Made by a program: the position numbers and the translations under genes. Source: Escherichia phage UGJNEcP1. Taken from it: 64,000 bases of DNA. The notes beneath the pieces are model-generated. The model did not search any database. It was given only the letters and a program-made list of their open reading frames with translations, and was not told where the DNA came from. Positions 1-64,000 of this stretch are shown here, piece after piece (position 1 is the stretch's first letter; each line of letters begins with the position of its first letter). Where the stretch lies: sequence record OV754623; one strand, given 5' to 3'.

Positions 1-43
1 AGGTATTTGGACAAGAATTTAAAGAAGCATCAGAATAAATTTA

Positions 44-68
44 GGGAGACTTCGGTCTCCCATTTTTG
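44..68 (+). terminator. Rho-independent terminator upstream of gene 36
   Basis: GC-rich hairpin gggagacttcggtctccc followed by a T-run. Confidence 0.6.
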
Positions 69-76
69 TATAAATA
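69..76 (+). promoter_or_regulatory. T4-type late promoter (TATAAATA) for gene 36
   Basis: Exact TATAAATA about 25 nt upstream of the ATG at 101, with RBS aaggag in between. Confidence 0.6.
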
Positions 77-100
77 TGGTATACATATAAGGAGACAACT

Positions 101-766
101 ATGGCCGATTTAAAAGCTGGTAGTACAACTGGCGGTGCTGTTATATGGCATCAAGGTAATTTCCCTTTAATGCCGGCAGGTGATGACGTCCTGTATAAAA
201 CGTTTAAACTCTATTCAGAATATAATAAGCCACAAGCGGCTGATAACGATTTCGTTTCTAAAGCTAATGGTGGTACGTATGCCGCTCGAGTAACATTTAA
301 TAATGGTGTGCAAGTACCTTATGCCGTAAATAACACAAATCAAAGTGGTATTTATCCTGGCAATGGCGATGCTGCTACTTTTGATACAGCAAATATTGAT
401 ATTGTTTCATGGTATGGCATTGGTTTTAAATCATCACAAGGATCTGCAGGTAGAACTGTTGTTGTTAACACTCGTACTGGTGATATCAGCACTAAAGGTG
501 GTATTTATGCAACTGGTCCTGTCCGTTCTAACGCTACTGCTCCTATAGCAGCGAATGACCTTACTAGAAAGGACTATGTTGACGGACGAATAAATATTGT
601 TACGGATAACGCAAATTCCCGTGTATTGCGTAAAGGCGATACCATGACTGGTACTTTAACAGCACCAAACTTTTTCTCACAGAATCCGGCGTCTGAGGCT
701 AATCATGTTCCTCGTTTCGACCAGATTGTAATTAAAGATTCTGTTCAAGATTTCGGCTATTATTAA
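101..766 (+). CDS. 36: Long tail fibre hinge/connector protein gp36
   Basis: 221 aa, same length as T4 gp36, directly upstream of gp37; Gly/Thr/Asn-rich fibre-like composition; strong RBS. Confidence 0.75.
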
Positions 767-774
767 GAGGACTT

Positions 775-3700
775 ATGGCTACATTAAAACAGATACAATT
801 TAAAAGAAGCAAAGTGGCAGGAGTTAATCCTACTGCAGCACAATTAGCCGAAGGCGAATTAGCGATAAACTTAAAAGATCGAACTCTTTTTACTAAAGAT
901 GACCTCGGTAATATTATTAGCCTAGGCTTTGCTAAGGGTGGGGATATTAACGGTAATGTAACTCAAACTGGCGATTATTTACAAAACGGCACGTATAATC
1001 TCAATGGAAATCAGTTTGTTTATGCAGGAAAATACATTGAATTTTTACCTAAAACCACTGGAAATGGCGCTTGGGCTAACCAACATTCGAATAAAGCCCC
1101 TATCTTTACAGATTTAAGTTCAACTACTTCTGTTTCAGAATACCATCCACTGATTAAACAACGCTATAAAGATGGAACTTTTTCTGCTGGTACATTAGTA
1201 AACGAAGGTAGTTTTAAATTCCATTATATTGATGAAACCGGGACTTCAAAATACTGGACTTTTAATCGAAACGGTAATTTTCAAGTTGATTCCGGAAGTT
1301 TATTAGTATCTAATGGATATTTAGTTACTCAAAGTAATATTGAAACTAAAGCTGGTTCTTTAATTGGTCCTAAAGTTATTACCAAAAATATCAATGTGAG
1401 CACTAAATCTTGGGACACTAATATTGATACTGCATATGATTTAGTTTCATTACCGACTTGGCAGTATACTCCAACCGAAACAGATTTGGATACTAATGGT
1501 ATAAACTACCTTCGTAAATTCCGCGGACATGTTTCTTCTGCTATTTTCCATGAAGTTGCTGATGCTCGTTCAGGTAAACCACAGAATATTTCGTATTGGA
1601 CAGGACGTAATGCTGAAGTTTATCAATGGTCTTATACCACAGATGGGCGTATGTCTGTTGCTAATTCGATAGGTATAGGTCTTGCTGATGTTGGTGACCA
1701 AGGACGTTATCCATTGGTTTCGTTTGGTAAAGGTATTGCAATTGGTGACAATGATACTGGTATTAAATGGGTTCGTGACGGGGTTATCGATTTAGTTGCG
1801 AATGGTATTTCTGCCGGCACTATTCTTAATAACGGTATTAACAGTACTAAAAAATTGATGGTTGGTTATAGTCGAGATTCTGGTTCTACTTGGGATTACC
1901 CAAATAACAACCAAGCAATGTTTACTGCGCGTACCGATGTTGATGGTAATAATAACGGTGACGGTCAGACTCATATCGGTTATAGTAGCAATGCCAAGAT
2001 GTATCACTATTTCCGTGGCACTGGTCGTATGTCCGTTAGTATGGGTGATGGGCTTCTTGTTGAGCCTGGCATTTTAGATATTAAAACCAGTTCAAATAGG
2101 GTTGCTATTAGAGCAGATGGTACATTTGACTCAACCCAACGTATTTCAATGCGTACTGGGTTATTTTTATCAGGTGATGACAATACCAATGCTTTGACAT
2201 TTAAAGCGCCTACAGGCGTTGACGGGACAAAAACCATTAACTGGGATGCAGGTACTCGTAATGGTCAGAATAAAAATACTGTAACCATTAAAGCATGGGG
2301 TAACTCATTTAACGCTGAAAAGGGTAATAGAGAAACTGTATTTGAAGTATCAGATTCACAAGGTTATTATTTTTATGCTCAACGTACCAACCCGGCTTCT
2401 GGTGAAACAGTAGGTCCTGTTAACTTTAAATTTAACGGAACTGTCGAAACAGGCCATATCATAGGCCTTGGTAATATAAGTGCCTCCGGTACAGGTTCTT
2501 TTGGTGGCAATGTTACCATGACTAATGGCCTGTTTGTCCAAGGTGGTTCTTCTATTACAGGCCAAGTTAAAATTGGTGGAACAGCTGATGCATTAAGAAT
2601 TTGGAATGCTGAATACGGTGCTATTTTCCGTCGTTCTGAAGATAAGCTTTATATTATTCCAACCCCGCAGAATGCTGGCGAATCAGGTGGTATTTCTAAT
2701 TTACGTCCGTTCTATATTACATTAAGTACCGGTAAAGTTTCTATGGACCATGATGTAGATATCGGTGGTGGAATATTTAAAGTAGAAACTAGTGGAACAA
2801 CAGCAGGGAAACGTATTACAGTTAATGCGGCGTCAGATGCTATTAGAATAAATGCCCCAACGCAAGAGTCTTCTAACTTTATTCAAGGACGTAAAGCAGA
2901 TGTTACAAAATGGTATTTAGGTATTGGCGATGGCGGCAACGTCGTTCGTATGCATAGTTACACCTATTCACATGGTATTGCACTGAATTCTGATACTGTC
3001 GATATTACTAAACCATTAAAAGTTGGTAATGCTCAATTCGGTACTGATGGTAATATCACTGGTGGTTCTGGTAATTTTGCTAACTTGAATACCACAATAA
3101 ATAACCTTAAGACAGATATTGTCTCAAGTTATCCAATTGGTGCTCCGATTCCTTGGCCTACTGATACACCTCCTGAAGGTTATGCCATAATGGAAGGCCA
3201 GACGTTTGATACTGACTTGTATCCTAAGTTAGCTGCGGTGTATCCTTCCGGCGCTCTGCCTGATATGCGCGGTCAAACTATCAAGGGTAAACCATCCGGG
3301 CGTGCTGTATTAAGTACAGAAGCAGACGGTGTTAAGTCACATAGCCATAGTGCAAGTGCGTCAAGCACGGATTTAGGTACTAAGACCACTTCTAGTTTTG
3401 ATTACGGTAGCAAAACGACTTCAAGCTTTGATTATGGTACTAAAACCAGTAATACTACTGGTAACCATAACCATACAGTGAGTGGTAATACTAGTGCCGC
3501 TGGTAATCACCAGCACTCACAGACAGGCCCAAGAGGACCTAGTAACCAACCGACCGGGATATTTCCTAATGGGGCTACTCTAATTAGTGGGACTCAGGTT
3601 ATTAGTTTTGGCCTAAGCAACGGTATCGTGCCTGGTACAAGCCAATATATTGCAAAGTCGTCAACAGAAGGTAACCATACCCATAGTTGGTCAGGAACTA

Positions 3701-3888
3701 CTAGCGCTACTGGTAACCATGCCCATACGGTAGGTATTGGTGCTCATACCCATTCGGTAGGTATTGGTGCTCATTCTCATACTGTTGCAATTGGTTCCCA
3801 TGGGCATACAATAACTGTAAATGCCACAGGAAATACAGAAAACACTGTTAAAAACGTTGCTTTTAACTATATCGTTCGTTTAGCATAA
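775..3888 (+). CDS. 37: Long tail fibre distal subunit gp37
   Basis: 1037 aa; C-terminal His-rich GNHxH / G(A/S)HxH repeats as in T4 gp37 needle domain; RBS aagagga. Confidence 0.9.
3403..3450 (+). repeat. In-frame tandem direct repeat inside gene 37 ([10 protein letters not shown] x2)
   Basis: Two near-identical ~24-27 nt units encoding [23 protein letters not shown]. Confidence 0.7.
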
Positions 3889-3921
3889 GGAGAAGGGACT
3901 TCGGTCCCTTTTTATAATATG
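3886..3921 (+). promoter_or_regulatory. Gene 38 translation initiation region: stable hairpin between SD and AUG
   Basis: SD aaggag at 3886-3891, hairpin gggacttcggtccc at 3895-3908, ATG at 3919; the hairpin would bring the SD to normal spacing, as described for T4 gene 38. Confidence 0.55.
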
Positions 3922-4470
3922 AAACTCTATCACTATTATTTTGACACTAAAGAATTTTACAAAGAAGAAAATTATAAACCATTAAAAGGCGTAGGATTTC
4001 CGGCTCATTCGACACCAAAAAAACCTTTAGACCCTAAAGAAGGCTATGCTGTTATATTTGACGAACGCGAGCAAGAATGGGTATATGTTGAAGACCATCG
4101 TGGAAAAACAGTATGGACTTATGATAAGCAAAAAATTGTTATTGACACTCCAGGTGCTCTTCAAAATGTTACTACAGAAGAACCTGGTGAATTTGACATT
4201 TGGACCGACGACGGGTGGAAGGAAGATGAAGCATATAAACGCGTAGTTCAACGTGATAAGAAAATTCATGAACTCTATAAATTATTCAGTGTTTTAAGTT
4301 CTCTTATTGACGCAGAGGTTGCTAATAGAGAAGAAAAACGAAAATTTAAAGAGCTCAAAAAATTCTTTGCCCTTTTAGAAAAACATGAACATCTTGGCGG
4401 CGAATTCCCTAAATTCCCTGACCTTGAAAAAAAATCTATTGTCAAAGCGATTATAAATATCTTTAAGTAA
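3919..4470 (+). CDS. 38: Tail fibre assembly chaperone gp38 (T4 type)
   Basis: 183 aa; N-terminus MKLYHYYFDTKEFYKEENYKP and C-terminus FFALLEKHEHLGGEFP match remembered T4 gp38. Confidence 0.85.
   Translation: MKLYHYYFDTKEFYKEENYKPLKGVGFPAHSTPKKPLDPKEGYAVIFDEREQEWVYVEDHRGKTVWTYDKQKIVIDTPGALQNVTTEEPGEFDIWTDDGWKEDEAYKRVVQRDKKIHELYKLFSVLSSLIDAEVANREEKRKFKELKKFFALLEKHEHLGGEFPKFPDLEKKSIVKAIINIFK
4452..4459 (+). promoter_or_regulatory. T4-type late promoter (TATAAATA) for holin t
   Basis: Exact TATAAATA about 20 nt upstream of the t start, followed by RBS aaggagg. Confidence 0.55.
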
Positions 4471-4479
4471 GGAGGTATT

Positions 4480-5142
4480 ATGGCAACACCAAAAGTGTCA
4501 TTTTCGCCTAGTGATATTCTATTTGGGTTGCTAGATCGTATTTTCAAAGATAACGCTACTGGAAAGGTTTTAATGTCCCGAGTAGCGGTAATTATTCTTT
4601 TGTTCCTAATGGCACTAATATGGTACAAAGGAAGTATTTTGCTGGATTATTATGTAAGAGCTAAGTATGATACTTATACTGAAATAATCCAAAAAGAACG
4701 AGCTTTACGTTTTGAATCTGCGGCTCTAGAACAACTGCAAATAGTTCATATCTCATCTGGTGCAGATTTTAGTGCTGTGTATTCTTTCAGACCTAAAAAC
4801 TTAAATTATTTTGTCGACCTTATAGCTTATGAAGGCAAACTACCTAGCACAATTTCTGAAAAGTCGCTTGGTGGATTCCCGGTGGATAAAACGGCTAATG
4901 AATATATAATTCATTTAAGTGGCCGTCATTTCTCATCTAAATCAGAATTTGCATTTTTGCCTACAAAATCTAAGACTGCCGAACTTTCTTATATGTATAG
5001 TTGTCCATACTTTAATTTGGATAACATCTATGCTGGAACTGTGGCGATGTATTGGTATAAGGGGAATAATAATATACTTGAGGAAGATCGCTTAGCGGCT
5101 ATATGCAACCAAGCGATCCGAATACTAGGAAGGGCTAAATAA
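4480..5142 (+). CDS. t: Holin T
   Basis: 220 aa; N-terminal SFSPSDILFG..DNATGKVL..SRVAV plus a single TM and large periplasmic domain match T4 holin. Confidence 0.9.
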   Translation: MATPKVSFSPSDILFGLLDRIFKDNATGKVLMSRVAVIILLFLMALIWYKGSILLDYYVRAKYDTYTEIIQKERALRFESAALEQLQIVHISSGADFSAVYSFRPKNLNYFVDLIAYEGKLPSTISEKSLGGFPVDKTANEYIIHLSGRHFSSKSEFAFLPTKSKTAELSYMYSCPYFNLDNIYAGTVAMYWYKGNNNILEEDRLAAICNQAIRILGRAK

Positions 5143-5415
5143 TTAGTTGTTAGAATACATCGCTAAATGACGATAAATATTTTCAAAACCTTCATTGAAT
5201 TCACTAATCAGTGTTTTCTTTTCTTCGGCAGTTAAATTTGTAATTAGTTTTCTAAAAGAATTCTGATTTAGCTGCCGACCATCTTTTTTAATTCCAATCT
5301 CATTCAAGAATCCGATGAAACTTGCTCGGTCTTCAACAATATCTTCCCTAGAGAATTTAATCAAAATAGAAGCAATAGTAATAATTTCACGTACAATTTC
5401 AATATCTTTATTCAT
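5143..5415 (-). CDS. asiA: Anti-sigma70 factor AsiA
   Basis: 90 aa; MNK.I..VREIIT.ASILIKFSREDIVE..A.F..FLNEIG matches T4 AsiA. Confidence 0.9.
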   Translation of the reverse strand: MNKDIEIVREIITIASILIKFSREDIVEDRASFIGFLNEIGIKKDGRQLNQNSFRKLITNLTAEEKKTLISEFNEGFENIYRHLAMYSNN

Positions 5416-5461
5416 AACGTTTTATTCATTCTACTTAGTTGATATGGATATAGTACCATTA

Positions 5462-5623
5462 TCAGTGTTGATTGTAAACAGCTTTTTCTACGCTTTTAAC
5501 GTAATTGACGTAGTCTTCCTGTTCGTACGAGTGTAAGGCTAAGAACAGAGCTAATAGTTCATTATAGACTAAAGCCTCACGCTCGCGTTCGGCCTCTACT
5601 ACGTTCTGAAGATTATGGCTCAT
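5462..5623 (-). CDS. Hypothetical small protein (about 53 aa)
   Basis: ORF from an internal ATG (MSHNLQ...) overlapping the stop of the upstream gene; no recognisable family. Confidence 0.3.
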   Translation of the reverse strand: MSHNLQNVVEAEREREALVYNELLALFLALHSYEQEDYVNYVKSVEKAVYNQH

Positions 5624-5912
5624 ACCGTTCCTTATAACTATCAATATAGTCCTGTATGTCGAAGAATGACATTTCATATTCTAGGGCATTAAGAGCCCGT
5701 TCTTCAGTATAGTCAGAACCAAAGACGATAGTGATTTCACCAGGCTTCATGTGATTGAAATCAACACTAAAAGGAATACGAGAACATACTTCGTCTGCCA
5801 TATCTGCAACAACACTACGATACACTTCTCGGTTAACCTGATAAAGCTCTGCAAGTTCTTCGCATCGAATAACAAGTTCAGTGGCAGGATTTTCTTTGAT
5901 TTTAGTAAGCAT
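5613..5912 (-). CDS. Acidic small protein at the arn position (possible Arn-like anti-restriction protein)
   Basis: About 100 aa from MLTKIKENPATEL; acidic; sits between asiA and motA where T4 has arn; identity from position only. Confidence 0.35.
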   Translation of the reverse strand: MLTKIKENPATELVIRCEELAELYQVNREVYRSVVADMADEVCSRIPFSVDFNHMKPGEITIVFGSDYTEERALNALEYEMSFFDIQDYIDSYKERYEP

Positions 5913-5995
5913 AGTCTTTACCCTTATGTTTTTGTTTGCGTTTAGATTGAAGTTCTGATTTCTTCTTGTCCTTATGGACAGAAGCCTTATTGAAA

Positions 5996-6214
5996 TCATG
6001 TTTTGCTACAAGATTGTTCATAATGATTTATAACCTCATTTAAGCATTTATCGGTAAAAGAAAACTTTTTAGCCACAGAACATTCGATAATGTGCTCTTT
6101 CAAATCTTTAGAGTCGGTATATCCCATCTCAGTAATAAAGTGGCGAATTAAAGCTTTATTCTTATCATTGACAGAATTAAAATAATCTGCTTTAGAATCA
6201 ATTATTCTCATCAT
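5996..6214 (-). CDS. Hypothetical early protein
   Basis: 72-aa ORF in the packed minus-strand array between asiA and motA. Confidence 0.4.
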   Translation of the reverse strand: MMRIIDSKADYFNSVNDKNKALIRHFITEMGYTDSKDLKEHIIECSVAKKFSFTDKCLNEVINHYEQSCSKT

Positions 6215-6479
6215 CTAATTTCCTTAATTGATATTGCAACGAGCTAATAATTTCTTCATTCATTTTAATATACATGTCACACAAGAAAGATTTTAACCCG
6301 TCACGAATAATTGCTAACTTATCACCTTTACATAAATTGACCAAATAAGGATGATCTAAAGCATCCCAACCAGGCTGATTAGCATACATACCATAGTTTT
6401 CTTCCATCATATGATTAAGACGTTTGATATCTTGGATACGTGTTTCAATAGCATCTTTCTGGAGTTGTTTAATATTCAT
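6198..6479 (-). CDS. Hypothetical early protein
   Basis: 93-aa ORF, stop overlaps the next start. Confidence 0.45.
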   Translation of the reverse strand: MNIKQLQKDAIETRIQDIKRLNHMMEENYGMYANQPGWDALDHPYLVNLCKGDKLAIIRDGLKSFLCDMYIKMNEEIISSLQYQLRKLDDENN

Positions 6480-6940
6480 TAATAAAGGTCCTCTGAATAA
6501 AGTTCTTTCTCACTTCCGCCACGTTCAATACGTACCTGTCCAGCATATGTTGCAATAATCATTGCTTCTTCACGAGTCCAGTAATTAGAGTATTGGTCGA
6601 TAAAGCCTTGGTCGTCACCACAAACTTGTTGCGAGACTAATTGAGGACCAACTATATCAAGTACTTCAGCCATATCTTTAGAGTAATGACGAACTCCAGG
6701 AATAACCAGAGTTCCACCGCTCTTCAATTTAAACCTATTAGCTGCACATACTATAACACGTTGAACTTTTTGGTCATTATTCCAATAGCATGTTTGCCAA
6801 CAGATTTCAGGAACTTCATTCATTATATCATCAGCAGAATAATTATAACCGTAGGACTGGAATTTTTCTGCTAGACTTTCAGGAGTCTCACGAGACAAGG
6901 CCAAATCTAATAGCTCTAAACGTTCTTTAAATGATTTCAT
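6479..6940 (-). CDS. Hypothetical early protein
   Basis: 153-aa ORF, overlapping start/stop with neighbours. Confidence 0.5.
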
Positions 6941-7281
6941 TTAAACCATTCCTTAATACGTTGCCAAATAGATTTTTGTGCTTGTTTATTTACACCAATC
7001 GAACGAATAACTGGTTGTGACTGCTGATATTCTTTATAATCTTCTTTATAGATTTCGTAAGCTGCATCAACAAATGAACTGATCGCTGCCATGTAGTTTT
7101 TACGAAGACCACCAGGAGCTACTCCATTAGGGAATTCGGAATTTTCGCGAATAATTAAATATAACCCAGCTTTAACCTTTACAATTGTCCCTAAATAAGC
7201 CCCGTGGTACCAAATATCCCATCCTTCCTGAGTAGGTTCTGCACATTTACGAAGTTCGTTAATAATATTCAGCTTATTCAT
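6937..7281 (-). CDS. Hypothetical early protein
   Basis: 114-aa ORF downstream of motA. Confidence 0.5.
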
Positions 7282-7291
7282 TATGTATTCC

Positions 7292-7924
7292 TCACAGTAC
7301 GTTAGTTACAAGAGTAATGATTTCTTTGGACACATTAGGGAAGTCAATGTAAGTATATTTACCACCGATCTTAATCTTAACATCATTTTCAAGAGAAGTA
7401 AACAGCTTTGATTCAGTTTCTGACATGTTGTATGCAAAGATTCTAAGAGCGCCATCTCGTCGAATTTCAATTTGGCGAATGCCTAGAACTCGTTTAGCGA
7501 ATCGAACTTCTAAGTTACTACGGTTTTCACCAATTTCTTTAACTTCAACTTTATCTTTAATATTTTCAAAAACAAAGTTTGCTAATTCATGCATTTCAGG
7601 AGTAACTCCACGTGCTTTTCTAGTGTTACGTTTCTGAAGAAGTTCTGGAGCATTTTCTTGGGCAAAGAGGTCTGCAGCTTTTTGGATAATATCCATTGCT
7701 TCGCCTGTTGCTATAAGTCCATCACCAGATTTTTCGACTAAACCTTTCTTAATCAATACACCAATGTTAGAGTTAACAACCGATGCATTGTATTCAGCTT
7801 CCAGAGCTTCACGGACATTAGCAGCAGTGGTGAAGTTGTTCTTAATGATATAAACCATTATTGCAGCAGTTTTTTCATTCAGAGCGTTTTCAGAAGCTTT
7901 GATGATGTAAGTAACTTTAGACAT
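7292..7924 (-). CDS. motA: Middle-transcription activator MotA
   Basis: From MSKVTYIIKAS..; VVNSNIGVLIKKGLVEKSGDGLI.TGEA and QENAPELL match T4 MotA; RBS ggag; the track ORF has a 20-codon upstream extension that covers the promoter. Confidence 0.85.
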   Translation of the reverse strand: MSKVTYIIKASENALNEKTAAIMVYIIKNNFTTAANVREALEAEYNASVVNSNIGVLIKKGLVEKSGDGLIATGEAMDIIQKAADLFAQENAPELLQKRNTRKARGVTPEMHELANFVFENIKDKVEVKEIGENRSNLEVRFAKRVLGIRQIEIRRDGALRIFAYNMSETESKLFTSLENDVKIKIGGKYTYIDFPNVSKEIITLVTNVL

Positions 7925-7961
7925 TTTATTTCTCCAATTTGGTTGTTTTGTTTTGATATGT

Positions 7962-7992
7962 CTATAATACCATGTTTGAAGCAAAAGTAAAC
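7962..7992 (-). promoter_or_regulatory. Sigma70-type early promoter upstream of motA
   Basis: Minus strand reads GTTTAC, 17-nt spacer, TATTATAG; the spacer contains TGCTTCA, a MotA-box-like motif. Confidence 0.6.
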
Positions 7993-8029
7993 TTTATTTT
8001 GGGCTCTTTTTCAAAAGCCCTGGTAAAAT

Positions 8030-8245
8030 TTACAAACTCATTTCTTTAATAAGGCTAATAAGTTTTGCCTTTTTAGAACGAAGCTTTTCTAAATGATGCC
8101 CATTTGAACCGCGAACCACTAAAGAATTGATTTCAACTTCTAAGAAATTTAATTCTTCAACAAGTGCTTTACGGAGAGCATTCATACCAGGTTTAACTTT
8201 ACCGAAACGAGTAGTTGTGTTTTGAGTTAATTTCATTTTAGACAT
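8030..8245 (-). CDS. Hypothetical basic protein (71 aa)
   Basis: ORF with RBS ggag and its own early promoter; Lys/Arg-rich. Confidence 0.5.
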   Translation of the reverse strand: MSKMKLTQNTTTRFGKVKPGMNALRKALVEELNFLEVEINSLVVRGSNGHHLEKLRSKKAKLISLIKEMSL

Positions 8246-8282
8246 TTTATTTCTCCAATTTGGCTGTTTTGTTTTGATAGGT

Positions 8283-8313
8283 TTATAATATCATGTTTGA
8301 AGCAAAAGTAAAC
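8283..8313 (-). promoter_or_regulatory. Sigma70-type early promoter (near-duplicate of the motA promoter)
   Basis: GTTTAC, 17 nt, TATTATAA; about 70 nt near-identical to 7921-7995. Confidence 0.6.
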
Positions 8314-8324
8314 TGTTTTCGTGA

Positions 8325-8357
8325 GAAAAAAATGCACAAAAGGGAGCTTCGGCTCCC
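8325..8357 (-). terminator. Rho-independent terminator downstream of gene 52
   Basis: Minus-strand hairpin gggagccgaagctccc followed by a T-rich run. Confidence 0.6.
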
Positions 8358-8433
8358 TAATCATGTTTGTCTAACCAATACAGCCAAATCACTAGTGCAG
8401 CTATTGCACCGAGAAATCCTAAGGCTAGGGCAC

Positions 8434-9759
8434 TCAAAGTGCCTCCAAGTCTTTAGTGTACTCTGTCACAACATCAGTAGACTTCCAATACTCGTTTTCT
8501 TCTTTCTTAGCTTTAGCTTCTTCTGCTAGTTTACGTGCTTCGTCGGAAGTGATATGGAAGATGTTAAGACCTACCAGTTTATCGACATGTTCTTTATACA
8601 TTTCGATTTGTGCTAGCTCTTCAGTCAAAGCTTTACGAGTCTTGCCTTGAATCACAATTTCACCGGCAATAACTTTTTTGATGAAGTGTGCCTTAGCAAA
8701 AGCAAGTTTAAATGCTTTTTCAGATTCAAGGATTTTGTTGTCAATACGTTTCTGAACGTAAGTCTTACGGACTTCAACAAAATCTTTGATTAAGTCCACT
8801 ACGTTATCGTAGACCGCTAATTTACCCTTTTCATTAATCACTGTGATGTTTTGTGAACGACGTTCGATGAGACTAAAATCTTTCATGATTTTTTCGTGAC
8901 GTAGCTCTTCATCATCAGGAAGCGAGTACTCTTTACGGAACTTCACCTTAAACCCAAAGCCGTGTTCACCACAATCATCTTCCCATGAGATTAGACCTTT
9001 GTCTTCCAACGGGTCAAGAACCTTACTCACATACGTTTCACGGTCGAATTTATATGGGATTTCAGTTATCTGCATTTGAGTGCGAGATGTGAACTTATAT
9101 GTTCCGTGAATCTCATAACGCCCATCAACTTCATGTACTTCACCACGGAATTCCGGGAATTCAACTTTTGGCTTAGTGACATTTTTACCTTGAAGAGCTT
9201 GTAATACAGCCTTTTTAACTGATTTAAAACTATGAGGCAGAATATTTGTTGCGTAACCGGTTGCAATACCAGAGACGCCATTCAAAAGAACTGTCGGAAT
9301 AATAGGAAGATAGAATTTTGGTGGAACGTGTTCTTTATCTTCATGAGCTGGAGCGTATTCAGTATCTTTATAGACATTATAGAAATTTTTACTTACACGA
9401 GCAAAAATATAACGAGATGCTGCAGCTTTTTGGACTGTTCTAGAACCAAAGTTGCCCTGGCCGTCTAACAGTGGATAGTTGTTGTTCCATGTGTTAGCCA
9501 TCAATGCACCTGCATCTTGTGCAGAAGATTCGCCATGATGATAACCTAAATCTGCAACACCTCCTGCAATTGACGCAAGTTTATGAAATTTTTCTTTATT
9601 ACCACGAGCCAAATCTAATGCCCGATGAACAACAAAACGTTGAACCGGCTTAAATCCATCAATCATGTTTGGGATTGCACGGTTTTCAACGGTGTACATC
9701 GCATATGCTAAGGCTTCGTTATCAATAATACTTTTTAGATTACGAGAATTCAATTGCAT
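8434..9759 (-). CDS. 52: DNA topoisomerase II medium subunit gp52 (GyrA-like)
   Basis: 441 aa; GFKPVQR, active-site region AAASRYIF.R, topo IIA A-subunit architecture as in T4 gp52. Confidence 0.9.
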   Translation of the reverse strand: MQLNSRNLKSIIDNEALAYAMYTVENRAIPNMIDGFKPVQRFVVHRALDLARGNKEKFHKLASIAGGVADLGYHHGESSAQDAGALMANTWNNNYPLLDGQGNFGSRTVQKAAASRYIFARVSKNFYNVYKDTEYAPAHEDKEHVPPKFYLPIIPTVLLNGVSGIATGYATNILPHSFKSVKKAVLQALQGKNVTKPKVEFPEFRGEVHEVDGRYEIHGTYKFTSRTQMQITEIPYKFDRETYVSKVLDPLEDKGLISWEDDCGEHGFGFKVKFRKEYSLPDDEELRHEKIMKDFSLIERRSQNITVINEKGKLAVYDNVVDLIKDFVEVRKTYVQKRIDNKILESEKAFKLAFAKAHFIKKVIAGEIVIQGKTRKALTEELAQIEMYKEHVDKLVGLNIFHITSDEARKLAEEAKAKKEENEYWKSTDVVTEYTKDLEAL

Positions 9760-9763
9760 ATTT

Positions 9764-9904
9764 TCACCATATTAATGAACGAATAACCATTATAACATCT
9801 GAAATGAAAAGCACTACTTGGATTAGTCCAAACATCACACCATAATACAGAACCGTAAGCAACAACAAGAGCCCGAAGGCTCCTGCTAAGATTTTCTTAA
9901 TCAT
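9764..9904 (-). CDS. Small hydrophobic membrane protein (46 aa)
   Basis: Hand-translated MIKKILAGAFGLLLLLTVLYYGVMFGLIQVVLFISDVIMVIRSLIW; below the track cutoff; start overlaps the stop of the next ORF (ATGATTAA). Confidence 0.4.
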   Translation of the reverse strand: MIKKILAGAFGLLLLLTVLYYGVMFGLIQVVLFISDVIMVIRSLIW

Positions 9905-10049
9905 TACTCGCCTTTAACACGTTAAGAAGAGCTAAGACCGCTAAGGTGCCTTGTGATACGGCTTGTTGAAATACTGTTGTTTCGCCTGTAACTAAAGTGT
10001 TAACGAATAAAAACAACCAACACAGCAATGCAATAATCCATGATACCAT
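9897..10049 (-). CDS. Small membrane protein (50 aa), possible ac/stp-region gene
   Basis: Hand-translated MVSWIIALLCWLFLFVNTLVTGETTVFQQAVSQGTLAVLALLNVLKGSND; RBS gaggt; sits between 52 and ndd where T4 has ac and stp. Confidence 0.4.
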   Translation of the reverse strand: MVSWIIALLCWLFLFVNTLVTGETTVFQQAVSQGTLAVLALLNVLKASND

Positions 10050-10101
10050 TTTAATTACCTCAAAAATAAATTAAAGGACTATTAAGCTAGGCCCGTATAA
10101 A

Positions 10102-10548
10102 TTAGTAACTCTGCAGAATGAATTTGAAATTATCTGCCAGAAGACGGTTCATTTCAGTGAGTGTTTGATATTCTGATGTATGATTGCGAGTGAATGCCAG
10201 AGCCAATTGTCCTTTACCATAACCAGTAGTCAGGGGTTTCATGTTCTTAGCTGCAACAAAGATTACATCATATTCAATATTGTTAGTGCCCATAGTACGG
10301 GCTAGTTGTGAACGGCCTTGACGAATGTGAGAAAGAATTGCATCCAACCCTTGTTTAGAACGTTGACGTCCTACAAAGAATCGTGCTGCTACTTGTCGCC
10401 AATCAGATGAACCTTTAACAAAGAAGTAAAAACCTTCACGAGAACGAAACTCTTTAGAAACTTCAGAACCGTATTCACCATTACGAACTACTGCAACAAC
10501 TTCACCGCCAACTGCCAGAAGGTCTTTACGAGTTAAATATTTGGACAT
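10102..10548 (-). CDS. ndd: Nucleoid disruption protein Ndd
   Basis: 148 aa; [56 protein letters not shown] match T4 Ndd. Confidence 0.85.
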
Positions 10549-10592
10549 GCTAATTTCCTCAATTGATTAATGTTTTTGTAATCCATGAGAGC

Positions 10593-10621
10593 ATTATACT
10601 CTGCTCTCAAGAGTTTGTACA
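10593..10621 (-). promoter_or_regulatory. Early promoter with inverted repeat around -10
   Basis: TATAAT flanked by TGAGAGC / GCTCTCA arms; the 32-bp core is repeated exactly at 55476-55507. Confidence 0.5.
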
Positions 10622-10624
10622 ATT

Positions 10625-10825
10625 TTATTCGGCCATATCAGAACGTTCAAAAAGCTCTTCAACAGTTAAACATTCAGTGTCATCCTCAATAAAGAATCGA
10701 GTCCAACACGTTGGGGCGATACAGTTATGAGTTTGTCCGGCGATAGAAGCTACACGAATAAGCTGCTGACCGTTATTCAGAACAAATTTTTCACCAATTT
10801 CAACATCTTTAAAAAGCTTAGCCAT
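10625..10825 (-). CDS. Hypothetical protein (66 aa)
   Basis: ORF with upstream early promoter; several Cys. Confidence 0.45.
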   Translation of the reverse strand: MAKLFKDVEIGEKFVLNNGQQLIRVASIAGQTHNCIAPTCWTRFFIEDDTECLTVEELFERSDMAE

Positions 10826-10853
10826 TTTGTGTTCCTCATGTTTCAGTAGGACT

Positions 10854-10883
10854 ACTATACCATAATCCTACCTTGTTGTAAAC
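10854..10883 (-). promoter_or_regulatory. Sigma70-type early promoter
   Basis: GTTTAC, 18 nt, TATAGT; inverted repeat GTAGGA..TCCTAC around -10. Confidence 0.55.
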
Positions 10884-11075
10884 AATTAAATTACATTAAA
10901 ATATGTTAAAGCCAACCATGTTCCTGTGAACGAACACGCAATGTAAAAACCCGTATCGCAAATTGTTCTTAGTACAATAAGAAGTGCATTTTTCATAAGT
11001 ACCTCAATGCAATTGAAAATATTATACAAATCATAGGGATACTAAGCAACCATATTCCGATCCACATTTTAGAGC

Positions 11076-11339
11076 TCATAGCTCAACTTCCGCCAGTTCC
11101 ATATATCCTTTGTTGATAGTCTCTTTAAGGTCTTTAGAAAGAATGACATTAAAATGGTCGTTCATATGTCCGTTAACTAAACGAGTTATTTCGGCTTCAG
11201 ATGACATATAAGGCACGTCTGAGTCCCAATGAGATAGTCCCAAATGGGTATAAATCATCCCTTCGTCATCTGCAGTGTTGTACATTGAAACAAATTCGCC
11301 TGTTACTTTATGTTTTGCGTAGAAAAATTTAAATTTCAT
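11076..11339 (-). CDS. Hypothetical protein (87 aa)
   Basis: ORF downstream of an early promoter. Confidence 0.5.
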   Translation of the reverse strand: MKFKFFYAKHKVTGEFVSMYNTADDEGMIYTHLGLSHWDSDVPYMSSEAEITRLVNGHMNDHFNVILSKDLKETINKGYMELAEVEL

Positions 11340-11365
11340 AATGTTATCCTCTTTTAGATAGGACT

Positions 11366-11395
11366 ACTATAACATAGTCCTACTTAGTTGTAAAC
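11366..11395 (-). promoter_or_regulatory. Sigma70-type early promoter
   Basis: GTTTAC, 18 nt, TATAGT; inverted repeat AGGACTA..TAGTCCT flanks -10. Confidence 0.55.
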
Positions 11396-11407
11396 ACTTT
11401 TATGAAA

Positions 11408-11884
11408 TTAAAGATGAAGATACCACCCGTTGTAGTTGCTCTTGCGGACGATTTTCTTTAGGTCTTCATGGTCTCCCACAAACTTTATAGAATAAGAGAA
11501 GACGTCAGGTGAGGTTTCTTTGACATCTAATATAATAATGCAATCTGCGACTCGATGATTCAAGAAGGGCCCTATATTGATTCCATTACCACCCGGATAA
11601 TCACCGCTGTATCCTGTGGTAACCGAAATCCATTTAGAATCTATCTGATGGGTCTTTACTTCTACGCGTAGACCACAGTACTTAGGATGAGCTAAAACGT
11701 CCCACGCATACGTGTACGGGTCTTCTACGTCTTCAATACCTTTATTAACATATCCGTCTAGCCAATTTGCTACTACGTACTCTGCAAAGACCGCAACCTT
11801 ACAACGTCGAACTACATCTTCTTTGTTTTGGTCAGGATTTTGGCTCAGGGAATACCGAGCAGTGTCAGCAATCTTCACCTTCAT
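11408..11884 (-). CDS. Hypothetical protein at the denB position (possible nuclease)
   Basis: About 158 aa from the internal Met (MKVKIADTARY...); positional analogue of T4 denB between ndd and rIIB; family not verifiable by eye. Confidence 0.4.
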   Translation of the reverse strand: MKVKIADTARYSLSQNPDQNKEDVVRRCKVAVFAEYVVANWLDGYVNKGIEDVEDPYTYAWDVLAHPKYCGLRVEVKTHQIDSKWISVTTGYSGDYPGGNGINIGPFLNHRVADCIIILDVKETSPDVFSYSIKFVGDHEDLKKIVRKSNYNGWYLHL

Positions 11885-11900
11885 TTCACTAGTCAAAAAC

Positions 11901-12188
11901 TCATTCGACAGGATAAATGTCGGAAGATTCTTCAGTCTCAACAGTCCCAAGTTCGTCTTTACCATAGATACCTCTGATGTGTAGTTCGCCAAAATAAATG
12001 CGGTCACCTTCTTCAAGATATTCAGCATCTACAGATGGAATTTCAATAACAACTTCGTCGCATTCTAACCAGCCGTAGTGTGCATCACCAGGATGTTTTA
12101 CCAATTTAGCACAATAAACTGATTTACACTTATGATGACCACGAAGATTAGCAATTTTGGATTCTGATACGTCAAATGGATGAATCAT
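11901..12188 (-). CDS. Hypothetical protein (95 aa)
   Basis: ORF immediately downstream of rIIB. Confidence 0.45.
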   Translation of the reverse strand: MIHPFDVSESKIANLRGHHKCKSVYCAKLVKHPGDAHYGWLECDEVVIEIPSVDAEYLEEGDRIYFGELHIRGIYGKDELGTVETEESSDIYPVE

Positions 12189-12206
12189 AATTACCCCTAA
12201 AGAAAA

Positions 12207-12228
12207 AAGGGGACCGAAGTCCCCAATT
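12207..12228 (-). terminator. Rho-independent terminator downstream of rIIB
   Basis: Minus-strand hairpin ggggacttcggtcccc followed by TTTTTTT. Confidence 0.6.
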
Positions 12229-12229
12229 A

Positions 12230-13177
12230 TTATTCTGCAAATAATTCAGTAACGTCTGAAATTACTTCATAACGACATGTACGCATCTTAGCATCACCAT
12301 AGTCAACTGGGATGGATACAACATCACGTGGATGAACTTTAACCTTAACAACTTTATCTGAGCTAGAACCAAAGTAACGAATATATGATTTAGCACAAAC
12401 GTGGAGACCGCGAGAACAGGTTTGTGTATCATCGTCGTTAACTCGAGTACGAGGCATTGAAACAACTTTACCAGGCGAGTTATCAAATGTGCCACTATAG
12501 CAATCTAAATAGTCTTTACGAACTACTTTCCATGCATAGAAATACCCATCTTCAGTGATTTCAATATCGTTTGCAACCAAGAAGTCGAATAAACGTTGTA
12601 CAGCTTTTTCGCTTGGGTTTTCTAACAGGTTTTCAAGGAATGGCAGATAGAATTTAAAGTCTTCACCTTTTTCCATGGAATCAATAATACGGTTAACCAG
12701 CCCTGAACGAATCTCTATACCTTGATAAAATAAACTACCACCTTCAATAGTAACATTACCGTCAACAAACTTACTAATAGCTTTCTTGATGTTAATAAGT
12801 TCGACAGCTTTACTAAGGTTTCCTGCGACCAAATTAGCTTTAATTTCTTCAAAATTTGCATGACTTGATGGGGTCGCATTGTATGCTACGCGTCCTTCAA
12901 TGATTGAAATAAATTTAGATGACGCGTTCCATATGATTTCAGGACGATGTCCGCCGATAATAGGTTCATCATTTTCTGGAACTTCTTCGATTACATAAGA
13001 GGCATCGTTTGCTTCAGGGACAACGCCTTCAGCTTTAAAATTCTTAACAATCTTACGAAGAGTATCTGTTGAAATGTCGAAGTAATCGGCAATTTCTTTA
13101 CGAGTCCATTTGCCTGATTCAACCAGGCCGTAAGCTTCTAACTGTTCTTCTTGGGACAAGCATTTGATATTGTACAT
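12230..13177 (-). CDS. rIIB: rIIB protein
   Basis: 315 aa; MYNIKCL start, long stretches (FDFLVANDIEITEDGYFYAWKVVR, TQTCSRGLHVC.KSYIR.FGSS) match T4 rIIB. Confidence 0.9.
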   Translation of the reverse strand: MYNIKCLSQEEQLEAYGLVESGKWTRKEIADYFDISTDTLRKIVKNFKAEGVVPEANDASYVIEEVPENDEPIIGGHRPEIIWNASSKFISIIEGRVAYNATPSSHANFEEIKANLVAGNLSKAVELINIKKAISKFVDGNVTIEGGSLFYQGIEIRSGLVNRIIDSMEKGEDFKFYLPFLENLLENPSEKAVQRLFDFLVANDIEITEDGYFYAWKVVRKDYLDCYSGTFDNSPGKVVSMPRTRVNDDDTQTCSRGLHVCAKSYIRYFGSSSDKVVKVKVHPRDVVSIPVDYGDAKMRTCRYEVISDVTELFAE

Positions 13178-13186
13178 AATGTTTCC

Positions 13187-15400
13187 TTATTTGGCCGCTT
13201 CCACGGCCTTCATGAATTTAACGATTTGAGCGACCTGTTCTTTTGAAAGAGTACCACGTCGTCCCATGTATTCTGACACAATATGATAATTGGTTTCAAA
13301 TTCAATAACCATTTTATCATCATTATCGTAAGCATTATCTTTAAGCTTATCGAAAATTTTAGCACACAATTCTAACTTCCTGTTCAGGTCTGTATTAGTA
13401 GCACCTGCGAATCGATTCCATCCCCAGCGATTATTTACTGTTGAGAGTTTTGCAAAGTCTTTACTGATTTCTTTGTTCTTAGAGCTAAAATACTTACTAA
13501 GGAAGTTAAGCTCTTCATTACGAGTAATATGATTCAAATAAGGCTGTGCTCTACGACTTGGTGATACATACTCATCATAATCTACTTTATCGATTAGCAT
13601 AATATAGTCATTAATTGATTTTTCAAACAAACATTCTACTTCACCAAGTTTACGAACTTTCTTAGCAATCTGTGGGCGAACTACAGTGAACTCTTTAATA
13701 CCTGACAAATCGGCAATACGAGTCAAGAAATTAGAATCATAGTTCAACCAACCTTTATCTGCGTCAAGACATTCAGCGTTAGAACGATTACGAATTACAA
13801 CATAACCTTGAATCTCATCAGCTTTACCGGCCGGAATAAAGAGATCTTCTGATACCCAAACATCGTTTTCATTCTTAAAGAACCGATGAGCACTCGGCGA
13901 TTTAGGACGAGGCTGCGATGAACGTTCTTTAACTTCAATCCACGGTTTAACTAATGCAAGAATTTCAGATGTCTTATAAAATTTAAGGCTATCACCAGCG
14001 AAAATAACCTTTAATCGTTCCAGAAGTTTCATTGCAACTTCATCTTCCGGGTTAATGAATAATACGCTACTACCCCATCCGGAAGGAACCTTATCAACGA
14101 GTGTTGATGCATCGGTGGAAGTCAAAGCATCGTTCAGAGCACGCATCATTGGTACGCGGCCTTTCACATCGTCAATAACGATATCAATATGCTTACGACT
14201 AATACCTAGCAGGCTATTAATTGAAATAGTTGCAGACGAGCTTCCGCTTTCACGAATACGACGAAGTCGTGGGTCTGAAACGATATCATATACAACGCCA
14301 AGGTTGCACCATTCAGGTCCCATTTTAAAACGTTTGTACAACTCAGAATAAGTTAGTTGTTCTTTAGAGTATTTCAGTGATTCAATATTAGAACCGGCTT
14401 TTTCCATATATTTACGAGCAGAGTAACCAAGAGAATCGATTTCACGGAATACATGACGTGGATATTCACAATCAATCCATTTCTTAGAATCTTCAGCAAA
14501 TAATTTTGCATCGATTTCTGCAACACGTTTATGGATATTTGCTACTGTACGTTTATCAAATGACAATGCTTCACGAGACGGGGCTACATCTAGTTCACCC
14601 ATAGGGAATTTAATATAAGCTGTAGTGCATCGCGTCATCATCCATGTTTGTTCTTTAATAACACTTCCGATTGGATATACAATACCGCCATAAACAGCCA
14701 TGATATTACCACGTTCACCCCATGGAGCTTCCTTGGCCAAATATACATCGTCAAATTCAGGAAAGTATTTAATATCTTTAACACCGCGAACTTCTGCAAT
14801 ATCACCTAGAGGACGCATAACATATGCAATTTCAGATGCGAACTTTTCAAAATCTTCTGGGTTAACAGGTACAACTACTTCTACACCCGTACGGTCATCA
14901 GGACCCATCTTATCTACAAAGGTTGGCTTAATCTGTGGACCACTGTCATCTTGGTAGATTACGTAACCACGAACTTCACCGTTGTGATAAGACGTAAGGT
15001 TAAACGTATCAGTATATGCTAGCGGAGCTTTAGAGCCGAGTCCGAATCCACCAATGAAATCGTTACTCGATGTTTTAGTTGAAGCAAAATATGAGTTATA
15101 GATTCCTGGCTCTTCGTCATTACCTCGAATGGTGAAATCACTCATACCAGGACCAAAGTCTCGAACTACAAAACGTGGGTCTAAACGACCTGGTGCCTGA
15201 ACAATAAACTTATCAGTGCAACCATTAAGAATTTGTCCATCGATACAGTTTGTGATTAATTCACGTACACAAGCCAATTCTTTGTTTGTATAAAGGTCAT
15301 TAGACAAAATCTTATAAACTTTGCTATTGCCTTGAATAGTAAATGCTGTGCTCTTACCGCCTGAACCAATAATCGTTTCTTTAGCCGTTTCAATAATCAT
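13187..15400 (-). CDS. rIIA: rIIA protein (GHKL ATPase-like)
   Basis: 737 aa; position upstream of rIIB; N-terminal ATPase-like region with Gly-rich loops (DFGPGM, GGFGLGSK). Confidence 0.85.
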   Translation of the reverse strand: MIIETAKETIIGSGGKSTAFTIQGNSKVYKILSNDLYTNKELACVRELITNCIDGQILNGCTDKFIVQAPGRLDPRFVVRDFGPGMSDFTIRGNDEEPGIYNSYFASTKTSSNDFIGGFGLGSKAPLAYTDTFNLTSYHNGEVRGYVIYQDDSGPQIKPTFVDKMGPDDRTGVEVVVPVNPEDFEKFASEIAYVMRPLGDIAEVRGVKDIKYFPEFDDVYLAKEAPWGERGNIMAVYGGIVYPIGSVIKEQTWMMTRCTTAYIKFPMGELDVAPSREALSFDKRTVANIHKRVAEIDAKLFAEDSKKWIDCEYPRHVFREIDSLGYSARKYMEKAGSNIESLKYSKEQLTYSELYKRFKMGPEWCNLGVVYDIVSDPRLRRIRESGSSSATISINSLLGISRKHIDIVIDDVKGRVPMMRALNDALTSTDASTLVDKVPSGWGSSVLFINPEDEVAMKLLERLKVIFAGDSLKFYKTSEILALVKPWIEVKERSSQPRPKSPSAHRFFKNENDVWVSEDLFIPAGKADEIQGYVVIRNRSNAECLDADKGWLNYDSNFLTRIADLSGIKEFTVVRPQIAKKVRKLGEVECLFEKSINDYIMLIDKVDYDEYVSPSRRAQPYLNHITRNEELNFLSKYFSSKNKEISKDFAKLSTVNNRWGWNRFAGATNTDLNRKLELCAKIFDKLKDNAYDNDDKMVIEFETNYHIVSEYMGRRGTLSKEQVAQIVKFMKAVEAAK

Positions 15401-15412
15401 ATTTTTCTCTCA

Positions 15413-15613
15413 TCACAAGTTACGTTTAAAAATTTCTGCCACTTCGAGAAGTTCTTCTTTAGTAGCTGTATCGGTTTGTATTTTATATCGAATTTCTTTA
15501 AAGCGTTCTTTAAAGGACTCTGCTGACTCGATATCAAAAAATCTTTGGATAAGCCGGAATTCCCGGAGCACTGCTTTATCAAAAAGTTCCAAGTCCACGT
15601 TATATGTTCTCAT
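15413..15613 (-). CDS. Hypothetical protein (rIIA.1 position)
   Basis: 66-aa ORF directly upstream of rIIA. Confidence 0.45.
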   Translation of the reverse strand: MRTYNVDLELFDKAVLREFRLIQRFFDIESAESFKERFKEIRYKIQTDTATKEELLEVAEIFKRNL

Positions 15614-15705
15614 AATATTCTCTTCAGTAGATTCCTAGGGCACTATTACTAAAGACCATATAATCTATCATCTTATGTGTAATAGTGCCTCAGGCTATTC
15701 AGGAT

Positions 15706-16806
15706 TTACGCTGTGAAGATTTTATCCCACATCGCAACAACTGCATCTCGGTTATACTTCTTCCATACTGCTTCAGCACGTTTAACTCGAGCTTCGTATG
15801 TGTCAGTGAATTCTAATACAGCTTTTGTGTAAAGCGCAACTACTTCTTTCTTAGGAGTAGAGGAATCAATTTCTACACGCACAGTATCTGGGTCGTATTC
15901 GAATGTCGCATGAGGATAATCCTTAAAAACTAACTGGATTACAGGGACACCTTTAGAGATGGCTTCAATAGAACTATTCTCTACAGTACCTGTGTCAGGA
16001 CACGTATTAATAAGTGCTTTAGCTGTTTTAAGACGTTCCATAATTTCACTGTGTGGAGCATCAATAATAACAGGATATTTAGCTGGTGGCGCCCATTTGC
16101 TTGGACAGTATCCTGCACCATTTTCGCCTAGTGCTTTAATCGCTTCAAGAGCAACATCAGTACGACGCATTTTAGTGTCATAACGTTGTGCACTAATAAT
16201 CAGATCCGTCGCCGGAAGAACTTCTGGCTTTTCAGTCAAACAAATAACCGGATAATCTTCGGCTTCAAACAACGGATTTGCTCGCCAATAATCATAATCA
16301 ATTTTGTCAGTCAGACCTGAAGTCATATAACAATATTTGCGTTCAAATTCACGGAAGGCTTTAGTAGGAGCATAACTCTTACCACCATTCTTATGAATTT
16401 GAATAGTCTGGTCCCAAATTTGAACAATGCCACGAGATACCGGTTCAAATGGTGTTGCCATAAAATTCTTATGAACTTTAGAGAGACCTGCGTCTTTAAT
16501 TGCCTGAACGGTTAGTTTAGTCGGTTCCATAGTAACAACAAAATCGTATTCATGGATGCCGGCTAGTTCAACAATCTTACGAGCCATAGTATAACTCATA
16601 CCTAGACTGAATTTAGTCAGATGACCAACAGGATGATGATTAACTTTCCAATCACCAAATGTGTCATTATCAAAACCGATATAATCAATATCAGCACCGA
16701 TGGACACAAGATATTTCAACACGTTCAAATGAACCGCTTCAAGACCACCTTGTACACGGTCAGGATTAAATGGGACTGCACGAGATGGGATAAACATAAC
16801 TTTCAT
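15706..16806 (-). CDS. GT-B (GT4-like) glycosyltransferase, candidate DNA sugar transferase
   Basis: 366 aa; N-terminal GGLEAVHLNVLKYL resembles the GT4 acceptor-domain motif; C-terminal TGTVENSSIEAISKGVPVI resembles the GT4 E-x7-E donor region; occupies the T4 gene 60 slot. Confidence 0.55.
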   Translation of the reverse strand: MKVMFIPSRAVPFNPDRVQGGLEAVHLNVLKYLVSIGADIDYIGFDNDTFGDWKVNHHPVGHLTKFSLGMSYTMARKIVELAGIHEYDFVVTMEPTKLTVQAIKDAGLSKVHKNFMATPFEPVSRGIVQIWDQTIQIHKNGGKSYAPTKAFREFERKYCYMTSGLTDKIDYDYWRANPLFEAEDYPVICLTEKPEVLPATDLIISAQRYDTKMRRTDVALEAIKALGENGAGYCPSKWAPPAKYPVIIDAPHSEIMERLKTAKALINTCPDTGTVENSSIEAISKGVPVIQLVFKDYPHATFEYDPDTVRVEIDSSTPKKEVVALYTKAVLEFTDTYEARVKRAEAVWKKYNRDAVVAMWDKIFTA

Positions 16807-16814
16807 AATTAAGC

Positions 16815-16850
16815 CTTATTAAAATTAAAATGAAGCTCCCGAAGGAGCTT
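16815..16850 (-). terminator. Hairpin/terminator at the end of gene 39
   Basis: Minus-strand hairpin aagctcc-ttcg-ggagctt right after the stop, followed by a T-rich tract. Confidence 0.45.
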
Positions 16851-18666
16851 AGGACATCCATTCTTTACGAAGTTCTGAATCATCACCCATCAACATTTCA
16901 AAGAGTTCTTTCCAATTTTCAGGAAGTTTAACTACGTCGTACACAGGGTTCTGAATCATTTCACGATATTCTGACTTTTCAAGGGAGCCTAATCCCTTGA
17001 TGTATCTAATACTATGCTTAGGCAGTGTATCTTTAACTTCTTCATACTCAGCTACAGTATAAAACCATTTTTGAGTTTTGCCAATTTGTGCAATAATTAC
17101 AGGCGTTTTAACAAAACGAATACGTCCTTGTTCAAACAATTCAGGCCAATTACTAAAGAAAGCAAGCAAAGCCGGATAGATACTTCCAAGACCGTCGTGA
17201 TCTGCATCGGTCATAATTGCAATATTACGATAGTTCGTATTCTCTGCCTTTTCACCAAGAATAAGACCTGTGATAGCACAGATATCGAAGAGCTCTTTGT
17301 TCTTCATCATATCGGCATATGACATACCCCAGCTATTCATCACCTTACCACGTAATGGGAATCCACCGTGTAGTTCACGGTCACGAACATCAATGAGATA
17401 ACCAATTGCCGAATCACCTTCTGTTAAAAACAATGTTGTATCTGCATCTTTACCGCATTGGTTAGCTTTAATATGCTTATGAACCTTAGCTTTAGTTGCC
17501 TTTTTAGCTGCTTTAGTTTCTGCAGCCTTTTCTGCCGCCAATTTACGAGCTAATGCTGCTTCAACAATAGGCATAATCAAGGCTTCGTTTTTAAGAAGTG
17601 CCTGAGCAATTTTCTTAGCATCTAATTGGATATGATTACGAATATCACCGTACGTTGACGTTAAACGCTCTTTAGTCTGAGAATCAAAACGCATGTTGCT
17701 CATGTCTCTAATAAACATCAACATTGTGAGACATTCTTTAACACGAGCTTTAGTGACTTCAATACCCTTATATTTCTTTTTAATACCTGGCAAAAGATGT
17801 TCACAGATATCATCCATTACACATTCAACATGATGACCACCATTTTTAGTATGGATGTTATTCACATAAGTTAAATGACGGAAGCCATCTGGTGATGTTG
17901 TGAATGCTATAGAAACTTTATCATTTTCTTGAATGATGTTATCTTCACCAAATTGTTTAGCAAATCGTTTAAAATTACCATCAACCTTTTTACCATTAAA
18001 TGTGAACTTGATATCAGGATAAACGACTGCCAATGTTTGAAGTCGGTCTAAAGTAATATCTAAATAAATTTGAGATAAATTGTGCTCTTCAAACGAAGAG
18101 AAATCAGGAGTGAAGATTACTTTAGTGCCTTTACCTTTAGATTTCTTAGAAGACCATGATTTGTTTTCCATTCCATTTGAACAGTTAACAGTGATTTCAT
18201 TTTCGCCATCTGACGTAATGCCTGTAAACAACGTAGAGAAGATATTAGTTAAACTACTCCCGACGCCATTCATACCACCAGTCTTGCGTTCAGAGTCATC
18301 ACCAAAGTTACCACCGGCCTTTGGAATAGTCCAGGCTGCTACAGGCCCAGGAATTTGTTCACCTGTTTGGTCGGTAACTAAACCTTGAGGAATACCACGT
18401 CCGTTATCTTCCACCGAAACTTGATTATTTTTAATTTGCACATCAATTTTATTTGCAAACTTAAATGATGTACGAATAGCTTCATCAACCGAGTTGTCAA
18501 TAATCTCATCGATTAATTTAACCAGACCAGGAACATATTCAACTTGTTGATATTTACCAAACAAAAAACGCTCATGTGCTTCTTTAGCTGAAGAACCAAT
18601 ATACATACCACTGCGTTTCTTAATATGTTCTACATCCGACAATACCTTAATTTCATTTTTAATCAT
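16849..18666 (-). CDS. 39: DNA topoisomerase II large subunit gp39 (GyrB-like), unsplit
   Basis: 605 aa continuous ORF with N-terminal GHKL ATPase and TOPRIM region (LTEGDSA); not split as in T4. Confidence 0.9.
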   Translation of the reverse strand: MIKNEIKVLSDVEHIKKRSGMYIGSSAKEAHERFLFGKYQQVEYVPGLVKLIDEIIDNSVDEAIRTSFKFANKIDVQIKNNQVSVEDNGRGIPQGLVTDQTGEQIPGPVAAWTIPKAGGNFGDDSERKTGGMNGVGSSLTNIFSTLFTGITSDGENEITVNCSNGMENKSWSSKKSKGKGTKVIFTPDFSSFEEHNLSQIYLDITLDRLQTLAVVYPDIKFTFNGKKVDGNFKRFAKQFGEDNIIQENDKVSIAFTTSPDGFRHLTYVNNIHTKNGGHHVECVMDDICEHLLPGIKKKYKGIEVTKARVKECLTMLMFIRDMSNMRFDSQTKERLTSTYGDIRNHIQLDAKKIAQALLKNEALIMPIVEAALARKLAAEKAAETKAAKKATKAKVHKHIKANQCGKDADTTLFLTEGDSAIGYLIDVRDRELHGGFPLRGKVMNSWGMSYADMMKNKELFDICAITGLILGEKAENTNYRNIAIMTDADHDGLGSIYPALLAFFSNWPELFEQGRIRFVKTPVIIAQIGKTQKWFYTVAEYEEVKDTLPKHSIRYIKGLGSLEKSEYREMIQNPVYDVVKLPENWKELFEMLMGDDSELRKEWMS

Positions 18667-18699
18667 GTTGTCTCCTCGTTATGAAGGTATTCTATCATC

Positions 18700-18722
18700 C
18701 GAAATCTAAAGCAAAAAGGGCC
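18700..18722 (-). terminator. Rho-independent terminator upstream of gene 39
   Basis: Minus-strand hairpin agggcttcggccct followed by TTTTT. Confidence 0.5.
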
Positions 18723-18729
18723 GAAGCCC

Positions 18730-19173
18730 TTATTTAAATTTAATTTTCTGAAGTGCATCAATTGCAGCTAAACGCCCTTGTTCACTTTTAACTGTAATGA
18801 CCACATCGCCTGATACGATCACCGAACCATCAACAAATTCTATAGAGCCTTTTTTGAAATCGACAGCTGTATCTGGTTCCGGAACTTCTTCAAAGAATTT
18901 AAATTCTGCACCATAAATCAGAATATCACCTTGCATACTAATGATTGTACGTCTAGGTCCATCGGTTTCAGCGGCAATCATTGAAACACCATAACCAATC
19001 ATCTCTTCTACAATAAAATCTCTTGATAATAAAACTGTATGCAGAGTAGTGTTAAGACGTTTACCAGTTGTATTAAGAATTCTCAAGAAATTATCTTCTT
19101 GACCTTTGATAATACGATATTTCTTACCAACTTCAAAACCTTTAAAACCTTTAAAAGCCGTATTAAAAGCCAT
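18730..19173 (-). CDS. Hypothetical protein (147 aa)
   Basis: ORF in the variable region between 39 and dexA. Confidence 0.5.
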   Translation of the reverse strand: MAFNTAFKGFKGFEVGKKYRIIKGQEDNFLRILNTTGKRLNTTLHTVLLSRDFIVEEMIGYGVSMIAAETDGPRRTIISMQGDILIYGAEFKFFEEVPEPDTAVDFKKGSIEFVDGSVIVSGDVVITVKSEQGRLAAIDALQKIKFK

Positions 19174-19175
19174 AA

Positions 19176-19355
19176 TTAACCCTTCTTAAGTAAGTCGTAA
19201 AAACCACCGTTCACATGTTTAGGAGCAGAAACCCGACGAGTAGACAGACGATGACATTCAGGGCAAACATCGTTTTCTCGTTCAGAAATCCTTTTAATTT
19301 TTTCATATTCATGACCACAATCTTCAGATTGACATTTATAGTCGTATAACGGCAT
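19176..19355 (-). CDS. Zinc-ribbon small protein (FmdB-like)
   Basis: Hand-translated [45 protein letters not shown]...; two CxxC pairs; below the track cutoff; TAATG overlap with the upstream gene. Confidence 0.55.
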   Translation of the reverse strand: MPLYDYKCQSEDCGHEYEKIKRISERENDVCPECHRLSTRRVSAPKHVNGGFYDLLKKG

Positions 19356-19768
19356 TATTGTTCCTTAAAATGTGCTTTCAACATTTGATACAAAGACCAT
19401 GCCTGGTCGTTATTTTCGATAGTAATCGTCATCACAGGAAATTCAGACAATTCGTCAAGTTCATCAGAATCTTGCTCTTCAGACGCTTGATATGGATTTC
19501 CAACTTCGTCAAAGAACTCTGCTTCATTCGTGGAGAGCCAGATAAAGTTTTCATCAAGGATATCACCGCCTGTTGCGTATCCAACCGTGCCAGTAGATGT
19601 TAAAATTTTAGTAGGACGTCCGAGATGGTCAACATCTAATACTTTAAATGGTTCCATGCCAAGACGTCGTGCATAAATCCCATTATCAGTGTGGTCTTTA
19701 ATAAACTCTTCTTGGGCACGTTTATCTATAAATTGATACCATGAGTTAACGCGGAATTTATTAGCCAT
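19355..19768 (-). CDS. Hypothetical acidic protein
   Basis: ORF from [13 protein letters not shown]; acidic C-terminal stretch. Confidence 0.5.
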
Positions 19769-19995
19769 TAGTAAGTTTCCTTCCAATAAGTTGTACCATT
19801 TTCAGTGATTTCACGGAAGATACCATAGATAGGCATTTCATCGCCGAGTTTTTCGTAAACGTAAACCACTTCGGTGTAGCATAAAAATTCAGTCCAGTTT
19901 TTCTGTACAACAACTAAATCAGGATTAAACAGAACATCTTCAAACTCATCGATGTTTGAATCGGTAGTTACGTTTTTAATGATTTGACGTTTCAT
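19768..19995 (-). CDS. Hypothetical protein (about 75 aa)
   Basis: From the internal Met MKRQIIKN with RBS agaggag; the track N-terminal extension would cover the promoter. Confidence 0.5.
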
Positions 19996-20023
19996 AATAT
20001 TCTCCTCTTGTTTTGATAGGTCT

Positions 20024-20052
20024 ATAGTATCATAGACCATAGTTGTTGTACA
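20024..20052 (-). promoter_or_regulatory. Sigma70-type early promoter with inverted repeat
   Basis: TGTACA, 17 nt, TACTAT; arms GGTCTAT / ATAGACC flank -10. Confidence 0.5.
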
Positions 20053-20577
20053 TCATTTTAGCAAAATAAAATCAACTTGTTCTGCCAATGAACGTCTGAA
20101 CATTAATTGACAACTTCCAAGGATGAAATCAGGTGCTTCATAGACCGCGATGTAGTATCCTTTAGCTTTCAAGAGTTCAACATCCACCTGGTCATCAAAC
20201 CATGCATAGACCGCGTCAACACTTTCAAATCCAAAATAGAACTCTTGAGCCCAATCTTCGCTCAATTCAAATGTGTGCTCAATTCTATGGTATCTTAAGG
20301 TATTTTGTTCAAGGAGTTTGTCTTCATTTACTGTAGGACGATTAGGGACATTATAGTTGTCGCCATGATGGTAGAAGTTACCTGAGAGTATTCCATGCTT
20401 ATCAAGGAACTCCCATGTTTCTTCAGAGTTGTCGGTGCCCGACCAACCGTATGGCGAACGAGGTTCTTTATTCCAAGAGGTTTCCCAAATTCTGACGGCT
20501 TTACCGTCTTCAATAGCAATTCCTGGTAATGATTCACGTTGAGTACAAAAACTACGTTCTACTCGGTAAACTAACAT
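20053..20577 (-). CDS. Hypothetical protein (174 aa)
   Basis: ORF with its own upstream promoter; no family recognised. Confidence 0.5.
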   Translation of the reverse strand: MLVYRVERSFCTQRESLPGIAIEDGKAVRIWETSWNKEPRSPYGWSGTDNSEETWEFLDKHGILSGNFYHHGDNYNVPNRPTVNEDKLLEQNTLRYHRIEHTFELSEDWAQEFYFGFESVDAVYAWFDDQVDVELLKAKGYYIAVYEAPDFILGSCQLMFRRSLAEQVDFILLK

Positions 20578-20604
20578 ATTATTCTCCTCTGGTTGATATG
20601 GTTA

Positions 20605-20632
20605 TAATATCAAAACCAGAGGAGAAGTAAAC
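20605..20632 (-). promoter_or_regulatory. Sigma70-type early promoter with 11-bp inverted repeat
   Basis: GTTTAC, 16 nt, TATTAT; arms CTCCTCTGGTT / AACCAGAGGAG flank -10. Confidence 0.55.
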
Positions 20633-20636
20633 AACT

Positions 20637-21056
20637 TTATGCAAAAGATGCTGGACAATATTTTTTGATTTGGAACTCAGGAACTACCATGAACTGACCA
20701 GCAAAAACAATGTTATAAAGCTTGACGCCATCTTCAACCCATTGGTCACTGATGAACCCAGCGACTTGATTCGTTGTCCACGGTGTTCCGTCTGTCGCAG
20801 AGGCAATGGTGAACTTGTGGTCTTTTACAACTAAAACCGATCTGCACAGTTTCCATTTGAACGCTTTTTCTTCCGGTTCAATGAATTGGCTTTTAACGTA
20901 ACCAATGTTACCATCGGCGTCACGAACTTTAATTTCGTTACGTCCAAAAACAGGATCACTCACATAAAGAACTTCAACCAACTTCCCGGCAACTTTAGAG
21001 CGAGAAGCATCCGATACGTGTACATAATCACCAATAGAGAGATTTGCAATATTCAT
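20637..21056 (-). CDS. Hypothetical protein, paralog family member A
   Basis: 139 aa; shares SxASRSKxAGxLVEV and GFISDQWVEDG.KLYNIVF with the next gene and a conserved ~30-nt DNA stretch with both neighbours. Confidence 0.6.
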   Translation of the reverse strand: MNIANLSIGDYVHVSDASRSKVAGKLVEVLYVSDPVFGRNEIKVRDADGNIGYVKSQFIEPEEKAFKWKLCRSVLVVKDHKFTIASATDGTPWTTNQVAGFISDQWVEDGVKLYNIVFAGQFMVVPEFQIKKYCPASFA

Positions 21057-21065
21057 AATAATTCC

Positions 21066-21530
21066 TTAAGCTTTACGAGGAGACACATAGCGAGTGATTT
21101 CAGATTCTTCAACAACTCGGAAGTCACCTAAGAATACAATATTGTATAGCTTTTTACCATCTTCAACCCATTGGTCGCTGATGAAGCCGCACATAGTATC
21201 AGTTTTGCTTGGATAACCGTATTCGTCGATGTAATCAAATTCTTTATCGGTTATAAATTCAACGCCTTTGCAAAGGGCCCATTTGAACTGTGTAGTAGGC
21301 TCAACGATATCGCTTGAAGCAAATTGGACTCGTATATGTTTTTCCAGGAATTTAGGACTTACGTAAGCATACTGGGCATCTTGTCCGCCAAAACTCGGGA
21401 TGATTCGAACTTTAACTTCTTTAACACGTCCCATGCCGTTAGTACGAAGCCCTGCTACTTCAACCAGACGACCTGCAGCTTTAGAACGAGAAGCAGGAGA
21501 TACACGAAGGATTTCACCAATAGTAATCAT
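21066..21530 (-). CDS. Hypothetical protein, paralog family member B
   Basis: About 154 aa from MITIGEILRVSPASRSKAAGRLVEV; the track N-terminal extension overlaps the promoter. Confidence 0.6.
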   Translation of the reverse strand: MITIGEILRVSPASRSKAAGRLVEVAGLRTNGMGRVKEVKVRIIPSFGGQDAQYAYVSPKFLEKHIRVQFASSDIVEPTTQFKWALCKGVEFITDKEFDYIDEYGYPSKTDTMCGFISDQWVEDGKKLYNIVFLGDFRVVEESEITRYVSPRKA

Positions 21531-21592
21531 AATTTCTCTCTCTTTGTTTAAATTGAATTCACTATACTCCATCCATCCTTGGATGTACAACA

Positions 21593-22087
21593 TTAATTAA
21601 GGATATTAACCACAGCACTACGTGGAACAACACTAAAATCACCAGCATGAACAACGTTAATAAGTTCAACACCATCTTCAATCCACTGGTCAGTTACCCA
21701 TCCACTCACTGGACCTGCGAACGGACGTCGAATTGAAACGGCTTTACACAACAAATCAGTAGGCTCAATAGGCTTAATCAGAGTACCGTACATACAAGCG
21801 ATGTCCATATCAAAGTGGAGACCATCTTTAACAGGTGCTTCTTCAATCAACAGTTCAAAGTCTGTGCTTGGAAGGGCGGTAGTAGAAATTGTACCGTATG
21901 AATTTTTAATTTCTAAGAATAACCAAGGGCCTTCAGCTTGTTTGATGAAGTTAACAATAGTGAAACTATTACCTTGAGTGGCACCTAAAATTTCACAAAA
22001 CTTTTCATAAGCTCGCACTGAAGCACCGTACCAATTGATTTGTTTTTCGTCTTTCAGGATGTAAGTAGCCGTAGTATTGATATTCAT
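21593..22087 (-). CDS. Hypothetical protein, paralog family member C
   Basis: 164 aa; C-terminal GWVTDQWIEDGVELINVVHAGDF related to A and B. Confidence 0.6.
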   Translation of the reverse strand: MNINTTATYILKDEKQINWYGASVRAYEKFCEILGATQGNSFTIVNFIKQAEGPWLFLEIKNSYGTISTTALPSTDFELLIEEAPVKDGLHFDMDIACMYGTLIKPIEPTDLLCKAVSIRRPFAGPVSGWVTDQWIEDGVELINVVHAGDFSVVPRSAVVNILN

Positions 22088-22118
22088 AATGTTTTTCCTG
22101 TTTGGTTAAGATAGAAAG

Positions 22119-22148
22119 ATTATACTCCAACCATCCTTGGTTGTAAAC
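22119..22148 (-). promoter_or_regulatory. Sigma70-type early promoter with spacer hairpin
   Basis: GTTTAC, 18 nt, TATAAT; the spacer holds a 6-bp stem hairpin (caacca-tcct-tggttg); same element at the 3' window edge. Confidence 0.55.
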
Positions 22149-22152
22149 TGTT

Positions 22153-22830
22153 TTATCGCTGTTTTACACTTAACGGGTCAGGATTCTCAGGGACATCTTC
22201 AAGGCCAAGCGCATAACGCTGGGCATATTTTAACATCAAAATATCTTTAGCACAATCATGAATACTATCATGGGCAACGAATCCTTTTAGCGTACCCATC
22301 GGTAATGGACACATACTTAATCCTCGTGTCAACGAGTAAGCTTCGATTGCCGTACGAATATCACGTTGAGCCCAGAATTTAACAGGTTCTAATTTATCAG
22401 TATCAATATCTGGTTCAAGAACACCTTCATCACGATAGAGGTCACGAATCAAATCGACCAAGATTGGGAAGTCAAAGCTCATACCACGACACCACATCTG
22501 TGATTTCCATTGGTCAACTTTATTAGCTCGACAATAATCTAAAAAGATTTTAATGCCTTCAAGCGTAGTGACATCGTCTTCAGACGGAGCCAAGTTTTTA
22601 CGTGCTTCAGCCGATTGTTCTTTCCACCATTTCATAGTTGATTTAGCGAAAACTCGCTTCCCTTTCTGAGAAGCTAAATTAAATTTAATTCGCTTACCTC
22701 GTTGAACAAGTTCTTCGAATGATTCAACAACTTCAGGGTCGGAATTATATGCAATAACCGCAAGGTCAATAACGGCCGCTTTTGATGTATTGCCGAATGT
22801 TTCAAAATCTATAATAACATCAGTGCTCAT
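22153..22830 (-). CDS. dexA: Exonuclease A (DexA), DEDDh 3'-5' exonuclease
   Basis: 225 aa; N-terminal D-x-E motif (IIDFETFG) and T4 dexA position next to dda. Confidence 0.8.
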   Translation of the reverse strand: MSTDVIIDFETFGNTSKAAVIDLAVIAYNSDPEVVESFEELVQRGKRIKFNLASQKGKRVFAKSTMKWWKEQSAEARKNLAPSEDDVTTLEGIKIFLDYCRANKVDQWKSQMWCRGMSFDFPILVDLIRDLYRDEGVLEPDIDTDKLEPVKFWAQRDIRTAIEAYSLTRGLSMCPLPMGTLKGFVAHDSIHDCAKDILMLKYAQRYALGLEDVPENPDPLSVKQR

Positions 22831-22839
22831 AATTTTCTC

Positions 22840-24153
22840 TCAAATAAAATGGACGTCAAACCGACCACGAGTTGTGCCGACATACAATAACTGTTTAGCT
22901 AATTCTGAATCGGCATAATGGATACACGGTGTATAAACAAAGGCCGTGTCAACAGACATACCCTGGGCCTTATGGAAGGTTGATACAGGTAGTGCCTTCA
23001 CCTTAGTGAACATACGTTTAGCATCCCAGAATTCGCTCCATGGAGCTTTACCACCTTTATTCCAGAATTTGTATGTTTCTGCGGTCTTAGCCAAAAACAA
23101 ATTGAATTTATAAAGCTCTTCTTCAGAAGAAATAACCTTTATATCTTCGCGGATGTATTCTTCATCATCCCCATATGTTTCTACTGTAAGATTCCAGTAT
23201 CGTATCATATATTCGCCTGAAACACCACGTGCTTTAACGAATGTAGACGTTTCTACAGCATCTCGAATACGAACGAATTGCCCGTTATTGAAAAGCATTT
23301 CAGTCATATTTTTGCCATCTAGCTTGTACGTCTTAGTAAATGGCTCTTGTAGAACAATGACTTCGTCTTTAATAAATGGTTTTTCTGTTTCAAGAAGTTT
23401 TCGGCGAATAATTGAATTTAACTTGTCCACCGACTTATTTGTGAATGCCATCATTCGATTTTCGAAAAGGTCTTCAGGAGTTTTAACGACGTTAAAATAG
23501 TTCATCATATACGATTTAAGGTCTGTATATCCATGAACACCGTGTCCATCAACTACTTTATCGTAAATCCATTTGCCATTACGAATATCAGTCGCAACAT
23601 CAATAATTGGTGCATTGCTACGTTTAACTTCTGTAAGGTTGCATTGCACGAAGTCTTTGTGAGTGAAGAAAGGACTTAGATACGCAGTTGATTCGCCTGG
23701 GTCTACCGGACGAATCTGGCATCGGTCGCCGATTCCAATTACTGTACACCATTTAGGGATACTAGCTAACATTATTTTAAACAGAGAACGGTCGCACATT
23801 GACGCTTCATCAAATAACAGTACACGACACAAGGCTAAGTCGGGAACCTTTTTCTGTTCAAACAATACGTTTTCTTCGTATGTAGTTGGGTTGATTTTAA
23901 GAATGCTATGAATAGTCGATGCTTCTTGACCCGCAAGTTTGCTTAGAACCTTTTTAGCAGCATGTGTAGGGGCTGCTAAAATAATACCTGATTCTCCAGA
24001 AGAAATAAGGGCTTCAACGATGAATCTAGTAAGGGTTGTTTTACCTGTACCAGCAGGTCCATTAATAGTTACATGATGTTTCTTTTCTTTAATAGCTTTC
24101 ATAACAACGTTGAAGGCGTTTTTCTGGCCTTCAGTCAAATCATCAAATGTCAT
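22840..24153 (-). CDS. dda: Dda DNA helicase (SF1B)
   Basis: 437 aa; Walker A GPAGTGKTT, Walker B LLFDEASM and N-terminal LTEGQKNAF as in T4 Dda. Confidence 0.9.
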   Translation of the reverse strand: MTFDDLTEGQKNAFNVVMKAIKEKKHHVTINGPAGTGKTTLTRFIVEALISSGESGIILAAPTHAAKKVLSKLAGQEASTIHSILKINPTTYEENVLFEQKKVPDLALCRVLLFDEASMCDRSLFKIMLASIPKWCTVIGIGDRCQIRPVDPGESTAYLSPFFTHKDFVQCNLTEVKRSNAPIIDVATDIRNGKWIYDKVVDGHGVHGYTDLKSYMMNYFNVVKTPEDLFENRMMAFTNKSVDKLNSIIRRKLLETEKPFIKDEVIVLQEPFTKTYKLDGKNMTEMLFNNGQFVRIRDAVETSTFVKARGVSGEYMIRYWNLTVETYGDDEEYIREDIKVISSEEELYKFNLFLAKTAETYKFWNKGGKAPWSEFWDAKRMFTKVKALPVSTFHKAQGMSVDTAFVYTPCIHYADSELAKQLLYVGTTRGRFDVHFI

Positions 24154-24461
24154 CGTAAAGTCCCTGCAATTGGAATACTAACAATACGGCCTGTGTCCAG
24201 AATTCGTTGATACAATCTTTGCGTCTCCGCATCTAGTTTAACGTGTTTCATTTCAAGCTTATTAAACCAGAACTTACGCGGAGTTTCGACCATTCTTAGA
24301 GCTCCCATTTTTAAATCTGTTTTATACTGTGTTTTCAAAGTATCGAAAACTTTATCTGCAATATCCTTTCTAAAAAATACTGCAGGACGATGCTCATCAA
24401 GTGGAACCGGGACAGTAAATCCTTCCATATCTCGATAAACTATTGCATATACATAAACCAT
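24150..24461 (-). CDS. Hypothetical protein (dda.1 position)
   Basis: 103-aa ORF overlapping the dda stop. Confidence 0.5.
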   Translation of the reverse strand: MVYVYAIVYRDMEGFTVPVPLDEHRPAVFFRKDIADKVFDTLKTQYKTDLKMGALRMVETPRKFWFNKLEMKHVKLDAETQRLYQRILDTGRIVSIPIAGTLR

Positions 24462-24463
24462 AA

Positions 24464-25210
24464 TTAACCTTTAATCAGTTGGAATAATGATGCGCTAAGT
24501 GGTAAGCCACGTTTCAATTTTAATTTACCAATGAAACCAATCTTTTCAAAACGTTGCAGACCTTGGATAACTTTATCATATGTATCGAAAAGCGATTCAG
24601 CGTCAGTTAATTTAGTTTTAGTTTTCCAGTCAGAGCCTTTAAGAAGAACGTTGAGTTTAGTAAGTTCATGGCCTTCTGCTTGATGTGAGCCGTTAATGCG
24701 TGCTTTCAAAGCAACAATTCTAAGTTTAGATTCGTTAGATAAAGGTTGATTTTTCATCATGTTCGCCATATGCTTAACACGATTTTCACGTTTTGCTCGG
24801 ATTTTTAAAATAGTACCATAAACCTTTTTAATTTGGGCCCATTTCTTCTCGTCGAGATTAAGTTTCTCTACTTTACGAACAGAAGGATTAGCGATACGTC
24901 TTGCAATAGCATCACGTTTCTCAATAAGTTCTTCTAATGTTAAATCAGAACGAGCCGTGTTATATTTTTTCTTAACTGGGATAACATTACCTTTAATGTA
25001 GCCTATATCATTATTAAAACGTTCTAAGGATAATTTCTCACCTTCAACAGAGTTATTGAAAGATTCACCTGAGTAAGCGCAGACCTTTTGATCAAGAATG
25101 TTTTTAAGGTAATTAAAGTCTAAGTTAAAATCCTTAGAGCGTCTCTTCGCAGAAGCTCTGGTGTGGTCAAGACGACGATTGATTTTGTTAATTTTATTAT
25201 TTGATAACAT
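24464..25210 (-). CDS. Basic protein at the srd position (Srd-like)
   Basis: 248 aa, very basic; between dda and modA as T4 srd; identity from position only. Confidence 0.35.
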   Translation of the reverse strand: MLSNNKINKINRRLDHTRASAKRRSKDFNLDFNYLKNILDQKVCAYSGESFNNSVEGEKLSLERFNNDIGYIKGNVIPVKKKYNTARSDLTLEELIEKRDAIARRIANPSVRKVEKLNLDEKKWAQIKKVYGTILKIRAKRENRVKHMANMMKNQPLSNESKLRIVALKARINGSHQAEGHELTKLNVLLKGSDWKTKTKLTDAESLFDTYDKVIQGLQRFEKIGFIGKLKLKRGLPLSASLFQLIKG

Positions 25211-25363
25211 AATATTTTCCTCTGTCTTACGGACGTTAAGGTCATTTAGCTGATAAGCTTATAATATCATGCCCTCAGGTAGTGTACACTCTTTTTTCAT
25301 GAAATGCTTTAATTTTTTATGTGTTATAATGGTTCTGAGTTCCATCCGGTTATTCCAATTCAG

Positions 25364-25972
25364 TCAGTAACTGACAATAGACAGATTCCAGATTGTATAA
25401 CGTCCATCCTGAATAATAGAATCTACACACAGTGTAGTCCCTATAGGGAGCATAAATTCACATTCGTCAGATATAAGTCTAGCATTAGACCGTCTTGTCG
25501 CTTCAGGGAAAGCTCCATTGAACTCACAAGATGGCGCAGCCAGAATCATGTTAAGCATATGTTCACGGAAGTTGAAAGCAAATGGTGCATCTTTGATGCA
25601 GAACATATTAAATGTTCCGTAAAAATTATACGAAGCAAAGTTACGTGCTACACCGAACACTGGGCTGAAGCTCATTACTCTGTCAAATTTAATAATACTA
25701 CCAATGCCTTTATCATCGAGTGTGGCCATAGTTTTCTTAGAGATTCCACGATACATTGTCTCAGGAACAGAAGACGTCCAATTTCTACGAACGATTGAAC
25801 TTAACTCCTGTTGAATACAGTCTGGCTTGTTTTCCATACACTGCCAAAGGACACTTTGTTCAATGTCGCTGAATTGACTATCAATTTCGTACTGCAATAC
25901 ATCTTGATATTCGGGGTTTTGAGCACGACGAACCATTTCTTCAATTTCACACTCGTTATACGGCATAAACAT
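25364..25972 (-). CDS. modA: ADP-ribosyltransferase ModA (R-S-E class)
   Basis: 202 aa; MYRGIS (Arg), SFSPVFG (Ser-x-Ser region) and a C-terminal Glu-rich motif; tandem with modB as in T4. Confidence 0.7.
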   Translation of the reverse strand: MFMPYNECEIEEMVRRAQNPEYQDVLQYEIDSQFSDIEQSVLWQCMENKPDCIQQELSSIVRRNWTSSVPETMYRGISKKTMATLDDKGIGSIIKFDRVMSFSPVFGVARNFASYNFYGTFNMFCIKDAPFAFNFREHMLNMILAAPSCEFNGAFPEATRRSNARLISDECEFMLPIGTTLCVDSIIQDGRYTIWNLSIVSY

Positions 25973-26029
25973 TTTGGTTTCTCCTGTGGTTGATAAAGGT
26001 ATAGTATCATCATCGGAAGAGTTTGTACA

Positions 26030-26644
26030 CTAAAAATTCAACATTTTCAAATGAATGATTTTGTATAATCGAGATAAAGGGTCATACTCTAACTCTTCGA
26101 TTTCCACAATCTCAAATCTAGAGATACTTGAAACCATGTACTCTTGTTCAGATTCAATCATATCTAGGACATCAACACGTGTTTCTTCCATAACATGCTT
26201 AGGGTTCTTTCCGGCGAGTACAATATTAACCATGTTTTGGTAGTAATCAAAAATGAATGGAGCATTCCTGAGACTAAGAATAGTGTACGTCTGATATTCC
26301 CATCTCCCAGAGAATTGACGAGCTGTACTGAAATCAGTTGTGAACGATGTTACTCGTCCAGGAGACCAATGGCATCCAACAGAAAGAAGTGAAAGACGTT
26401 CTACTTCTTCTGGAGTTACACCACGGTAAAGTTCTACTGGTACTGTAGAAGTCATATGCTTACGAACAAGATGGTCTAATTCATAGTGGAAATCCGGGTC
26501 TTCCTTAGAATCGGTGCAAGCCCAGAGAATGTTTTGTTCTTGGCGGGTGAATTTGTTATCAATAAGATTTGTTAGGTATTCACGTTCTTGAAGTTCAGAT
26601 TGACATGTCATGATAGACCTCCATTTAAAGATAAAGCCTATCAT
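26030..26644 (-). CDS. modB: ADP-ribosyltransferase ModB (R-S-E class)
   Basis: 204 aa; paralog of the preceding gene with LYRGV, SFTTDFSTA and MIESEQEYM motifs. Confidence 0.7.
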   Translation of the reverse strand: MIGFIFKWRSIMTCQSELQEREYLTNLIDNKFTRQEQNILWACTDSKEDPDFHYELDHLVRKHMTSTVPVELYRGVTPEEVERLSLLSVGCHWSPGRVTSFTTDFSTARQFSGRWEYQTYTILSLRNAPFIFDYYQNMVNIVLAGKNPKHVMEETRVDVLDMIESEQEYMVSSISRFEIVEIEELEYDPLSRLYKIIHLKMLNF

Positions 26645-26828
26645 AACACGAGAGGAGGGAATGTAAACTACTTTTTAAGCTTTCCTACTAAAGGACCATC
26701 AGGACCAGGTTGTTCTAACATGAATAACGATGCTTTAAAAAGCAATGTCAACCCTTTCACCATTCGATACCATGTCTCAAAGTCTTTTTCCTTAATTTCT
26801 AGTAAGAATTTCTCTTTAAATTTCTCTT

Positions 26829-27017
26829 TCATTTCCAAGGACTCCATGGTGGAGGGTCGTCATAATAAGATGCAAGGTCTTTCAGGGCTTCAACAGGTAA
26901 ACTAAAGCCATGACGCTGTATAATACTATCTAGTTCATCAACAAGTTCACTACGATGCACTTTAGGAGCCTCAACTTCAGGCTCGTCAAACATACTCATA
27001 AGGTCCATATTATTCAC
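26829..27017 (-). CDS. Hypothetical acidic small protein
   Basis: 62-aa ORF. Confidence 0.4.
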   Translation of the reverse strand: MNNMDLMSMFDEPEVEAPKVHRSELVDELDSIIQRHGFSLPVEALKDLASYYDDPPPWSPWK

Positions 27018-27474
27018 CTAAATAAAAACTAGGCTGCTCGGAGAATGTTTCTAGCGCTACACCTTTTGTCTTAAAAAATTTCCAAATAGCTCGTTGCAAA
27101 TGGATTAAATCTGCTAATGATGTAATAAAGTATTTTTTGGCAAAATATTTATGGTCTCGCTTTTCAAACAAGTCTAAACGCTTTTCAGGATTCACATAAA
27201 CGGCATTTTCCGTAGATTCATAACCTAAGTCCTTTATGCCTTCTTCAAGACTAAACGGAGAATTTTTAGAACGAGTAATAGCTCCAACTCGCTCTACACG
27301 AATTTTGTAACCTTTAGGAATCTGCAATTTGCAGAATTCTTCTACGATATATTGCGGATTATTTAGACTTTTGTTAATGAGAATAGCTATTTCTAGTGGA
27401 GTCTTATCTTCCACTGGTATATGTTTAAATGACTTGGCTTCAAGCAAATACATTTTAAATAACATAGCATCCAT
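27010..27474 (-). CDS. Hypothetical protein (154 aa)
   Basis: ORF overlapping its neighbours. Confidence 0.5.
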   Translation of the reverse strand: MDAMLFKMYLLEAKSFKHIPVEDKTPLEIAILINKSLNNPQYIVEEFCKLQIPKGYKIRVERVGAITRSKNSPFSLEEGIKDLGYESTENAVYVNPEKRLDLFEKRDHKYFAKKYFITSLADLIHLQRAIWKFFKTKGVALETFSEQPSFYLGE

Positions 27475-27653
27475 TATAATTTCCTCGATGGTTCACCCAT
27501 ATAAAGTTTTACAATACGTTCGCCTTCATCTTCGACGAGCTTTTCTTCATGTTTCTGGAATTCTTTAGCCATATTCTCTTCAAGAACATCCAGCCAATCT
27601 TCTGGACCGACACCATCGTCCCAGCTTTTAAACCATTTAACTATCTTGTTCAT
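27474..27653 (-). CDS. Hypothetical small protein (about 59 aa)
   Basis: Hand-translated MNKIVKWFKSWDDGVGPEDWLDVLEEN...; ATGA/TAATG overlaps on both sides; below the track cutoff. Confidence 0.4.
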   Translation of the reverse strand: MNKIVKWFKSWDDGVGPEDWLDVLEENMAKEFQKHEEKLVEDEGERIVKLYMGEPSRKL

Positions 27654-27837
27654 TCGCAGCTCCCTGAGCTTGAATCACAATCAGAATAACTTGACCCAGA
27701 ATCACCAGACCAAGACGATACATATGAATGATTATAACTTGAAGAGTTTGAAGCAGACTTAGGACGAATAACTTCTTCCATCATTCCGTCACCGATATAT
27801 TCCCAACTTTTTTCGTGTGTATCAGGAATAGGCATCA
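27650..27837 (-). CDS. Hypothetical Ser-rich small protein
   Basis: From the internal MMPIPDTHEKSW; Ser/Cys-rich C-terminal tail; start uncertain. Confidence 0.35.
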
Positions 27838-27851
27838 TACCTTCGCCTGGT

Positions 27852-28079
27852 TTAACAGCAAACAACTTCTTCAGTATCGTAAGCATTAATTGTTCCTCGA
27901 ACAAAACGAACACCACCATTATCCCAGCGGATTTCGGCATTAAATTTGACGTCTTCACCATCCATCATGAATGAGTGTACGACTACATCATCGTAATATC
28001 CAAGACCGTATTTCAACGAAACTTCTTGAGCAATCAAAGCACCTAATGTGTTATTAGGTTTAATCCAACGATTTAACAT
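27852..28079 (-). CDS. Hypothetical protein (about 75 aa)
   Basis: From the internal MLNRWIKPNNT with RBS agaggag; the track ORF begins at a TTG further upstream. Confidence 0.45.
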   Translation of the reverse strand: MLNRWIKPNNTLGALIAQEVSLKYGLGYYDDVVVHSFMMDGEDVKFNAEIRWDNGGVRFVRGTINAYDTEEVVCC

Positions 28080-28149
28080 ATTGTTCTCCTCTTGAGTAAG
28101 TAAGAATATCTTAACACAGTTTTTAGCGGTTGTAAACTGTAGAAACAAA

Positions 28150-28180
28150 AAAAAAAAGGAATCCCGAAGGATTCCTAAAT
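28150..28180 (-). terminator. Rho-independent terminator downstream of soc
   Basis: Minus-strand hairpin ggaatccttcgggattcc followed by an 11-nt T-run. Confidence 0.7.
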
Positions 28181-28183
28181 TAT

Positions 28184-28420
28184 TTAACCACTTACTGGTG
28201 TAGGGGTAAACATTGCAGCGTTCTTAGTTTTCCAGTCAGCTGCATCAGAAACTACAGTAGAATAAGCTGCCTTTTCAGAAGGAAAGGTCTGATAATGAGA
28301 ATCTGCAATCCGATGTTCGTTTGAATAAATCTCAAACGGTACAGAAACTTCCATACCTTTAACTTCTTTGCCTTCACCAGCCGGACGTGTAAAGGTTTTG
28401 ATATTAACGTAACCACCCAT
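28184..28420 (-). CDS. soc: Small outer capsid protein Soc
   Basis: 78 aa; GYVNIKTF, AHYQTFPSEKAAYSTV-like stretch as in T4 Soc; late promoter upstream and strong terminator downstream. Confidence 0.85.
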   Translation of the reverse strand: MGGYVNIKTFTRPAGEGKEVKGMEVSVPFEIYSNEHRIADSHYQTFPSEKAAYSTVVSDAADWKTKNAAMFTPTPVSG

Positions 28421-28452
28421 AATTAACTCCTTTGTTGTTTAATTACAGGTGT

Positions 28453-28460
28453 ATTTATAA
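28453..28460 (-). promoter_or_regulatory. T4-type late promoter (TATAAATA) for soc
   Basis: Minus-strand TATAAATA about 30 nt upstream of the soc ATG. Confidence 0.55.
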
Positions 28461-28465
28461 CTTAA

Positions 28466-29002
28466 TCAGTAACCATTATCCTGACGTTCAAAGTTGTGTT
28501 GGTTTTTCAAGTAGTAAAGTTTAAAGATTTCTTCTGCAGTGAGTCCAAGACCCTGGAACATATTCAGAACAAAGTGGAGGATATCAATCATTTCAAATTT
28601 AATTTCAAGCTGGTCTTCAGGAGACAGTTCATCGATACGACGATTTCGATATTCAGCATGTTGTGCTTTCCAAGGCTTCCATACAGAGCTAGCGGCTTTT
28701 TCACCATTGCTCATACCACCGAGTGAAGTCAGCAGTTCACGGAATTCATCATCAATATAATCTTTCTGATTACGCAGCCAATCAACAACATCACCAGCAG
28801 TGGCCAATTCATCAGGATGTTTGTTATGTTCAGGCTTGTCATTTGCCAGACGAACCTGTAAAGATTTCTGCATATCAAGCATTACCTGCAGTGGGTCTTT
28901 ATCTTCGTGAATCAGAGCATTAAAATAAGCTTCTTCCGCTTTATCAACACCAGAAATAAGTTGTGAACATTCGTTAAAGTGTGCCATTATTTTTCCTTTC
29001 AA
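28466..29002 (-). CDS. 56: dCTP pyrophosphatase gp56 (MazG-like)
   Basis: 178 aa; all-alpha NTP-pyrophosphatase-like sequence at the T4 gene 56 position between soc and 61; start may be the internal MAHF. Confidence 0.7.
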   Translation of the reverse strand: MKGKIMAHFNECSQLISGVDKAEEAYFNALIHEDKDPLQVMLDMQKSLQVRLANDKPEHNKHPDELATAGDVVDWLRNQKDYIDDEFRELLTSLGGMSNGEKAASSVWKPWKAQHAEYRNRRIDELSPEDQLEIKFEMIDILHFVLNMFQGLGLTAEEIFKLYYLKNQHNFERQDNGY

Positions 29003-29075
29003 TTCAGTATAAGAGAGTTAATTTTAACATTAATTTTATAAAGCGTAATAAATAATAGGTAACTAAGGAGATATT

Positions 29076-29273
29076 ATGTTTAAACTTCCATCGTTAATCA
29101 ACGCTATTAAAGGCAATAAAAAGAAAACTGCTATCGCTGCAATAGTTGTAGGTGGCATTATTTCATGGAACTTCGGGATTGCACCATTGTTAGTTGCCCA
29201 TGGTATTATAGTTCCTTCTGTTCCATTGGATACTGTAGTTGATTTGGCCTTTGCTATTATAGGGCTTGTTTAA
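29076..29273 (+). CDS. Small hydrophobic membrane protein on the plus strand
   Basis: 65 aa; strong RBS taaggag 7 nt before the ATG; two hydrophobic segments; convergent with the gene 61 stop. Confidence 0.5.
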   Translation: MFKLPSLINAIKGNKKKTAIAAIVVGGIISWNFGIAPLLVAHGIIVPSVPLDTVVDLAFAIIGLV

Positions 29274-30292
29274 ATCTTCGAATAACGAGATAATCTCATT
29301 TTAGCATGCAACCCACTTGAAATATTCTGTTTCATATATTCTAAAATTTCTTGTGGTGTTGCATTTTCTTTCATTACCATATCATTCACATCCTTTGATC
29401 TCCACGGAGCTCGGTCCCAGAACATGACACGTTCGCCTGCATCAACTAATCGCTTCATGCGAGCTATAGTATCCGGATGCCTAGGTTCATTATCCATTAC
29501 CCATACCCGACGTTCTTTAAATGGTACCACATCTAAATCTATTGAGCCGCCTGTAATAGCGATTGCATTGGGTATGAATAAACTATCAATAGGGCCTTCC
29601 ATTACCCAGACGTCTCCTTCCTTAACACGTTCAACACCATAAATTTTTGTTGCAGACTCAAACGCTTTAATAGTGATATATTTCTGAGGAGCATCTTTAC
29701 GAAGTGCACGTCCTTGGAATGACTCGGCCTTACCATCTTTATTAAAAATAGGAATCACTAAACGTGGTTCGGGAATCTCTTTCTTGTACGTACCAGGTTG
29801 AATCTTGTTGACCAATTTAGGCCATTCTAATGTGAACCATAATCTGTTCCATGATTCTTTAGGAATACACCGAGACTTGACATATTTCACAATAGGATGC
29901 TCTTCAGGCAACTTGTCCAGACGAGAACAAGACGGCAAAGAATTTATAGTCTTTTTCTCCGGTTCTGGTTTATGTTCAGGAACCTTTTCAATTTTTGGTT
30001 CCATTCTAGCTTTTTCTTTACGAACTTCCATTAGATATTCGCGATAAAGCTCTTCATCATACTCTTTTAAGTATCCAGAAATTGTATTATGGTATTGACA
30101 GTTATAGCAATGTACATTACCAGGAGTACCGCCATAATACCATCCGCGAGCTTTCATTGCATCTGTCTGGGAGTCGCCACAAACTGGACAACGAAACGTT
30201 AATTTAAATGTGCTTGAATTATTGATTTGTCTAAAACGAGGGAGGTGAGAAAACGCACGATAAGCAAATTCATTATCTATCCATTCAGCCAT
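29270..30292 (-). CDS. 61: DNA primase gp61
   Basis: 340 aa; zinc finger CPVCGDS..HCYNC and long stretches (QGRALRKDAPQKYITI, FWD..PW.SKDVNDM) as in T4 gp61. Confidence 0.9.
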   Translation of the reverse strand: MAEWIDNEFAYRAFSHLPRFRQINNSSTFKLTFRCPVCGDSQTDAMKARGWYYGGTPGNVHCYNCQYHNTISGYLKEYDEELYREYLMEVRKEKARMEPKIEKVPEHKPEPEKKTINSLPSCSRLDKLPEEHPIVKYVKSRCIPKESWNRLWFTLEWPKLVNKIQPGTYKKEIPEPRLVIPIFNKDGKAESFQGRALRKDAPQKYITIKAFESATKIYGVERVKEGDVWVMEGPIDSLFIPNAIAITGGSIDLDVVPFKERRVWVMDNEPRHPDTIARMKRLVDAGERVMFWDRAPWRSKDVNDMVMKENATPQEILEYMKQNISSGLHAKMRLSRYSKI

Positions 30293-30331
30293 AGTATTCT
30301 CCAGAGGCCTTAAATTAATAAGGCCATCATA

Positions 30332-30826
30332 TCACAACTTATTAATATTTACTTTAATTCGCTTTCTTTTCTTGGAAGGAATTTGTTCTGGACCTTTATT
30401 TACGACTGCACCTGAAGTAGTTCCTGATGCAATAGCTTGAGGACTGCCACCTGAATCACCAGCAACCATATCCTCAAATAAAGGGAGTTCTTTAAATATT
30501 TCTTTCTGTTGTTCTTCCGTAATGTTATAGCGTGAAGCTACAGCACTCCAGGCAGACATCATTGAGGCCATTCCATTAAGACCTGGAACAGTGCTCATCA
30601 TTCGCTTCATTGAACGAACTGAAGCATGAAAAGGTGTATAAGCCGCTTTCTCTTCAGGAGTGGAAGGGCGTTTAAGAACACTTCCACGTTCATCGATGAT
30701 TTTGGCTTCATACGCTTTCCATTCGGTAAAAGGTTTTTGCATTAGTCGAATAAACTTATATGCGTAAACAGAATCTATTGCAGTGTTAATAATACCCATA
30801 GGTACCTCCTGAGTATATTTAATCAA
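30332..30826 (-). CDS. Hypothetical protein (164 aa)
   Basis: ORF in the island between 41 and 61; basic C-terminus. Confidence 0.5.
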   Translation of the reverse strand: MIKYTQEVPMGIINTAIDSVYAYKFIRLMQKPFTEWKAYEAKIIDERGSVLKRPSTPEEKAAYTPFHASVRSMKRMMSTVPGLNGMASMMSAWSAVASRYNITEEQQKEIFKELPLFEDMVAGDSGGSPQAIASGTTSGAVVNKGPEQIPSKKRKRIKVNINKL

Positions 30827-31016
30827 TTACAAAGATTGCTTTGTCACCATTTATATCTGTGACTTCATATGTAGTGCCTTCATACTGTGGAATATTCCAA
30901 ATTACACCATCATTAGCTTTTACGCTAATATGGCATTGGTGTTTTGAAACAACTTCATAATCTTCAAAACTTGTAAAAACACTAATTTTAGAACCAGTGC
31001 AAATTGCAGTAGTCAT
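30819..31016 (-). CDS. Hypothetical protein (65 aa)
   Basis: Small ORF overlapping the next gene by 8 nt. Confidence 0.45.
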   Translation of the reverse strand: MTTAICTGSKISVFTSFEDYEVVSKHQCHISVKANDGVIWNIPQYEGTTYEVTDINGDKAIFVID

Positions 31017-31017
31017 T

Positions 31018-31677
31018 TTAACCTCGATTCATAAATGCATTAAATATTTGGTCATCAACAGAAATTTCTAATTCGACTTCAATTGCTTCAGCCTTTTCTT
31101 CAGGCGGTAATTCGTATCCACACACTACAATTTTTTCATCGATATCAAAATATACAGAAGCAATATGATTAATGTTATTTTCAGTTAAGTCCAAATCAAC
31201 ATCAACATCTTTTTGACCTTCACTTAAAGGATAACTAATACGGGTTATTTTATTATCTTTAACAAAGAGTCCGCCAACATACTCTGTACTACGTTTGAAG
31301 TTTACACGTTTCCGAATTGAAAGATATGATGCATCTTTACCGTGAGCTCGGCTCATAGGACATAATGAATAGCTAGAATAAGAGATGTCAAATCCTACAC
31401 CTTCAATATGAGCCAACGTATCATGATTAAACCAATTATAATCATATGCCAAATCCATTATATTGTAATATGTGAAAGGCACAGGATTAACATCATATGT
31501 TGTACCTTTAAAATCCGCCCATGCAACGATTTCGTTATCTTTAACAATTACAAAAATTACACCAATATGGTATCCATTATTATTTTCATTCGGCGTTATA
31601 TTATAACATTGTGCATTAGGAAATTTACCATATTTAAATGGCGCATTTTTGTGCATATAATAAATCATATTATTCAC
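31018..31677 (-). CDS. Hypothetical protein (219 aa)
   Basis: ORF in the island; no family recognised. Confidence 0.5.
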   Translation of the reverse strand: MNNMIYYMHKNAPFKYGKFPNAQCYNITPNENNNGYHIGVIFVIVKDNEIVAWADFKGTTYDVNPVPFTYYNIMDLAYDYNWFNHDTLAHIEGVGFDISYSSYSLCPMSRAHGKDASYLSIRKRVNFKRSTEYVGGLFVKDNKITRISYPLSEGQKDVDVDLDLTENNINHIASVYFDIDEKIVVCGYELPPEEKAEAIEVELEISVDDQIFNAFMNRG

Positions 31678-31963
31678 CTGTGATTTCGGTTACGATATCT
31701 TTGTTATCGAAATTAGGGTCACAATACAAAACATAGTTGTACTGCATGATACCGCCAGACTTAAGTTGTTCAACAACTTTATTAACCATATTAGGACGGT
31801 CTCGTTTAGTGATGTTCATGATATCAGAGAAGATTTGTTGTTCAACATCTTCTTGATTTGCAGTCATTGACCACTCACAGAGGTCTTTATCATAACCTGC
31901 CGTAACTGGAGCCGGTGCACATGATACTGCAAGTAAGATTGCTGCCAATGATAACTTTTTCAT
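31670..31963 (-). CDS. Secreted small protein with signal peptide (Sp/spackle-like)
   Basis: 97 aa; signal peptide MKKLSLAAILLAVSCAPAPVTAG, two Cys; length and character of T4 Sp; identity uncertain. Confidence 0.45.
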   Translation of the reverse strand: MKKLSLAAILLAVSCAPAPVTAGYDKDLCEWSMTANQEDVEQQIFSDIMNITKRDRPNMVNKVVEQLKSGGIMQYNYVLYCDPNFDNKDIVTEITGE

Positions 31964-31992
31964 TTTAACTCCTTAGTTGATTTGATAGGACT

Positions 31993-32022
31993 ACTATACT
32001 ATAGTCCATCTATAATGTAAAC
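31993..32022 (-). promoter_or_regulatory. Sigma70-type early promoter with inverted repeat
   Basis: GTTTAC, 18 nt, TATAGT; arms GGACTA / TAGTCC. Confidence 0.55.
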
Positions 32023-32026
32023 AAGT

Positions 32027-32275
32027 TTATTCTTTTTCGCGAATAATAATTACTTGTTGAGGCTGCTGAGCAGATTTCTTTTCGGCAACGATAGACCAAA
32101 TTAAAGTTCCAATCCAACCAACCATCGTCCAGTTAAAGAGTAAAGATACAAAGAAGATTGCTGCTGTGCTTTTTGTGCCACGAATAAGTGCGATTACCCA
32201 AGGCAACATGTAAATGATGATTGAACCAATACCTGCGATTAAAACTGCTACTGAACTAGCCACGAATAATTCCAT
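32027..32275 (-). CDS. Small inner-membrane protein (Imm / superinfection-immunity-like)
   Basis: 82 aa; two TM segments with P..IA..RG.K....NW..VGWIGTLIWS pattern typical of the Imm family. Confidence 0.5.
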   Translation of the reverse strand: MELFVASSVAVLIAGIGSIIIYMLPWVIALIRGTKSTAAIFFVSLLFNWTMVGWIGTLIWSIVAEKKSAQQPQQVIIIREKE

Positions 32276-32303
32276 GATAATTTCCTCTTGATTTGTTATG
32301 TTT

Positions 32304-32333
32304 ATAGTATCTTATTTTAACTTTGGTGTAAAC
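32304..32333 (-). promoter_or_regulatory. Sigma70-type early promoter
   Basis: GTTTAC, 18 nt, TACTAT. Confidence 0.5.
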
Positions 32334-32336
32334 CAA

Positions 32337-32705
32337 TTAATTAAATTTGTTTAAACGTTCAATACACTGGACGTAGTTATTCGCGATTTGTTTCTGGGTA
32401 GGCTCTTTACCAGTTGTTTCAACATAGCGAATGAATGCGATTTCAGTAGCCTGTAAGCAATGTTCTTTAACGCGTTGTTCCTTTGACAATGCTACAGTAT
32501 CAGAGTCACGATAACGTTGAGCATGAGCGTCAGCTTGAATCATTCGATTACCTACAGTAACCGGGTCTTCCACTTCAACTTTAGGTTGTTCATATTGTTT
32601 AACATTCGGATTGTAAATCAGTTGGCCAACGTTATTAGGGATAAAGCCATGAGCACCACATCCGGTTAATCCGAATACCATTGCTAAAGCGATTAATTTT
32701 TTCAT
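32337..32705 (-). CDS. Putative lipoprotein
   Basis: 122 aa; signal peptide plus lipobox LTGC (MKKLIALAMVFGLTGC). Confidence 0.6.
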   Translation of the reverse strand: MKKLIALAMVFGLTGCGAHGFIPNNVGQLIYNPNVKQYEQPKVEVEDPVTVGNRMIQADAHAQRYRDSDTVALSKEQRVKEHCLQATEIAFIRYVETTGKEPTQKQIANNYVQCIERLNKFN

Positions 32706-32733
32706 TTCAATTTCCTCTGTAGTTGATAGAAAG

Positions 32734-32763
32734 ATAGTAACACAGTATGTGGTGCTTGTAAAC
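32734..32763 (-). promoter_or_regulatory. Sigma70-type early promoter
   Basis: GTTTAC, 18 nt, TACTAT. Confidence 0.5.
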
Positions 32764-32765
32764 AG

Positions 32766-32978
32766 CTATTTTAAACTTTTGCGAAATTTGCGTTTTTCTT
32801 GACGAATCTGTCGTTTAGTCGGACGTACAGCAAATTTAACGAAGTCCACTTTGCCGTGTGGAAACTTTTCAGATGCTTCACAATCCATCATTAGTTCCCA
32901 TCCTTCCAAAATAAGAGCTTTCCATTGGGTAGTTGATGCAAATTCGTATGTTGATGGTTTAAACACAGTTGAATACAT
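32766..32978 (-). CDS. Small protein with basic RPTKRQ tail
   Basis: About 70 aa from MYSTVFKP; the C-terminal VRPTKRQIRQEKRK tail is shared with two small ORFs near gene 49. Confidence 0.45.
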   Translation of the reverse strand: MYSTVFKPSTYEFASTTQWKALILEGWELMMDCEASEKFPHGKVDFVKFAVRPTKRQIRQEKRKFRKSLK

Positions 32979-32979
32979 A

Positions 32980-33171
32980 TTAACCTCTGAAGTCTGCTTC
33001 AAAAACTTTCTCATCATTAACAAATGCTTTAACTAATGCATTGTTCACTTCAGCAAGTTGTACCGCAACCCACTCGATTTCTTCGCGATCACCTGATAAC
33101 ATGATATCTTTAGTGAACATCTCACCGCTTTTAAACCAACCGATAAAAGTAACTTTAGTTAATTTGCTCAT
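32980..33171 (-). CDS. Hypothetical small protein (about 63 aa)
   Basis: From MSKLTKVTFIGW; ATGA overlap with the upstream ART-like gene. Confidence 0.45.
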   Translation of the reverse strand: MSKLTKVTFIGWFKSGEMFTKDIMLSGDREEIEWVAVQLAEVNNALVKAFVNDEKVFEADFRG

Positions 33172-33485
33172 ATTTCCTCGCAAAATGCCCATTCAGCGTG
33201 ATAAACTGTAGCGCCTTTAGTATCATTCATTTGAACTACATCTACCGGAGAAATTACTCGATAGAGACGTGGTTCACCTCCATAAGAGCGTGCTGCTCGT
33301 CCTGCATAAATCTTTGCTAAACCGATATCTTCGGTAAAGAATACACGATCCAAGTTTTTCTTACGTCCTGTTTCAGACAGAACTCCTGTTTCTTCAGGAG
33401 GACAAAGCATGTTTTCGATGTTAGCTGAACTACTTGAACCGTGATAAAAAATCTTAAATTCTGCTTTACAATCGATGGTTTTCAT
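33168..33485 (-). CDS. Small protein with an ADP-ribosyltransferase-like H-Y-E signature (tentative)
   Basis: 105 aa; FYHGSSSS (H-G-S), AKIYAGRAARSYGG (Tyr-rich loop) and YHAEWAF (catalytic Glu context) in the order seen in PARP/diphtheria-toxin ARTs; short for a full ART domain. Confidence 0.35.
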   Translation of the reverse strand: MKTIDCKAEFKIFYHGSSSSANIENMLCPPEETGVLSETGRKKNLDRVFFTEDIGLAKIYAGRAARSYGGEPRLYRVISPVDVVQMNDTKGATVYHAEWAFCEEI

Positions 33486-33511
33486 TTTGTTCTCCAGTAG
33501 TTGATAGGTCT

Positions 33512-33540
33512 ATAATAACACAACTACTGGAGAAGTAAAC
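33512..33540 (-). promoter_or_regulatory. Sigma70-type early promoter with 10-bp inverted repeat
   Basis: GTTTAC, 17 nt, TATTAT; arms CCAGTAGTTG / CAACTACTGG flank -10. Confidence 0.55.
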
Positions 33541-33915
33541 TTAAAAACGTAATTTAGATATATCTGCGTTGATTTCGTTTTGGTTTGCGTCGTATGCAAT
33601 TAAACGAACCGCTTTAGATGGGTCATTCAATGCATAGAAATGATGGAACATTGCTCGAACGATATCACCATTTACGAGTTCTACCTGGATAGGAGAACCT
33701 TTTTCGAGTTGGAAATGTTCATAAGCTTTGATGGTTCGTAGATAATCAAGTTTTTGATTTCCAGCTCCAACTATTTGTACGATACGTTTGCCCATGTTTT
33801 CCATACGAGATACAATAGTTTTAGGAGCAAGAATAACGTAGGTTGCCAGCGGAGAAACTACTTCAACAGTTGTGTTTTCGGTGATTGCAGTAAAAATTGC
33901 TTGAGACATATTCAT
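33541..33915 (-). CDS. Hypothetical protein (124 aa)
   Basis: First gene of the island downstream of gene 41. Confidence 0.5.
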   Translation of the reverse strand: MNMSQAIFTAITENTTVEVVSPLATYVILAPKTIVSRMENMGKRIVQIVGAGNQKLDYLRTIKAYEHFQLEKGSPIQVELVNGDIVRAMFHHFYALNDPSKAVRLIAYDANQNEINADISKLRF

Positions 33916-33944
33916 AATGTTTTCCTCTTGGTTTGTGTAAGTGC

Positions 33945-33974
33945 ATCATATCATGCCTAGAGGAAGATGTAAAC
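33945..33974 (-). promoter_or_regulatory. Sigma70-type early promoter
   Basis: GTTTAC, 18 nt, TATGAT; arms TCCTCT / AGAGGA around -10. Confidence 0.5.
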
Positions 33975-33977
33975 CCC

Positions 33978-34000
33978 GAAAGGAGACCGAAGTCTCCTTT
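33978..34000 (+). terminator. Hairpin with T-run on the plus strand (possible antisense or bidirectional terminator) just after gene 41
   Basis: aggagaccgaagtctcct followed by TTTTTATT on the plus strand; weaker T-tract on the minus strand. Confidence 0.4.
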
Positions 34001-34003
34001 TTA

Positions 34004-35446
34004 TTAAAATTTTAACTCATTGGCTAAGCTATCTAGGTCAGCACGTGTTGCTTTGGCTTTACCTACGCGTTCCGTACGATTCACCTCTGCCTGACGCATC
34101 TGAGCACCTGCGTTTTCATTTACTGTGTTAGGTGTGTTCATGCCTTCTTGCTCAATCTCAATCCATTTCTGGTTGCCTTTACGTACACCCATCAGGAATT
34201 TATTCCACTTATTCTTATCACCATAACGTGATTTGATTTGTTTGATAAGTTGTTGTTCGGCTTGTGCAAGTTCTTCGGTTTCAATTACAGCCAACATGAA
34301 ATCTGCCGTTGCTGGTAAACCTGCTGATTCTGCGATATCACTCATGTTCATGTCTGAAGCATCCCATGCTGCACGTCCTACTTGAGCTGCAGTCCATAGA
34401 ACTGTTTCAGATTCTACTGCTAATGCACGAAGTTCTTCTGCGATAGCTTTAACTAATGTGTAGCTATTTTCAGTGTAAACTCTGATACGACAAGACCCAC
34501 AAATACCTAAGTAATCAACCATGATTACAGATGGCACAAAGTTCTTCTTAAGTTTTAACTCATTAAGCAATGCACGGAATGTATTAGCATTAGCTCCACC
34601 AGTAGGATACTGTTTAACTACTAAACGTCCTAATGTGGATTTTGAACGCCATTTTTCCATCTTGGCTTTATATTCAGCATAAGATACGTTACCATCATCG
34701 ATATCATCGAGTGATACGTCAAGCATGTTTGCATCTATACGCTTAGCACAAACTTCTTCAGCCATTTCCATGGAAATATAAAGAACATTATGTCCTGTTT
34801 GAAGATAATCTGCAGCAAGTGAACAAAGGCCTAAAGATTTACCAACGTTAACACCTGCCATTAAAACGTTTAGTGTACCAGTTTCAGCACCGCCTTTGGT
34901 GATTTTATTCAAAATGTTTAATTTGAACGGGACCTTACGTGCTTTGTTCAGATAAGAAAGCCAGCGTGCTTCGTAGTCTTCCATCCAGTCATGTCCAACA
35001 TAACTATCGAACGAAATTGAAAGTGCTTGACGCATAATATCAGGAATAGCTCCTACATCAGGCATTTTCTTGTTACGTTGTTCTGGAGGTAGTTCAGCAT
35101 TAGACTGAATCTCAATGATTTTGGACGTAGCATTATACATCGCTTTTTGCTGGACATATTTCTCAGTTTCTTTAACCAACCATTCGTGGTCTTCAGGAGT
35201 ATCAGCCAATTTTTCAATTAGGTCTGAAGTTCCTTTATATTCGGCTTCAGTTAAAGAACTGTTATCTAAAGCCACCTTTAATGCATTGATAGATGGCATT
35301 GCATTATATTCGTTAACGTGGCTCTTTATAATTTTAAAGACATTTTTTGCCGGTCCACGCTCAAAGTAATCAGAATCCATATAAGGCCAGACCTTAGAAA
35401 AATAAGCCTGGTCATATACTAGATGAGACAAAATAATTTCTACCAC
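34004..35446 (-). CDS. 41: Replicative DNA helicase gp41 (DnaB-like)
   Basis: 480 aa; Walker A GVNVGKS, DnaB-family motifs and T4 gp41 length. Confidence 0.9.
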   Translation of the reverse strand: MVEIILSHLVYDQAYFSKVWPYMDSDYFERGPAKNVFKIIKSHVNEYNAMPSINALKVALDNSSLTEAEYKGTSDLIEKLADTPEDHEWLVKETEKYVQQKAMYNATSKIIEIQSNAELPPEQRNKKMPDVGAIPDIMRQALSISFDSYVGHDWMEDYEARWLSYLNKARKVPFKLNILNKITKGGAETGTLNVLMAGVNVGKSLGLCSLAADYLQTGHNVLYISMEMAEEVCAKRIDANMLDVSLDDIDDGNVSYAEYKAKMEKWRSKSTLGRLVVKQYPTGGANANTFRALLNELKLKKNFVPSVIMVDYLGICGSCRIRVYTENSYTLVKAIAEELRALAVESETVLWTAAQVGRAAWDASDMNMSDIAESAGLPATADFMLAVIETEELAQAEQQLIKQIKSRYGDKNKWNKFLMGVRKGNQKWIEIEQEGMNTPNTVNENAGAQMRQAEVNRTERVGKAKATRADLDSLANELKF

Positions 35447-35455
35447 GATAACTCC

Positions 35456-35818
35456 TTAAAAGAATTTAAATTTTTTCTTGGCCCGTTCATTAAAAGCTTG
35501 TTGTACTTGCATTGTAACACATTTTTCAACATGTGGTGCAAGTTCTGCTTTTCTGTCCTGGTCAAGAACTGCAAAGTCCATTACGATTTTACCATCAACC
35601 CAGTCTAGTTTTGTAATATAGACTATATGATGGGAACCATCTTCAAGTGTAATCAGAATCTCTTGAATGACATTTTCCATTGCTGAACGGATAATTTTAA
35701 GAGATTCATTAAACACTCGTTCTTTGCGAATGTCTTCCCCTTCCGAAGAAGGGGATTCATCAACGATTTCTAGATTTAAATCATCGAGATTATTCATCGA
35801 AATCTTCCATTTCGTCAA
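35456..35818 (-). CDS. gp40-like protein (head vertex assembly chaperone position)
   Basis: 120-aa ORF between uvsX and 41 as T4 gene 40; N-terminus overlaps the uvsX 3' end. Confidence 0.45.
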   Translation of the reverse strand: MTKWKISMNNLDDLNLEIVDESPSSEGEDIRKERVFNESLKIIRSAMENVIQEILITLEDGSHHIVYITKLDWVDGKIVMDFAVLDQDRKAELAPHVEKCVTMQVQQAFNERAKKKFKFF

Positions 35819-36962
35819 GGTCGTTTTCTATATCTGCTGCAGACGGAGCATCAGAAGTTTTAACCGGAACTTTAGTTGTTGCTTTGCAATTAATAAGGTC
35901 ATTAACAGCGTCATCAACTTCTTTAATAGAAGAGATAGCACCTAGTTTATATTTAGTTTCAATTGCATCTCGGAAAGGTTTGTGTTTAAACAAAGGTCCC
36001 CAGAATTCTACACAATCAGTAGCTTTAGCACGCCATGATTTTTCTTCACGAATCATTTCACCTGTTTCTTCGTCAAGGAATTCGCGAGCATACCAACCGG
36101 CTTTAGGCTTAACTACAAAACCAATTTCAGTTGCCATTTCTAACAAGCCACTGAATGGGTCAATACCGCCATCAAAATTAACCGTGATTGGGAAAGTAGA
36201 TTTTTCTTTAACGGTGCGAGATTTTTCTGCTTTCAACGTGAAGTCATAACCGGTCAATTCTGTACCTTCTTTAACCTGACGTTTAGAGATAAAAAATACC
36301 GTGTTGGCAGAATAAAGAATACCTGTACCACCGCCCATAATCTCTTTAGGATACAATCCGCCAATTTCCATTGCGGTATGGTTGATTGCAACACATGGAA
36401 TATCTTTAATAGTCAGATAAGGAGTCACAATACGGAACAGAGATTTAAGTGCCTTAGCACGAGACATATCACCTACAACTTTCTCGTTCAACGCATCTTC
36501 GGTTTCTTTCTTAGATGCAGTATTACCGATTGAATCGATAAAGATAATAACTTTATCACCGCGTTCAATCGCGTCAAGCTGATTAGTCATATCAACTTTA
36601 AGTTGTTCGACTGACTGAATTGGTGTATGAACTACACGGTCTAAATCAACACCCATTGAACGAAAATAAGATTCTGAAGCACCAAATTCTGAATCATAGA
36701 ACAAACAAATTGCATCTTTATATTTCTTCATATATGCTGCAACCATAGTTAGTCCAAACAACGTTTTAAAGTGTTTAGAAGGAGCAGCAAAAATAGTCAA
36801 GCCTGATTGCAATCCTGCATTCAGAGCACCACCTAATGCAATATTCAACATCGGAATACGAGTAGGGACTTCATCACGATTATTAAACAGCTTAGACTTA
36901 GTCAAGTCTGCAGTCATTTTAGAAGTAGAAGCTTTAATCAGACGAGATTTTAAATCAGACAT
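35790..36962 (-). CDS. uvsX: UvsX recombinase (RecA-like)
   Basis: 390 aa; near-identical stretches to remembered T4 UvsX (MSDLKSRLIKASTSK, KETEDALNEKVV, NGWYAREFLDEETGEMIREEKSWRAK). Confidence 0.95.
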   Translation of the reverse strand: MSDLKSRLIKASTSKMTADLTKSKLFNNRDEVPTRIPMLNIALGGALNAGLQSGLTIFAAPSKHFKTLFGLTMVAAYMKKYKDAICLFYDSEFGASESYFRSMGVDLDRVVHTPIQSVEQLKVDMTNQLDAIERGDKVIIFIDSIGNTASKKETEDALNEKVVGDMSRAKALKSLFRIVTPYLTIKDIPCVAINHTAMEIGGLYPKEIMGGGTGILYSANTVFFISKRQVKEGTELTGYDFTLKAEKSRTVKEKSTFPITVNFDGGIDPFSGLLEMATEIGFVVKPKAGWYAREFLDEETGEMIREEKSWRAKATDCVEFWGPLFKHKPFRDAIETKYKLGAISSIKEVDDAVNDLINCKATTKVPVKTSDAPSAADIENDLDEMEDFDE

Positions 36963-37060
36963 TGTATTTTTCCATAGGCATCATTATATTTTACTCATGT
37001 TTAAAAGATAAGATGATTATATACTAAGAGTTATACAGCATTTAAAACTTTAAATGGCTC

Positions 37061-37609
37061 TTAACGAGCCCATTTAATGATTTCTGTAATCAAATTATTA
37101 CGTTCGCTTGCATTAAATCCTATAACTTTGTTAGAACCATCATGATTAAGTAATTGATACGTTTGGATTTTGTTATGAATTGCAAACTCTTCAAAATGTG
37201 AAATGACTGTATTAAAACCGAATGAAGACAAAGTAATAAGGTCGTCTTCAAAACTTTCAGTCATTTCGTTACGTGTTAAAATAATTGTGAACACATCATG
37301 GTTTTGGCAAAGACGAACATAATCCTGTTCATAAACGTCAAGAACCGAGTCCGCATCTTGTCGAATACGTCCATAAACCCAGTTACTAATATATCCACGG
37401 TCTAATAGATAAATCTTAGTAGGGTCTAAATAATTCAACATCGTTTCGAAACAGCCAACTTCATTTCGAGACTTAACATCGAAACGCCCATCAACTGTTC
37501 GTTTAGGGAAATCAATCTTTACATATCTTTCACTAATTTCCATTATATCATTAATGAAAGTTGTTTTACCAGCATTATCCGGCCCGTCTACTAAAATAAT
37601 TTTAGCCAT
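37061..37609 (-). CDS. Thymidylate-kinase-like P-loop nucleotide kinase
   Basis: 182 aa; Walker A GPDNAGKTT near the N-terminus and DRGYISNWVYG resembling the Tmk DR-Y..S..AY substrate motif. Confidence 0.55.
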   Translation of the reverse strand: MAKIILVDGPDNAGKTTFINDIMEISERYVKIDFPKRTVDGRFDVKSRNEVGCFETMLNYLDPTKIYLLDRGYISNWVYGRIRQDADSVLDVYEQDYVRLCQNHDVFTIILTRNEMTESFEDDLITLSSFGFNTVISHFEEFAIHNKIQTYQLLNHDGSNKVIGFNASERNNLITEIIKWAR

Positions 37610-37610
37610 T

Positions 37611-38510
37611 TTATTCCTCGATTACGACATCTTCGTATTTAGGTATATTATACGGTGAAGAAATTAAAGCATTAAAGTAGATGAACTCACCAAGACCTGG
37701 ATGGAATACTTCTTCAGGATTTTCGAAATATTGAATCTTCGGACGTCCTTTAAGAATTTGATAGTACTCAGTTTTAGTTGGATTAAAAATTCGAATCAGC
37801 GCTTCTTCAGGATACTTATTTCTGTCGAAACTATTATTTGGATCAGTTATATAAAGCGGTTGACCTAATTGAATTGCGCATTCAACCACTTGTTCAAAAC
37901 GATAGCATGGGTCACTAATTCGAAATGGATGAAAAATACCATCTAGATGAATAGGAGCCAAATCACCTACAAGACGCTGCATGACGGAAGGACGTATAAC
38001 TTTCTGCGTTACGATAATCTTATTACCATCTGCACCTGCGTTAACCAGCACTTCTTTTTGACGTTCATTCAACATAGTAGTTTGAAGTGAACGATTAACA
38101 GACAACATGTCGGTTTTTAAGAATTCATCAATATAAAAACGTGGTTTATTAGGGTCTGCAGTGATATTGAAATTGAATTCTACATCAAAAGCGCCGTCAT
38201 ATCCAGTGATATCTGTGATTAGAAAATCACAATCATAATAAGCAATTAATGAATCAACCACAAATTCATTTTCAGACCAAAAATATTTACGAGTGTTATA
38301 CGCGTTATCTTTATACCATAATGGAACAAACTTAAATTCTGGGAAAAGACGTTCACATTCTTTAATATCAGATGCATTACGTGGATATGTAATCACATCA
38401 CCCGGATTAGCACGGTGCAAATGAAGTTGGAAGTTGCCATCCTTAAGGATAGCATACTGTCCAGTTTCATAAGACCGCATACTCAAGATAGGTACGCGGA
38501 AAATAGCCAT
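37611..38510 (-). CDS. Hypothetical protein in the beta-gt slot (candidate DNA-modifying enzyme)
   Basis: 299-aa ORF directly downstream of and overlapping gene 42; positional analogue of T4 beta-gt; no clear family motif. Confidence 0.45.
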   Translation of the reverse strand: MAIFRVPILSMRSYETGQYAILKDGNFQLHLHRANPGDVITYPRNASDIKECERLFPEFKFVPLWYKDNAYNTRKYFWSENEFVVDSLIAYYDCDFLITDITGYDGAFDVEFNFNITADPNKPRFYIDEFLKTDMLSVNRSLQTTMLNERQKEVLVNAGADGNKIIVTQKVIRPSVMQRLVGDLAPIHLDGIFHPFRISDPCYRFEQVVECAIQLGQPLYITDPNNSFDRNKYPEEALIRIFNPTKTEYYQILKGRPKIQYFENPEEVFHPGLGEFIYFNALISSPYNIPKYEDVVIEE

Positions 38511-39226
38511 TAGTCAAGGAATCCTTTAACATAATCAAAATCACGTTCAAACACATGGGCACTTACCATGGTATGAGTATAATCACCAACTTCTACACCA
38601 CATTCGTTAGCGATATAATGAAGTAATTTTCCTTGGAGATAAAAATCCAACTGCATAACAACAGCACAGTTCTGGGAACGCATATGACAGTGGGTATAAA
38701 GCTTACCATCACGAATATAATAAGTCACTGAGTCAGTACATGGATATTCAAGCGTTTCGTCCGAATCAAGCAAAGCCTGATCAGAACTTTCTAGAATTTG
38801 GAACACAACTCTTCGGGAGTTAGGCTTCTCTTTAAGTTCTTTTAGAAGAGCTGGTAATTGAGCCGCAATGCGAGGGCCATAGAAAGTGTTGAAGTTCGCC
38901 GGCAAAACATCTGATTTTGGTTTAGAAATAAATTTAGCGACATTAGGATATGCCTTAAACGCTTCTTCTGCGTTGGTACCACCAGAAATCATAAACTTCC
39001 AGAAGTCTTCGGCATATTCATAAGAGATGCGGTTAATACGTGGGTCGGTCATTTTGAATGATGATGGAGTGTCAACAACCACTGTCATAGACCCAATTTC
39101 ATTACAACGTCCAATACGAGAATCAGTTACGAATTCCGGGTTTTCTAAAATTTCACGATTGACTGCTTTAAATGCGGCTTGAAAATCTGCGGCTTTGATA
39201 TATTTCATTGTGTTATGTTTTCCCAT
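38510..39226 (-). CDS. 42: dCMP hydroxymethylase gp42 (thymidylate-synthase fold)
   Basis: 238 aa; EYPCTDSVTYYIRDGKL...HMRSQN aligns with T4 gp42 catalytic Cys region MCTNTVQYLIRD...NMRSND. Confidence 0.7.
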   Translation of the reverse strand: MGKHNTMKYIKAADFQAAFKAVNREILENPEFVTDSRIGRCNEIGSMTVVVDTPSSFKMTDPRINRISYEYAEDFWKFMISGGTNAEEAFKAYPNVAKFISKPKSDVLPANFNTFYGPRIAAQLPALLKELKEKPNSRRVVFQILESSDQALLDSDETLEYPCTDSVTYYIRDGKLYTHCHMRSQNCAVVMQLDFYLQGKLLHYIANECGVEVGDYTHTMVSAHVFERDFDYVKGFLD

Positions 39227-39268
39227 GTTTACCTCAATACAATTTATTATATACTCAATTCGTAAAGC

Positions 39269-39508
39269 TTATTTGAATTTCTTGACAATGTTGATATAAC
39301 GTAAAGCTTCAGCATCGATACTTCCAAGAACACTATGAAGAAATGCATCAGCGTAATATTCTAGTTGAACAGGTTCTTTAATCACTTTAGCCGCTTTAGT
39401 TTCAAACAGGCCCATCAGGGCCTTTTTAAGAATTTGTTCGTTAGTGTTCAGTTTAATAGTCAAAATCTCTTCGTTAAGTTGGTGGTTAAAAGTTTTTCTA
39501 GAAATCAT
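39269..39508 (-). CDS. Hypothetical protein (79 aa)
   Basis: ORF between the U32-like gene and gene 42; start overlaps the upstream stop. Confidence 0.45.
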   Translation of the reverse strand: MISRKTFNHQLNEEILTIKLNTNEQILKKALMGLFETKAAKVIKEPVQLEYYADAFLHSVLGSIDAEALRYINIVKKFK

Positions 39509-40665
39509 TCCGGGTACCTCAAAGCGTCATCAGAGTTAGTTATATCAATAATAGATATAGAGTTTTCTGCTAACCCGTTTTTAGATAATTGACGTTTATA
39601 ATATCTTTCACAATATGTACACGTCGTCCCGCAGATTTCATTAGCACAATCGAAATCTGGATGTCTGAACCACCTTTTTTCTAAAAAGCCATCTAACAAA
39701 GAGGTTTCAATATTTACTGTATGTGAAAACTCAGTTTCGTTTTCAAGAGTGAAAATAGTCTCTAAAGGCTTCCACAGTTCTAACAAATTACCTTCAAACT
39801 TTTCAGAAGCGTATGCTTCAAGAACTTTCAAAATGTAGTCTGTGCTACCTGTACGTCCTGAAACTTTGAATTGAGTGATACCAATATCATTATAAAGTTT
39901 CAAATCTTGAGGACGAACAAAACGAGTTCTCAACCAGTTAAATGGGTCTGTATCACGAGCTTTAATACAGTGCTGCATAGGATATCCGTTTAAGGATTTA
40001 GCATCATCGGCTGTAACATCAGTACTATGGAAAATATAGCAAGAGTCACGATAGCTACAATGTGTTGTATACCCTTTACCAGCATTAGAACAGAACTCAT
40101 TTACAAGAACTTCAAATATTATATTGTTCTTATTGCAAAACTCTGCTGCACGCTTCAGGAAAGAAACTGAACGGTTCTTATGAATTCCACAGCAGACCTT
40201 TTTGATATTATATTGGTCATGCAAGTATTTGATTTGAGTTACAGCATCGACATGTAGAATTGTTGAAACTTCAATCTCAATGTCTTTATTGACTTCACGA
40301 ACAATTTCCATAACAACAGGGTTAGCGATAGTAATACGCCATACGCCTATTGACCAAAGATACTGAACATAATCCTGAATAGCTTTCTTCTTCCACTCAA
40401 CTAGTTCTCTTTTTGAACCAGGATTTATCGTGTTGAGTGTATAGTTAAAGCAAATACCTAATTCGTTACAACGTTTAACGTAATCTTCTAACATCTTTTT
40501 GTCAACGTCAGGAAGCCTAAAATCAGGTCTGGCTGCTACAAAAGCCATTTCTCTTGTAGAGCCGTATACTTCATTTATCAAGCTATTAGGATAAGTTTTA
40601 TTGAGCTCTACGATTTTATCAAGAAGAGCTAAATCAAAATTCGTTCCGATTTTAAAAGTATTCAT
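39505..40665 (-). CDS. Cys-rich protein resembling peptidase U32 family (TIM-barrel, Fe-S type)
   Basis: 386 aa; N-terminal FKIGTNFDLALL..INEVYGS and central NRSVSFLKRA...EVLVNEFCSNAGKGYTTHC resemble the U32 signature region; C-terminal CANEICGTTCTYC contains C-x3-C-x2-C. Confidence 0.4.
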   Translation of the reverse strand: MNTFKIGTNFDLALLDKIVELNKTYPNSLINEVYGSTREMAFVAARPDFRLPDVDKKMLEDYVKRCNELGICFNYTLNTINPGSKRELVEWKKKAIQDYVQYLWSIGVWRITIANPVVMEIVREVNKDIEIEVSTILHVDAVTQIKYLHDQYNIKKVCCGIHKNRSVSFLKRAAEFCNKNNIIFEVLVNEFCSNAGKGYTTHCSYRDSCYIFHSTDVTADDAKSLNGYPMQHCIKARDTDPFNWLRTRFVRPQDLKLYNDIGITQFKVSGRTGSTDYILKVLEAYASEKFEGNLLELWKPLETIFTLENETEFSHTVNIETSLLDGFLEKRWFRHPDFDCANEICGTTCTYCERYYKRQLSKNGLAENSISIIDITNSDDALRYPE

Positions 40666-40719
40666 TTTTTACATCTCGCGTTAATTGATGCGATGGTTTT
40701 TTTGCAGGTCTTACTTAAA

Positions 40720-41124
40720 TTATTGTAGATTCGGTTTATATGATTTAAATGTTTCGAATTCGCCTTTATTCATAAGAGCTTTGAATTCGTCAGGACGCAT
40801 AGCTTTGTCGTCGATAATCCAATCATATACTGGTTTATGTGTTAGCAAATTATGGTACTTCAAGCCAATGTTTGCCAAGTTCTGAATCAGACTTGGGAGA
40901 ATGTCAATTGCTATACGACCAGGACCTACTGACTTCATACCGCGAGCAGTGTAAAGCGTTATGGTATGCCCTGCATCATACAGGGCATTAATGGCAGACA
41001 CCATTTCGACGTCTGGTTTGAAGTTCACGTAATCACGATTGTTATTCCACTCTGTTATACAATCATCGACATCAAAACAAAGATTAAGCATGTTTTCTAC
41101 ACGGTGCATTAGATTCGTTCCCAT
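40720..41124 (-). CDS. Small HAD-superfamily phosphatase
   Basis: 134 aa; motif I FDVDDCIT, motif II Thr (ITLYTAR), motif III Lys (THKP), motif IV IIDD. Confidence 0.6.
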   Translation of the reverse strand: MGTNLMHRVENMLNLCFDVDDCITEWNNNRDYVNFKPDVEMVSAINALYDAGHTITLYTARGMKSVGPGRIAIDILPSLIQNLANIGLKYHNLLTHKPVYDWIIDDKAMRPDEFKALMNKGEFETFKSYKPNLQ

Positions 41125-42794
41125 TGATGAGTGATATCGCCACCGATTGGACGATAAGAAACACCAGTTTCTTTATCAGTTAGTACCCATTTACCAGGAT
41201 TTTTTGTAATCAGAGTAGCCGTTACAGGCTCTGCTACGTCATAACTAATAGAGCCGTCTTGAAGTACACGGCCCATGTTACGTAATTGCTTAGTCAGAAG
41301 TTCCATACCTTTATAATATGCGGCTACCGCTTTAAGTGGATTATTCTTGAAATAACCACCTAATGCAATCCAGATAATTGCCACCGCCAAATGATGATAC
41401 TCGTTAAACGAACTCATCTTTCCATATTTGTAAATTAATGGATTGATGTTAATAGTCACATTACAAGTTGTTTCATCAATAGTAAACTGTCCCCAGGTCG
41501 GATTAGCATTGAATTCATCATAACCTGAAACAGCATAAAGCACTTTAGCTTCATCGTACAATTTTGGCCCGTAAATCTTGGTTTCGCCAAAATATCCACG
41601 AGGGTCGATAAACTTGACTTCGCCGTTATCAGTAATCATAGTATTACTGAAGTTCGGGTCACCGTGAATAACAGAGTACTGTCCCTGAGAACGGTTATGA
41701 TAACGAATAAGGTGTTCTAAAGCTTGTTTCAGCATTGGCTTCAGACGTCCAATCTTAGTGTAGTTCACGTGTGTGATTTTACCAAATGAATCAATCAATG
41801 GTTGAATGCTTTCACAACGATCAATAACTTTCGTATAGAATTCTTTAGTGAAATCACGACGAACAGTTTCAGGACTTACAAAATAAGTGTCTGTGCTGAA
41901 TTTCAGTGCATCTAAAATTGCATCAACAATTTGTGGACGAGCAAGACTTGATTTGGATTTAATATATTCAAATGCCGGCTTACCTTTAATGCGTTCCATT
42001 TCAAAGTTATTTTCATTAACAGAAACTAACTGAGGAACTGAATCTGATTTCACTTTAAGATACCATGAAATCTCATCTTTCTGAAGAGCTCGGCCCTGTT
42101 CGGTTAATGCGAATTTAGTTACAGTTTCTTCACCAATTTCAACTGCATTAAAACTACGATTAAGTTCACGAACTTCATGAGCCTTTTCAAGTTTAGGCAT
42201 ATCACCTAAATCAATTAGATTCATAAGCTCTGATTTATTGAATGCACTCCCGTAAAGGAATTCTACAAAATCACGTCCTTTGCAATATTCGTGAATTTCC
42301 TCATCAGTAGAACCCATGTAGAATTCCCAGTCTTTGAACTGATAAATTCCTACAACATTACCACCTGTTGAACCTACGTTAGTGATATTTTCACCGTCGA
42401 AATTATATCGACATTCGTCACCCTTAACATAGATTGCGTTAACATTCCAAGACCATGAACCAAAATCAGGAATAATATCACACCAGTTAACAATTACGTT
42501 ATGGCCGTCTAAATCTTTGTGTAATTTAGCAAGAGCATAAGCAGAACCATACGCTTCATCAACTGTACGAATAGTCACATTGAACCCTTCTTGCTCACAA
42601 TAAGCTCGAACAGTTTCAGCAAATTTTGAATGAACTACTACAATAATTTCATCTGCGCCAAGGTCAGAATAAATTGTATACAAATTGCTCAGAATAGTGT
42701 CTTGTTTATAGTTAACAAGCACCTTAGGAATATGATGCGTTATTGGATACAAACGAGTTGCCAGTCCAGCACCAAGAATAACAGCTTTTTTCAT
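41109..42794 (-). CDS. Bifunctional sugar-1-phosphate nucleotidyltransferase / APH-like kinase
   Basis: 561 aa; N-terminal RmlA/GlmU-type signature AVILGAGLATRLYPIT; C-terminal HGDPNFSNTMI and FIDPRG resemble the catalytic loop of aminoglycoside/choline/anomeric-sugar kinases; RBS gagga. Confidence 0.65.
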   Translation of the reverse strand: MKKAVILGAGLATRLYPITHHIPKVLVNYKQDTILSNLYTIYSDLGADEIIVVVHSKFAETVRAYCEQEGFNVTIRTVDEAYGSAYALAKLHKDLDGHNVIVNWCDIIPDFGSWSWNVNAIYVKGDECRYNFDGENITNVGSTGGNVVGIYQFKDWEFYMGSTDEEIHEYCKGRDFVEFLYGSAFNKSELMNLIDLGDMPKLEKAHEVRELNRSFNAVEIGEETVTKFALTEQGRALQKDEISWYLKVKSDSVPQLVSVNENNFEMERIKGKPAFEYIKSKSSLARPQIVDAILDALKFSTDTYFVSPETVRRDFTKEFYTKVIDRCESIQPLIDSFGKITHVNYTKIGRLKPMLKQALEHLIRYHNRSQGQYSVIHGDPNFSNTMITDNGEVKFIDPRGYFGETKIYGPKLYDEAKVLYAVSGYDEFNANPTWGQFTIDETTCNVTININPLIYKYGKMSSFNEYHHLAVAIIWIALGGYFKNNPLKAVAAYYKGMELLTKQLRNMGRVLQDGSISYDVAEPVTATLITKNPGKWVLTDKETGVSYRPIGGDITHQWERI

Positions 42795-42835
42795 GTTGAA
42801 GTCCTCATTGGTAAGTAGGAGTATTGTACACTATT

Positions 42836-42979
42836 CTAGTTAAAGCATTCATACTTTGCTTGTAGTCCAATCATAATCCATCCGATTATAAGAGTCGGAA
42901 TCATTACCGGAGCCGTTAAGCTCCAGTAGATAGTCATGACAAGCATCAATAGTAAAAGTCCTATTGTTATTGCTTTCAT
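42836..42979 (-). CDS. Small membrane protein (about 47 aa)
   Basis: Hand-translated MKAITIGLLLLMLVMTIYWSLTAPVMIPTLIIGWIMIGLQAKYECFN; ATGA overlap with the SIS gene stop; below the track cutoff. Confidence 0.4.
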   Translation of the reverse strand: MKAITIGLLLLMLVMTIYWSLTAPVMIPTLIIGWIMIGLQAKYECFN

Positions 42980-43611
42980 TGTTCGCCTCGTAACATGGCA
43001 CCTAGTGCACCGCCTGGATGGAACTTAAGGAAGTCATTAGAGGTAAATCCACGTTCAGACGAAAGGTTGATAGCAAACGTATCGATAAGCGCTAACAACA
43101 ATGTAGTGGACATAGTCGGAGCCAGAGAATTCTCATCAACCTCTACCGCGATGCCTGTACAGAAAGAGTAATCAAAAAGGGCTTCATTTTCTTGCGGAAT
43201 GTCTGGGTTACAATGCAACAGAATCTGTTTGACGTTCGGTCGAATCATTTTAAGATGCTTAGCCACGCCTATCATTTCTTCAGTTTTACCAGAACGACTA
43301 ATATGAATCAACACATCATTAGGCGCAATGAATCCTGCGTCACCGTGAGAATAATGTCCAGTGTTCAAGTACATACTCGGGATACCGAGTGAAGCAAATG
43401 TCTCAGAAGCTTTAGTTGCAATATTAGCATTCTTACCAACACCTGTAATAATTACTCGGCTTTCATAATTACTAAGTCCAGGGCGTCGAAGAGTTTCTAG
43501 AATAGCATTATAACGAGCAGGGTTTTGACTAATTACTTTGGCCATAGCGGCCAAAGAAGAAGCTTGTTTTATGATTGCGTCAATAGCGATAGTAATAGGA
43601 GTAGTTTTCAT
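42976..43611 (-). CDS. SIS-domain sugar-phosphate isomerase, KdsD/KpsF-type arabinose-5-phosphate isomerase-like
   Basis: 211 aa; ITGVGKNANIATKASETFASLGIPS, HGDAGF, ISRSGKTEE, LAPTMSTT and FHPGGALG align with KdsD GMGKSGHIGKK.AATFASTGTPS / HGDLGM / ISNSGE / LAPTSSTT / HPGGALG; lacks the CBS domains. Confidence 0.7.
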   Translation of the reverse strand: MKTTPITIAIDAIIKQASSLAAMAKVISQNPARYNAILETLRRPGLSNYESRVIITGVGKNANIATKASETFASLGIPSMYLNTGHYSHGDAGFIAPNDVLIHISRSGKTEEMIGVAKHLKMIRPNVKQILLHCNPDIPQENEALFDYSFCTGIAVEVDENSLAPTMSTTLLLALIDTFAINLSSERGFTSNDFLKFHPGGALGAMLRGEQ

Positions 43612-43651
43612 ATTTCTCTCATTTAATTAGTTTACCGTCCATGGCATTATA

Positions 43652-46363
43652 TCAAAAATCGAACATATCGAACAGAGATGCTTTCTTCTCGTAATCGAGT
43701 TTCGCTGCTGATGTGAATCCTTCAAGTGGTTTAATAAATGTCTTCTCAAGGAGAACAGTGTAGTCCATCCAATGAAGTACGTCGTCTTTAATTAAATCTG
43801 TGATTTCCGTACCAGAAGGCCATGCGATACATTTATCACCGAATGGGTTTCCATCACGTAAAGGCAGAACGTATACCTTTTCGCCTTCTACAACTTGTGG
43901 AGCATCAATATTACCTTTGATAGCTCGGTTATATGTCAGAATTCCACGAATATGGAACGGGCATTTAGGTCCTGGATATCCACCTACATCATATTTAGCA
44001 ATGTTATTCGCAGAAGATACCGACGCGATGCTAATATAATTCAATTGACGGAATTCTTTTTCAAACTCTTTAAAATATTCTTGTAATGATTCTTCACCTT
44101 CTTGAAGCATACGACGAATACATTCTTTAAGAGCTTTCTGTACTGCTTTAGGAGTCGAAGATTTCTGAGTCTCTAGACCCATGATTTTGAGTTTAGGCTC
44201 AGCGTAACGAGTACCTTCCATATCCCACACGTTTAATGCATAACGTTTCTTACCAGTCCAGAATCCACCAATACCTTTAGAACCGAGCGGAGGTCCAGCG
44301 ATAGCTTCTCGGTCCATGAACATTAAGTGTTGTTTATTGTTCATGTATTCACACATTTCACGGAAACCTTTATCAATAGCTGGTTCCATACGTTCACGTG
44401 CAAACTTATCTAAGAAGTCTACCCAATGGTTGGTATCACGGAATTTAGATTCACCAACCTTATCGATAATTTTATCAGCAGATACGTAAATAGAGTCTGT
44501 ATCACCATAAAGAACGAAAGCTTCACCTTCTGTGCCACAAACTTCATTCAGATATTCATTAACTTTACGTTCAATCCACTGTAAAGCCATTTGACCAAAT
44601 GTTGTGATTGCAGTTGCATTACGCAAATCGTAATAACGGAACCAAACGTTGCCAAGTGCACCATAAAGCGAGTTGATGAGCAATTTACGGTTAATCTGTG
44701 CAGTCATACCTGCAACTTCAGTACGTTGAGCTCTAAACAACATTTCATTAAGAGATTTAGCAGACAACTTTTTAATCTTTTCTTTAATCTCATCGCTGAA
44801 GTCGAAACGATAATCAACATCTAATGGTTCGTCAACAGAAAGATTAGGATTATGCAATGCCTCTTTAATTATTTCACCATTACGTTGAGCTGCAAGCATG
44901 TAACCTTTATGTTCTTTACGTTGATTAAAGACCTTAGTTATTTCAGTTGGAACTACACCATCACGGTCTTTATAATACATCATGCCGTTAGGAGAACAAC
45001 TGTACACATCTGAAGGACGTTCAGCGATTGCGTTAATATAATCATGCAATGGAGCTACTTTAAACGTTCCTGCTATTGTTTCCGGGCTAATATTCACTTG
45101 GCGAATAATACTTGGATACAGAGATGTAAGGTCGAAACTCATTACATATTTGTATCGATTTGGAATAGGTTCCTTAACAAAAGCACCCGGGTAAGGTTGA
45201 ACTGGATGCGAACGACCTTGTGGAATCACCTTGTTTTGTTCTTTAAGGCTATTAAAAATAATAGCGTCCCAAGTTTTAATTGGACTGAACACAGATTGAA
45301 TCTGAATTTTAGCATAATAACCCATGTCCAAACTCAAGTTGATGAACTGACGCTTAGCATCAATTTGCAATACACGATACACGTCGATAATGTTATAAGA
45401 AATATATCGTTGGTGATTGCTTTCACGAAGCTTAGAAATAGGGCCGTCATATTTCAGTTTACCAACGTTCAATTCAAATTCTGAAATGTAATCCAGAGAA
45501 TACGACGGTTGATTAGTAAAAGAGAATTTTTTGTAAAGGTCGATGTAATCAAGAACAGAGATACCGAACAATGTAATGATTTCACGAGAACCATACATGT
45601 TTTCGATAACTTTAACACGAGTTTTACGATGTGGTGATAAACGTTTCGCAGTAGATTCGCCAAAAATATTCTTGATTCGGTTATACACATATGGAATATC
45701 AAATGACTCAACGTTCCATCCGGTTAAAATGACAGGAGTTTTCTGTTGCCAGAAGTTGAGATATTCCATCAACAATTCTTTTTCGTTATCGAACGGCATA
45801 TAAACGATTTTATCGATAATTTCAGATGGAACCTCATCACCACCTTGTTCTTGAAGCTTAGCAGCGATTTCAATAGACCATTCTTCTACATTACCGTATG
45901 GAGAATTCAATAGATCAAATACGTAGAACCTGTCGTCAATTGAGTCATAATGGGTGATAGCATCAATCGGATGTTTTGCTTGTGACGGCTCAGGGAACCC
46001 GTCCGGAGATGTTACTTCGATGTCGAAGTTAGCCACACGAATTTTTGTATGGTCGTATTTGATTTCATAGTTATAAGTGTCAGACAAATACGCCAATTTG
46101 AAATCGTCCATGCCAAGTGCTTCAAGTCCGATATCTTCCATGCGTTTAATCCATTGGGAGGCATCACGCATATTAGCGAACAACTTACGAGTACACGGCT
46201 TACCGTAGATATCGAAATATTTCGTAGCCTGACTTTCCGGACAATGAGCAAACAGTGATGGTTTATATTCTACTTCACGAGTACGTTCACGGCCATTAGA
46301 ATCGATGTAACGTTCAAAAATTGAATCACCAATCTGTTCAACCGTTAAGTAAAATTCTTTCAT
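43652..46363 (-). CDS. 43: DNA polymerase gp43 (family B)
   Basis: 903 aa; exonuclease motifs, polymerase motif C YGDTDS, T4 gp43-like length and position next to regA. Confidence 0.95.
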   Translation of the reverse strand: MKEFYLTVEQIGDSIFERYIDSNGRERTREVEYKPSLFAHCPESQATKYFDIYGKPCTRKLFANMRDASQWIKRMEDIGLEALGMDDFKLAYLSDTYNYEIKYDHTKIRVANFDIEVTSPDGFPEPSQAKHPIDAITHYDSIDDRFYVFDLLNSPYGNVEEWSIEIAAKLQEQGGDEVPSEIIDKIVYMPFDNEKELLMEYLNFWQQKTPVILTGWNVESFDIPYVYNRIKNIFGESTAKRLSPHRKTRVKVIENMYGSREIITLFGISVLDYIDLYKKFSFTNQPSYSLDYISEFELNVGKLKYDGPISKLRESNHQRYISYNIIDVYRVLQIDAKRQFINLSLDMGYYAKIQIQSVFSPIKTWDAIIFNSLKEQNKVIPQGRSHPVQPYPGAFVKEPIPNRYKYVMSFDLTSLYPSIIRQVNISPETIAGTFKVAPLHDYINAIAERPSDVYSCSPNGMMYYKDRDGVVPTEITKVFNQRKEHKGYMLAAQRNGEIIKEALHNPNLSVDEPLDVDYRFDFSDEIKEKIKKLSAKSLNEMLFRAQRTEVAGMTAQINRKLLINSLYGALGNVWFRYYDLRNATAITTFGQMALQWIERKVNEYLNEVCGTEGEAFVLYGDTDSIYVSADKIIDKVGESKFRDTNHWVDFLDKFARERMEPAIDKGFREMCEYMNNKQHLMFMDREAIAGPPLGSKGIGGFWTGKKRYALNVWDMEGTRYAEPKLKIMGLETQKSSTPKAVQKALKECIRRMLQEGEESLQEYFKEFEKEFRQLNYISIASVSSANNIAKYDVGGYPGPKCPFHIRGILTYNRAIKGNIDAPQVVEGEKVYVLPLRDGNPFGDKCIAWPSGTEITDLIKDDVLHWMDYTVLLEKTFIKPLEGFTSAAKLDYEKKASLFDMFDF

Positions 46364-46444
46364 TTAATTTCCTTTAGACGAGTTATTGTCTTTTGTTTGT
46401 TGATGAACTTATTATACTCCAAATGGGACCGAAGTCCCATTGCT

Positions 46445-46813
46445 TTAATTACCAATTGTATATTTTGCTTTCAAAGTCCAGTCATCTTTCTGTTTAAAAG
46501 AGATAACACGGAAGTTATTAGTCAGGCCAAACAGATCTTCACGAGCAGAGTCTTCAATAACAATCAAGCCCCAGTCTTCAAGCAACTGAGCAATCGAATC
46601 ACGTCGCTGATAGTCTTCACCATCAATATCAACCTGACGTCCGTCCATACGCAGCATTTCTTTAAAGTGGACGATGTAGTATTTACCTTGCTTTTGGAGG
46701 ATATGACAGGACTGATAAAGGACTTTATCCTTGTTATTAGCGATGCCCATACGGGTCAGAGTCTCTTTGACTTTCAGAAAATCTTCGGGGTTCTTCAATT
46801 TAATTTCGATCAT
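46445..46813 (-). CDS. regA: Translational repressor RegA
   Basis: From MIEIKLK; near-identical to T4 RegA (KPEDFLKVKETLTRMGIANNKDKVLYQSCHILQK.G.YYIVHFKEMLRMDGRQV, LTNNFRVISFKQK). Confidence 0.95.
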   Translation of the reverse strand: MIEIKLKNPEDFLKVKETLTRMGIANNKDKVLYQSCHILQKQGKYYIVHFKEMLRMDGRQVDIDGEDYQRRDSIAQLLEDWGLIVIEDSAREDLFGLTNNFRVISFKQKDDWTLKAKYTIGN

Positions 46814-46815
46814 TT

Positions 46816-47379
46816 TTACCATTCCAATGCTAATTTTTTAAATTGTTTTTGTTCTTTCACATTTTTTGTAACTTCTTTGAGAAACTCATCAGTGACCATG
46901 GCCTTCAGTTCTTTAAGGACTATTGGCAACTTGTTATTTTTTTCAAGGAGCCGCTTATACTCGGTAGCATCATTCATGTTGATTGTGTAATGTTTCATCA
47001 ACAGTTTGATAACTAGTAACTCTGAAGTGTCTTCGACTAGTTTAGCCCATTTAGAGAATCGACGACCACGCGGAATTGCCGCCATCATATAGTTGAAGTG
47101 CGCTTCATCACTTAATTCAGAACCGACTAAGTTCATCATGTAAACAGCTGGCATACATTCTGGGAACTGGGATAATGAGTTCTCAACCATAAATTTTGAG
47201 TAGTCGACCTGAGCAATTGACATAGGTTTCTTTTCATTAATAGCATTAATGATTTTAAAGAATTCGTTCTCAGGTTTTTCTTTAAACATGTCAGCGCATT
47301 TTTGAATCGCATCAGCGTCGTTAGACTTCCATGCGATTTGGTGCTCGTTAAGTTGGACGTCATCATCAAATAAGTTCAT
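46816..47379 (-). CDS. 62: Clamp loader small subunit gp62
   Basis: 187 aa; between regA and gene 44 as in T4. Confidence 0.8.
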
Positions 47380-47380
47380 A

Positions 47381-48343
47381 TTATTTCCAAGTCAATTCAC
47401 AAGTCAATTGAAGAAGCATATACATAACATGTAATTCAATATTACTAGCTAGTCCATGAAACTTATTATTTTCACCTGCAATTTCATAAAGCGAAATAAT
47501 ACTTTTACCAGGTGCAACTTGGTCATAACATTCTGAAACTAATTTATCGATGAACCATGAATAATCTGCAGCGTATTTTGGAGCTAATGCACGAAGTTGT
47601 TTGATATCTTTGTTCTTCATTGCTTCGATAACATCAGAGACTGTGCCACGGTCATTAGTTACGATAGACAGAATACCTGCATCAAGAACACCTTTAGACG
47701 AGTACTGGTCTAATTGACCAATTGTACGACGAAAGTCCGGGAAGTTCTTTTTAACAAGAGCTGCAACAACTTTCATATCAGCGATTTCAATATTTTCGTT
47801 CTTACAGATTTCAACCATACGATGAATCATTTTCTTCATCATTGAGATTTTATCTTCTTCGGTTGGACGTCCGAATTCGATAACTCGACAACGACTACGT
47901 AACGGTTCGATAATTCCATCGATGTTGTTGGCAGTAATAATAATAGAACAGTTACTAGAGAATTCTTCCATGAATGTACGAAGGTGTCGTTGTGATTCAG
48001 CAAGGCCACTACGGTCAAATTCATCGATAACGATAACTTTCGGCTTGCCTTCCATTGAGACTGAACGAGCAAATGCAGTTAACGGACCACGCACAAAATC
48101 AATCTTACAATCAGAACCGTTGACGAACATCATTTCGGCATTGATATCATTACATAATGCTTTTGCTACGGTTGTTTTACCGGTACCAGGAGATGGAGAG
48201 TGTAAAATAATATGAGGAAGTTTTCCTTTAGATACTAAAGACTTGAATGTTTCATGGTCATACGCAGGCAGAATACATTCGTCAATGGAAGAAGGACGAT
48301 ATTTCTGTTCTAGAATGTGTTCTTTGGAATTGATAGTAATCAT
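47381..48343 (-). CDS. 44: Clamp loader large subunit gp44 (AAA+)
   Basis: 320 aa; Walker [11 protein letters not shown], Walker B VIVIDEFD. Confidence 0.9.
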
Positions 48344-48418
48344 GTAATTTTCCTCATTATCATTAAACTGGAGGATTTCTCCTCCATAATCGTATCACAA
48401 TAAATGTAAAGCTTTGAC

Positions 48419-49105
48419 TTAGAAGTCGTGAGTAGAATCGGCTTCCATCGCAATAACATAACTTACTTGAGAGCTTTCAAACTTGGCTGCAACTTTATCA
48501 CCAGCTCCCCACAACATTACTTTATAGTTACCTGGCTGGATTTTCATATTAGCCATATTGATTACGAAGTTAAAGTTGTTAGAACCATCATAATCGGTAA
48601 GAGTTAAAGAATACTTAGGACGAGTTAGTCCAGAATCTTCAACTTTATTATAGCCATTGATAACAATTTTACCATCTTTATTTGTAATAGCAATTGTATC
48701 AATCTGAAGACCACGTGAAACTCGAAGCAATTGTTGAAGGTCTTCAGCTTTAATTTCAGTAATCACAGAAGCCACTGGGAATTGAATTGGCTTATTAGGA
48801 AAAACAATAGTGCTCTTGTCAGCGGCAGGCCAATAAACTGTGGAACGTGTATCTGCAATTTTAATATTGCCATCGGTGTGCATTGAAATTTCAGCATCAT
48901 CAGACACTAGACTCAAAATGCTTAAGAAGCTATTCAAATCATAAAGTGCTACGTCAAAATCAATTTCATCAGAGATATTTGCTTCCGCATAAGTGGTGCC
49001 ATTAACTGCACGAGTCATAATAAATTTACCTTGACTCAGCAGAATGCCAGAGTTAATAGAGGCAAAGTTTTTCAGAATAGCGATAGTATCTTTAGACAGT
49101 TTCAT
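48419..49105 (-). CDS. 45: Sliding clamp gp45
   Basis: About 228 aa from MKLSKDTIAILKNF; position and length as T4 gp45. Confidence 0.85.
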   Translation of the reverse strand: MKLSKDTIAILKNFASINSGILLSQGKFIMTRAVNGTTYAEANISDEIDFDVALYDLNSFLSILSLVSDDAEISMHTDGNIKIADTRSTVYWPAADKSTIVFPNKPIQFPVASVITEIKAEDLQQLLRVSRGLQIDTIAITNKDGKIVINGYNKVEDSGLTRPKYSLTLTDYDGSNNFNFVINMANMKIQPGNYKVMLWGAGDKVAAKFESSQVSYVIAMEADSTHDF

Positions 49106-49147
49106 TTTATTTCCTTTCAAGACAATTCAAAGTTTATAACAAATTTA

Positions 49148-49564
49148 TTATGCAGCAACCATCTGCTTTTTAATAGCTTCAGGCAGTGATTCAATATATT
49201 CTGGAATTTTAGAAGCAACAATTTCGCCAGCTGCAATTAGTTGTTCGTCGGCATCAACACAATAGAAATCTTCCAGACGCTCAGAACCGTCTTTATCAAG
49301 AACGATTTTTCCGCCGGCTTCAATAGAATCTTTATAGTGCTTACGCATCAGATGAATCCACATATCAGATACATCGTTATCAATAAAACCATAAATCATA
49401 AAACGAGTTTCTTGTGGCAAAGATTGGAGTTTTTTAGCACTTGCGTCATCACAATGCAGGACCCATGCTTTACGAACACGATTATGGTTATGTGGGTTAG
49501 CGTCAGTACGGATAGAAGTAACTTTCAGATCAGCAGCAGTGAAACCTTTAGCAGTAGTAAACAT
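49148..49564 (-). CDS. RNA polymerase binding protein RpbA-like
   Basis: 138 aa between 45 and 46 as T4 rpbA; identity positional. Confidence 0.45.
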   Translation of the reverse strand: MFTTAKGFTAADLKVTSIRTDANPHNHNRVRKAWVLHCDDASAKKLQSLPQETRFMIYGFIDNDVSDMWIHLMRKHYKDSIEAGGKIVLDKDGSERLEDFYCVDADEQLIAAGEIVASKIPEYIESLPEAIKKQMVAA

Positions 49565-49576
49565 ATTATTTCTCTC

Positions 49577-49777
49577 TTATTCGTAGAAGTCGGTAACTGT
49601 CCATGCGGAATTGCGATTAGACATTATTTTATTATACTCATCTTTAAAAGCAGATTTGAGCATTTGTTCAGTAACAATATGTTCTTCACCTGAAAACGTA
49701 TTGGTCAAAACATATTTTTTAATTTCAGGGACAACGAGAAGATGTTGGCCAGTTGAATACTCCATGTTGTTCTCCAT
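49577..49777 (-). CDS. Hypothetical protein (66 aa)
   Basis: Small ORF downstream of gene 46. Confidence 0.4.
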   Translation of the reverse strand: MENNMEYSTGQHLLVVPEIKKYVLTNTFSGEEHIVTEQMLKSAFKDEYNKIMSNRNSAWTVTDFYE

Positions 49778-49819
49778 TTAATTTGATGTGGTCATTATAA
49801 CCACATCGTGTTAAAGCGT

Positions 49820-51508
49820 TTATGAAACAGTCATTACAGTAAATCGTCCAACTTTGCTCATTTGAAGATGTTGTCCATAACGTTGAGGGTCATGGTCTCG
49901 ATGAGAGATAATGAACACATTAGTATTTTGTAAACTTCCAAGAATGGTATCTATAGCCTTAACAGCCTCAGAATCGACAGCCCCGTCAAAAACCTCATCA
50001 AGAATCAGAGTGTTGATTTTAACGCCAGAGACCTTTTCAGCAATATCTCGCCATGTAAACAACAATGCGATATCGATACGTGCCTTTTCACCTTGACTAA
50101 ATGAAGCGTAACTAAAATCTTCACGACCACGTGATTTTATAGATTCATTGAATTCTTCGTCAATAGAAAACACGTAATCAGCTTCCATGATTTTAAGATA
50201 ATGGTTAATCTGCTTGTTAAACAGAGGCACATATTTTTTAATGATAGCACCTTTAATACCAGAATCTTTTAACATATCTGTGATAATACCACGATGGTAT
50301 TTTTCAAGAACGATATCCGATTTTGTCTTAATGATTTTATCAAGTTCTTTTTGAAGCAAAGCTATCTCATCAGCATGGTCGATAAATTCTGCTGAGGCTT
50401 GCTCTATTGCAGCTTTAACTTTCTTAGCTTTATCAATAGTGGCAATCATTGCTTGTTTCTTGGTACGAATATCAGATGCAAGGTCCTGTTTAGTCTTAAC
50501 ATTAGCTCTATATTCGTCCACTAGGACACTCAGATTATCTCTGTGACATGTAAGTTGCTCGAATGAGTGATTACATTCGTGAAGCTTATCGGTAATCTTA
50601 GAGACAATAGGATCACCCTGGTGCAACTGTGATGCACAAGTAGGACATGTACCGCCATCGTGATACATCTTAATAACTTTGTTATATGAGTCAATTTTAG
50701 ATTTAATCAAGAACGCTTCTTGTCCTATCTTGTTGAATGCCTCAGTAGGGTCCTCATCAAGAACGATATTAAGTAGTCGCTCATTAGCTTCTTCGATTTC
50801 TGCTTTTAATGAACGAGCTTCTTTGGCTAGGTCGTCATACATATTCTGTAGACGCGCTACATTATCACCAGATAATTTCTTTTGACGTTCGATATTCTCG
50901 TTATAAATCTTAATTTGTTGGATAATACCATCTTTCTTGGCATCGAGAACTTGTCCCTGGGAATTAAGTTCTCGAACTTGAGCCTTATTGATTTTATCCA
51001 TTTCAGCGAGTGTGCCGACTTCTAAAAGGTCTTCGACAAGTTTTCTACGAGCAGGGGTGCTAAGAGCCATGAAAGGGGTATACCCTGCCGTCCCAAGCAC
51101 AACGATTTGTTTAAAAGACGCGTATGACATTCCGATGCTACGTTCAAATTCTTCTTGGAAGTCACGACTGCTGGCAGATTCATCAAGACGAACACCGTCA
51201 ACGGAGATTTCGAAAATATTGGGCTTTTGGCCGCGTTTAATGAAGTATTTTTTACCATCGAATTCCATCCAAAGCTCAACTAAGAGCTCTTTCTTGTTCG
51301 TGCTATTAATGATTTGTCCTTTCTTAACATCACGAAATGGTTTACCGAAAAGTCCGAAAGTAATGGCTTCTAACATCGTAGATTTACCGCCGCCGTTTTT
51401 TCCAGTGATTAATGTCTTTTGGACTTTATCTAATTGGATATCAATAGGATTCCCACCTACCGACATGATGTTTTGATAACGAACACGATTTAATTTAAAT
51501 GATTTCAT
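49820..51508 (-). CDS. 46: Recombination nuclease subunit gp46 (Rad50/SbcC-like ATPase)
   Basis: 562 aa; Walker A GKNGGGKST, long coiled-coil, C-terminal signature and Walker B LILDEVFD. Confidence 0.9.
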   Translation of the reverse strand: MKSFKLNRVRYQNIMSVGGNPIDIQLDKVQKTLITGKNGGGKSTMLEAITFGLFGKPFRDVKKGQIINSTNKKELLVELWMEFDGKKYFIKRGQKPNIFEISVDGVRLDESASSRDFQEEFERSIGMSYASFKQIVVLGTAGYTPFMALSTPARRKLVEDLLEVGTLAEMDKINKAQVRELNSQGQVLDAKKDGIIQQIKIYNENIERQKKLSGDNVARLQNMYDDLAKEARSLKAEIEEANERLLNIVLDEDPTEAFNKIGQEAFLIKSKIDSYNKVIKMYHDGGTCPTCASQLHQGDPIVSKITDKLHECNHSFEQLTCHRDNLSVLVDEYRANVKTKQDLASDIRTKKQAMIATIDKAKKVKAAIEQASAEFIDHADEIALLQKELDKIIKTKSDIVLEKYHRGIITDMLKDSGIKGAIIKKYVPLFNKQINHYLKIMEADYVFSIDEEFNESIKSRGREDFSYASFSQGEKARIDIALLFTWRDIAEKVSGVKINTLILDEVFDGAVDSEAVKAIDTILGSLQNTNVFIISHRDHDPQRYGQHLQMSKVGRFTVMTVS

Positions 51509-51759
51509 ATGTATTCTCTTCGAATGAAGTCCTCTACATATTTTAACATGTCATCTCTATCAGCAAAATATTCATCTAGTTCTGCATACATGACAACACC
51601 TGGTGCGTACTCACAGGTAACATACATTGTTCCAAAGAAACGAGGAGTTGTCTCCTCGTAATTCTCAGTCCATTCAACGATACCAATATAACCGTCACCA
51701 ATACTAAATTCGTGACGATGGATTTCATAATCAGTCTTCGTCATTATACGCATCCTCAA
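51505..51759 (-). CDS. Hypothetical protein (84 aa)
   Basis: ORF between 47 and 46. Confidence 0.45.
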   Translation of the reverse strand: MRMRIMTKTDYEIHRHEFSIGDGYIGIVEWTENYEETTPRFFGTMYVTCEYAPGVVMYAELDEYFADRDDMLKYVEDFIRREYI

Positions 51760-51988
51760 TACACGCTTCGGCCATTTTAAGAATAGAGCCAGGAGTATCG
51801 TTGTCCATTATATTAAAGCTAAATTCAATAGCCCAGTCAGTGCAGACATGAACTGCTTTAACTTCATTGCCTTCAACGCGTAATGGCTCAATCCAATACT
51901 TGATAGTGTTCTCGAATCCATCATCATCTTTAACGTCCATTTCAACTTCAAGCCTGAGTCCAGCATTGTTAAATTCATCTAAAGTCAT
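51731..51988 (-). CDS. Hypothetical acidic protein (85 aa)
   Basis: ORF between 47 and 46. Confidence 0.45.
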   Translation of the reverse strand: MTLDEFNNAGLRLEVEMDVKDDDGFENTIKYWIEPLRVEGNEVKAVHVCTDWAIEFSFNIMDNDTPGSILKMAEACIEDAYNDED

Positions 51989-53004
51989 TGTGTTGCCTCA
52001 ACATAAAGTTCGTTGGAATATTTGACCAGCGCTTCTCTGTCTTCATCTGAGATATCCGGAATCGCGTCAATATATTCTTTAATGATATCTTGAAGCGATT
52101 TAATCTCGATTTCCTGGTCGTCATCAGATTCAACACTGTTATCAACTTTAGAAACCATGCGAAGAGAGTGAACTACTTTTTCAAGTTCAGATTCAAACTT
52201 AGTCAACTCTGAATCAATTTCTGATACTATAACACGTACGGCTAGATTAGTATAATCAGAATAATTGATTTTGCCTTTAAACGGATAAGTGATTCGTCGA
52301 TGCCATGTTGTTTCATTAGGAATAAATTCCATACGTTCAACATCAGTGTCAAATACCCAGAATCCGCGAGGGTCGTTCTCATCACCTGCAGTAAGGGTCC
52401 ATGGTGTCCCAATATATTTGACGTTAGCAGCTTCAGAGATTGTGTGGAAGTGGCCAGAACAGACTTGTTTATAGGTCTTTAAGAAATCAGGTTCAAGCCC
52501 ATGAGACTTCATTCCTTTATAGAAATAAAAGCCATTCAGTTCCCAGTGCCCAACACAATACGCTGCGGAAGAAGTCTTGATGTGCTCTAAGATTTCACCT
52601 GTATTTTCTTCACACATCCATGGAACGATATCAATCAGACATCCATCAAAATCTACAGTAGTTGGATGCTCATAAATAGTAAAGTTTTCAAATTGAGTTA
52701 ACAATTCAGAAACAGTGTTAGGTGTTATTGTATTCTTAAACGCCATGTCATGGTTTCCTACCGTGACATGAACGTGAATGCCTGCTTTAGAAATCATATC
52801 AACGATTTCACGATTGAATTCCATCGTACGATGTGTTATTGCTTTACGGACGTCAAACCAATCACCGCACTGAATCCAAGTTTTAATCCCGTGTTTCTTA
52901 GAGTATTCAATTGCTTGACGAATACCATCACGTTGAATGTCTTGAACCCATGGGTCGTCTTGTTTGACTCCGATATGGAAGTCGCCTAAGTACAAAATTT
53001 TCAT
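51985..53004 (-). CDS. 47: Recombination nuclease subunit gp47 (Mre11/SbcD-like)
   Basis: 339 aa; N-terminal phosphoesterase motif ILYLGDFHIG, GNHD motif. Confidence 0.9.
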   Translation of the reverse strand: MKILYLGDFHIGVKQDDPWVQDIQRDGIRQAIEYSKKHGIKTWIQCGDWFDVRKAITHRTMEFNREIVDMISKAGIHVHVTVGNHDMAFKNTITPNTVSELLTQFENFTIYEHPTTVDFDGCLIDIVPWMCEENTGEILEHIKTSSAAYCVGHWELNGFYFYKGMKSHGLEPDFLKTYKQVCSGHFHTISEAANVKYIGTPWTLTAGDENDPRGFWVFDTDVERMEFIPNETTWHRRITYPFKGKINYSDYTNLAVRVIVSEIDSELTKFESELEKVVHSLRMVSKVDNSVESDDDQEIEIKSLQDIIKEYIDAIPDISDEDREALVKYSNELYVEATQ

Positions 53005-53056
53005 ATTATTTCCTCATTAGTTAATTCATTTTATCATCCGTTTATAAAGCAAAAAA

Positions 53057-53080
53057 GGAACTCCGAAGAGTTCCTATCCA
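53057..53080 (-). terminator. Rho-independent terminator upstream of gene 47
   Basis: Minus-strand hairpin ggaactcttcggagttcc followed by TTTTTT. Confidence 0.55.
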
Positions 53081-53247
53081 CATAGTACACCATACAGAGG
53101 CTCATTTGAACTTTTAAATCGAATGGGCTTGTATGTAATAGTTCCTTCGGCTTTAGCTTTATCATAAGACTCTTTAAAACGTCTCATTCTTTCTGCTTTG
53201 CCTTTACGGATTTTATCGAAATTTTCAGAAGTCGGGATGTTCGTCAT
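53074..53247 (-). CDS. Hypothetical small basic protein (about 55 aa)
   Basis: Hand-translated MTNIPTSENFDKIRKGKAERMRRFKESYDKAKAEG...; RBS gagaggtg; below the track cutoff. Confidence 0.35.
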   Translation of the reverse strand: MTNIPTSENFDKIRKGKAERMRRFKESYDKAKAEGTITYKPIRFKSSNEPLYGVLCG

Positions 53248-53286
53248 GCATAAGCACCTCTCAGAAAATGCCTAAATCAATTTCTC

Positions 53287-53508
53287 TCATCGTTTCCACC
53301 ATTTCTTAACTTGAAATGAATCGACCCACACGAGTTGTTTTGGGTCTGCCTTTACAATAGGCGGACAAATTTCTGTAATAGAACCGTCGTGATATTCCTT
53401 TTCAGAAATTTTAACACAAAGAGGACCTCCCAATTTAAGGGTGAACCCTGCGTTCAGCTTCAGACGTTTAAACTTTGTTTGAACTAGCGCCATTAATGAT
53501 GTCCTCAA
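53287..53508 (-). CDS. Hypothetical protein
   Basis: 73-aa ORF in the alpha-gt slot; start uncertain. Confidence 0.4.
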   Translation of the reverse strand: MRTSLMALVQTKFKRLKLNAGFTLKLGGPLCVKISEKEYHDGSITEICPPIVKADPKQLVWVDSFQVKKWWKR

Positions 53509-53791
53509 TAGCCTGACGAGTAGTAACCCACTGGATTTTAATTAACTTGTCATTATATGGTTGTCGTAGAATATCCCGAGATTTCTTAATAGCATATTCG
53601 TAAGCTTCGAAGTTGTTTTGAATTGCTGCTTCTTGAGCGTGAGCATAAAGACGGTTTAGTTCAAAACGATTCTTTTTAAGAATCTTTTCGGATTTTTTAC
53701 GTGCTTCAGCTTCATTTTTCTTTTGGATTTCTTGTAGCATTTTAGCTACTGCATCTTCTGCTTCTTTATTTTCAATAATCTCGGTAGTCAT
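53468..53791 (-). CDS. Hypothetical protein (107 aa)
   Basis: Lys/Glu-rich helical ORF in the alpha-gt slot. Confidence 0.45.
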   Translation of the reverse strand: MTTEIIENKEAEDAVAKMLQEIQKKNEAEARKKSEKILKKNRFELNRLYAHAQEAAIQNNFEAYEYAIKKSRDILRQPYNDKLIKIQWVTTRQAIEDIINGASSNKV

Positions 53792-53792
53792 A

Positions 53793-54008
53793 TTATCTCA
53801 TTAAATTAAAATAAAAACGTCCATCCTCTTCAATACAGAACTCATACTCAACCGGAGTCCCATTTATCGAAAATGACACGTCGTGTGGGTTCAAAGGGTC
53901 GATGTCAAAATTAATTTTAAATTCACGACCCAACAGTTTTACCAAATAAGGGATTGCTTCGTCAAAAGGTTCTTCTAAGTAGTTAGAGATGTCAATTGTC
54001 GTCCTCAT
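53793..54008 (-). CDS. Hypothetical protein (about 71 aa)
   Basis: From the internal Met; overlaps the gene 55 3' end. Confidence 0.35.
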
Positions 54009-54549
54009 ATAAAAAATCCAAACTAGGCGAATCGCTAACAACTTCCTTCTTTTCAGCCCCAGGAGCTTTATAAGCGGATTCTTCATAATGCGTCATTTTA
54101 TCGTAGATGTCTTGAATAAACGTTTCATCTACCAACGCTACCATATCATCGTCATGACTGTCGTAGACATTATGAACGAAGTAACTATATTTCTTTGCAA
54201 CTTCCTTACGTTCTTTTTTGATACGTTGGACAAAAGCATTAAAACAAGCTCGAGTTATGTATGCATGTGGGTTATTGTACTTAGTTTCGTCGAAATTATG
54301 AAGTCCCTTAATAGAGGCTTCAATCCCATCTGCAATCATCTCCTGCTTCCAAGACTGGGTATATCCTGAAAAGTTGAAACGTTTAGACAGGCCTTCGGCA
54401 ATAAGCATAATTGCTAAACCGATGGTATCATTCTGACGAATAATTTTGTTTGGGTCTTTATTATTTAAGAGCTCCTTTTTCCACTCGATTATAGCGGCGA
54501 GAAGCTCTTTATTATTCACATAGTTATTTTTATGTTTTTGTTCAGTCAT
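53992..54549 (-). CDS. 55: Late sigma factor gp55
   Basis: 185 aa, T4 gp55 length; N-terminal NNKELL..I..WK and a sigma region-2-like segment. Confidence 0.85.
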
Positions 54550-54621
54550 AAGTACCTCTTAGCTCAATTCATAGGTCTATTATATCATAATATTTAGAGA
54601 CCTATCTTAAAGCACGAGATA

Positions 54622-54891
54622 CTATCGGAGCAAACAATAAGCCTGAAACACTTTTTCCATTAAACGTTTGAACTCATGGATATCGATATAAAGCTCAGGA
54701 AGTCCGGCGTTATAAAGAAAATCTAAAAAGTTCTCATGTGTTTCGTTATAGTCGCCTTCGTTTAATTGAGATACATGAGTTTCCCAAAAACCGACACCTT
54801 TAACAAATGGAAAATACGTAACTTTCATAAAGTTGTCGACGTAAAATTCGCCCAGCTTTTCTTCAGTTATAGCGATTCGAGATAGTTTCAT
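54622..54891 (-). CDS. Hypothetical protein (89 aa)
   Basis: ORF in the packed array downstream of 55. Confidence 0.45.
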   Translation of the reverse strand: MKLSRIAITEEKLGEFYVDNFMKVTYFPFVKGVGFWETHVSQLNEGDYNETHENFLDFLYNAGLPELYIDIHEFKRLMEKVFQAYCLLR

Positions 54892-55115
54892 TCTAGTTCC
54901 TTTGCTGCTTCAAGAGCAGCATCCAGCGAATCAAATTGGTCAACGAAATCAATATTCAACGCATCGTCAACCGTAGCATATAGCCACCATTGTTTAAATT
55001 CATATTCTAGAATAAATCCAGGACCTTCAATCTGAGGAAGACCTAGACTATTTGTACCAACTTCGTAACCAGCTAGACGCAGATCATTAATCAAAGTTTC
55101 TGTTAATACGCTCAT
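54888..55115 (-). CDS. Hypothetical acidic protein (75 aa)
   Basis: ORF with overlapping stop/start. Confidence 0.45.
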   Translation of the reverse strand: MSVLTETLINDLRLAGYEVGTNSLGLPQIEGPGFILEYEFKQWWLYATVDDALNIDFVDQFDSLDAALEAAKELE

Positions 55116-55444
55116 TTTACCGCCTTAACAATTTTCAAGTCAGCGAATTTTTTCTTACGTTGATTTTTCATACGACGGATAGTCTTTTCAGAGATTTCAT
55201 GTTTCTGATAAGCTTTAGATTCAACACCAAATGCAGCAACGTCAAATTCAGAAAGAATATATTGTACTAGAATTTCGCGAATAGAATTACGTCCAATTTT
55301 CTGGTCGTGTTTTTGCATGATTTCATAAAGACGGAATTCCCATGCGTCAAGAACTTGAGGAGTAACAATATTGCCGGATTCCAGAAGAGCAACAACTTTA
55401 TCGAAAGCGAAAGAATTAACTACGTTTTTGATTTTAGTAGACAT
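55112..55444 (-). CDS. Hypothetical protein (about 110 aa)
   Basis: From MSTKIKNVV with RBS gaggaaa; promoter repeat just upstream. Confidence 0.5.
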   Translation of the reverse strand: MSTKIKNVVNSFAFDKVVALLESGNIVTPQVLDAWEFRLYEIMQKHDQKIGRNSIREILVQYILSEFDVAAFGVESKAYQKHEISEKTIRRMKNQRKKKFADLKIVKAVK

Positions 55445-55481
55445 ATTATTTTCCTCGGTTATTTTATTATCCAACGAGAGC

Positions 55482-55510
55482 ATTATACTCTGCTCTCAAG
55501 AGTTTGTGCG
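55482..55510 (-). promoter_or_regulatory. Early promoter (32-bp exact repeat of the 10587-10618 element)
   Basis: TATAAT flanked by TGAGAGC / GCTCTCA; identical core to the promoter upstream of ndd. Confidence 0.5.
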
Positions 55511-55750
55511 TTATTTCGTGATAAGATAATGTAAATAGTTTGCTTGACGAACACTGATATCAACACCCATATCAAAGATACCTTTATAGAACGGGTATTT
55601 GTTTTCAGTAGAATCTAGACTAAAAGCCTTTCCACCACAACTAACGCTAATAGCATCAGTTAAAGTGTCATATACAAACTTAATAGTTGAGCCATTCACT
55701 ACAACTTCAAGACGTTTTTTCGATGTAATAATGTCTAATTCTTGTTCCAT
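55511..55750 (-). CDS. Hypothetical protein (79 aa)
   Basis: ORF. Confidence 0.45.
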   Translation of the reverse strand: MEQELDIITSKKRLEVVVNGSTIKFVYDTLTDAISVSCGGKAFSLDSTENKYPFYKGIFDMGVDISVRQANYLHYLITK

Positions 55751-55805
55751 GATATTCTCCTCAAATTGGTAGGAAGAAGTGTTATCTTCCTACCATCATA
55801 AACTA

Positions 55806-56018
55806 TTAACCGAACTTTTTAGCGCCTTTCCAGCCTTCGTACATAATTGCGCAAGTCAATAGCACAGCATGTTGGCATTCTTTGTATTTGTAAATCCAGA
55901 ACCAGCGTAAAAAGTCTTCATCCTCAACACCGTTGAGTTTCATATTGGCAAAGAATTCGGCACGTTCTTCACGAAGTTGCCATGACACAATATTTTCAGG
56001 ATTCATTTTGTGTTCCAC
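55806..56018 (-). CDS. Hypothetical protein (70 aa)
   Basis: ORF. Confidence 0.4.
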   Translation of the reverse strand: MEHKMNPENIVSWQLREERAEFFANMKLNGVEDEDFLRWFWIYKYKECQHAVLLTCAIMYEGWKGAKKFG

Positions 56019-56137
56019 GCCCCATTTTCATCGATGAACTTAATCCAGTCATTTACAGACCATTTAGTTGTATCGCCCTTTGGATTAACATTTAAAGTAT
56101 ATAATCCCTGCTTAAAAAGCATTCGTTTGATATTCAT
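56003..56137 (-). CDS. Hypothetical small protein (about 44 aa)
   Basis: From the internal MNIKRMLF with RBS gaggaa. Confidence 0.3.
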   Translation of the reverse strand: MNIKRMLFKQGLYTLNVNPKGDTTKWSVNDWIKFIDENGAWNTK

Positions 56138-56144
56138 AATTTCC

Positions 56145-56438
56145 TCAACTGTAACGATAACATTCGTTAGCTTTACGTTTGGCTTCAGTATGAGAAGTAT
56201 TATAATCATAATCTTCTTTACTGTAAACATCTTTTTTCAACTTACGAACTTCTTTGCGGAGTTGACGATTCATTTCATTCTTGACTTCAGAATCAACGCC
56301 TTTCATACGTTTCCATTTATCTGAGCGGAAAATGTTTTCAACCATGCCTTTGTGGCTAACACCGTCAGGAGCTTTACGCTTACCAAAATAGTCATAATCG
56401 CGAACTTTCAAATCTTTACGACGATATGTTTTACCCAT
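56145..56438 (-). CDS. Hypothetical basic protein (about 97 aa)
   Basis: From MGKTYRRKD with RBS gaggt; Lys/Arg-rich. Confidence 0.45.
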   Translation of the reverse strand: MGKTYRRKDLKVRDYDYFGKRKAPDGVSHKGMVENIFRSDKWKRMKGVDSEVKNEMNRQLRKEVRKLKKDVYSKEDYDYNTSHTEAKRKANECYRYS

Positions 56439-56445
56439 AAGTACC

Positions 56446-56694
56446 TCAGAGGTTGATTGATACGACACGTTTGATAAAATTAACTTCACTTACTGAAAGG
56501 TCTTTGAGACCGATTGATTCTAAACGCTGAGTAAGCGTCAACATTGGGATATAGTCCCATTGTGTTTTAGTCGTTTGATAAGTACGGACGCCATTAGCAA
56601 TTTCAACATGTAAATCGGAAATGGTAATGAATACCAGTCGCTCGTCATTAACTTTAAGGGTTAGAACAACTTTCTTTGAATCTAAACTAATCAT
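56446..56694 (-). CDS. Hypothetical protein (82 aa)
   Basis: ORF. Confidence 0.45.
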   Translation of the reverse strand: MISLDSKKVVLTLKVNDERLVFITISDLHVEIANGVRTYQTTKTQWDYIPMLTLTQRLESIGLKDLSVSEVNFIKRVVSINL

Positions 56695-56873
56695 GGCTTA
56701 ATTTCCTTCGCAATTGAACAGAAGATACCACGGTCACAAAGCATTTCACCAATTTCTGGATATTTGATTGGACGGTACCAAACATCCAGGCTTGAAACTC
56801 TGGTTATCTGTACTGCATTACCGTTGACAGAATAGTACTGGTCGACCTTAATTTCTTTATCTTCAATTGTCAT
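56691..56873 (-). CDS. Hypothetical small protein (about 60 aa)
   Basis: From MTIEDKEIK with RBS agaggaaa. Confidence 0.4.
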   Translation of the reverse strand: MTIEDKEIKVDQYYSVNGNAVQITRVSSLDVWYRPIKYPEIGEMLCDRGIFCSIAKEIKP

Positions 56874-57014
56874 TTTATTTTCCTCTATAGTAGATGGTTT
56901 AATCTTAACACATCTATTGAGGATGTAAACTGTTTTATGAAAATATTTTTGATTTGAGAGGGGCACAAGGAGATAGTGAAGTGAAGATTCCAATGGATTA
57001 TATTAGAAATGTGA

Positions 57015-57038
57015 TAAAGAAGACCAGGCGGCACCTGG
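57015..57038 (-). terminator. Hairpin/terminator downstream of the glutaredoxin-like gene
   Basis: Minus-strand hairpin gaccagg-tgccg-cctggtc followed by a T-rich tract. Confidence 0.4.
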
Positions 57039-57362
57039 TCAATCTTCTATGATATCAGAGTCATATCCTAATGAAATCAAGGACTTTTTAAACTCTGCAA
57101 TATTCTTTTGTTTCTTATCATTTAAAAATATGACAGGATAACGAATATTAAGTGAAGTGAATCCTGCACGTTTAGCAAGAGATACGATTAAAGGACGGTC
57201 ATATCCAATCTTACCATTATTAGTGAGGACTTTATAAAATGTATAAGGAGCATTGAGCTCCTTTAAAAGTTTTGTAACAGCATAACATCCTGGACAACGT
57301 CCTACTTCTTCAGGGATGCCATAGATTTCAATCTTGTTCTTTAAGTTCGAGTTTTGTTCCAC
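57039..57362 (-). CDS. Glutaredoxin-like protein (NrdH-like, CPGC motif)
   Basis: KIEIYGIPEEVGRCPGCYAVTKLL thioredoxin-fold start; probable GTG start with RBS aagga; the track ORF has a spurious N-terminal extension. Confidence 0.55.
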   Translation of the reverse strand: MEQNSNLKNKIEIYGIPEEVGRCPGCYAVTKLLKELNAPYTFYKVLTNNGKIGYDRPLIVSLAKRAGFTSLNIRYPVIFLNDKKQKNIAEFKKSLISLGYDSDIIED

Positions 57363-57645
57363 GAGAAATAATTCCTTGGTAAGCCCAATAAGGAGGATTA
57401 ACAGAATCCTCACCAGAGTTTTCTTCAGGAAAATAAACCTGGATAACAAATCCAGATGCATCAAAGGTAAAATAAACCGTAGGCAATTCACCTAACAATT
57501 CGGCACGAGCATTAATTTCTTCTAGATCTCGTTCACGTCCAGCCCAAAAACTAGGATTTAGATTACATTCGTAAAAATAATAGTCATTACCGAACATATC
57601 AAAACCCTTCCAACTCTCTACCACATACCGCTCAAAACTAATCAT
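57328..57645 (-). CDS. Hypothetical protein (105 aa)
   Basis: ORF downstream of the small membrane protein. Confidence 0.45.
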   Translation of the reverse strand: MISFERYVVESWKGFDMFGNDYYFYECNLNPSFWAGRERDLEEINARAELLGELPTVYFTFDASGFVIQVYFPEENSGEDSVNPPYWAYQGIISRGTKLELKEQD

Positions 57646-57647
57646 AA

Positions 57648-57863
57648 TTAAGCCTTTTTATCAAGAACAGAATTCAGTTTATTAGTAATTTTGCCCAAAC
57701 GTCCATTGAATTCGCTGGAGGATAAACCCTTTTCTGGAGAAATTAAACTAATCACAAAAAATACACCAATAAAAGGAATAAGAAAAATAGCTCCAACTGC
57801 CATAAACAAAAAGAACGTTACAGCTGTAAGAAAATCAGCTAAACCTTTACGAAATTTGTACAT
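57648..57863 (-). CDS. Small membrane protein (71 aa)
   Basis: Two hydrophobic segments (FLTAVTFFLFMAVGAIFLIPFIGVFFVISLI). Confidence 0.45.
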   Translation of the reverse strand: MYKFRKGLADFLTAVTFFLFMAVGAIFLIPFIGVFFVISLISPEKGLSSSEFNGRLGKITNKLNSVLDKKA

Positions 57864-57973
57864 ATTTACCCTTAATTAACTAAGCATTGATAATCATTAA
57901 ACTATATTGCGAATAAAATTCTGGACCAAAACGAAAAATCGTATCATTTATAGTATCCATAATGTAATTCAAT

Positions 57974-58444
57974 TTAATCATGTTTCCACACCCCATCGGT
58001 ATTTGACCAAAGTCGCTGATTATCTGATCCTCGCCACAGTTTTTTGGTCGGAAGATTTTTCTCATACTTCCCATCAATAATAACATCAACATATTTAAGC
58101 ATTTCTAGCTGTTTAATATCTTCAAACTTATATCCTGTCCACAACCAAATGCTTTTATTGGGATAAAGATTTTTTACTGTTTGAACAATGCAATGAATAA
58201 CATCTCGATTGTCAGGATAGAGAGGGTCACCTCCGGTTATAGTCAATCCTTCTATATAATCATTATTCAAATAATCAATTAATTGTTCTAGTGTCTCTCT
58301 GGTGAATGGAATACCATTTCTAGCATTCCATGTTGATTTATTATAACACCCTTCGCATTTATGCAAACAACCTGTAACGAAAAGAACGACCCTGCAACCA
58401 GGGCCATTCACAAAATCGCAAGGATAAAATCTATCATAATTCAT
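57974..58444 (-). CDS. nrdG: Anaerobic ribonucleotide reductase activating protein NrdG (radical SAM)
   Basis: 156 aa; C-x3-C-x2-C within GCLHKCEGCYN; overlaps the nrdD stop. Confidence 0.85.
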   Translation of the reverse strand: MNYDRFYPCDFVNGPGCRVVLFVTGCLHKCEGCYNKSTWNARNGIPFTRETLEQLIDYLNNDYIEGLTITGGDPLYPDNRDVIHCIVQTVKNLYPNKSIWLWTGYKFEDIKQLEMLKYVDVIIDGKYEKNLPTKKLWRGSDNQRLWSNTDGVWKHD

Positions 58445-60258
58445 TGGTGTTTAACCCTATGCATGATTTCTTTATTTTTACCGAGATTAAATCCGCGTTC
58501 GTTCGGGTTTCCCAAATATCCGCATGTTCTTCTTATGGTGTTCATCTTTTTAGGATCAGTTTCTCCACAAATAGAACAAACAAATCCGTTTTCAGTAGGA
58601 GTCATTTCATGGGTACTTCCGCATGTAAAACATTTATCTACTGGCATATTAACACCAAAATAATCTAAATGTTGTGCAGCATAATCCCATACGGCCTCAA
58701 GACCTTTTAGGTTATTTTTCATATCAGGAAGTTCAACATAAGAAATGTGACCGCCTGTCGCAATGAAATGATATGGTGCTTCACGAGAAATTTTTTCAAA
58801 CGGAGTGATATTTTCTTCTACTGAAACGTGGAAACTGTTAGTGTACCAGCCTTTATCAGTAACATCCTTTACACTTCCATATTTTTCGGTATCAAGTTTA
58901 CAAAAGCGATAACACAAGTTTTCAGCAGGAGTAGAATACAAGCTAAAAGCAAATCCAGTTCTTTCAGTCCACTGTTTAAGATGAGCATTCATTTTAGTCA
59001 AAATTTCCTGACCAATATCACGACCGACAAGAATATTCAATTCGTGAATACCAATGTATCCTAGGGAAACTGAACTTCTACCGTTTTTAAATAACTCAAT
59101 TATATCGTCATCAGGTTTAAGACGAACCCCGAATGCACCTTCTTGGTAAAGAATAGGAGCTACAGTTGCTTTAACACCCTTTAAAGAACTAATTCTACAC
59201 ATCAAGGCTTCAAAACACAAATCCATTCGTTCATTAAATAGCTCAACAAATTTCTGTTCGTTAAATTGTGTTCCAATATAAGAATCTAATGCGATACGAG
59301 GAAGATTCAGTGTTACAACACCAAGATTATTACGTCCATCAAGAATTTCATTACCAGTCGAATCTTTCCATACGCTCAAGAAACTACGGCAACCCATTGG
59401 AGAAACTGGAATTGAAGAACCAGTAATAGCTTTATTATTCTTAACCGAAATAATGTCAGGATACATTCTTTTGCTTGCACATTCTAACGCAAGTTGTTTA
59501 ATATCATAGTTTGGATCATCTTTATAAAGATTAACACCTTCTTCAACAAACATAACAAGTTTAGGAAAAATAGGAGTTATTCCGTCGCGTCCGAGACCTT
59601 TAATACGATTTTTCAGAATTGCCTTCTGAATCATTCGTTCGGTCCAGTCAGTTCCCGTACCAAATGTAATTGTTACAAAAGGCGTTTGTCCGTTTGAACT
59701 AAAGAGAGTATTTACTTCATACTCATACGCTTGAAATGCGTCATAGACATCTTTTTCTGTTTTGGATTGAGCATAATTCAACGCATCAGCGATTTGCCAT
59801 TTTTCTGCATCCTCGATATGTTTTGCATAGGTGCGTTTAACATAAGGAGAAAGAACTTTATCGACATTCGCAAAAGTCGTTCCGCCATATTGATGAGAAG
59901 CAACCTGTGCAGTAATTTGTGCCATAATTGCAGTAGCAACACCAATCGATTTAGGCGTTTCAATTTGAGCATTGCCTAATTTAAATCCATTCTCAAGCAT
60001 CCCCTTTAAATCGACTAAACAGCAATTAGTAAATGGAAGAGCAGGAGAATAATCAATATCATGCATGTGAATGATTCCACTTTCATGCGCATTCATAATA
60101 AAAGACGGGACCATATTTTTGGCAATGTGCTTAGACACAATACCAGCCATAAGGTCCCGTTGAGTTGGAAAAACACGAGAATCTTTATTAGCATTCTCGT
60201 TCAAAAGATCTTTATTAGTTTTATAAATTAATCCTTCAATTTCTTTTTCAATTTTCAT
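58441..60258 (-). CDS. nrdD: Anaerobic ribonucleoside-triphosphate reductase NrdD
   Basis: 605 aa; C-terminal zinc-ribbon cysteines and glycyl-radical motif RRTCGYLG; uninterrupted ORF. Confidence 0.9.
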   Translation of the reverse strand: MKIEKEIEGLIYKTNKDLLNENANKDSRVFPTQRDLMAGIVSKHIAKNMVPSFIMNAHESGIIHMHDIDYSPALPFTNCCLVDLKGMLENGFKLGNAQIETPKSIGVATAIMAQITAQVASHQYGGTTFANVDKVLSPYVKRTYAKHIEDAEKWQIADALNYAQSKTEKDVYDAFQAYEYEVNTLFSSNGQTPFVTITFGTGTDWTERMIQKAILKNRIKGLGRDGITPIFPKLVMFVEEGVNLYKDDPNYDIKQLALECASKRMYPDIISVKNNKAITGSSIPVSPMGCRSFLSVWKDSTGNEILDGRNNLGVVTLNLPRIALDSYIGTQFNEQKFVELFNERMDLCFEALMCRISSLKGVKATVAPILYQEGAFGVRLKPDDDIIELFKNGRSSVSLGYIGIHELNILVGRDIGQEILTKMNAHLKQWTERTGFAFSLYSTPAENLCYRFCKLDTEKYGSVKDVTDKGWYTNSFHVSVEENITPFEKISREAPYHFIATGGHISYVELPDMKNNLKGLEAVWDYAAQHLDYFGVNMPVDKCFTCGSTHEMTPTENGFVCSICGETDPKKMNTIRRTCGYLGNPNERGFNLGKNKEIMHRVKHQ

Positions 60259-60728
60259 TTTAAACTCTTTCTAAGCTGCTTTTTGAATGAAGCTATTAAT
60301 TGTGTTTTAGTATCAGATTCATTATATTCAAATCCTCTTTGAAGCATCTCAGCCATCATTTCCTCTTTACCTAGTCTTGAGAACTCTTTAGTTTTGTCTG
60401 GAACAAAATTAGGATGGATATTATTATCAGAATAATCTTGTTTCAAATAAACAAGAAGAGCTTCAAGCCATTCTAAGTAGTCAACGTTTTGACCTTTCAA
60501 ACCGGAACGGTTGAACTTATGCTTCATTTGACCTTCTGCTGCGTTGCACAGATTACAGAGTAATCCACGAACTCTACCGGCTTTTGGCCCGTTTAATTCG
60601 TGGTCGTGGTCAAGATGGTTACCTTGAACATCAGGGTCTAATTCACGGTGGCAAATAGGACACTTACCGTTCTGTGCATCATAAAATTTTTGTTTTTCTT
60701 CTTTATATTTTGCGCCTGATAATAACAT
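60255..60728 (-). CDS. 49: Endonuclease VII gp49 (Holliday junction resolvase)
   Basis: 157 aa; near-identical to remembered T4 gp49 (KYKEEKQKFYDAQNGKC.IC.REL.PDVQ.NHLDHDHELNGPKAG.VRGLLCNLCNAAEGQMKHKFNRSGLKGQ). Confidence 0.95.
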   Translation of the reverse strand: MLLSGAKYKEEKQKFYDAQNGKCPICHRELDPDVQGNHLDHDHELNGPKAGRVRGLLCNLCNAAEGQMKHKFNRSGLKGQNVDYLEWLEALLVYLKQDYSDNNIHPNFVPDKTKEFSRLGKEEMMAEMLQRGFEYNESDTKTQLIASFKKQLRKSLK

Positions 60729-60756
60729 GATAAACCCTTACCTTAAATAGATAAGG

Positions 60757-60764
60757 GTATTTAT
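60757..60764 (-). promoter_or_regulatory. T4-type late promoter (TATAAATA) for gene 49
   Basis: Minus-strand TATAAATA about 30 nt upstream of the gene 49 ATG. Confidence 0.5.
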
Positions 60765-60776
60765 AATTTAGTAAAC

Positions 60777-60956
60777 GTTATAAAAGTCTCGATGAAAACG
60801 TTTATATTGACGAATCATTTTCTTAGTAGGACGAGTTTCTGAAATAATTGAAGTCCTCATATTTGGATTGTTTGGGGCCCCAATCATAATAAATTTCCAG
60901 GATTTTTGCCCATTTTTTCTTTCACCATAAAATAATTCAGTTTTCATAATAAACCT
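60777..60956 (-). CDS. Small protein with basic RPTK tail (paralog 1)
   Basis: Hand-translated MKTELFYGERKNGQKSWKFIMIGAPNNPNMRTSIISETRPTKKMIRQYKRFHRDFYNVY; below the track cutoff. Confidence 0.4.
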
Positions 60957-61370
60957 TTAACTTAAACGTCTTTCTAAATATTCAATGTATTCCGCTGCGG
61001 CTTGCATCAGATTACCTTCATAGCCATCGTTATTTTCTTGTCCAGCTAATTTAGCTAACGCATAAGAAATTCGTTCACCTTCGAATTCGCCAAGTCCACC
61101 ATCACAAACTACTTGGTCAATTTCTTCGAGTTCATCTATTGAATGGGATTCCCAGAAGCACCAAAGAGAAGTATCACGGTCATAGATGCAAAGTTTCTCA
61201 CCTGTGTTCAACATTACTTCGATAATGCCATGGTCGCCATAACCATCTTCGGTAGTAGTACCAATTACCTTGATGATCGTATCTTTCTTTAATTCAGGAA
61301 ACTTGACTTGTAGTTCTTCATCTTCTTTAACAATCTTGAACCATTTACCGCGAGTTTCAGAAATATTCAT
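60957..61370 (-). CDS. Hypothetical acidic protein (about 137 aa)
   Basis: From the internal Met MNISETRGKW; the track N-terminal extension overlaps the neighbour. Confidence 0.45.
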   Translation of the reverse strand: MNISETRGKWFKIVKEDEELQVKFPELKKDTIIKVIGTTTEDGYGDHGIIEVMLNTGEKLCIYDRDTSLWCFWESHSIDELEEIDQVVCDGGLGEFEGERISYALAKLAGQENNDGYEGNLMQAAAEYIEYLERRLS

Positions 61371-61371
61371 A

Positions 61372-61542
61372 TCAATATTCTCTATAAAAGTTACGATGAG
61401 AACGTTTAGCTTTGCGAAGCTGACGTTTAGTAGGACGAACTGTAAATGGTTGTCCAGAGAAAAAATTCGGATCGGTTTTAATAAGCAAATACCAATCATG
61501 TTTGCCATTTTTTAATAAACGGTACAATAATTTAACTTGCAT
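61372..61542 (-). CDS. Small protein with basic RPTK tail (paralog 2)
   Basis: From MQVKLLYRLLKNGKHDWYLLIKTDPN...VRPTKRQLRKAKR; clear similarity to the 60777-60956 ORF. Confidence 0.4.
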   Translation of the reverse strand: MQVKLLYRLLKNGKHDWYLLIKTDPNFFSGQPFTVRPTKRQLRKAKRSHRNFYREY

Positions 61543-61670
61543 AATAATCTCTTCCCATCTCCATATCAATTAATTCATTTATTGAAGGTTCATCATAACA
61601 TGTTTCTTCGTCGTTGTAAACCGTTTCGACGTCTGGCTCGACAGTCTCCCATCGAGCAGAATACCACGGT

Positions 61671-62027
61671 TTAACCCCGGAGTTTATTGAGCTCTTCATA
61701 ATCAACCCAGGATTCTAGCCCAGATGGCAAATCAGATTCAATGTTCCACAGAAGCTCTTCAATGGCTTGCAGGCGATTATATTCTTCAACGGTAATGGTA
61801 ACCATTGGTGCAACCGGTTCTGCCTTTTTAACCATCATATCGTTCATCAGGACGTAAAGGTCATCACGAACGACAGTGTCGTTCCAACCCCATGATTTGG
61901 CTTCGTAAGCTAATGATGAAGGGAGCACATTTAAAACTTCAATAATAGTTGGAGCATCAGGACCAAGTTCATTGGCACAAACTTCGTATACATCTTGGAA
62001 ATCTTTAAGATTTAATGAATATGTCAT
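61671..62027 (-). CDS. Hypothetical acidic protein (118 aa)
   Basis: ORF. Confidence 0.5.
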   Translation of the reverse strand: MTYSLNLKDFQDVYEVCANELGPDAPTIIEVLNVLPSSLAYEAKSWGWNDTVVRDDLYVLMNDMMVKKAEPVAPMVTITVEEYNRLQAIEELLWNIESDLPSGLESWVDYEELNKLRG

Positions 62028-62287
62028 TTAAAATATTCTCGCAGTTGATCAAATCCACCAATGTGACTTCCGTCAGGAGCAAACACTTGAGGCATAGTCA
62101 ATCCAACTTGTGATTCGCGTCCAAGCTTAACAAGAAGCTCAGTAATTTTCTCATCGTCTAACACACCTTTTTCTGGCATAACATTAATGAATTCGAATGG
62201 CTGTTTCTTAACAGTCAGCAATCGTTTCGCATTATCACAATAAATGCATTTATGAATAGTAGAGTCATACCCATACACTTTAAACAT
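62024..62287 (-). CDS. nrdC: Glutaredoxin/thioredoxin NrdC
   Basis: From MFKVYGYDS; near-identical to remembered T4 NrdC (HKC.YCDNAKRLLTVKKQPFEFIN.MPEKGV, LTMPQVFAPDGSHIGGFDQLREYFK). Confidence 0.9.
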   Translation of the reverse strand: MFKVYGYDSTIHKCIYCDNAKRLLTVKKQPFEFINVMPEKGVLDDEKITELLVKLGRESQVGLTMPQVFAPDGSHIGGFDQLREYFK

Positions 62288-62693
62288 TATTTTTCCTTTC
62301 ATCGATTAAATATGCAACGCCAAATACAATACATGTAATAAAACCTGTGATACAGATAGAAACCAACAACACCGTACCAAAGAACCAAATCAGGTTATCT
62401 TTAGTAGTTTGTTTGATATCCATCTCACGAATTTCTATAGCTATCGTATCACCTTTATTCAGAAGCGTATAAAACGACGGTGATACATGCCTGTCAAAAA
62501 CTCGACCTTGTTCATCTTTATAAACTGCAATAAATTCTAATTTAGAATATTTTCCTGTAGATTGACCTGAAATTAATTCCACTACCTCCACAGGAATTAC
62601 TTTAGTTTCCATGTAAGTATTCTGGCTGTTCCAAATGAATGGAATAATAGCAAAAACTAAAGCTGCGATAAAACAACGAAGGCTATATCTCAT
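62280..62693 (-). CDS. Membrane protein (137 aa)
   Basis: N- and C-terminal hydrophobic segments. Confidence 0.5.
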   Translation of the reverse strand: MRYSLRCFIAALVFAIIPFIWNSQNTYMETKVIPVEVVELISGQSTGKYSKLEFIAVYKDEQGRVFDRHVSPSFYTLLNKGDTIAIEIREMDIKQTTKDNLIWFFGTVLLVSICITGFITCIVFGVAYLIDERKNNV

Positions 62694-62998
62694 TATAATG
62701 TTCTCTCAAATTTGTGGAAGCATTTACGGCATTTCAATTTCAAGTTATCAGTGGTCCAGTTAACCAGTTGAACTTGGATAGTTCCACATTCCGGGCACGG
62801 ATGTTTTGCTGCCGATTTGGCAGCATTTTCACGTCGTTCAACCATTTTCATTATTTCGTTCCATGCCGGAGGAACGAACTCTTCTTCAATGTGGATTTTA
62901 TCTCGTTGAACAAATTCAATCTTTGAACTATCGTCAATAAACTTAACCAAGCCGTGATTAGTGCTCATATCAATATCCTCTAAAAGACGTAGGTTCAT
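62693..62998 (-). CDS. Zinc-finger protein (101 aa)
   Basis: C-terminal CPECG...CRKC cysteine pairs. Confidence 0.5.
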   Translation of the reverse strand: MNLRLLEDIDMSTNHGLVKFIDDSSKIEFVQRDKIHIEEEFVPPAWNEIMKMVERRENAAKSAAKHPCPECGTIQVQLVNWTTDNLKLKCRKCFHKFERTL

Positions 62999-63945
62999 TA
63001 TAACACCTCAATGGCATTTCGTAAACCGTCCGCTTTCGCATTCAGAGCTTTTAACGATTTAGTTTGTTCTGCAATCTGGGCTTCGACTTCTTTCAGACGA
63101 GATTTGAGATATTCGCGTTCTTCTCTTAAGTTATCAACTTTTTCTGCTTTAGGCTCTTTAATAGGCTTAGGCTTATACTCGTTAGGGTTCTTCAACTTAA
63201 TTTGAATGCGAGAACTGTATAACATTGAACCATTATCTTCGGTTTCATCATACATTTCTACCACGTCCATGATTCTTAACATCATGCGAAGTTTATAAGA
63301 CAGCGAACGAATGGTTTTATTGTGCTTCTTAATTTCTTCAGCTTTCATGGTGCCGAGATTACGTGAGTAGCAATAAGGAACCTGGATATCAATTGACAAT
63401 GATGCGTTACCATTACCGGTTGGTTTGAATACTGCAGTAACCCAATCTTTAACATGAACTTTATTTGTACGATCATCGCCGCCTGTGAATAATTTACGAG
63501 AATGTTTAAAAAGCATATTCACTTGGTTATTGAATTCACAAGCAAATTTATCAGCAAATTTAGTTTCAGGAATGGTAGATAACCAATCGGCCAAATGAGT
63601 CTTTTTAACATCATTAACAATAGTGAATTCAACCAAATCGGTTTTAGATGTCACAGATTTAATAAAGCTCGGCTTCATAAAGTTTTTGATGTTATCACGA
63701 GCTACAGTAGAAGATAATAAACGAGAACGTTTGAACCATTTAAGCAGTGTCCCTAATGAATGAGAATAGGCATTTTGAGTATCTTTACAGATATGATTTT
63801 CTTGGCCAACATATGTAAGAAAATCACGAAGAATACTATAAACCACGCCTTTATGTGGAACATCAGTCCAAGCACCAGTAGCACGTTGAGCGTGAGCGTT
63901 ATCGATAAGACCTGCAAAGTATTCAATGTAATGTGAACGTGTCAT
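62998..63945 (-). CDS. Hypothetical protein (315 aa) with C-terminal coiled coil
   Basis: ORF; C-terminal Lys/Glu-rich heptad-like region. Confidence 0.55.
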   Translation of the reverse strand: MTRSHYIEYFAGLIDNAHAQRATGAWTDVPHKGVVYSILRDFLTYVGQENHICKDTQNAYSHSLGTLLKWFKRSRLLSSTVARDNIKNFMKPSFIKSVTSKTDLVEFTIVNDVKKTHLADWLSTIPETKFADKFACEFNNQVNMLFKHSRKLFTGGDDRTNKVHVKDWVTAVFKPTGNGNASLSIDIQVPYCYSRNLGTMKAEEIKKHNKTIRSLSYKLRMMLRIMDVVEMYDETEDNGSMLYSSRIQIKLKNPNEYKPKPIKEPKAEKVDNLREEREYLKSRLKEVEAQIAEQTKSLKALNAKADGLRNAIEVL

Positions 63946-63974
63946 AATATTTTCCTCTCGTTAAGATAGATTCA

Positions 63975-64000
63975 TTATACTCCAACCATCCTTGGTTGTA
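63975..64000 (-). promoter_or_regulatory. Early promoter truncated at the window edge
   Basis: Same tatactccaaccatccttggttgta element as at 22121-22148; the -35 runs off the window. Confidence 0.4.

Follow-up and report, generated by a model that had tools for sequence, protein, structure and literature searches.

A probable motB.1-motB-motB′ early-gene cluster of old paralogues in Escherichia phage UGJNEcP1

Three consecutive open reading frames (ORFs) on the minus strand of Escherichia phage UGJNEcP1 (OV754623), located in a stretch of 64,000 nucleotides that was analysed as a whole (hereafter the window), very probably constitute the motB.1-motB-motB′ early-gene cluster found between dexA and cef in RB69-like phages (Mosigvirus) and in some T4-like phages, and sequence comparison shows the three to be old paralogues. 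These are gene C (21593..22087, 164 aa), a MotB.1 homologue, gene B (21066..21530, 154 aa), the MotB orthologue, and gene A (20637..21056, 139 aa), a second MotB paralogue. An earlier note on this DNA had taken the three ORFs for a tandem triplication within a gene family. The ORFs are present as it described them and the paralogy is real, but only A and B are paralogues along their whole length, and C has no more than the C-terminal domain in common with them. The gene family and its copy-number pattern (two motB and one motB.1) are already published for the same genus, RB69 having been reported to carry two motB, one motB.1, and a 29-aa peptide (PMC7827196). The finding itself therefore matters little, since a published family and copy-number pattern have been re-discovered and the suspected gene conversion is absent, and the value of the analysis lies in its by-products, namely a frameshift in motB.1 of the T4 reference, the identity of the 29-aa peptide of RB69, and natural B::A fusion genes.

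Over the region 19300-22900 the sequence matches Escherichia phage UGJNEcP2 (OV877511.1; Straboviridae, Tevenvirinae, Mosigvirus) at 100% identity and many RB69-like phages at 95-98%. In transcription order along the minus strand, dda (22840-24153) comes first and is followed by dexA (22153-22830), C, B, A, a motB.2 homologue (20053-20577, 174 aa, 33% identical to T4 MotB.2), and then cef, goF, 39.2, a goF paralogue, and topoisomerase gene 39. RB69 and AV111 are annotated with the identical order motB.2, MotB-like, motB, motB.1, dexA, and the RB69 record (NC_004928: motB.2, ORF010, motB, ORF012c, motB.1) is from the same genus as the window. The cef-dexA interval of T4 also holds motB, motB.1, and motB.2, in an order differing from that of the window, and the placement of the MotB-family cluster between cef and dexA is syntenic with T4, RB69, RB68, and AV111. 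Copy number was followed by tblastn in 778 phage records with a MotB match, 207 of which contain an A-type orthologue (at least 80% identity), while the other 571 give only matches below 60% identity, that is, orthologous MotB. A-type genes occur in Mosigvirus and in some Tequatrovirus (RB68, ime09, PP01), always adjoining motB.

Membership in the MotB family is supported by profile comparison for all three proteins. With the gathering cut-off of Pfam family PF17613 (motB) set at 25 bits for the whole-protein score, A reaches 81.7, B 126.6, and C 36.8 bits, the match in C being confined to residues 88-159 against profile positions 82-153. A and B are assigned to phrog_1671 (MotB-like; E=8e-52 and E=1e-61, respectively) and C to phrog_2333 (E=6e-81). 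In pairwise BLASTP, the A-B alignment is full-length, with 42% identity (E=4e-31), whereas significant alignment with C extends over only 29 residues of A (62%, E=5e-11) and 36 residues of B (44%, E=3e-9). Compared with T4, B is 46% identical to MotB over 155 aa, A is 39% identical to MotB, and C is 38% identical to MotB.1. A multiple alignment of A, B, and C has 24 invariant columns, nearly all within the C-terminal 40 residues, where the common block reads G(F/W)(I/V)(S/T)DQW(V/I)EDG...L.N.V..G.F.VV, and its core DQW(V/I)E(D)G...L.N.V is invariant across 26 MotB and 22 MotB.1 sequences. The C-terminal motif of the type (F/V)(I/T)SDQW(V/I)EDG that had been attributed to the three proteins is thus found in each of them. 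A further motif, SxASRSKxAG.LVEV, had been attributed to all three as well, but it occurs in A and B only, C having a different N-terminal domain.

Both A and B possess a KOW-like N-terminal domain with the motif IGE..RVS..SRSKAAG.LVEV, which in B is followed by a basic linker and the MotB C-terminal domain, and in A by the same C-terminal domain after a linker that is about 20-25 residues shorter. C consists of a five-stranded LSm-like/SH3-like N-terminal barrel, a disordered linker, and a MotB-type C-terminal domain, the combination that defines MotB.1 (PHROG 2333); the disordered linker residues 87-106 carry the motif DMDIACMYGTLIKP. The AF2 model of A (mean pLDDT 81.5, from a 26-sequence alignment) is predicted to form two small beta-barrels, one of four strands at the N-terminus (residues 11-55) and one of five strands at the C-terminus (73-133). 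That of C (mean pLDDT 78, from 22 sequences) likewise has two small beta-barrels, with one helix in the N-terminal barrel, disorder at 87-106, and the same C-terminal strands as in A. These predicted folds agree with the published assignments of a KOW domain to the N-terminus of MotB (Patterson-West et al., 2021; PMC7827196) and of an LSm-like fold to the N-terminal domain of MotB.1, to GoF, and to Frd.2 (Kim et al., 2025; PMC12152347). For the C-terminal domain of MotB, an OB fold has been predicted by HHpred (PMC7827196). It has also been noted that MotB.1 has the C-terminal but not the N-terminal domain of MotB and that one gene may derive from duplication of the other (PMC7827196). The similarity among A, B, and C is that of a folded domain, with all three PF17613 matches above the cut-off, and the short low-complexity stretch that the earlier note had named as the finding that would undo its claim was not seen.

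B is the positional and sequence orthologue of T4 MotB, with the same KOW-like SRSKAAG.LVEV and C-terminal domains and likewise an early promoter of its own. A has the same two-domain architecture as T4 MotB; T4 lacks a second MotB copy, and A is that extra copy. The calculated pI falls from 9.2 in T4 MotB to 7.7 in B, 6.7 in A, and 4.65 in C. C and T4 MotB.1 both have the same N-terminal barrel followed by a MotB-type C-terminal domain, and both genes lie immediately upstream of motB. They differ in that C has a 23-residue inter-domain insert (VKDGLHFDMDIACMYGTLIKPIE) and a complete C-terminal domain, whereas the T4 reference protein (119 aa) ends inside the invariant motif, after DQWI and before EDG.

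The breadth of the family was explored with a profile of the three C-terminal domains, searched against 1.84 billion representative proteins at E<=1e-3. Of the 29 matches, about 26 are short proteins (43-251 aa) that carry the domain C-terminally, three long ones (with Ig, MucBP, and C1q repeats) were set aside as spurious repeat matches, and nothing was found outside T4-like phages with this profile in this collection. The domain occurs behind a KOW domain, behind an LSm-like domain, behind an N-terminal DMD(I/V)ASMY motif plus an LSm-like domain (about 180 aa), and behind two LSm-like repeats (251 aa); in three proteins (P0105, P0169, P0178) a KOW-like N-terminal domain is joined to a C-terminal domain of the MotB.1 type.

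It had been claimed that each copy has its own early promoter. This is borne out for B and C, for which candidate sigma-70 type promoters lie on the minus strand at 21561..21589 (TGTACA-17-TATAGT) and at 22119..22147 (TTTACA-17-TATAAT, 11 of 12 consensus matches), respectively, both fitting the T4-type early consensus TTTACW-N17-TAYWAT (PMC4122927). The claim fails for A, which begins 9 nt past the stop codon of B; two promoter scans gave no sigma-70-like promoter upstream of A, and no MotA-box (TGCTT) was seen by eye in 21057-21200. Judging from this arrangement, A is probably expressed together with B, on the transcripts that also cover B and C. As for the start of B, the database record annotates a 175-aa protein from 21593, using an ATG that overlaps the stop codon of C; the added residues would have to be translated from the promoter of B itself. 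The N-terminus MITIGE of the 154-aa form matches MIINIGE of T4 and the RB69 annotation. The homologues in T4 and RB69 as well as the placement of the B promoter therefore favour the start at 21530, and it is possible that the 175-aa form is made from read-through transcripts.

Directly downstream of A, RNA folding and promoter scanning point to a putative promoter/stem-loop cassette on the minus strand (20582..20626) of the PeSL class described for T4-like phages (Arbiol et al., 2010; Comeau et al., 2014; PMC2839356, PMC4122927). As in those cassettes, a promoter (TTTACT-16-TATTAT at 20631..20604) lies within a strong hairpin, which encloses the -10 box and has a perfect 12-bp stem with a further 6-bp helix; in contrast, the promoters of B and C lack a comparably strong stem. 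The fold has an energy of -23.9 kcal/mol (z=-5.7), none of 200 shuffles folding as well, and the hairpin is predicted to pair with the ribosome-binding site of the motB.2 homologue. An early promoter combined with a stem-loop was found at 20582-20631 only within this plastic region, and promoter-plus-hairpin motifs of similar appearance occur at about six other positions of the window. The only Rfam match in the region, to Y_RNA, was below threshold (26.3 bits against a gathering score of 38) and was taken as chance, and the idea of an RNA element at this place was dropped.

At the DNA level, the pattern CCATCTTCAAYCCAYTGGTC occurs exactly three times in the 64 kb, at 20728, 21157, and 21672, and never in 100 shuffles of the window. 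The copies in A (20728..20747, plus strand) and B (21157..21176, plus strand) are identical over 20 nt, and their reverse complement encodes D-Q-W-V-E-D-G; the segment in C (21672..21691, plus strand) is identical at 18 of 20 positions, with both differences synonymous, and encodes D-Q-W-I-E-D-G. What had been described as a nearly identical DNA stretch of about 30 nt is hence a genuine three-copy match, but one of 20 nt, identical between A and B only and off at two positions in C. A repeat finder places the pattern inside a 94-nt block with 71% and 62% identity. A second repeat shared by A and B (20971..21037, plus strand, with its partner at 21457-21523) extends over 67 nt with 72% identity, encodes IG.....VS.ASRSK.AG.LVEV, and is absent from C.

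Read on the coding strand, the 20-mer is GAC CAA TGG GTT GAA GAT GG, in which all residues apart from Val and Gly have one or two codons, and under the codon usage of the window the same codons for DQWVED would be chosen by two independent genes with P of about 0.05. When the A-B protein alignment was kept and every codon was redrawn from window codon usage, the longest identical run averaged 12.9 nt, compared with the 20 nt found, and runs of at least 20 nt arose in 9% of simulations (P=0.09). Where two of the proteins have the same residue, the codon is also the same at 36 of 61 positions for A-B (27.9 expected), 18 of 38 for A-C (17.4), and 19 of 40 for B-C (18.1). Moreover, silent differences stand beside the 20-mer (AGT/AGC, GGC/GGT, GGG/GGC, CTT/CTA, TAT/TAC, AAC/AAT, GTT/GTA, TTT/TTC), so that A and B disagree at 8 of the 18 degenerate codons of the most conserved block. 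The match is beyond chance for random DNA, but not beyond expectation for genes that encode the same low-degeneracy peptide, and the DNA is nearly identical because the invariant peptide uses one- or two-codon residues under the codon bias of the phage.

A role of these segments at the DNA level would nevertheless be conceivable if the FKW and DQWVEDG codon blocks acted as crossover points, at which unequal recombination changes copy number and swaps domains, and we regard this as a tentative reading with somewhat less than even prospects. Natural fusion genes speak for it, three database proteins being mosaics. In the gene for the first (P0029), the initial ~270 nt match T4 motB at 93-100% identity, and the remainder matches the RB68 A-type gene, again at 93-100%. 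Five contigs, which represent at least three independent samples, carry the protein, and on the two contigs that show the upstream neighbour (L006, L007) this gene is the sole KOW-type MotB gene. The second (P0027) has a B-type 5′ end and an A-type 3′ end, and the third (P0031) switches type exactly at DQWVEDG. A product with the N-terminal part of B and the C-terminal part of A is expected from unequal crossover between tandem genes, and such natural B::A fusions mean that a tandem MotB pair can collapse in this way. On this view the conserved blocks would now and then serve as sites of crossover, and only in this respect would the DNA segment count for more than its coding. The three proteins that join a KOW-like N-terminal domain to a MotB.1-type C-terminal domain point in the same direction, as does the location of the region among PeSL cassettes, to which the literature ascribes a role as mediators of shuffling (PMC2839356, PMC4122927). 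On the other hand, the microhomologies in the window are short (9 nt at FKW, 20 nt at DQWVEDG), junctions are mapped with a resolution of only about 30 nt, the fusions come from short metagenome contigs, that of P0031 from a single 1.1-kb contig, and the run-length simulation gives no sign of selection on the DNA beyond the peptide requirement. Even if it took place, such recombination would be an evolutionary side effect rather than the function of the locus.

That a recent tandem triplication, or an ongoing gene conversion, keeps the segment nearly identical in the three genes, as the earlier note had suggested, is very improbable. This idea draws on the exact 20-nt match of A and B with its 18/20 counterpart in C, absent from shuffled sequence, on the A-B excess of identical codons, and on the promoter regions of B (21540-21587) and C (22098-22145), which are 75% identical over 48 nt and resemble each other in their spacers more closely than the window's other early promoters do. 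However, synonymous divergence is saturated, with whole-gene pS (Nei-Gojobori) of 0.63 for A-B, 0.60 for A-C, and 0.70 for B-C and dS above 1.2. Neither low dS nor identity at silent sites beyond the invariant peptide was seen, and taken together, the saturated pS, the silent differences in codons flanking the 20-mer, and the run-length P of 0.09 give no indication that the genes were duplicated recently or underwent conversion. The distance between A and B matches that of each to T4 MotB, and A and B orthologues are separately conserved across genera: the A orthologue of Tequatrovirus RB68 is 89% identical to A, compared with 42% between A and B within one genome. C, furthermore, lacks the N-terminal domain of A or B. 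The slight A-B excess of shared codons (36 vs 27.9) leaves room for some ancient sequence exchange.

All three copies are maintained. Comparison with orthologues from RB69, RB68, and AV111 gives dN/dS of 0.09-0.14 for A, 0.22 for B, and 0.05-0.26 for C, and all three copies are under purifying selection. Very improbable, too, is the view that A or C is a decaying pseudogene left from duplication, a view which could appeal to the missing promoter and shortened linker of A and to the disrupted motB.1 reading frames in the T4 and RB69 reference genomes but which is ruled out by the low dN/dS of A and C against their orthologues, both being intact ORFs in the window, with A orthologues in 207 phage records and with the T4 disruption limited to the reference record, 13 other T4-type records being intact.

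The three old paralogues are built around a shared C-terminal domain, about 55-75 residues long and with the invariant core G(F/W)(I/V)(S/T)DQW(V/I)EDG, which is joined to a KOW-like barrel in B and A and to an LSm-like barrel in C. T4 MotB is an early, sequence-nonspecific DNA-binding protein that accepts modified as well as unmodified DNA; it co-purifies with H-NS and StpA, its overexpression is toxic, and it raises burst size twofold (Patterson-West et al., 2018; PMC6070864). By analogy, B and probably A could be abundant early DNA-binding proteins without sequence specificity, which would coat and compact DNA, alter the seating of host H-NS and StpA, and bring a modest gain in burst size. 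The N-terminal domain and linker of B are basic (pI 10.1), and B in particular may act as a DNA binder resembling nucleoid-associated proteins, modifying H-NS-DNA complexes early in infection. The function of A is probably similar, although A may have sub-functionalised, given its near-neutral pI of 6.7 and its shorter linker. Since the charge of A and C is unlike that of T4 MotB, strong nonspecific DNA binding is uncertain for A and unlikely for C; with charge as the sole proxy, such binding is hinted at for B, open to doubt for A, and improbable for C. For the acidic C, RNA or a protein partner is the likelier target, contacted through its LSm-like domain.

The common C-terminal domain is acidic in B and C and carries the invariant surface motif D-Q-W-x-E-D-G, and because of these two features we consider it more likely to be an interaction or oligomerisation module than the DNA-binding part. 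A more far-reaching proposal, which we consider unlikely, is that this domain is an adaptor, either for one host or phage target or for hetero-oligomerisation of the paralogues, that is mounted on swappable heads, KOW serving for DNA and a single or double LSm-like barrel for RNA, with the codons for FKW and DQWVEDG doubling as crossover points for head swaps and copy-number change. If this adaptor proposal were true, the A, B, and C proteins of a given phage would not be redundant but would act jointly on a common target.

The comparison with the reference genomes also bears on published work on MotB.1. A one-base insertion in the T4 reference (NC_000866.4/AF158101.6) truncates MotB.1 from 143 to 119 aa, and the motB.1 frame is intact in 13 other T4-type records. 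Knock-outs of T4 MotB.1 have been reported to show no phenotype, and the protein was without effect in an RNA reporter assay (PMC12152347). The published MotB.1 constructs were built on the T4 reference annotation, and their size matches the 119-aa product. Given that the constructs follow the 119-aa annotation, the negative MotB.1 results may describe a truncated protein. In the RB69 record, two single-T insertions split motB.1 into a 132-aa ORF and the 29-aa ORF012c, whereas the window has one intact gene of 164 aa at this place; the 29-aa peptide of RB69 is the frame-shifted C-terminus of motB.1 and not a separate gene.

The motB.1 gene of the T4 reference genome appears in annotation as a 119-aa open reading frame, and comparison of this locus (7142-7650 of NC_000866.4, positions 3643-4151 of our T4 segment) with the window at 21593-21700, the end of gene C, revealed one surplus G within conserved codons (...GAC CAA TGG ATT G|GA AGA TGG CGT TGA). 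Reading in the next frame gives EDGVELLNVVHAGEYSVVPRSAVVAILN*, which is the end of the conserved domain. The split is confined to AF158101.6/NC_000866.4, whereas 13 other records, among them T4T, three KJ4776xx, MT984581, two OL9647xx, two OZ209xxx, RB55, and RB59, encode an intact, unsplit MotB.1 of 143 aa (P0058). The two MotB.1 papers, both based on the NC_000866.4 annotation and neither mentioning a frameshift, reported a 13.8-kDa monomer, which corresponds in size to the 119-aa product.

The reference motB.1 of RB69 (NC_004928, positions 3877-4373 of our segment) is also broken, since compared with the window sequence it has a single T inserted at two places. These insertions split the gene into a 132-aa ORF and the 29-aa ORF012c, so that the "Category 3 29-aa peptide" (Patterson-West 2021) is the frame-shifted C-terminus of motB.1. 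The cause of the break could be either a strain mutation or a sequencing error.

Natural mosaics of MotB were found on four contigs. In three of them (L006 2501-2992, L007 2199-2690, and L008 37-528) a 5′ part of T4-type motB is joined to a 3′ part of the type of gene A, and in the fourth (L009 1373-1894) the 5′ part is of gene B type and the 3′ part again of A type. On L006, L007, and L009 there is no KOW-type MotB gene besides the mosaic, and such sole-copy mosaics are consistent with a tandem MotB pair having been collapsed by unequal crossover.

Between gene A and the motB.2 homolog, on the minus strand, lies a promoter/stem-loop cassette (PeSL; 20582-20631) that combines a promoter with a hairpin of a 12-bp perfect stem and a 6-bp helix extension (-23.9 kcal/mol, z = -5.7). 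The -10 box TATTAT sits in the loop of this hairpin, whose 3′ arm coincides with the motB.2 homolog's ribosome-binding site, GAGGAGAA; as predicted from this arrangement, the site would be hidden on read-through transcripts and exposed on transcripts initiated within the hairpin. Seven more early-promoter-like sites on the minus strand, near 7992, 8313, 10622, 10883, 11395, 32022, and 33540, follow the pattern GTTTAC/TTGTAC-N17-18-TATAGT/TATTAT/TATAAT with inverted repeats flanking the -10 box (e.g., TAGGACTATGTTATAGTAGTCCTA), and they look like additional cassettes of the PeSL type.

The annotated 175-aa form of gene B starts at an ATG that overlaps the stop codon of gene C (TAATG, 21591-21595), and because of this overlap a long B isoform could be produced by translational coupling on transcripts from the promoter of C. 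Its 21 additional residues would come from B's own promoter sequence. Within the coding sequence of C, a Y_RNA-like Rfam match on the minus strand (21845-21938; 26.3 bits, E = 0.032) fell below the gathering score of 38 and was taken as chance.

One short sequence pattern, D(M/T)D(I/V)A(C/S)(M/A)Y..(L)(I/V)(K)P(L/I)E, turns up repeatedly, at varying positions, in MotB.1-type proteins. It lies between the two domains in C (residues 85-107; window 21766-21834), within a linker of low confidence in the AF2 model, is N-terminal in the ~180-aa forms, and occurs also in a KOW-type protein. In the database proteins P0080 and P0178 it spans residues 18-34 and 113-128, respectively. Possibly it acts as a short linear motif for binding.

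The window carries goF and, two genes away, its paralog; the pair occupies 18730-19173 and 19355-19786, and each member hits phrog_622 (E = 3e-19 and 2e-38). For the goF-like protein encoded at 18730-19173 there is, in addition, a weak hit to the MotB.1 family phrog_2333 (E = 0.0015), in line with the LSm-like kinship already published for GoF and MotB.1.

Follow-up and report, generated by a model that had tools for sequence, protein, structure and literature searches.

A small gene convergent with the primase gene of T-even phages probably encodes a late inner-membrane protein

Within the 64,000 nucleotides of Escherichia phage UGJNEcP1 that we analyzed (from sequence record OV754623; we will call this whole stretch the window), a small gene lies on the plus strand between gene 56 and gene 61, which are both on the minus strand. 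Comparisons with related phages indicate that its frame of 65 codons is a genuine protein-coding gene, with MFKLPSLINAIKGNKKKTAIAAIVVGGIISWNFGIAPLLVAHGIIVPSVPLDTVVDLAFAIIGLV as the translated product, and identify it as the Mosigvirus ortholog of RB69ORF029w and of T4 dam.1. The family is already known and catalogued under these names and as phrog_2024, and it is uncharacterized. We think it likely that this is a bona fide T4-type gene that sits on the late strand of a block of early and middle genes and encodes a small inner-membrane protein that is made late in infection. The coordinates are in Table 1. A sequence-only reading of the window had described a plus-strand ORF of 65 amino acids between genes 56 and 61, with a strong ribosome binding site and with a 3' end that overlaps the stop codon of gene 61, and all of these features are present. 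The ATG begins 5 nt after a good Shine-Dalgarno sequence, and the stop codons of the two convergent genes share four bases.

Table 1. Positions of the small gene, its signals, its neighbors, and related sites in the window
Feature	Position	Strand	Description or basis
Small ORF, coding sequence	29076..29273	+	65 aa, stop codon included; ORF list and full-length match to phrog_2024
Shine-Dalgarno sequence, AAGGAG	29065..29070	+	Direct sequence reading; 5 nt to ATG
Predicted gp55-dependent late promoter box, AATAAATA	29047..29054	+	A(-13) variant of TATAAATA; 29 nt before ATG
Possible MotA-type middle promoter for gene 56	29021..29045	-	CGCTTTA, 12 nt, TAAAAT; pattern match only
Predicted single transmembrane helix, codons 15-41	29118..29198	+	AlphaFold2 pLDDT ~90; holds the invariant W-N and P37
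C-terminal codons 42-65	29199..29270	+	HG turn, Pro-rich loop with P47 and P50, short acidic amphipathic helix
TTAA, overlapping convergent stops	29270..29273	both	ORF TAA at 29271-29273; gene 61 stop at 29270-29272 (-)
Gene 56, dCTPase (NTP pyrophosphohydrolase)	28466..28987	-	phrog_173
Gene 61, primase	29270..30292	-	phrog_47
WATAAATA sites in the window	69, 589, 3096, 4452, 28452(-), 29047, 60758(-)		Motif scan

The assignment to the family is straightforward. Residues 1-65 of the ORF align with positions 1-65 of the 65 positions of the phrog_2024 profile (E=1.9e-27), and the T4 copy matches the same profile with E=1.5e-31. A second match among the PHROGs, to phrog_23152, is weak (E=0.084), which leaves phrog_2024 as the only significant one; neither of these families has an assigned function. 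The protein differs from the RB69 copy at 1 of 65 residues (98.5% identity) and is 54% identical to the T4 copy. The 501 bases around the ORF are 100% identical in UGJNEcP2 and 99.8% identical in APCEc01, and both belong to the RB69 group of T4-like phages, the genus Mosigvirus. With the window protein as the query, tblastn found the family in 692 phage records, about 150 of them from Mosigvirus (identity of at least 95%) and about 530 from Tequatrovirus (about 54%). Queries with divergent members added Gaprivervirus, Dhakavirus, Mosugukvirus, Gelderlandvirus, Kanagawavirus, Jiaodavirus, and Marfavirus.

The context of the gene is as well conserved as the gene. In every locus that we fetched, it is on the plus strand and converges with the 3' end of gene 61, and the gene upstream of it, on the opposite strand, is gene 56 or dam. 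The window gene resembles RB69ORF029w, T4 dam.1, and the rest of phrog_2024 in position, in orientation, in its Shine-Dalgarno sequence, and in having a NATAAATA box upstream. One difference is that T4 has dam between dam.1 and gene 56, whereas gene 56 is the direct neighbor in the window. To study conservation, we used 13 phages that represent 9 genera of Tevenvirinae plus Marfavirus, with syntenic orthologs from Mosigvirus, Tequatrovirus, Gaprivervirus, Dhakavirus, Mosugukvirus, Gelderlandvirus, Kanagawavirus, Jiaodavirus, and Marfavirus.

One alternative is that this short ORF, in an AT-rich window, arose by chance in a spacer that matters only for regulation, as the home of the gene 56 promoter and of the 3' end of gene 61's message. 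If the 284-nt spacer is shuffled, then a closed ORF that reaches 65 codons or more appears, in one frame or another, in 2% of the shuffles, so the length alone is only mildly unusual. Also, the ORF list has many antisense ORFs of 60-100 amino acids elsewhere in the window, and the reference annotation of T4 leaves the equivalent 309 bp empty. The comparative data tell against a chance ORF, however. The frame is open at all 13 loci. Across the 12 spacers that we examined, the only frame that is kept open throughout is that of the small ORF, at 61-75 codons, as opposed to anything from 0 to 54 codons in the other five frames. The conservation of one frame across genera makes the ORF far more than a chance occurrence. 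The sequence-only reading would have taken loss of the frame in relatives as evidence against a gene, and we see clearly the reverse.

The pattern of substitutions leads to the same conclusion. For pairs that include the window gene, dN/dS is 0.05 (with RB69), 0.11 (with T4), or 0.15 (with TH41); for other pairs whose dS is not saturated, it is 0.07-0.36, which gives an overall range of 0.05-0.36, far below 1. Differences are much rarer at the second position of codons (0-0.25) than at the third (0.36-0.75), with the first position in between but closer to the third (2 << 1 < 3). Together, the low dN/dS and the scarcity of changes at the second position imply purifying selection on the amino acid sequence. 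The indels among the orthologs are all in frame, including two independent deletions of 3 amino acids. In an alignment of 27 sequences, W31, N32, P37, and G43 are invariant, and K15, P47, V49, and G63 are nearly so. The Shine-Dalgarno sequence and the promoter box that we discuss below are conserved too.

The last argument comes from phages that lack the gene. The small convergent ORF is absent from the five straboviruses from outside the Tevenvirinae that we checked, namely RB49 (Krischvirus), Matisse (Slopekvirus), Yersinia phage JC221, Konradin (Lazarusvirus), and AS-gz (Tulanevirus). In these five, gene 61 is followed by a gene on the same strand, after a gap of 8-14 nt in four of them and of about 120 nt in AS-gz. 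This neighbor is gene 56 in RB49 (locus coordinates 4009-4024), Matisse (1923-1931), and JC221 (1923-1935). Because genes 61 and 56 abut at 8-14 nt in straboviruses without the ORF, no spacer is needed between them. We consider the idea of a chance ORF to be effectively refuted by these comparisons, and it is almost certainly wrong.

The absence of the gene from these five phages, and the close packing of their genes, suggest where it came from: by comparison of these loci, it looks like an acquisition by, or an insertion in, the T-even subfamily, with Marfavirus carrying it as well. (The taxonomy line places Marfavirus outside the Tevenvirinae, yet it has the gene.) The far side of the locus is variable in some genera. 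In Kanagawavirus and Marfavirus, the gene 56 region is annotated with either two coding sequences or one short one of 94-97 amino acids, and a homing endonuclease lies directly next to this region in Kosakonia phage 305. Gene 56 may be split or interrupted in these phages (locus positions 560-1360, 1-592, 391-672, and 1-594).

The family's annotation history is uneven. RB69ORF029w has been part of RB69's record from the publication of that genome onward, the T4 copy is named dam.1 (T4Tp032) in the T4T record and in UniRef, and most recent genomes annotate their member as a hypothetical protein. But in the T4 reference records (NC_000866.4 and AF158101.6), the gap between dam and gene 61, at 17626-17934 (309 bp), is left empty. 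This gap holds a 66-aa ortholog (CDS_0033 in OZ209057; positions 1492-1692 of the locus that we fetched). The records for JS98, JS10, T2, and PEi20 also omit the gene. These omissions have consequences. Since NC_000866 omits dam.1, studies that count its features cannot see the gene; for example, a time-resolved study of the T4 transcriptome and proteome counted only the features in NC_000866.4 (PMC9697503). Similarly, because the T4 record had no counterpart, RB69ORF029w could, we infer, only be classed as "novel" when T4-like genomes were compared in 2006. We searched the literature on the ORF029w/dam.1 family and found no paper that mentions the gene and no report of a transcript, a protein, or a phenotype.

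When might the gene be expressed? The late promoter of T4 is TATAAATA at -13 to -6, and of 50 late sites that have been listed for T4, 32 are perfect and 9 have an A at -13 (PMC2988020). In other T4-like phages, conservation of the T at -13 is poor (PMC1524935). The predicted box of the window gene, AATAAATA, has the A. Across the family, a NATAAATA box lies 20-29 nt upstream of the ATG at 12 of 13 orthologous loci, and the bases around the box have diverged. The full TATAAATA is found in Marfa, Q7622, and K305 and AATAAATA in the window, RB69, and KIT01; the remaining loci have G or C at the first position of the box, apart from CGG4-1, which is the exception and has only ATTAAATA. The T4 copy's box is GATAAATA. 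So most family members have A, G, or C rather than T at -13, and there is less documentation for G or C at this position than for A. All 13 loci have a Shine-Dalgarno sequence of the GGAGG or AGGAG type at the equivalent place.

The placement of the box is what would be expected for a T4-type late unit: transcription would start at about 29060, which is just upstream of the Shine-Dalgarno sequence and about 16 nt upstream of the ATG. Furthermore, sites of this kind are scarce. The window has 7 matches to WATAAATA as compared to 17.1 +/- 3.7 expected, and all of 100 shuffles had 7 or more, a depletion that suggests that late promoters in stray places are selected against. Of these 7 sites, five lie 28-39 nt before a Shine-Dalgarno sequence and ATG on the same strand, and these belong to holin t, soc, gene 49 (endonuclease VII), a long-tail-fibre gene, and the small ORF. 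Given the conservation of the box and this shared geometry, the small ORF's promoter is placed like those of recognized late genes.

Two of these genes are useful for comparison. Both soc and gene 49 are also short late units among early genes, with a box of the TATAAATA type at this same distance, and soc is in the same early block as the small ORF, just 650 nt away. The small ORF differs from them in that its box has A rather than T at -13 and in that it is on the opposite strand from its early neighbors and converges with gene 61, whereas they are on the same strand as theirs. This orientation had been described as unusual in the sequence-only reading, which overstates the case. Late transcripts of T4 can have either polarity, while early and middle transcripts are all on the other strand from this gene (PMC2988020), and with soc as another late gene in the block, we view a convergent late arrangement as normal for T4-type phages.

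A scan for sigma-70 promoters was uninformative, with 2 weak sites, both on the minus strand, as compared to 5.4 expected. Because early and middle transcription in T4 is on the other strand, a late promoter is the only known route by which a plus-strand gene could be expressed here. Combined with the evidence for the box, this leads us to conclude, as a well-supported reading of the sequences, that the small ORF would be expressed late from the AATAAATA box. The upstream spacer of 88 nt may contain a second signal. The consensus for T4 middle promoters is (a/t)(a/t)TGCTT(t/c)A, a spacer of 11-13 nt, and TAnnnT, and a possible MotA-type promoter for gene 56, on the minus strand, lies back to back with the late box.

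We turn to the protein. It is strongly hydrophobic (GRAVY of 1.24), with the Kyte-Doolittle maximum over residues 18-41. AlphaFold2, run with the alignment of 27 sequences, gives a model with a mean pLDDT of 84, with helices at residues 3-13, 15-41, and 51-62 and with a loop, HGIIVPSVP, at residues 42-50. We also scored the 13 family members for transmembrane segments with Hessa free-energy sums, which are crude. The best window of 19 residues is 18-36 in the window protein, is comparable (about 16-38) in 11 of the 12 others, and is 27-45 in Q7622. The best sums range from -2.4 to +3.6 kcal/mol across the 13 members; the window protein, at +2.4, and KIT01, at +3.6, are borderline. In contrast, the sums for the C-terminal segment are +5 to +11 kcal/mol in all 13 members, and because of these scores we prefer a single span.

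As for orientation, in all 13 members the charge of the N-terminal flank is +1 to +7 and that of the C-terminal flank is 0 to -2, which implies that the N terminus is inside and the C terminus is outside. The window protein has five lysines within residues 3-17, and its C-terminal end (...DLAFAIIGLV) is hydrophobic, with a net charge of -2 and no basic residues. In other words, the protein is predicted to have at least one hydrophobic helix that spans the membrane, along with a positive-inside bias, as an integral protein of the inner membrane should. From the model and these scores, it is probably a single-pass membrane protein, N-in and C-out, with a tail of about 24 residues that is periplasmic or interfacial. 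A hairpin with two spans is less likely, given the unfavorable scores of the C-terminal segment. The sequence-only reading had described "a hydrophobic two-segment protein", and "two-segment" overstates it: the protein is hydrophobic, but its one stretch with the score of a membrane span is residues ~18-40. It had also proposed that the gene might be a "late-expressed membrane factor", and this idea has fared well, as the promoter box at 12 of 13 loci and the predicted transmembrane helix make a late membrane protein the most likely reading.

The family seems to have two forms of the predicted transmembrane helix. There is a conserved Asp in the middle of the helix, in the column of window residue 27 (...LALDVFLWN...), in Dhakavirus, Marfavirus, Mosugukvirus, Gelderlandvirus, and part of Kanagawavirus, and this position is Gly in the subfamily of T4 and RB69. 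Like the borderline free-energy sums, the Asp tells to some extent against a membrane span. In the C-terminal helix, the members with the Asp also have E-H where the subfamily of T4 and RB69 has D-T. The pattern hints at a polar contact within the membrane or at oligomerization.

Searches for a function gave little. Scans of four family members against Pfam, NCBIfam, and PADLOC found nothing beyond an insignificant match to SspI, and a sequence-profile search of the PDB gave only noise (E >= 0.8). When the AlphaFold model was compared to BFVD with Foldseek, only family members were found. When 1.84 billion representatives were searched exhaustively with a HMMER profile, there were 5 matches, all of them to the family itself, and a scan of IMG/VR with the alignment gave 10 loci, all from close T-even relatives and in the same context. 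A few members do have functional labels. The ortholog from vB_EcoM_OE5505 is labelled "Holin" in UniRef, and elsewhere in the family there are the names "DNA packaging ATPase" and "dCTP pyrophosphatase" (the latter at positions 701-925 of the fetched locus). All of these are probably errors of annotation transfer or spill-over.

The holin label deserves some thought nonetheless. Class II holins and pinholins, such as S68 of phage 21, are hydrophobic proteins of about 65-70 amino acids that are made late, and the product of the small ORF is similar in size, is hydrophobic, and is predicted to be late. So it could be a lysis protein that oligomerizes in the inner membrane, late in infection, and depolarizes or permeabilizes it. 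The likeness goes no further, though. We found no match to a holin model from Pfam or NCBIfam (E <= 10) or from PHROGs; there is just one credible span; and the C terminus is hydrophobic or acidic instead of being a charged cytoplasmic tail. The gene is between genes 56 and 61, outside the lysis cassette and not adjacent to the endolysin, and it would not be the only holin of this phage, as the window has a T-type holin at 4480-5139 (phrog_860, E=1e-101). Finally, the name "Holin" comes without evidence, and its relatives are mislabelled too. We consider a holin or a pinholin to be very improbable.

A second comparison is with small late proteins of T4 that are anchored in the membrane near the N terminus and extend into the periplasm, such as the antiholin RI and the i-spanin PseT.3. 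Here the resemblance is in architecture only: the product is small, has an N-terminal helix, and has a C terminus that is predicted to be periplasmic. We detected no similarity of sequence or of fold to RI or PseT.3, the periplasmic part would be only about 24 residues, and the gene is not near the lysis genes.

The convergence with gene 61 raises another possibility, which is that the late plus-strand transcript matters as an antisense RNA, or via transcriptional collision, by shutting off primase and read-through between genes 61 and 56, and that the ORF is secondary. The two stop codons do overlap in the window. A terminator scan predicted none downstream of the ORF in the window, and RNAalifold found no consensus pairs in the 3' end of gene 61. 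(Individual genomes have hairpins of the CCCTG...CAGGG type in that region, and we dropped the idea of a conserved terminator hairpin there because of the RNAalifold result.) With no terminator and no conserved structure in gene 61, the late transcript of the window probably runs antisense into gene 61, judging by sequence. Also, both strands of T4 are transcribed at some sites, at different times (PMC2988020).

In other genera, the arrangement is different. We measured the spacing of the ORF and gene 61 at 12 loci: 7 have the 4-nt overlap, 2 have an overlap of 21-24 nt, and the other 3 have gaps of 2, 18, and 118 nt. The loci with gaps come from three genera, two of which have strong hairpins between the genes. 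In CJ20 (Gaprivervirus), the hairpin is at about 1751-1795 of the locus, with a 19-bp stem and a dG of -23 kcal/mol, and in Mineola (Jiaodavirus), it is GGGGC-TTTG-GCCCC, at 1666-1680. From their sequences, these are likely to be bidirectional terminators. The genera in which the ORF and gene 61 overlap have no hairpin between the genes. So neither the overlap nor read-through is conserved, and this stands against a role for the RNA, as do the purifying selection on the amino acid sequence and the strong Shine-Dalgarno sequence at every locus. Because the spacing varies, because hairpins separate the genes in some genera, and because selection acts on amino acids, antisense transcription is not the conserved reason for the gene. 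The sequence-only reading had raised an antisense regulator of primase expression, and for these reasons we do not see support for this as a conserved function; overall, the sequences indicate that selection is on the protein, not on an antisense RNA, and we think that an antisense explanation of the gene is quite unlikely. Antisense read-through could still occur as a side effect where the genes overlap.

If the small gene is indeed a late gene for an inner-membrane protein, then it might work as follows. After the onset of DNA replication, RNA polymerase with gp55 would start transcription at the AATAAATA box, and the AAGGAG of the short leader would drive translation of the 65-aa product. 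The basic N terminus would stay in the cytoplasm, residues ~15-41 would span the membrane, and the C terminus of about 24 residues would face the periplasm or the outer leaflet. The protein would then act in the envelope late in infection. Our best guess about its role, which is speculative, is that it is an accessory factor of the inner membrane or the envelope, specific to the T-even subfamily, that might take part in lysis inhibition or in the timing of lysis, or help to keep the membrane intact.

There is also a bolder version of this idea, which we find rather unlikely. Namely, dam.1/ORF029w would be an overlooked late factor of the inner membrane, present across the subfamily, with a real part in a classic phenotype such as the timing or inhibition of lysis or late envelope integrity and exclusion; where the genes overlap, its transcript might also damp primase. 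Under this reading, dam.1 would have escaped notice for decades owing to the empty 309-bp locus in the T4 reference.

As it stands, this is an ordinary gene that is annotated as hypothetical, with a modest lesson about annotation as a by-product. Adding dam.1 to the annotation of T4, together with a fresh look at strand-specific data that already exist, would be cheap, and it would show whether the T-even phages have another late membrane protein to explain.

Follow-up and report, generated by a model that had tools for sequence, protein, structure and literature searches.

The helicase–primase interval of an RB69-like Escherichia phage as a form of the T-even hyperplastic 'anti-TA island'

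In bacteriophage T4 (NC_000866), the genes around the replicative helicase and primase run in the order 41, dmd, 61.4, sp, 61.2, 61.1, 61, dam, 56. The region has been called an 'anti-TA island' (Srikant et al. 2022, PMC9391042), and the 41–61 interval carries other sets of small genes in Dhakavirus, Kanagawavirus and Acinetobacter phage Acj61. Hyperplastic regions and PeSL (promoter-early stem-loop) cassettes have been described in such phages (Arbiol 2010; Comeau 2014), along with a model in which cassettes are shuffled and the early promoters follow a T4-type consensus, TTTACW-N17-TAYWAT (PMC4122927).

Here we analysed the corresponding interval in Escherichia phage UGJNEcP1, using a stretch of 64,000 nucleotides (record OV754623; hereafter the window) that comes from a Mosigvirus, that is, RB69-like, phage. 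The ten-gene block found there is real, but it has been described before, as the known hyperplastic 'anti-TA island'; with high confidence, we regard it as the RB69/Mosigvirus form of the conserved variable region between the helicase and primase genes, 41 and 61, of T-even phages, an identification that no observation contradicts. The present analysis established which genes the block holds, how they are ordered, where predicted promoters lie and how T4 and other genera compare, and the functions of the inhibitors come from earlier, published work with the T4 and RB69 proteins.

The gene 41–61 interval compared with T4 and RB69

Ten minus-strand ORFs cover positions 30332–33915, as the initial annotation had proposed, and lie between gene 41 (34004..35446; 480 aa, 85% identical to T4 gp41 and annotated as gp41 in RB69) and gene 61 (29270..30292; 340 aa, 74% identical to T4 gp61), sharing the strand of both flanks. 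All ten ORFs belong to PHROG families and six match Pfam families above the curated cut-off; six genes fall into named families, five of them with a known function and the sixth, Imm.1, with none. The block is 100% identical to that of Escherichia phage UGJNEcP2 and 98% (98.2% at the nucleotide level) identical to that of RB69, and the entire stretch occurs in about 150 phage records at 95–99% identity with its gene order kept. RB69 (AY303349, 16,255–22,429) shares every gene, the order and the strand, with proteins 97–100% identical; it differs in a 1-nt deletion in the record that splits 61.1 into ORF032c and 61.1, where the present phage has one intact 155-aa ORF, and in three AdfA residues (V146E, S147G and R164H, relative to RB69).

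The T4 interval resembles the block in its flanks, its orientation and the relative order of the five shared genes, whose proteins are 55–66% identical, as well as in a dmd–tifA operon behind an early promoter. As in the 'anti-TA island', this operon is followed, in turn, by sp, adfA and 61.1. T4 differs in that imm.1–imm, which lies inside the 41–61 block of this phage, is found between genes 43 and 42; in lacking ORF041c, ORF040c and ORF033c at this locus; and in encoding only the C-terminal 54 aa of gp61.1, compared with the full-length 155 aa here.

The initial annotation had read the block as an accessory-island insertion on the premise that genes 41 and 61 are adjacent in T4, with the sp block after 61. 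Both statements are wrong, as five genes, the sp block among them, intervene in NC_000866, and the insertion framing fails because T4 carries a five-gene version at the same place and in the same order. A lineage-specific island of ~3.6 kb whose insertion separated genes 41 and 61, with the sp block moved from downstream of 61, would fit a block longer than that of T4 (ten genes versus five) and the different location of imm.1–imm, but is exceedingly improbable: it is refuted by the T4 annotation table, in which dmd, 61.4, sp, 61.2 and 61.1 stand between 41 and 61 in like order and orientation, and it is opposed by the small-gene arrays in the same interval of Dhakavirus, Kanagawavirus and Acj61 and by a base composition that shows no discontinuity between the block and its flanks. 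The annotation had itself named a gene order universal in close relatives, with known functions for all genes, as evidence against its proposal; this is largely what we observed, in that close relatives all share the order, but named families account for only six of the ten genes.

Early promoters and transcription units

Five minus-strand matches to the early promoter consensus GTTTAC-N17/18-TAYDRT fill exactly five intergenic gaps of 55–88 nt, and all remaining gene junctions of the block measure -4 to 39 nt. Across the window, the consensus has 16 matches, every one on the minus strand, against a chance expectation of 0.27. The promoters of the block are thus predicted ones, called by consensus match, and their number agrees with the five that had been annotated, although the first lies just outside the 30332–33915 interval. 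P1 (33945..33974, GTTTAC-N18-TATGAT) would drive ORF041c; P2 (33512..33540, GTTTAC-N17-TATTAT) would drive ORF040c–dmd–tifA; P3 (32734..32763) and P4 (32304..32333), both GTTTAC-N18-TACTAT, would drive imm.1 and imm, respectively; and P5 (31993..32022, GTTTAC-N18-TATAGT) would drive sp–adfA–ORF033c–61.1 and probably continue into 61, with junctions of 1, 1, 19 and 39 nt from sp through 61. The block would accordingly be transcribed as five units, directly after infection, from sigma-70-type early promoters.

On the same strand, 4 nt past the gene 41 stop codon, lies a hairpin (GGAGAC-UUCG-GUCUCC, 33979..34000) with a predicted RNA folding energy of -12.8 kcal/mol (z = -2.9), a stability equalled by none of 200 shuffled sequences; together with P1, it would form a PeSL-like composite of stem-loop and early promoter. 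All five promoters fit the T4-type consensus and lie between small variable ORFs, as in described PeSL cassettes, and the stable stem-loop ahead of P1 is a further likeness. The block differs from such cassettes in that P1 is the sole promoter with a clear terminator-like hairpin upstream, P2 having instead a 19-nt inverted repeat (33485–33503 / 33521–33539) that flanks its -10 element. By analogy with PeSL cassettes, we infer that recombination may occur at the promoter sites of the block. Genera would differ in this block as cassettes of a promoter plus its gene were gained, lost or moved to other sites. In the Mosigvirus lineage, imm.1–imm lies in the block and ORF041c would be a recent addition; ORF040c and full-length 61.1 are widespread genes, the first missing from T4 and the second shortened there.

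Exclusion and counter-defence genes

The initial annotation had suggested superinfection exclusion or host takeover as the role of the block. Exclusion is borne out by two genes whose products had been recognised as an Imm-like protein with two transmembrane segments and an Sp-like signal-peptide protein. The former is Imm itself (32027..32275, minus strand), an 82-aa membrane protein of superinfection immunity with two hydrophobic segments, 64% identity to T4 Imm and a Pfam Imm_superinfect (PF14373) score of 55.8 bits; the latter is Sp (spackle; 31670..31963, minus strand), a 97-aa periplasmic protein with a signal peptide, 66% identity to T4 Sp and a T4_Spackle (PF25676) score of 145 bits. 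Imm in the inner membrane and Sp in the periplasm would stop the entry of DNA from secondary phages. The annotated lipoprotein with an LTGC lipobox is also present, and corresponds to Imm.1 (32337..32705, minus strand; 122 aa, Pfam DUF5481 at 38.2 bits), which is 33% identical to T4 Imm.1. Its signal peptide ends in a lipobox of the pattern L-[AST]-[GA]-C (MKKLIALAMVFGLTGC here), the T4 counterpart being LAGC, and from these sequence features the protein is predicted to be a lipoprotein.

Beyond exclusion, the block holds three genes of published counter-defence function, dmd, tifA and adfA, which the initial annotation had left among its several unknowns; four genes remain uncharacterised, one of them with an ADP-ribosyltransferase (ART) fold.

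T4 Dmd reportedly binds and inhibits RnlA and LsoA (cited in PMC9391042). The Dmd encoded here (32980..33171, minus strand; 63 aa), an antitoxin-like protein that scores 72.5 bits against Pfam Dmd (PF17587; cut-off 27), is 55% identical to T4 Dmd and 97% to RB69 Dmd, and would likewise bind and block the RnlA/LsoA RNase toxins. TifA (gene 61.4; 32766..32978, minus strand; 70 aa, Pfam DUF7279 at 71.7 bits) is 100% identical to RB69 TifA, which has been shown experimentally to inhibit ToxN (PMC9391042), and would block this RNase.

AdfA, anti-DarT factor A (gene 61.2; 31018..31668, minus strand; 216 aa), matches its Pfam profile (PF23813) at 397.9 bits over the full length, 211 of 211 profile positions, and is 66% identical to T4 gp61.2. 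At RB69 position 164 it carries a histidine, and R164H is the reported DarT1-neutralising change, the histidine being needed for DarT1 binding (PMC11257639); AdfA would bind the DarT1 DNA ADP-ribosyltransferase, the allele of this phage being the His-164 form reported as active. From the sequence, it is uncertain whether His-164 alone would suffice to make this allele active, given that T4 AdfA shares this residue and deletion of adfA from T4 was nevertheless without phenotype (PMC11257639).

Taken together, the products of the block would be small and mostly stoichiometric inhibitors, and we infer a counter-defence role for the four uncharacterised genes as well. Of these, ORF041c (RB69ORF041c homologue; 33541..33915, minus strand; 124 aa) is a lineage-restricted orphan assigned to phrog_10668 only, which occurs in 134 phage records, 132 of them Mosigvirus at at least 95% identity, and in just two clusters among 5.8 billion proteins. 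ORF033c (RB69ORF033c homologue; 30819..31016, minus strand; 65 aa, phrog_3249) is present in 262 records of T4-like phages of Escherichia, Shigella and Salmonella.

ORF040c and gp61.1

The protein flagged as possibly ART-like is the RB69ORF040c homologue (33168..33485, minus strand; 105 aa), and this suggestion is supported: ORF040c is a minimal protein with an ART fold akin to that of Arr and Tpt1. ORF040c itself lies below Pfam thresholds, but its family profile matches Arr (PDB 2HW2) with E = 0.002; Arr-ms (PF12120) gives no match to the ORF040c of the window at E <= 0.1, while 19 of the 54 family members do match it, the best with E = 1.4e-8. Across these 54 sequences, the NAD-site residues H15, T51 and Y60 are invariant, as is G16, and F49, also of the NAD site, is nearly so; H15 aligns with H19 of Arr, and F49 with its Y49. 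A conserved loop, E38-x-x-R41-K-K-N, is specific to the family. ORF040c differs from Arr, a protein of 143 aa, in lacking the C-terminal rifampin-binding part and a conserved counterpart of the catalytic Asp84, and from the RNA 2'-phosphotransferase Tpt1/KptA in lacking the N-terminal RNA lobe. A catalytic Glu, Asp or Gln was sought on the C-terminal strand, and among the 54 sequences no acidic residue past position 70 is invariant or close to it, E38 of the family-specific loop being the sole conserved acidic residue.

ORF040c, whose translation is coupled to that of dmd, is widely conserved among T4-like phages, occurring in 609 phage records that include 116 Klebsiella, 68 Acinetobacter and 62 Aeromonas phages. 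One reading, tentative but quite possible, is that it acts as an early counter-defence or host-takeover enzyme, a minimal NAD+-using transferase with a non-protein target, be it the end of an RNA, a signalling nucleotide or some other small molecule. Its closest relatives in sequence and structure use such acceptors, a small-molecule hydroxyl for Arr and an RNA 2'-phosphate for Tpt1; the NAD-site residues H15, F49, T51 and Y60 and the E38–R41 loop are conserved; and an identity of 64–70% across phages of E. coli, Aeromonas and Acinetobacter implies strong purifying selection. The domain also occurs within giant polyvalent proteins, where its neighbours are ART-PolyVal, NUDIX and 2H/Acb1-like domains, and the operon of ORF040c is shared with two anti-RNase-toxin genes, a neighbourhood that would reflect a common anti-RNase or anti-Abi theme. 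Against such an enzyme speak the small size, with no equivalent of the C-terminal substrate-binding part of Arr, the viability of T4 without the gene, and the missing conserved acidic catalytic residue, owing to which ORF040c could instead be a non-catalytic binder of NAD or ADP-ribose.

Less likely, and on balance improbable, is that ORF040c and Dmd form a phage type II toxin–antitoxin pair, in which an ART toxin acting on RNA or protein is restrained by Dmd, which also inhibits RnlA. A 'p0068-family ART plus Dmd' pair has been predicted in enterophages (Iyer et al. 2022, PMC9503650), ORF040c being a putative p0068 family member. The ART fold fits this prediction, as do the 4-nt overlap (ATGA) of the ORF040c stop and dmd start codons, the early promoter that both genes share and their adjacency in Dhakavirus IME281. 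However, the distributions of the two genes are largely independent of each other. Dmd occurs in 798 records, nearly all from phages of Escherichia, Shigella, Yersinia or Salmonella, and about 566 of these are T4-type (<60% identity), most of which, judged by organism counts, appear to lack ORF040c. Toxin and antitoxin do not co-occur consistently across genomes, since phages of Klebsiella, Aeromonas and Acinetobacter have ORF040c but no Dmd, and the gene that follows the ART has no Dmd domain in KLB31, 44RR2.8t and Acj61. The lack of a conserved catalytic acidic residue weighs against such a pair as well.

Gene 61.1 (30332..30799, minus strand; phrog_2086) is present in its full-length, 155-aa form, which is widespread; T4 gp61.1 (54 aa) aligns to residues 102–141. 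We also observed that the C-terminal third of gp61.1 is paralogous to the N-terminal arm of the capsid protein gp23, including the protease cleavage site. As an early-made copy of this arm, gp61.1 could serve as a decoy for capsid-sensing defences, for example of the CmdTAC or Lit type, or alternatively could compete for the prohead protease.

That the product of at least one uncharacterised gene of the block acts in counter-defence by a new mechanism is a fairly unlikely reading, for which ORF040c and gp61.1 are the best candidates. ORF040c is a candidate mini-ART that would ADP-ribosylate a non-protein substrate, whether the end of an RNA, a nucleotide of immune signalling or some other small molecule; alternatively, it is a candidate toxin under the control of Dmd. 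Both ORF040c and gp61.1 are worthwhile experimental leads within this known region of the T-even phages.

Gene content and predicted transcription of the 41-61 interval

The stretch from gene 61 (29270-30292, minus strand) to gene 41 (34004-35446, minus strand) carries all of its genes on the minus strand. Its sequence matches that of Escherichia phage UGJNEcP2 at 100% identity and that of phage RB69 at 98.2%. The whole of 29270-35446 recurs at 95-99% identity in around 150 phage records, which amount essentially to the genus Mosigvirus. As proposed in the initial annotation, ten open reading frames (ORFs) fill the 30332-33915 block between the two genes, and we found that they map one-to-one onto the RB69 annotation, whose ORF names we use for homologues here. 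PHROG families were assigned to all ten proteins and Pfam families above the curated cut-off to six, while an NCBIfam scan of all ten returned nothing meaningful. The ten ORFs are thus real and conserved genes. Plus-strand ORFs within the block were rejected as genes, being short, overlapping the conserved minus-strand genes and unannotated in every relative.

In the direction of transcription, and all on the minus strand, the first gene is ORF041c (33541-33915, 124 aa), an orphan restricted to Mosigvirus by its phage-record distribution: 132 of its 134 phage matches are Mosigvirus at 95% identity or above, and its relatives amount to only two clusters among 5.8 billion proteins. It is followed by ORF040c (33168-33485, 105 aa), a protein of the ADP-ribosyltransferase (ART) fold, by dmd (32980-33171, 63 aa; Pfam Dmd, 72.5 bits) and by tifA, or 61.4 (32766-32978, 70 aa; DUF7279). 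The tifA product is 100% identical to RB69 TifA, an experimentally demonstrated inhibitor of ToxN with greater potency than T4 TifA (PMC9391042). Next come imm.1 (32337-32705, 122 aa; DUF5481), a predicted lipoprotein with an LTGC lipobox (LAGC in T4 Imm.1), imm (32027-32275, 82 aa), with two hydrophobic segments and 64% identity to T4 Imm, and sp (31670-31963, 97 aa), 66% identical to T4 Sp. The product of adfA, or 61.2 (31018-31668, 216 aa; Pfam AdfA, 398 bits), carries three substitutions relative to its RB69 counterpart, V146E, S147G and R164H (the last at residue 168 of the protein encoded here); R164H is the escape change that enables RB69 AdfA to bind and neutralise DarT1 (PMC11257639). 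The block closes with ORF033c (30819-31016, 65 aa), which has homologues in 262 phage records, and a full-length form of 61.1 (30332-30799, 155 aa). Beyond gene 61, between it and gene 56, lies a plus-strand ORF of 65 aa (29076-29273; RB69ORF029w), hydrophobic and probably membrane-spanning, which overlaps the 3' end of the oppositely oriented gene 61 by 4 nt; a small, oppositely oriented ORF is annotated likewise in HX01, Dhakavirus IME281 and Klebsiella phage KLB31.

Five early promoters had been noted in the block, and these were recovered with the T4 early-promoter pattern GTTTAC-N17/18-TAYDRT, which occurs at 16 sites in the window, every one of them on the minus strand, where chance alone would give 0.27. 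A generic sigma-70 scan gave no such discrimination (29 sites versus 23.6 expected). Within the block, one patterned site is found in each intergenic gap of 55-88 nt, and the remaining gene junctions measure -4 to 39 nt. One consensus site per long gap would give five units, driven by promoters P1 to P5: ORF041c (P1), ORF040c-dmd-tifA (P2), imm.1 (P3), imm (P4) and sp-adfA-ORF033c-61.1 (P5), the last of which probably continues into gene 61. The block promoters match the consensus TTTACW-N17-TAYWAT of the promoter-early stem-loop (PeSL) cassettes of T4-type phages, which have been proposed as agents of modular shuffling in T4-like hyperplastic regions (PMC4122927). A stable UUCG hairpin lies 4 nt past the gene 41 stop, directly ahead of P1, and the -10 element of P2 is bracketed by a 19-nt inverted repeat. 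No known RNA element is present in the block according to an Rfam scan of 28000-36000 (E <= 1), which yielded only a chance miRNA match far under its gathering score. Elsewhere in the window, the patterned sites at 7964/8285 and 10854/11366 form near-identical pairs that look like duplicated promoter cassettes.

Comparison with T4 and other T4-like phages

The initial annotation had read the block as an accessory island inserted between genes 41 and 61, on the premise that these genes are adjacent in T4 and that the sp block follows gene 61. The T4 record (NC_000866) gives the order 41, dmd, 61.4, sp, 61.2, 61.1, 61, dam, 56 in the direction of transcription, so that 41 and 61 are separated by five genes that include the sp block; the inserted-island reading is refuted by this gene order. 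All five T4 genes recur in the window, their order and orientation unchanged and their protein identities 55-66%, and T4 gp61.1 (54 aa) matches the C-terminal third of the 155-aa gp61.1 of the window at 78%. In T4, the imm.1-imm pair is situated between genes 43 and 42, whereas in the lineage of the window it adjoins sp, and imm.1 and imm are each preceded by a promoter. The block is the RB69-type form of a region also found in T4, and not an island put into a T4-like backbone. Horizontal acquisition as a foreign island was also rejected, as base composition gives it no support: GC content (0.31-0.41 within the block versus 0.35-0.43 in the flanks) and skew run smoothly on from the flanking sequence.

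Examination of further phages showed that the 41-61 interval is a variable region across those compared, since their gene sets differ. Dhakavirus IME281 has 41, an ORF040c-like gene, dmd, two small ORFs, sp, three further ORFs, a short 61.1 and 61, with one TifA-like gene in the pair ahead of sp and a second in the trio behind it; Kanagawavirus KLB31 has 41, an ORF040c-like gene, five small ORFs and 61; and Acinetobacter phage Acj61 has an ORF040c-like gene, two ORFs, sp, a long 61.1 (159 aa) and 61. The ORF040c homologue of Aeromonas phage 44RR2.8t is located elsewhere, near hoc, and adfA is absent from T2 (PMC11257639). By their distribution, ORF040c and the long 61.1 are old genes, of which the former is absent from the 41-61 interval of T4 and the latter truncated there. 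The two TifA-like genes of IME281 (5164-5460 and 6249-6470 in its locus numbering) are DUF7279 paralogues within a single interval, which also holds a 122-aa ORF with a weak match only to the last 15 residues of AdfA. In KLB31, a helicase is annotated across the whole small-gene array (2999-6307 of that locus), with a depositors' note, 'unable to determine intron boundaries'; this feature looks like an annotation artefact and not a split gene 41.

Taken together, we are highly confident that the block is the RB69 form of a region already known from T-even phages, which is expressed early and serves counter-defence and exclusion. It would act through small inhibitor proteins, with functions established in T4 and RB69, and its variation between genera would arise by gain, loss and relocation of cassettes. 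Most gene functions of the block have already been published, as have its gene order and the block itself, which has been part of the RB69 genome since 2003. Srikant et al. 2022 drew the synteny of the region in T4, T2, T6 and RB69, described it as a possible "anti-TA island" and called its other genes "attractive anti-toxin candidates" (PMC9391042).

ORF040c, a small protein of the ADP-ribosyltransferase fold

The earlier suggestion of a possible ART-like protein proved justified for ORF040c, whose family profile matches the rifampin ADP-ribosyltransferase Arr and whose NAD-site residues are kept. A single-sequence search of the PDB gave no match, Arr being reached by the family profile only: the 54-member profile retrieved solely rifampin ADP-ribosyltransferases (Arr 2HW2, E = 0.002; ARR-2, E = 0.0095), and 19 of the 54 family members individually match Pfam Arr-ms, with a best E of 1.4e-8. 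Residues H15, G16, T51 and Y60 are invariant in the family and F49, P29, P30, E38 and R41 nearly so, with H15 and F49 aligning to H19 and Y49 of Arr. Compared to Arr, ORF040c is 38 aa shorter, and the C-terminal half of the family, where the catalytic Glu/Asp/Gln of ARTs resides, contains no conserved acidic residue. In short, the fold and the NAD-site residues are present and one defining catalytic feature is missing. Some database records already label ORF040c "ADP-ribosyl transferase".

ORF040c occurs in 609 phage records, with 64-70% identity even in T4-like phages of Aeromonas, Acinetobacter and Klebsiella. Searching 1.8 billion representative proteins, we found 184 relatives, in many of which the domain of ~90 aa is embedded within proteins of 1,000-3,900 aa. 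Those large relatives that were sampled also contain ART-PolyVal, NUDIX, CHAP, portal and 2H/Acb1-like domains, which mark them as phage polyvalent proteins, a context consistent with a function in phage-host conflict that concerns NAD or ADP-ribose. In the metagenomic proteins P0128, P0131, P0137 and P0155, the ORF040c-like domain stands beside a separate ART-PolyVal, NUDIX, lambda-type portal or 2H/Acb1-like phosphoesterase domain. In Acj61 (749-4797 of its locus), the ORF040c homologue lies three small genes downstream of nicotinamide phosphoribosyltransferase and ribose-phosphate pyrophosphokinase; this closeness to NAD+ salvage genes may be a coincidence.

We infer two readings of its function. 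Tentatively, ORF040c might be an independent enzyme that acts on a non-protein substrate, by analogy with its nearest relatives Arr and Tpt1. That it forms a toxin-antitoxin (TA) pair with Dmd seems unlikely to us, although a type II TA system in which Dmd partners a "p0068-family ART" was predicted by Iyer et al. 2022 for Escherichia, Shigella and Salmonella phages (PMC9503650); judged by position, this is very probably ORF040c-dmd. The two genes are translationally coupled in the window, where the ORF040c stop and the dmd start overlap (ATGA), and they are also adjacent in Dhakavirus. However, Dmd is found in 798 records, nearly all from enterobacterial phages, and most of the ~566 T4-type ones seemingly lack ORF040c according to organism counts; conversely, ORF040c is present in phages of Klebsiella (116), Acinetobacter (68) and Aeromonas (62), a set in which the search detected no Dmd, and in those of these phages that were checked, the gene 3' of the ORF040c homologue encodes no Dmd domain. 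These observations weigh against an obligate pairing.

gp61.1, the capsid protein and counter-defence candidates

The intact 155-aa form of gp61.1 (30332-30799), shared with most relatives, is the usual one among T4-like phages infecting Salmonella, Citrobacter, Yersinia, Serratia and Acinetobacter, while T4 and Dhakavirus have only its C-terminal 53-54 aa. In the RB69 reference (AY303349, 4063-4530 in the numbering of our extracted locus), a 1-nt deletion, GAGAAAGCG to GAG-AAGCG, splits the gene into ORF032c and 61.1. The deletion is a frameshift peculiar to that strain or else a sequencing error.

The C-terminal third of gp61.1 (residues ~100-147) is, on sequence evidence, a paralogue of the N-terminal region (~55-103) of the major capsid protein gp23. 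The gp61.1 family profile retrieved T4 gp23 from the PDB at E = 5.5e-7 (gp23 residues 49-101), hhalign aligned the two with 96% probability (E = 4.6e-9), and BLASTP against RB69 gp23 gave 52% identity over 31 aa. The whole of T4 gp61.1 (54 aa) corresponds to the gp23-like segment, and T4 gp61.1 aligns with gp23 residues 58-94 at 46% identity. The aligned part of gp23 takes in the site cut by the prohead protease during head maturation (LTE|AE) together with some 30 residues at the start of mature gp23*; in agreement with this, the profile matches mature-gp23 chains from residue 3. The L-x-E motif is retained in gp61.1, with E109 nearly invariant. An AF2 model of 61.1 was poor (pLDDT 61, C-terminal half disordered), and the gp23 N-arm is so nearly invariant between phages of E. 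coli and of Acinetobacter that a co-variation test with gp61.1 is uninformative. No mention of the likeness between gp61.1 and gp23 was found in the literature searched.

The capsid protein gp23 is a trigger of Lit. It also triggers the CmdTAC defence (PMC11618068). We speculate that an early-made copy of a capsid segment could serve as a decoy for capsid-sensing defences or as a competitor of the prohead protease.

The block as such is nothing new, and its value is as a shortlist. Dmd, TifA and AdfA have one by one been found to inhibit host toxin-antitoxin defences, and the same interval holds the superinfection-exclusion protein Sp, joined by Imm in RB69-like phages; because of these neighbours, ORF041c, ORF040c, ORF033c, the long 61.1 and Imm.1 are good candidates for further counter-defence genes. 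Two leads stand out: the mini-ART ORF040c, a very small and very conserved ART-fold protein in T4-like phages of many hosts, and gp61.1, with its copy of an arm of the capsid protein, which is itself sensed by several defence systems.
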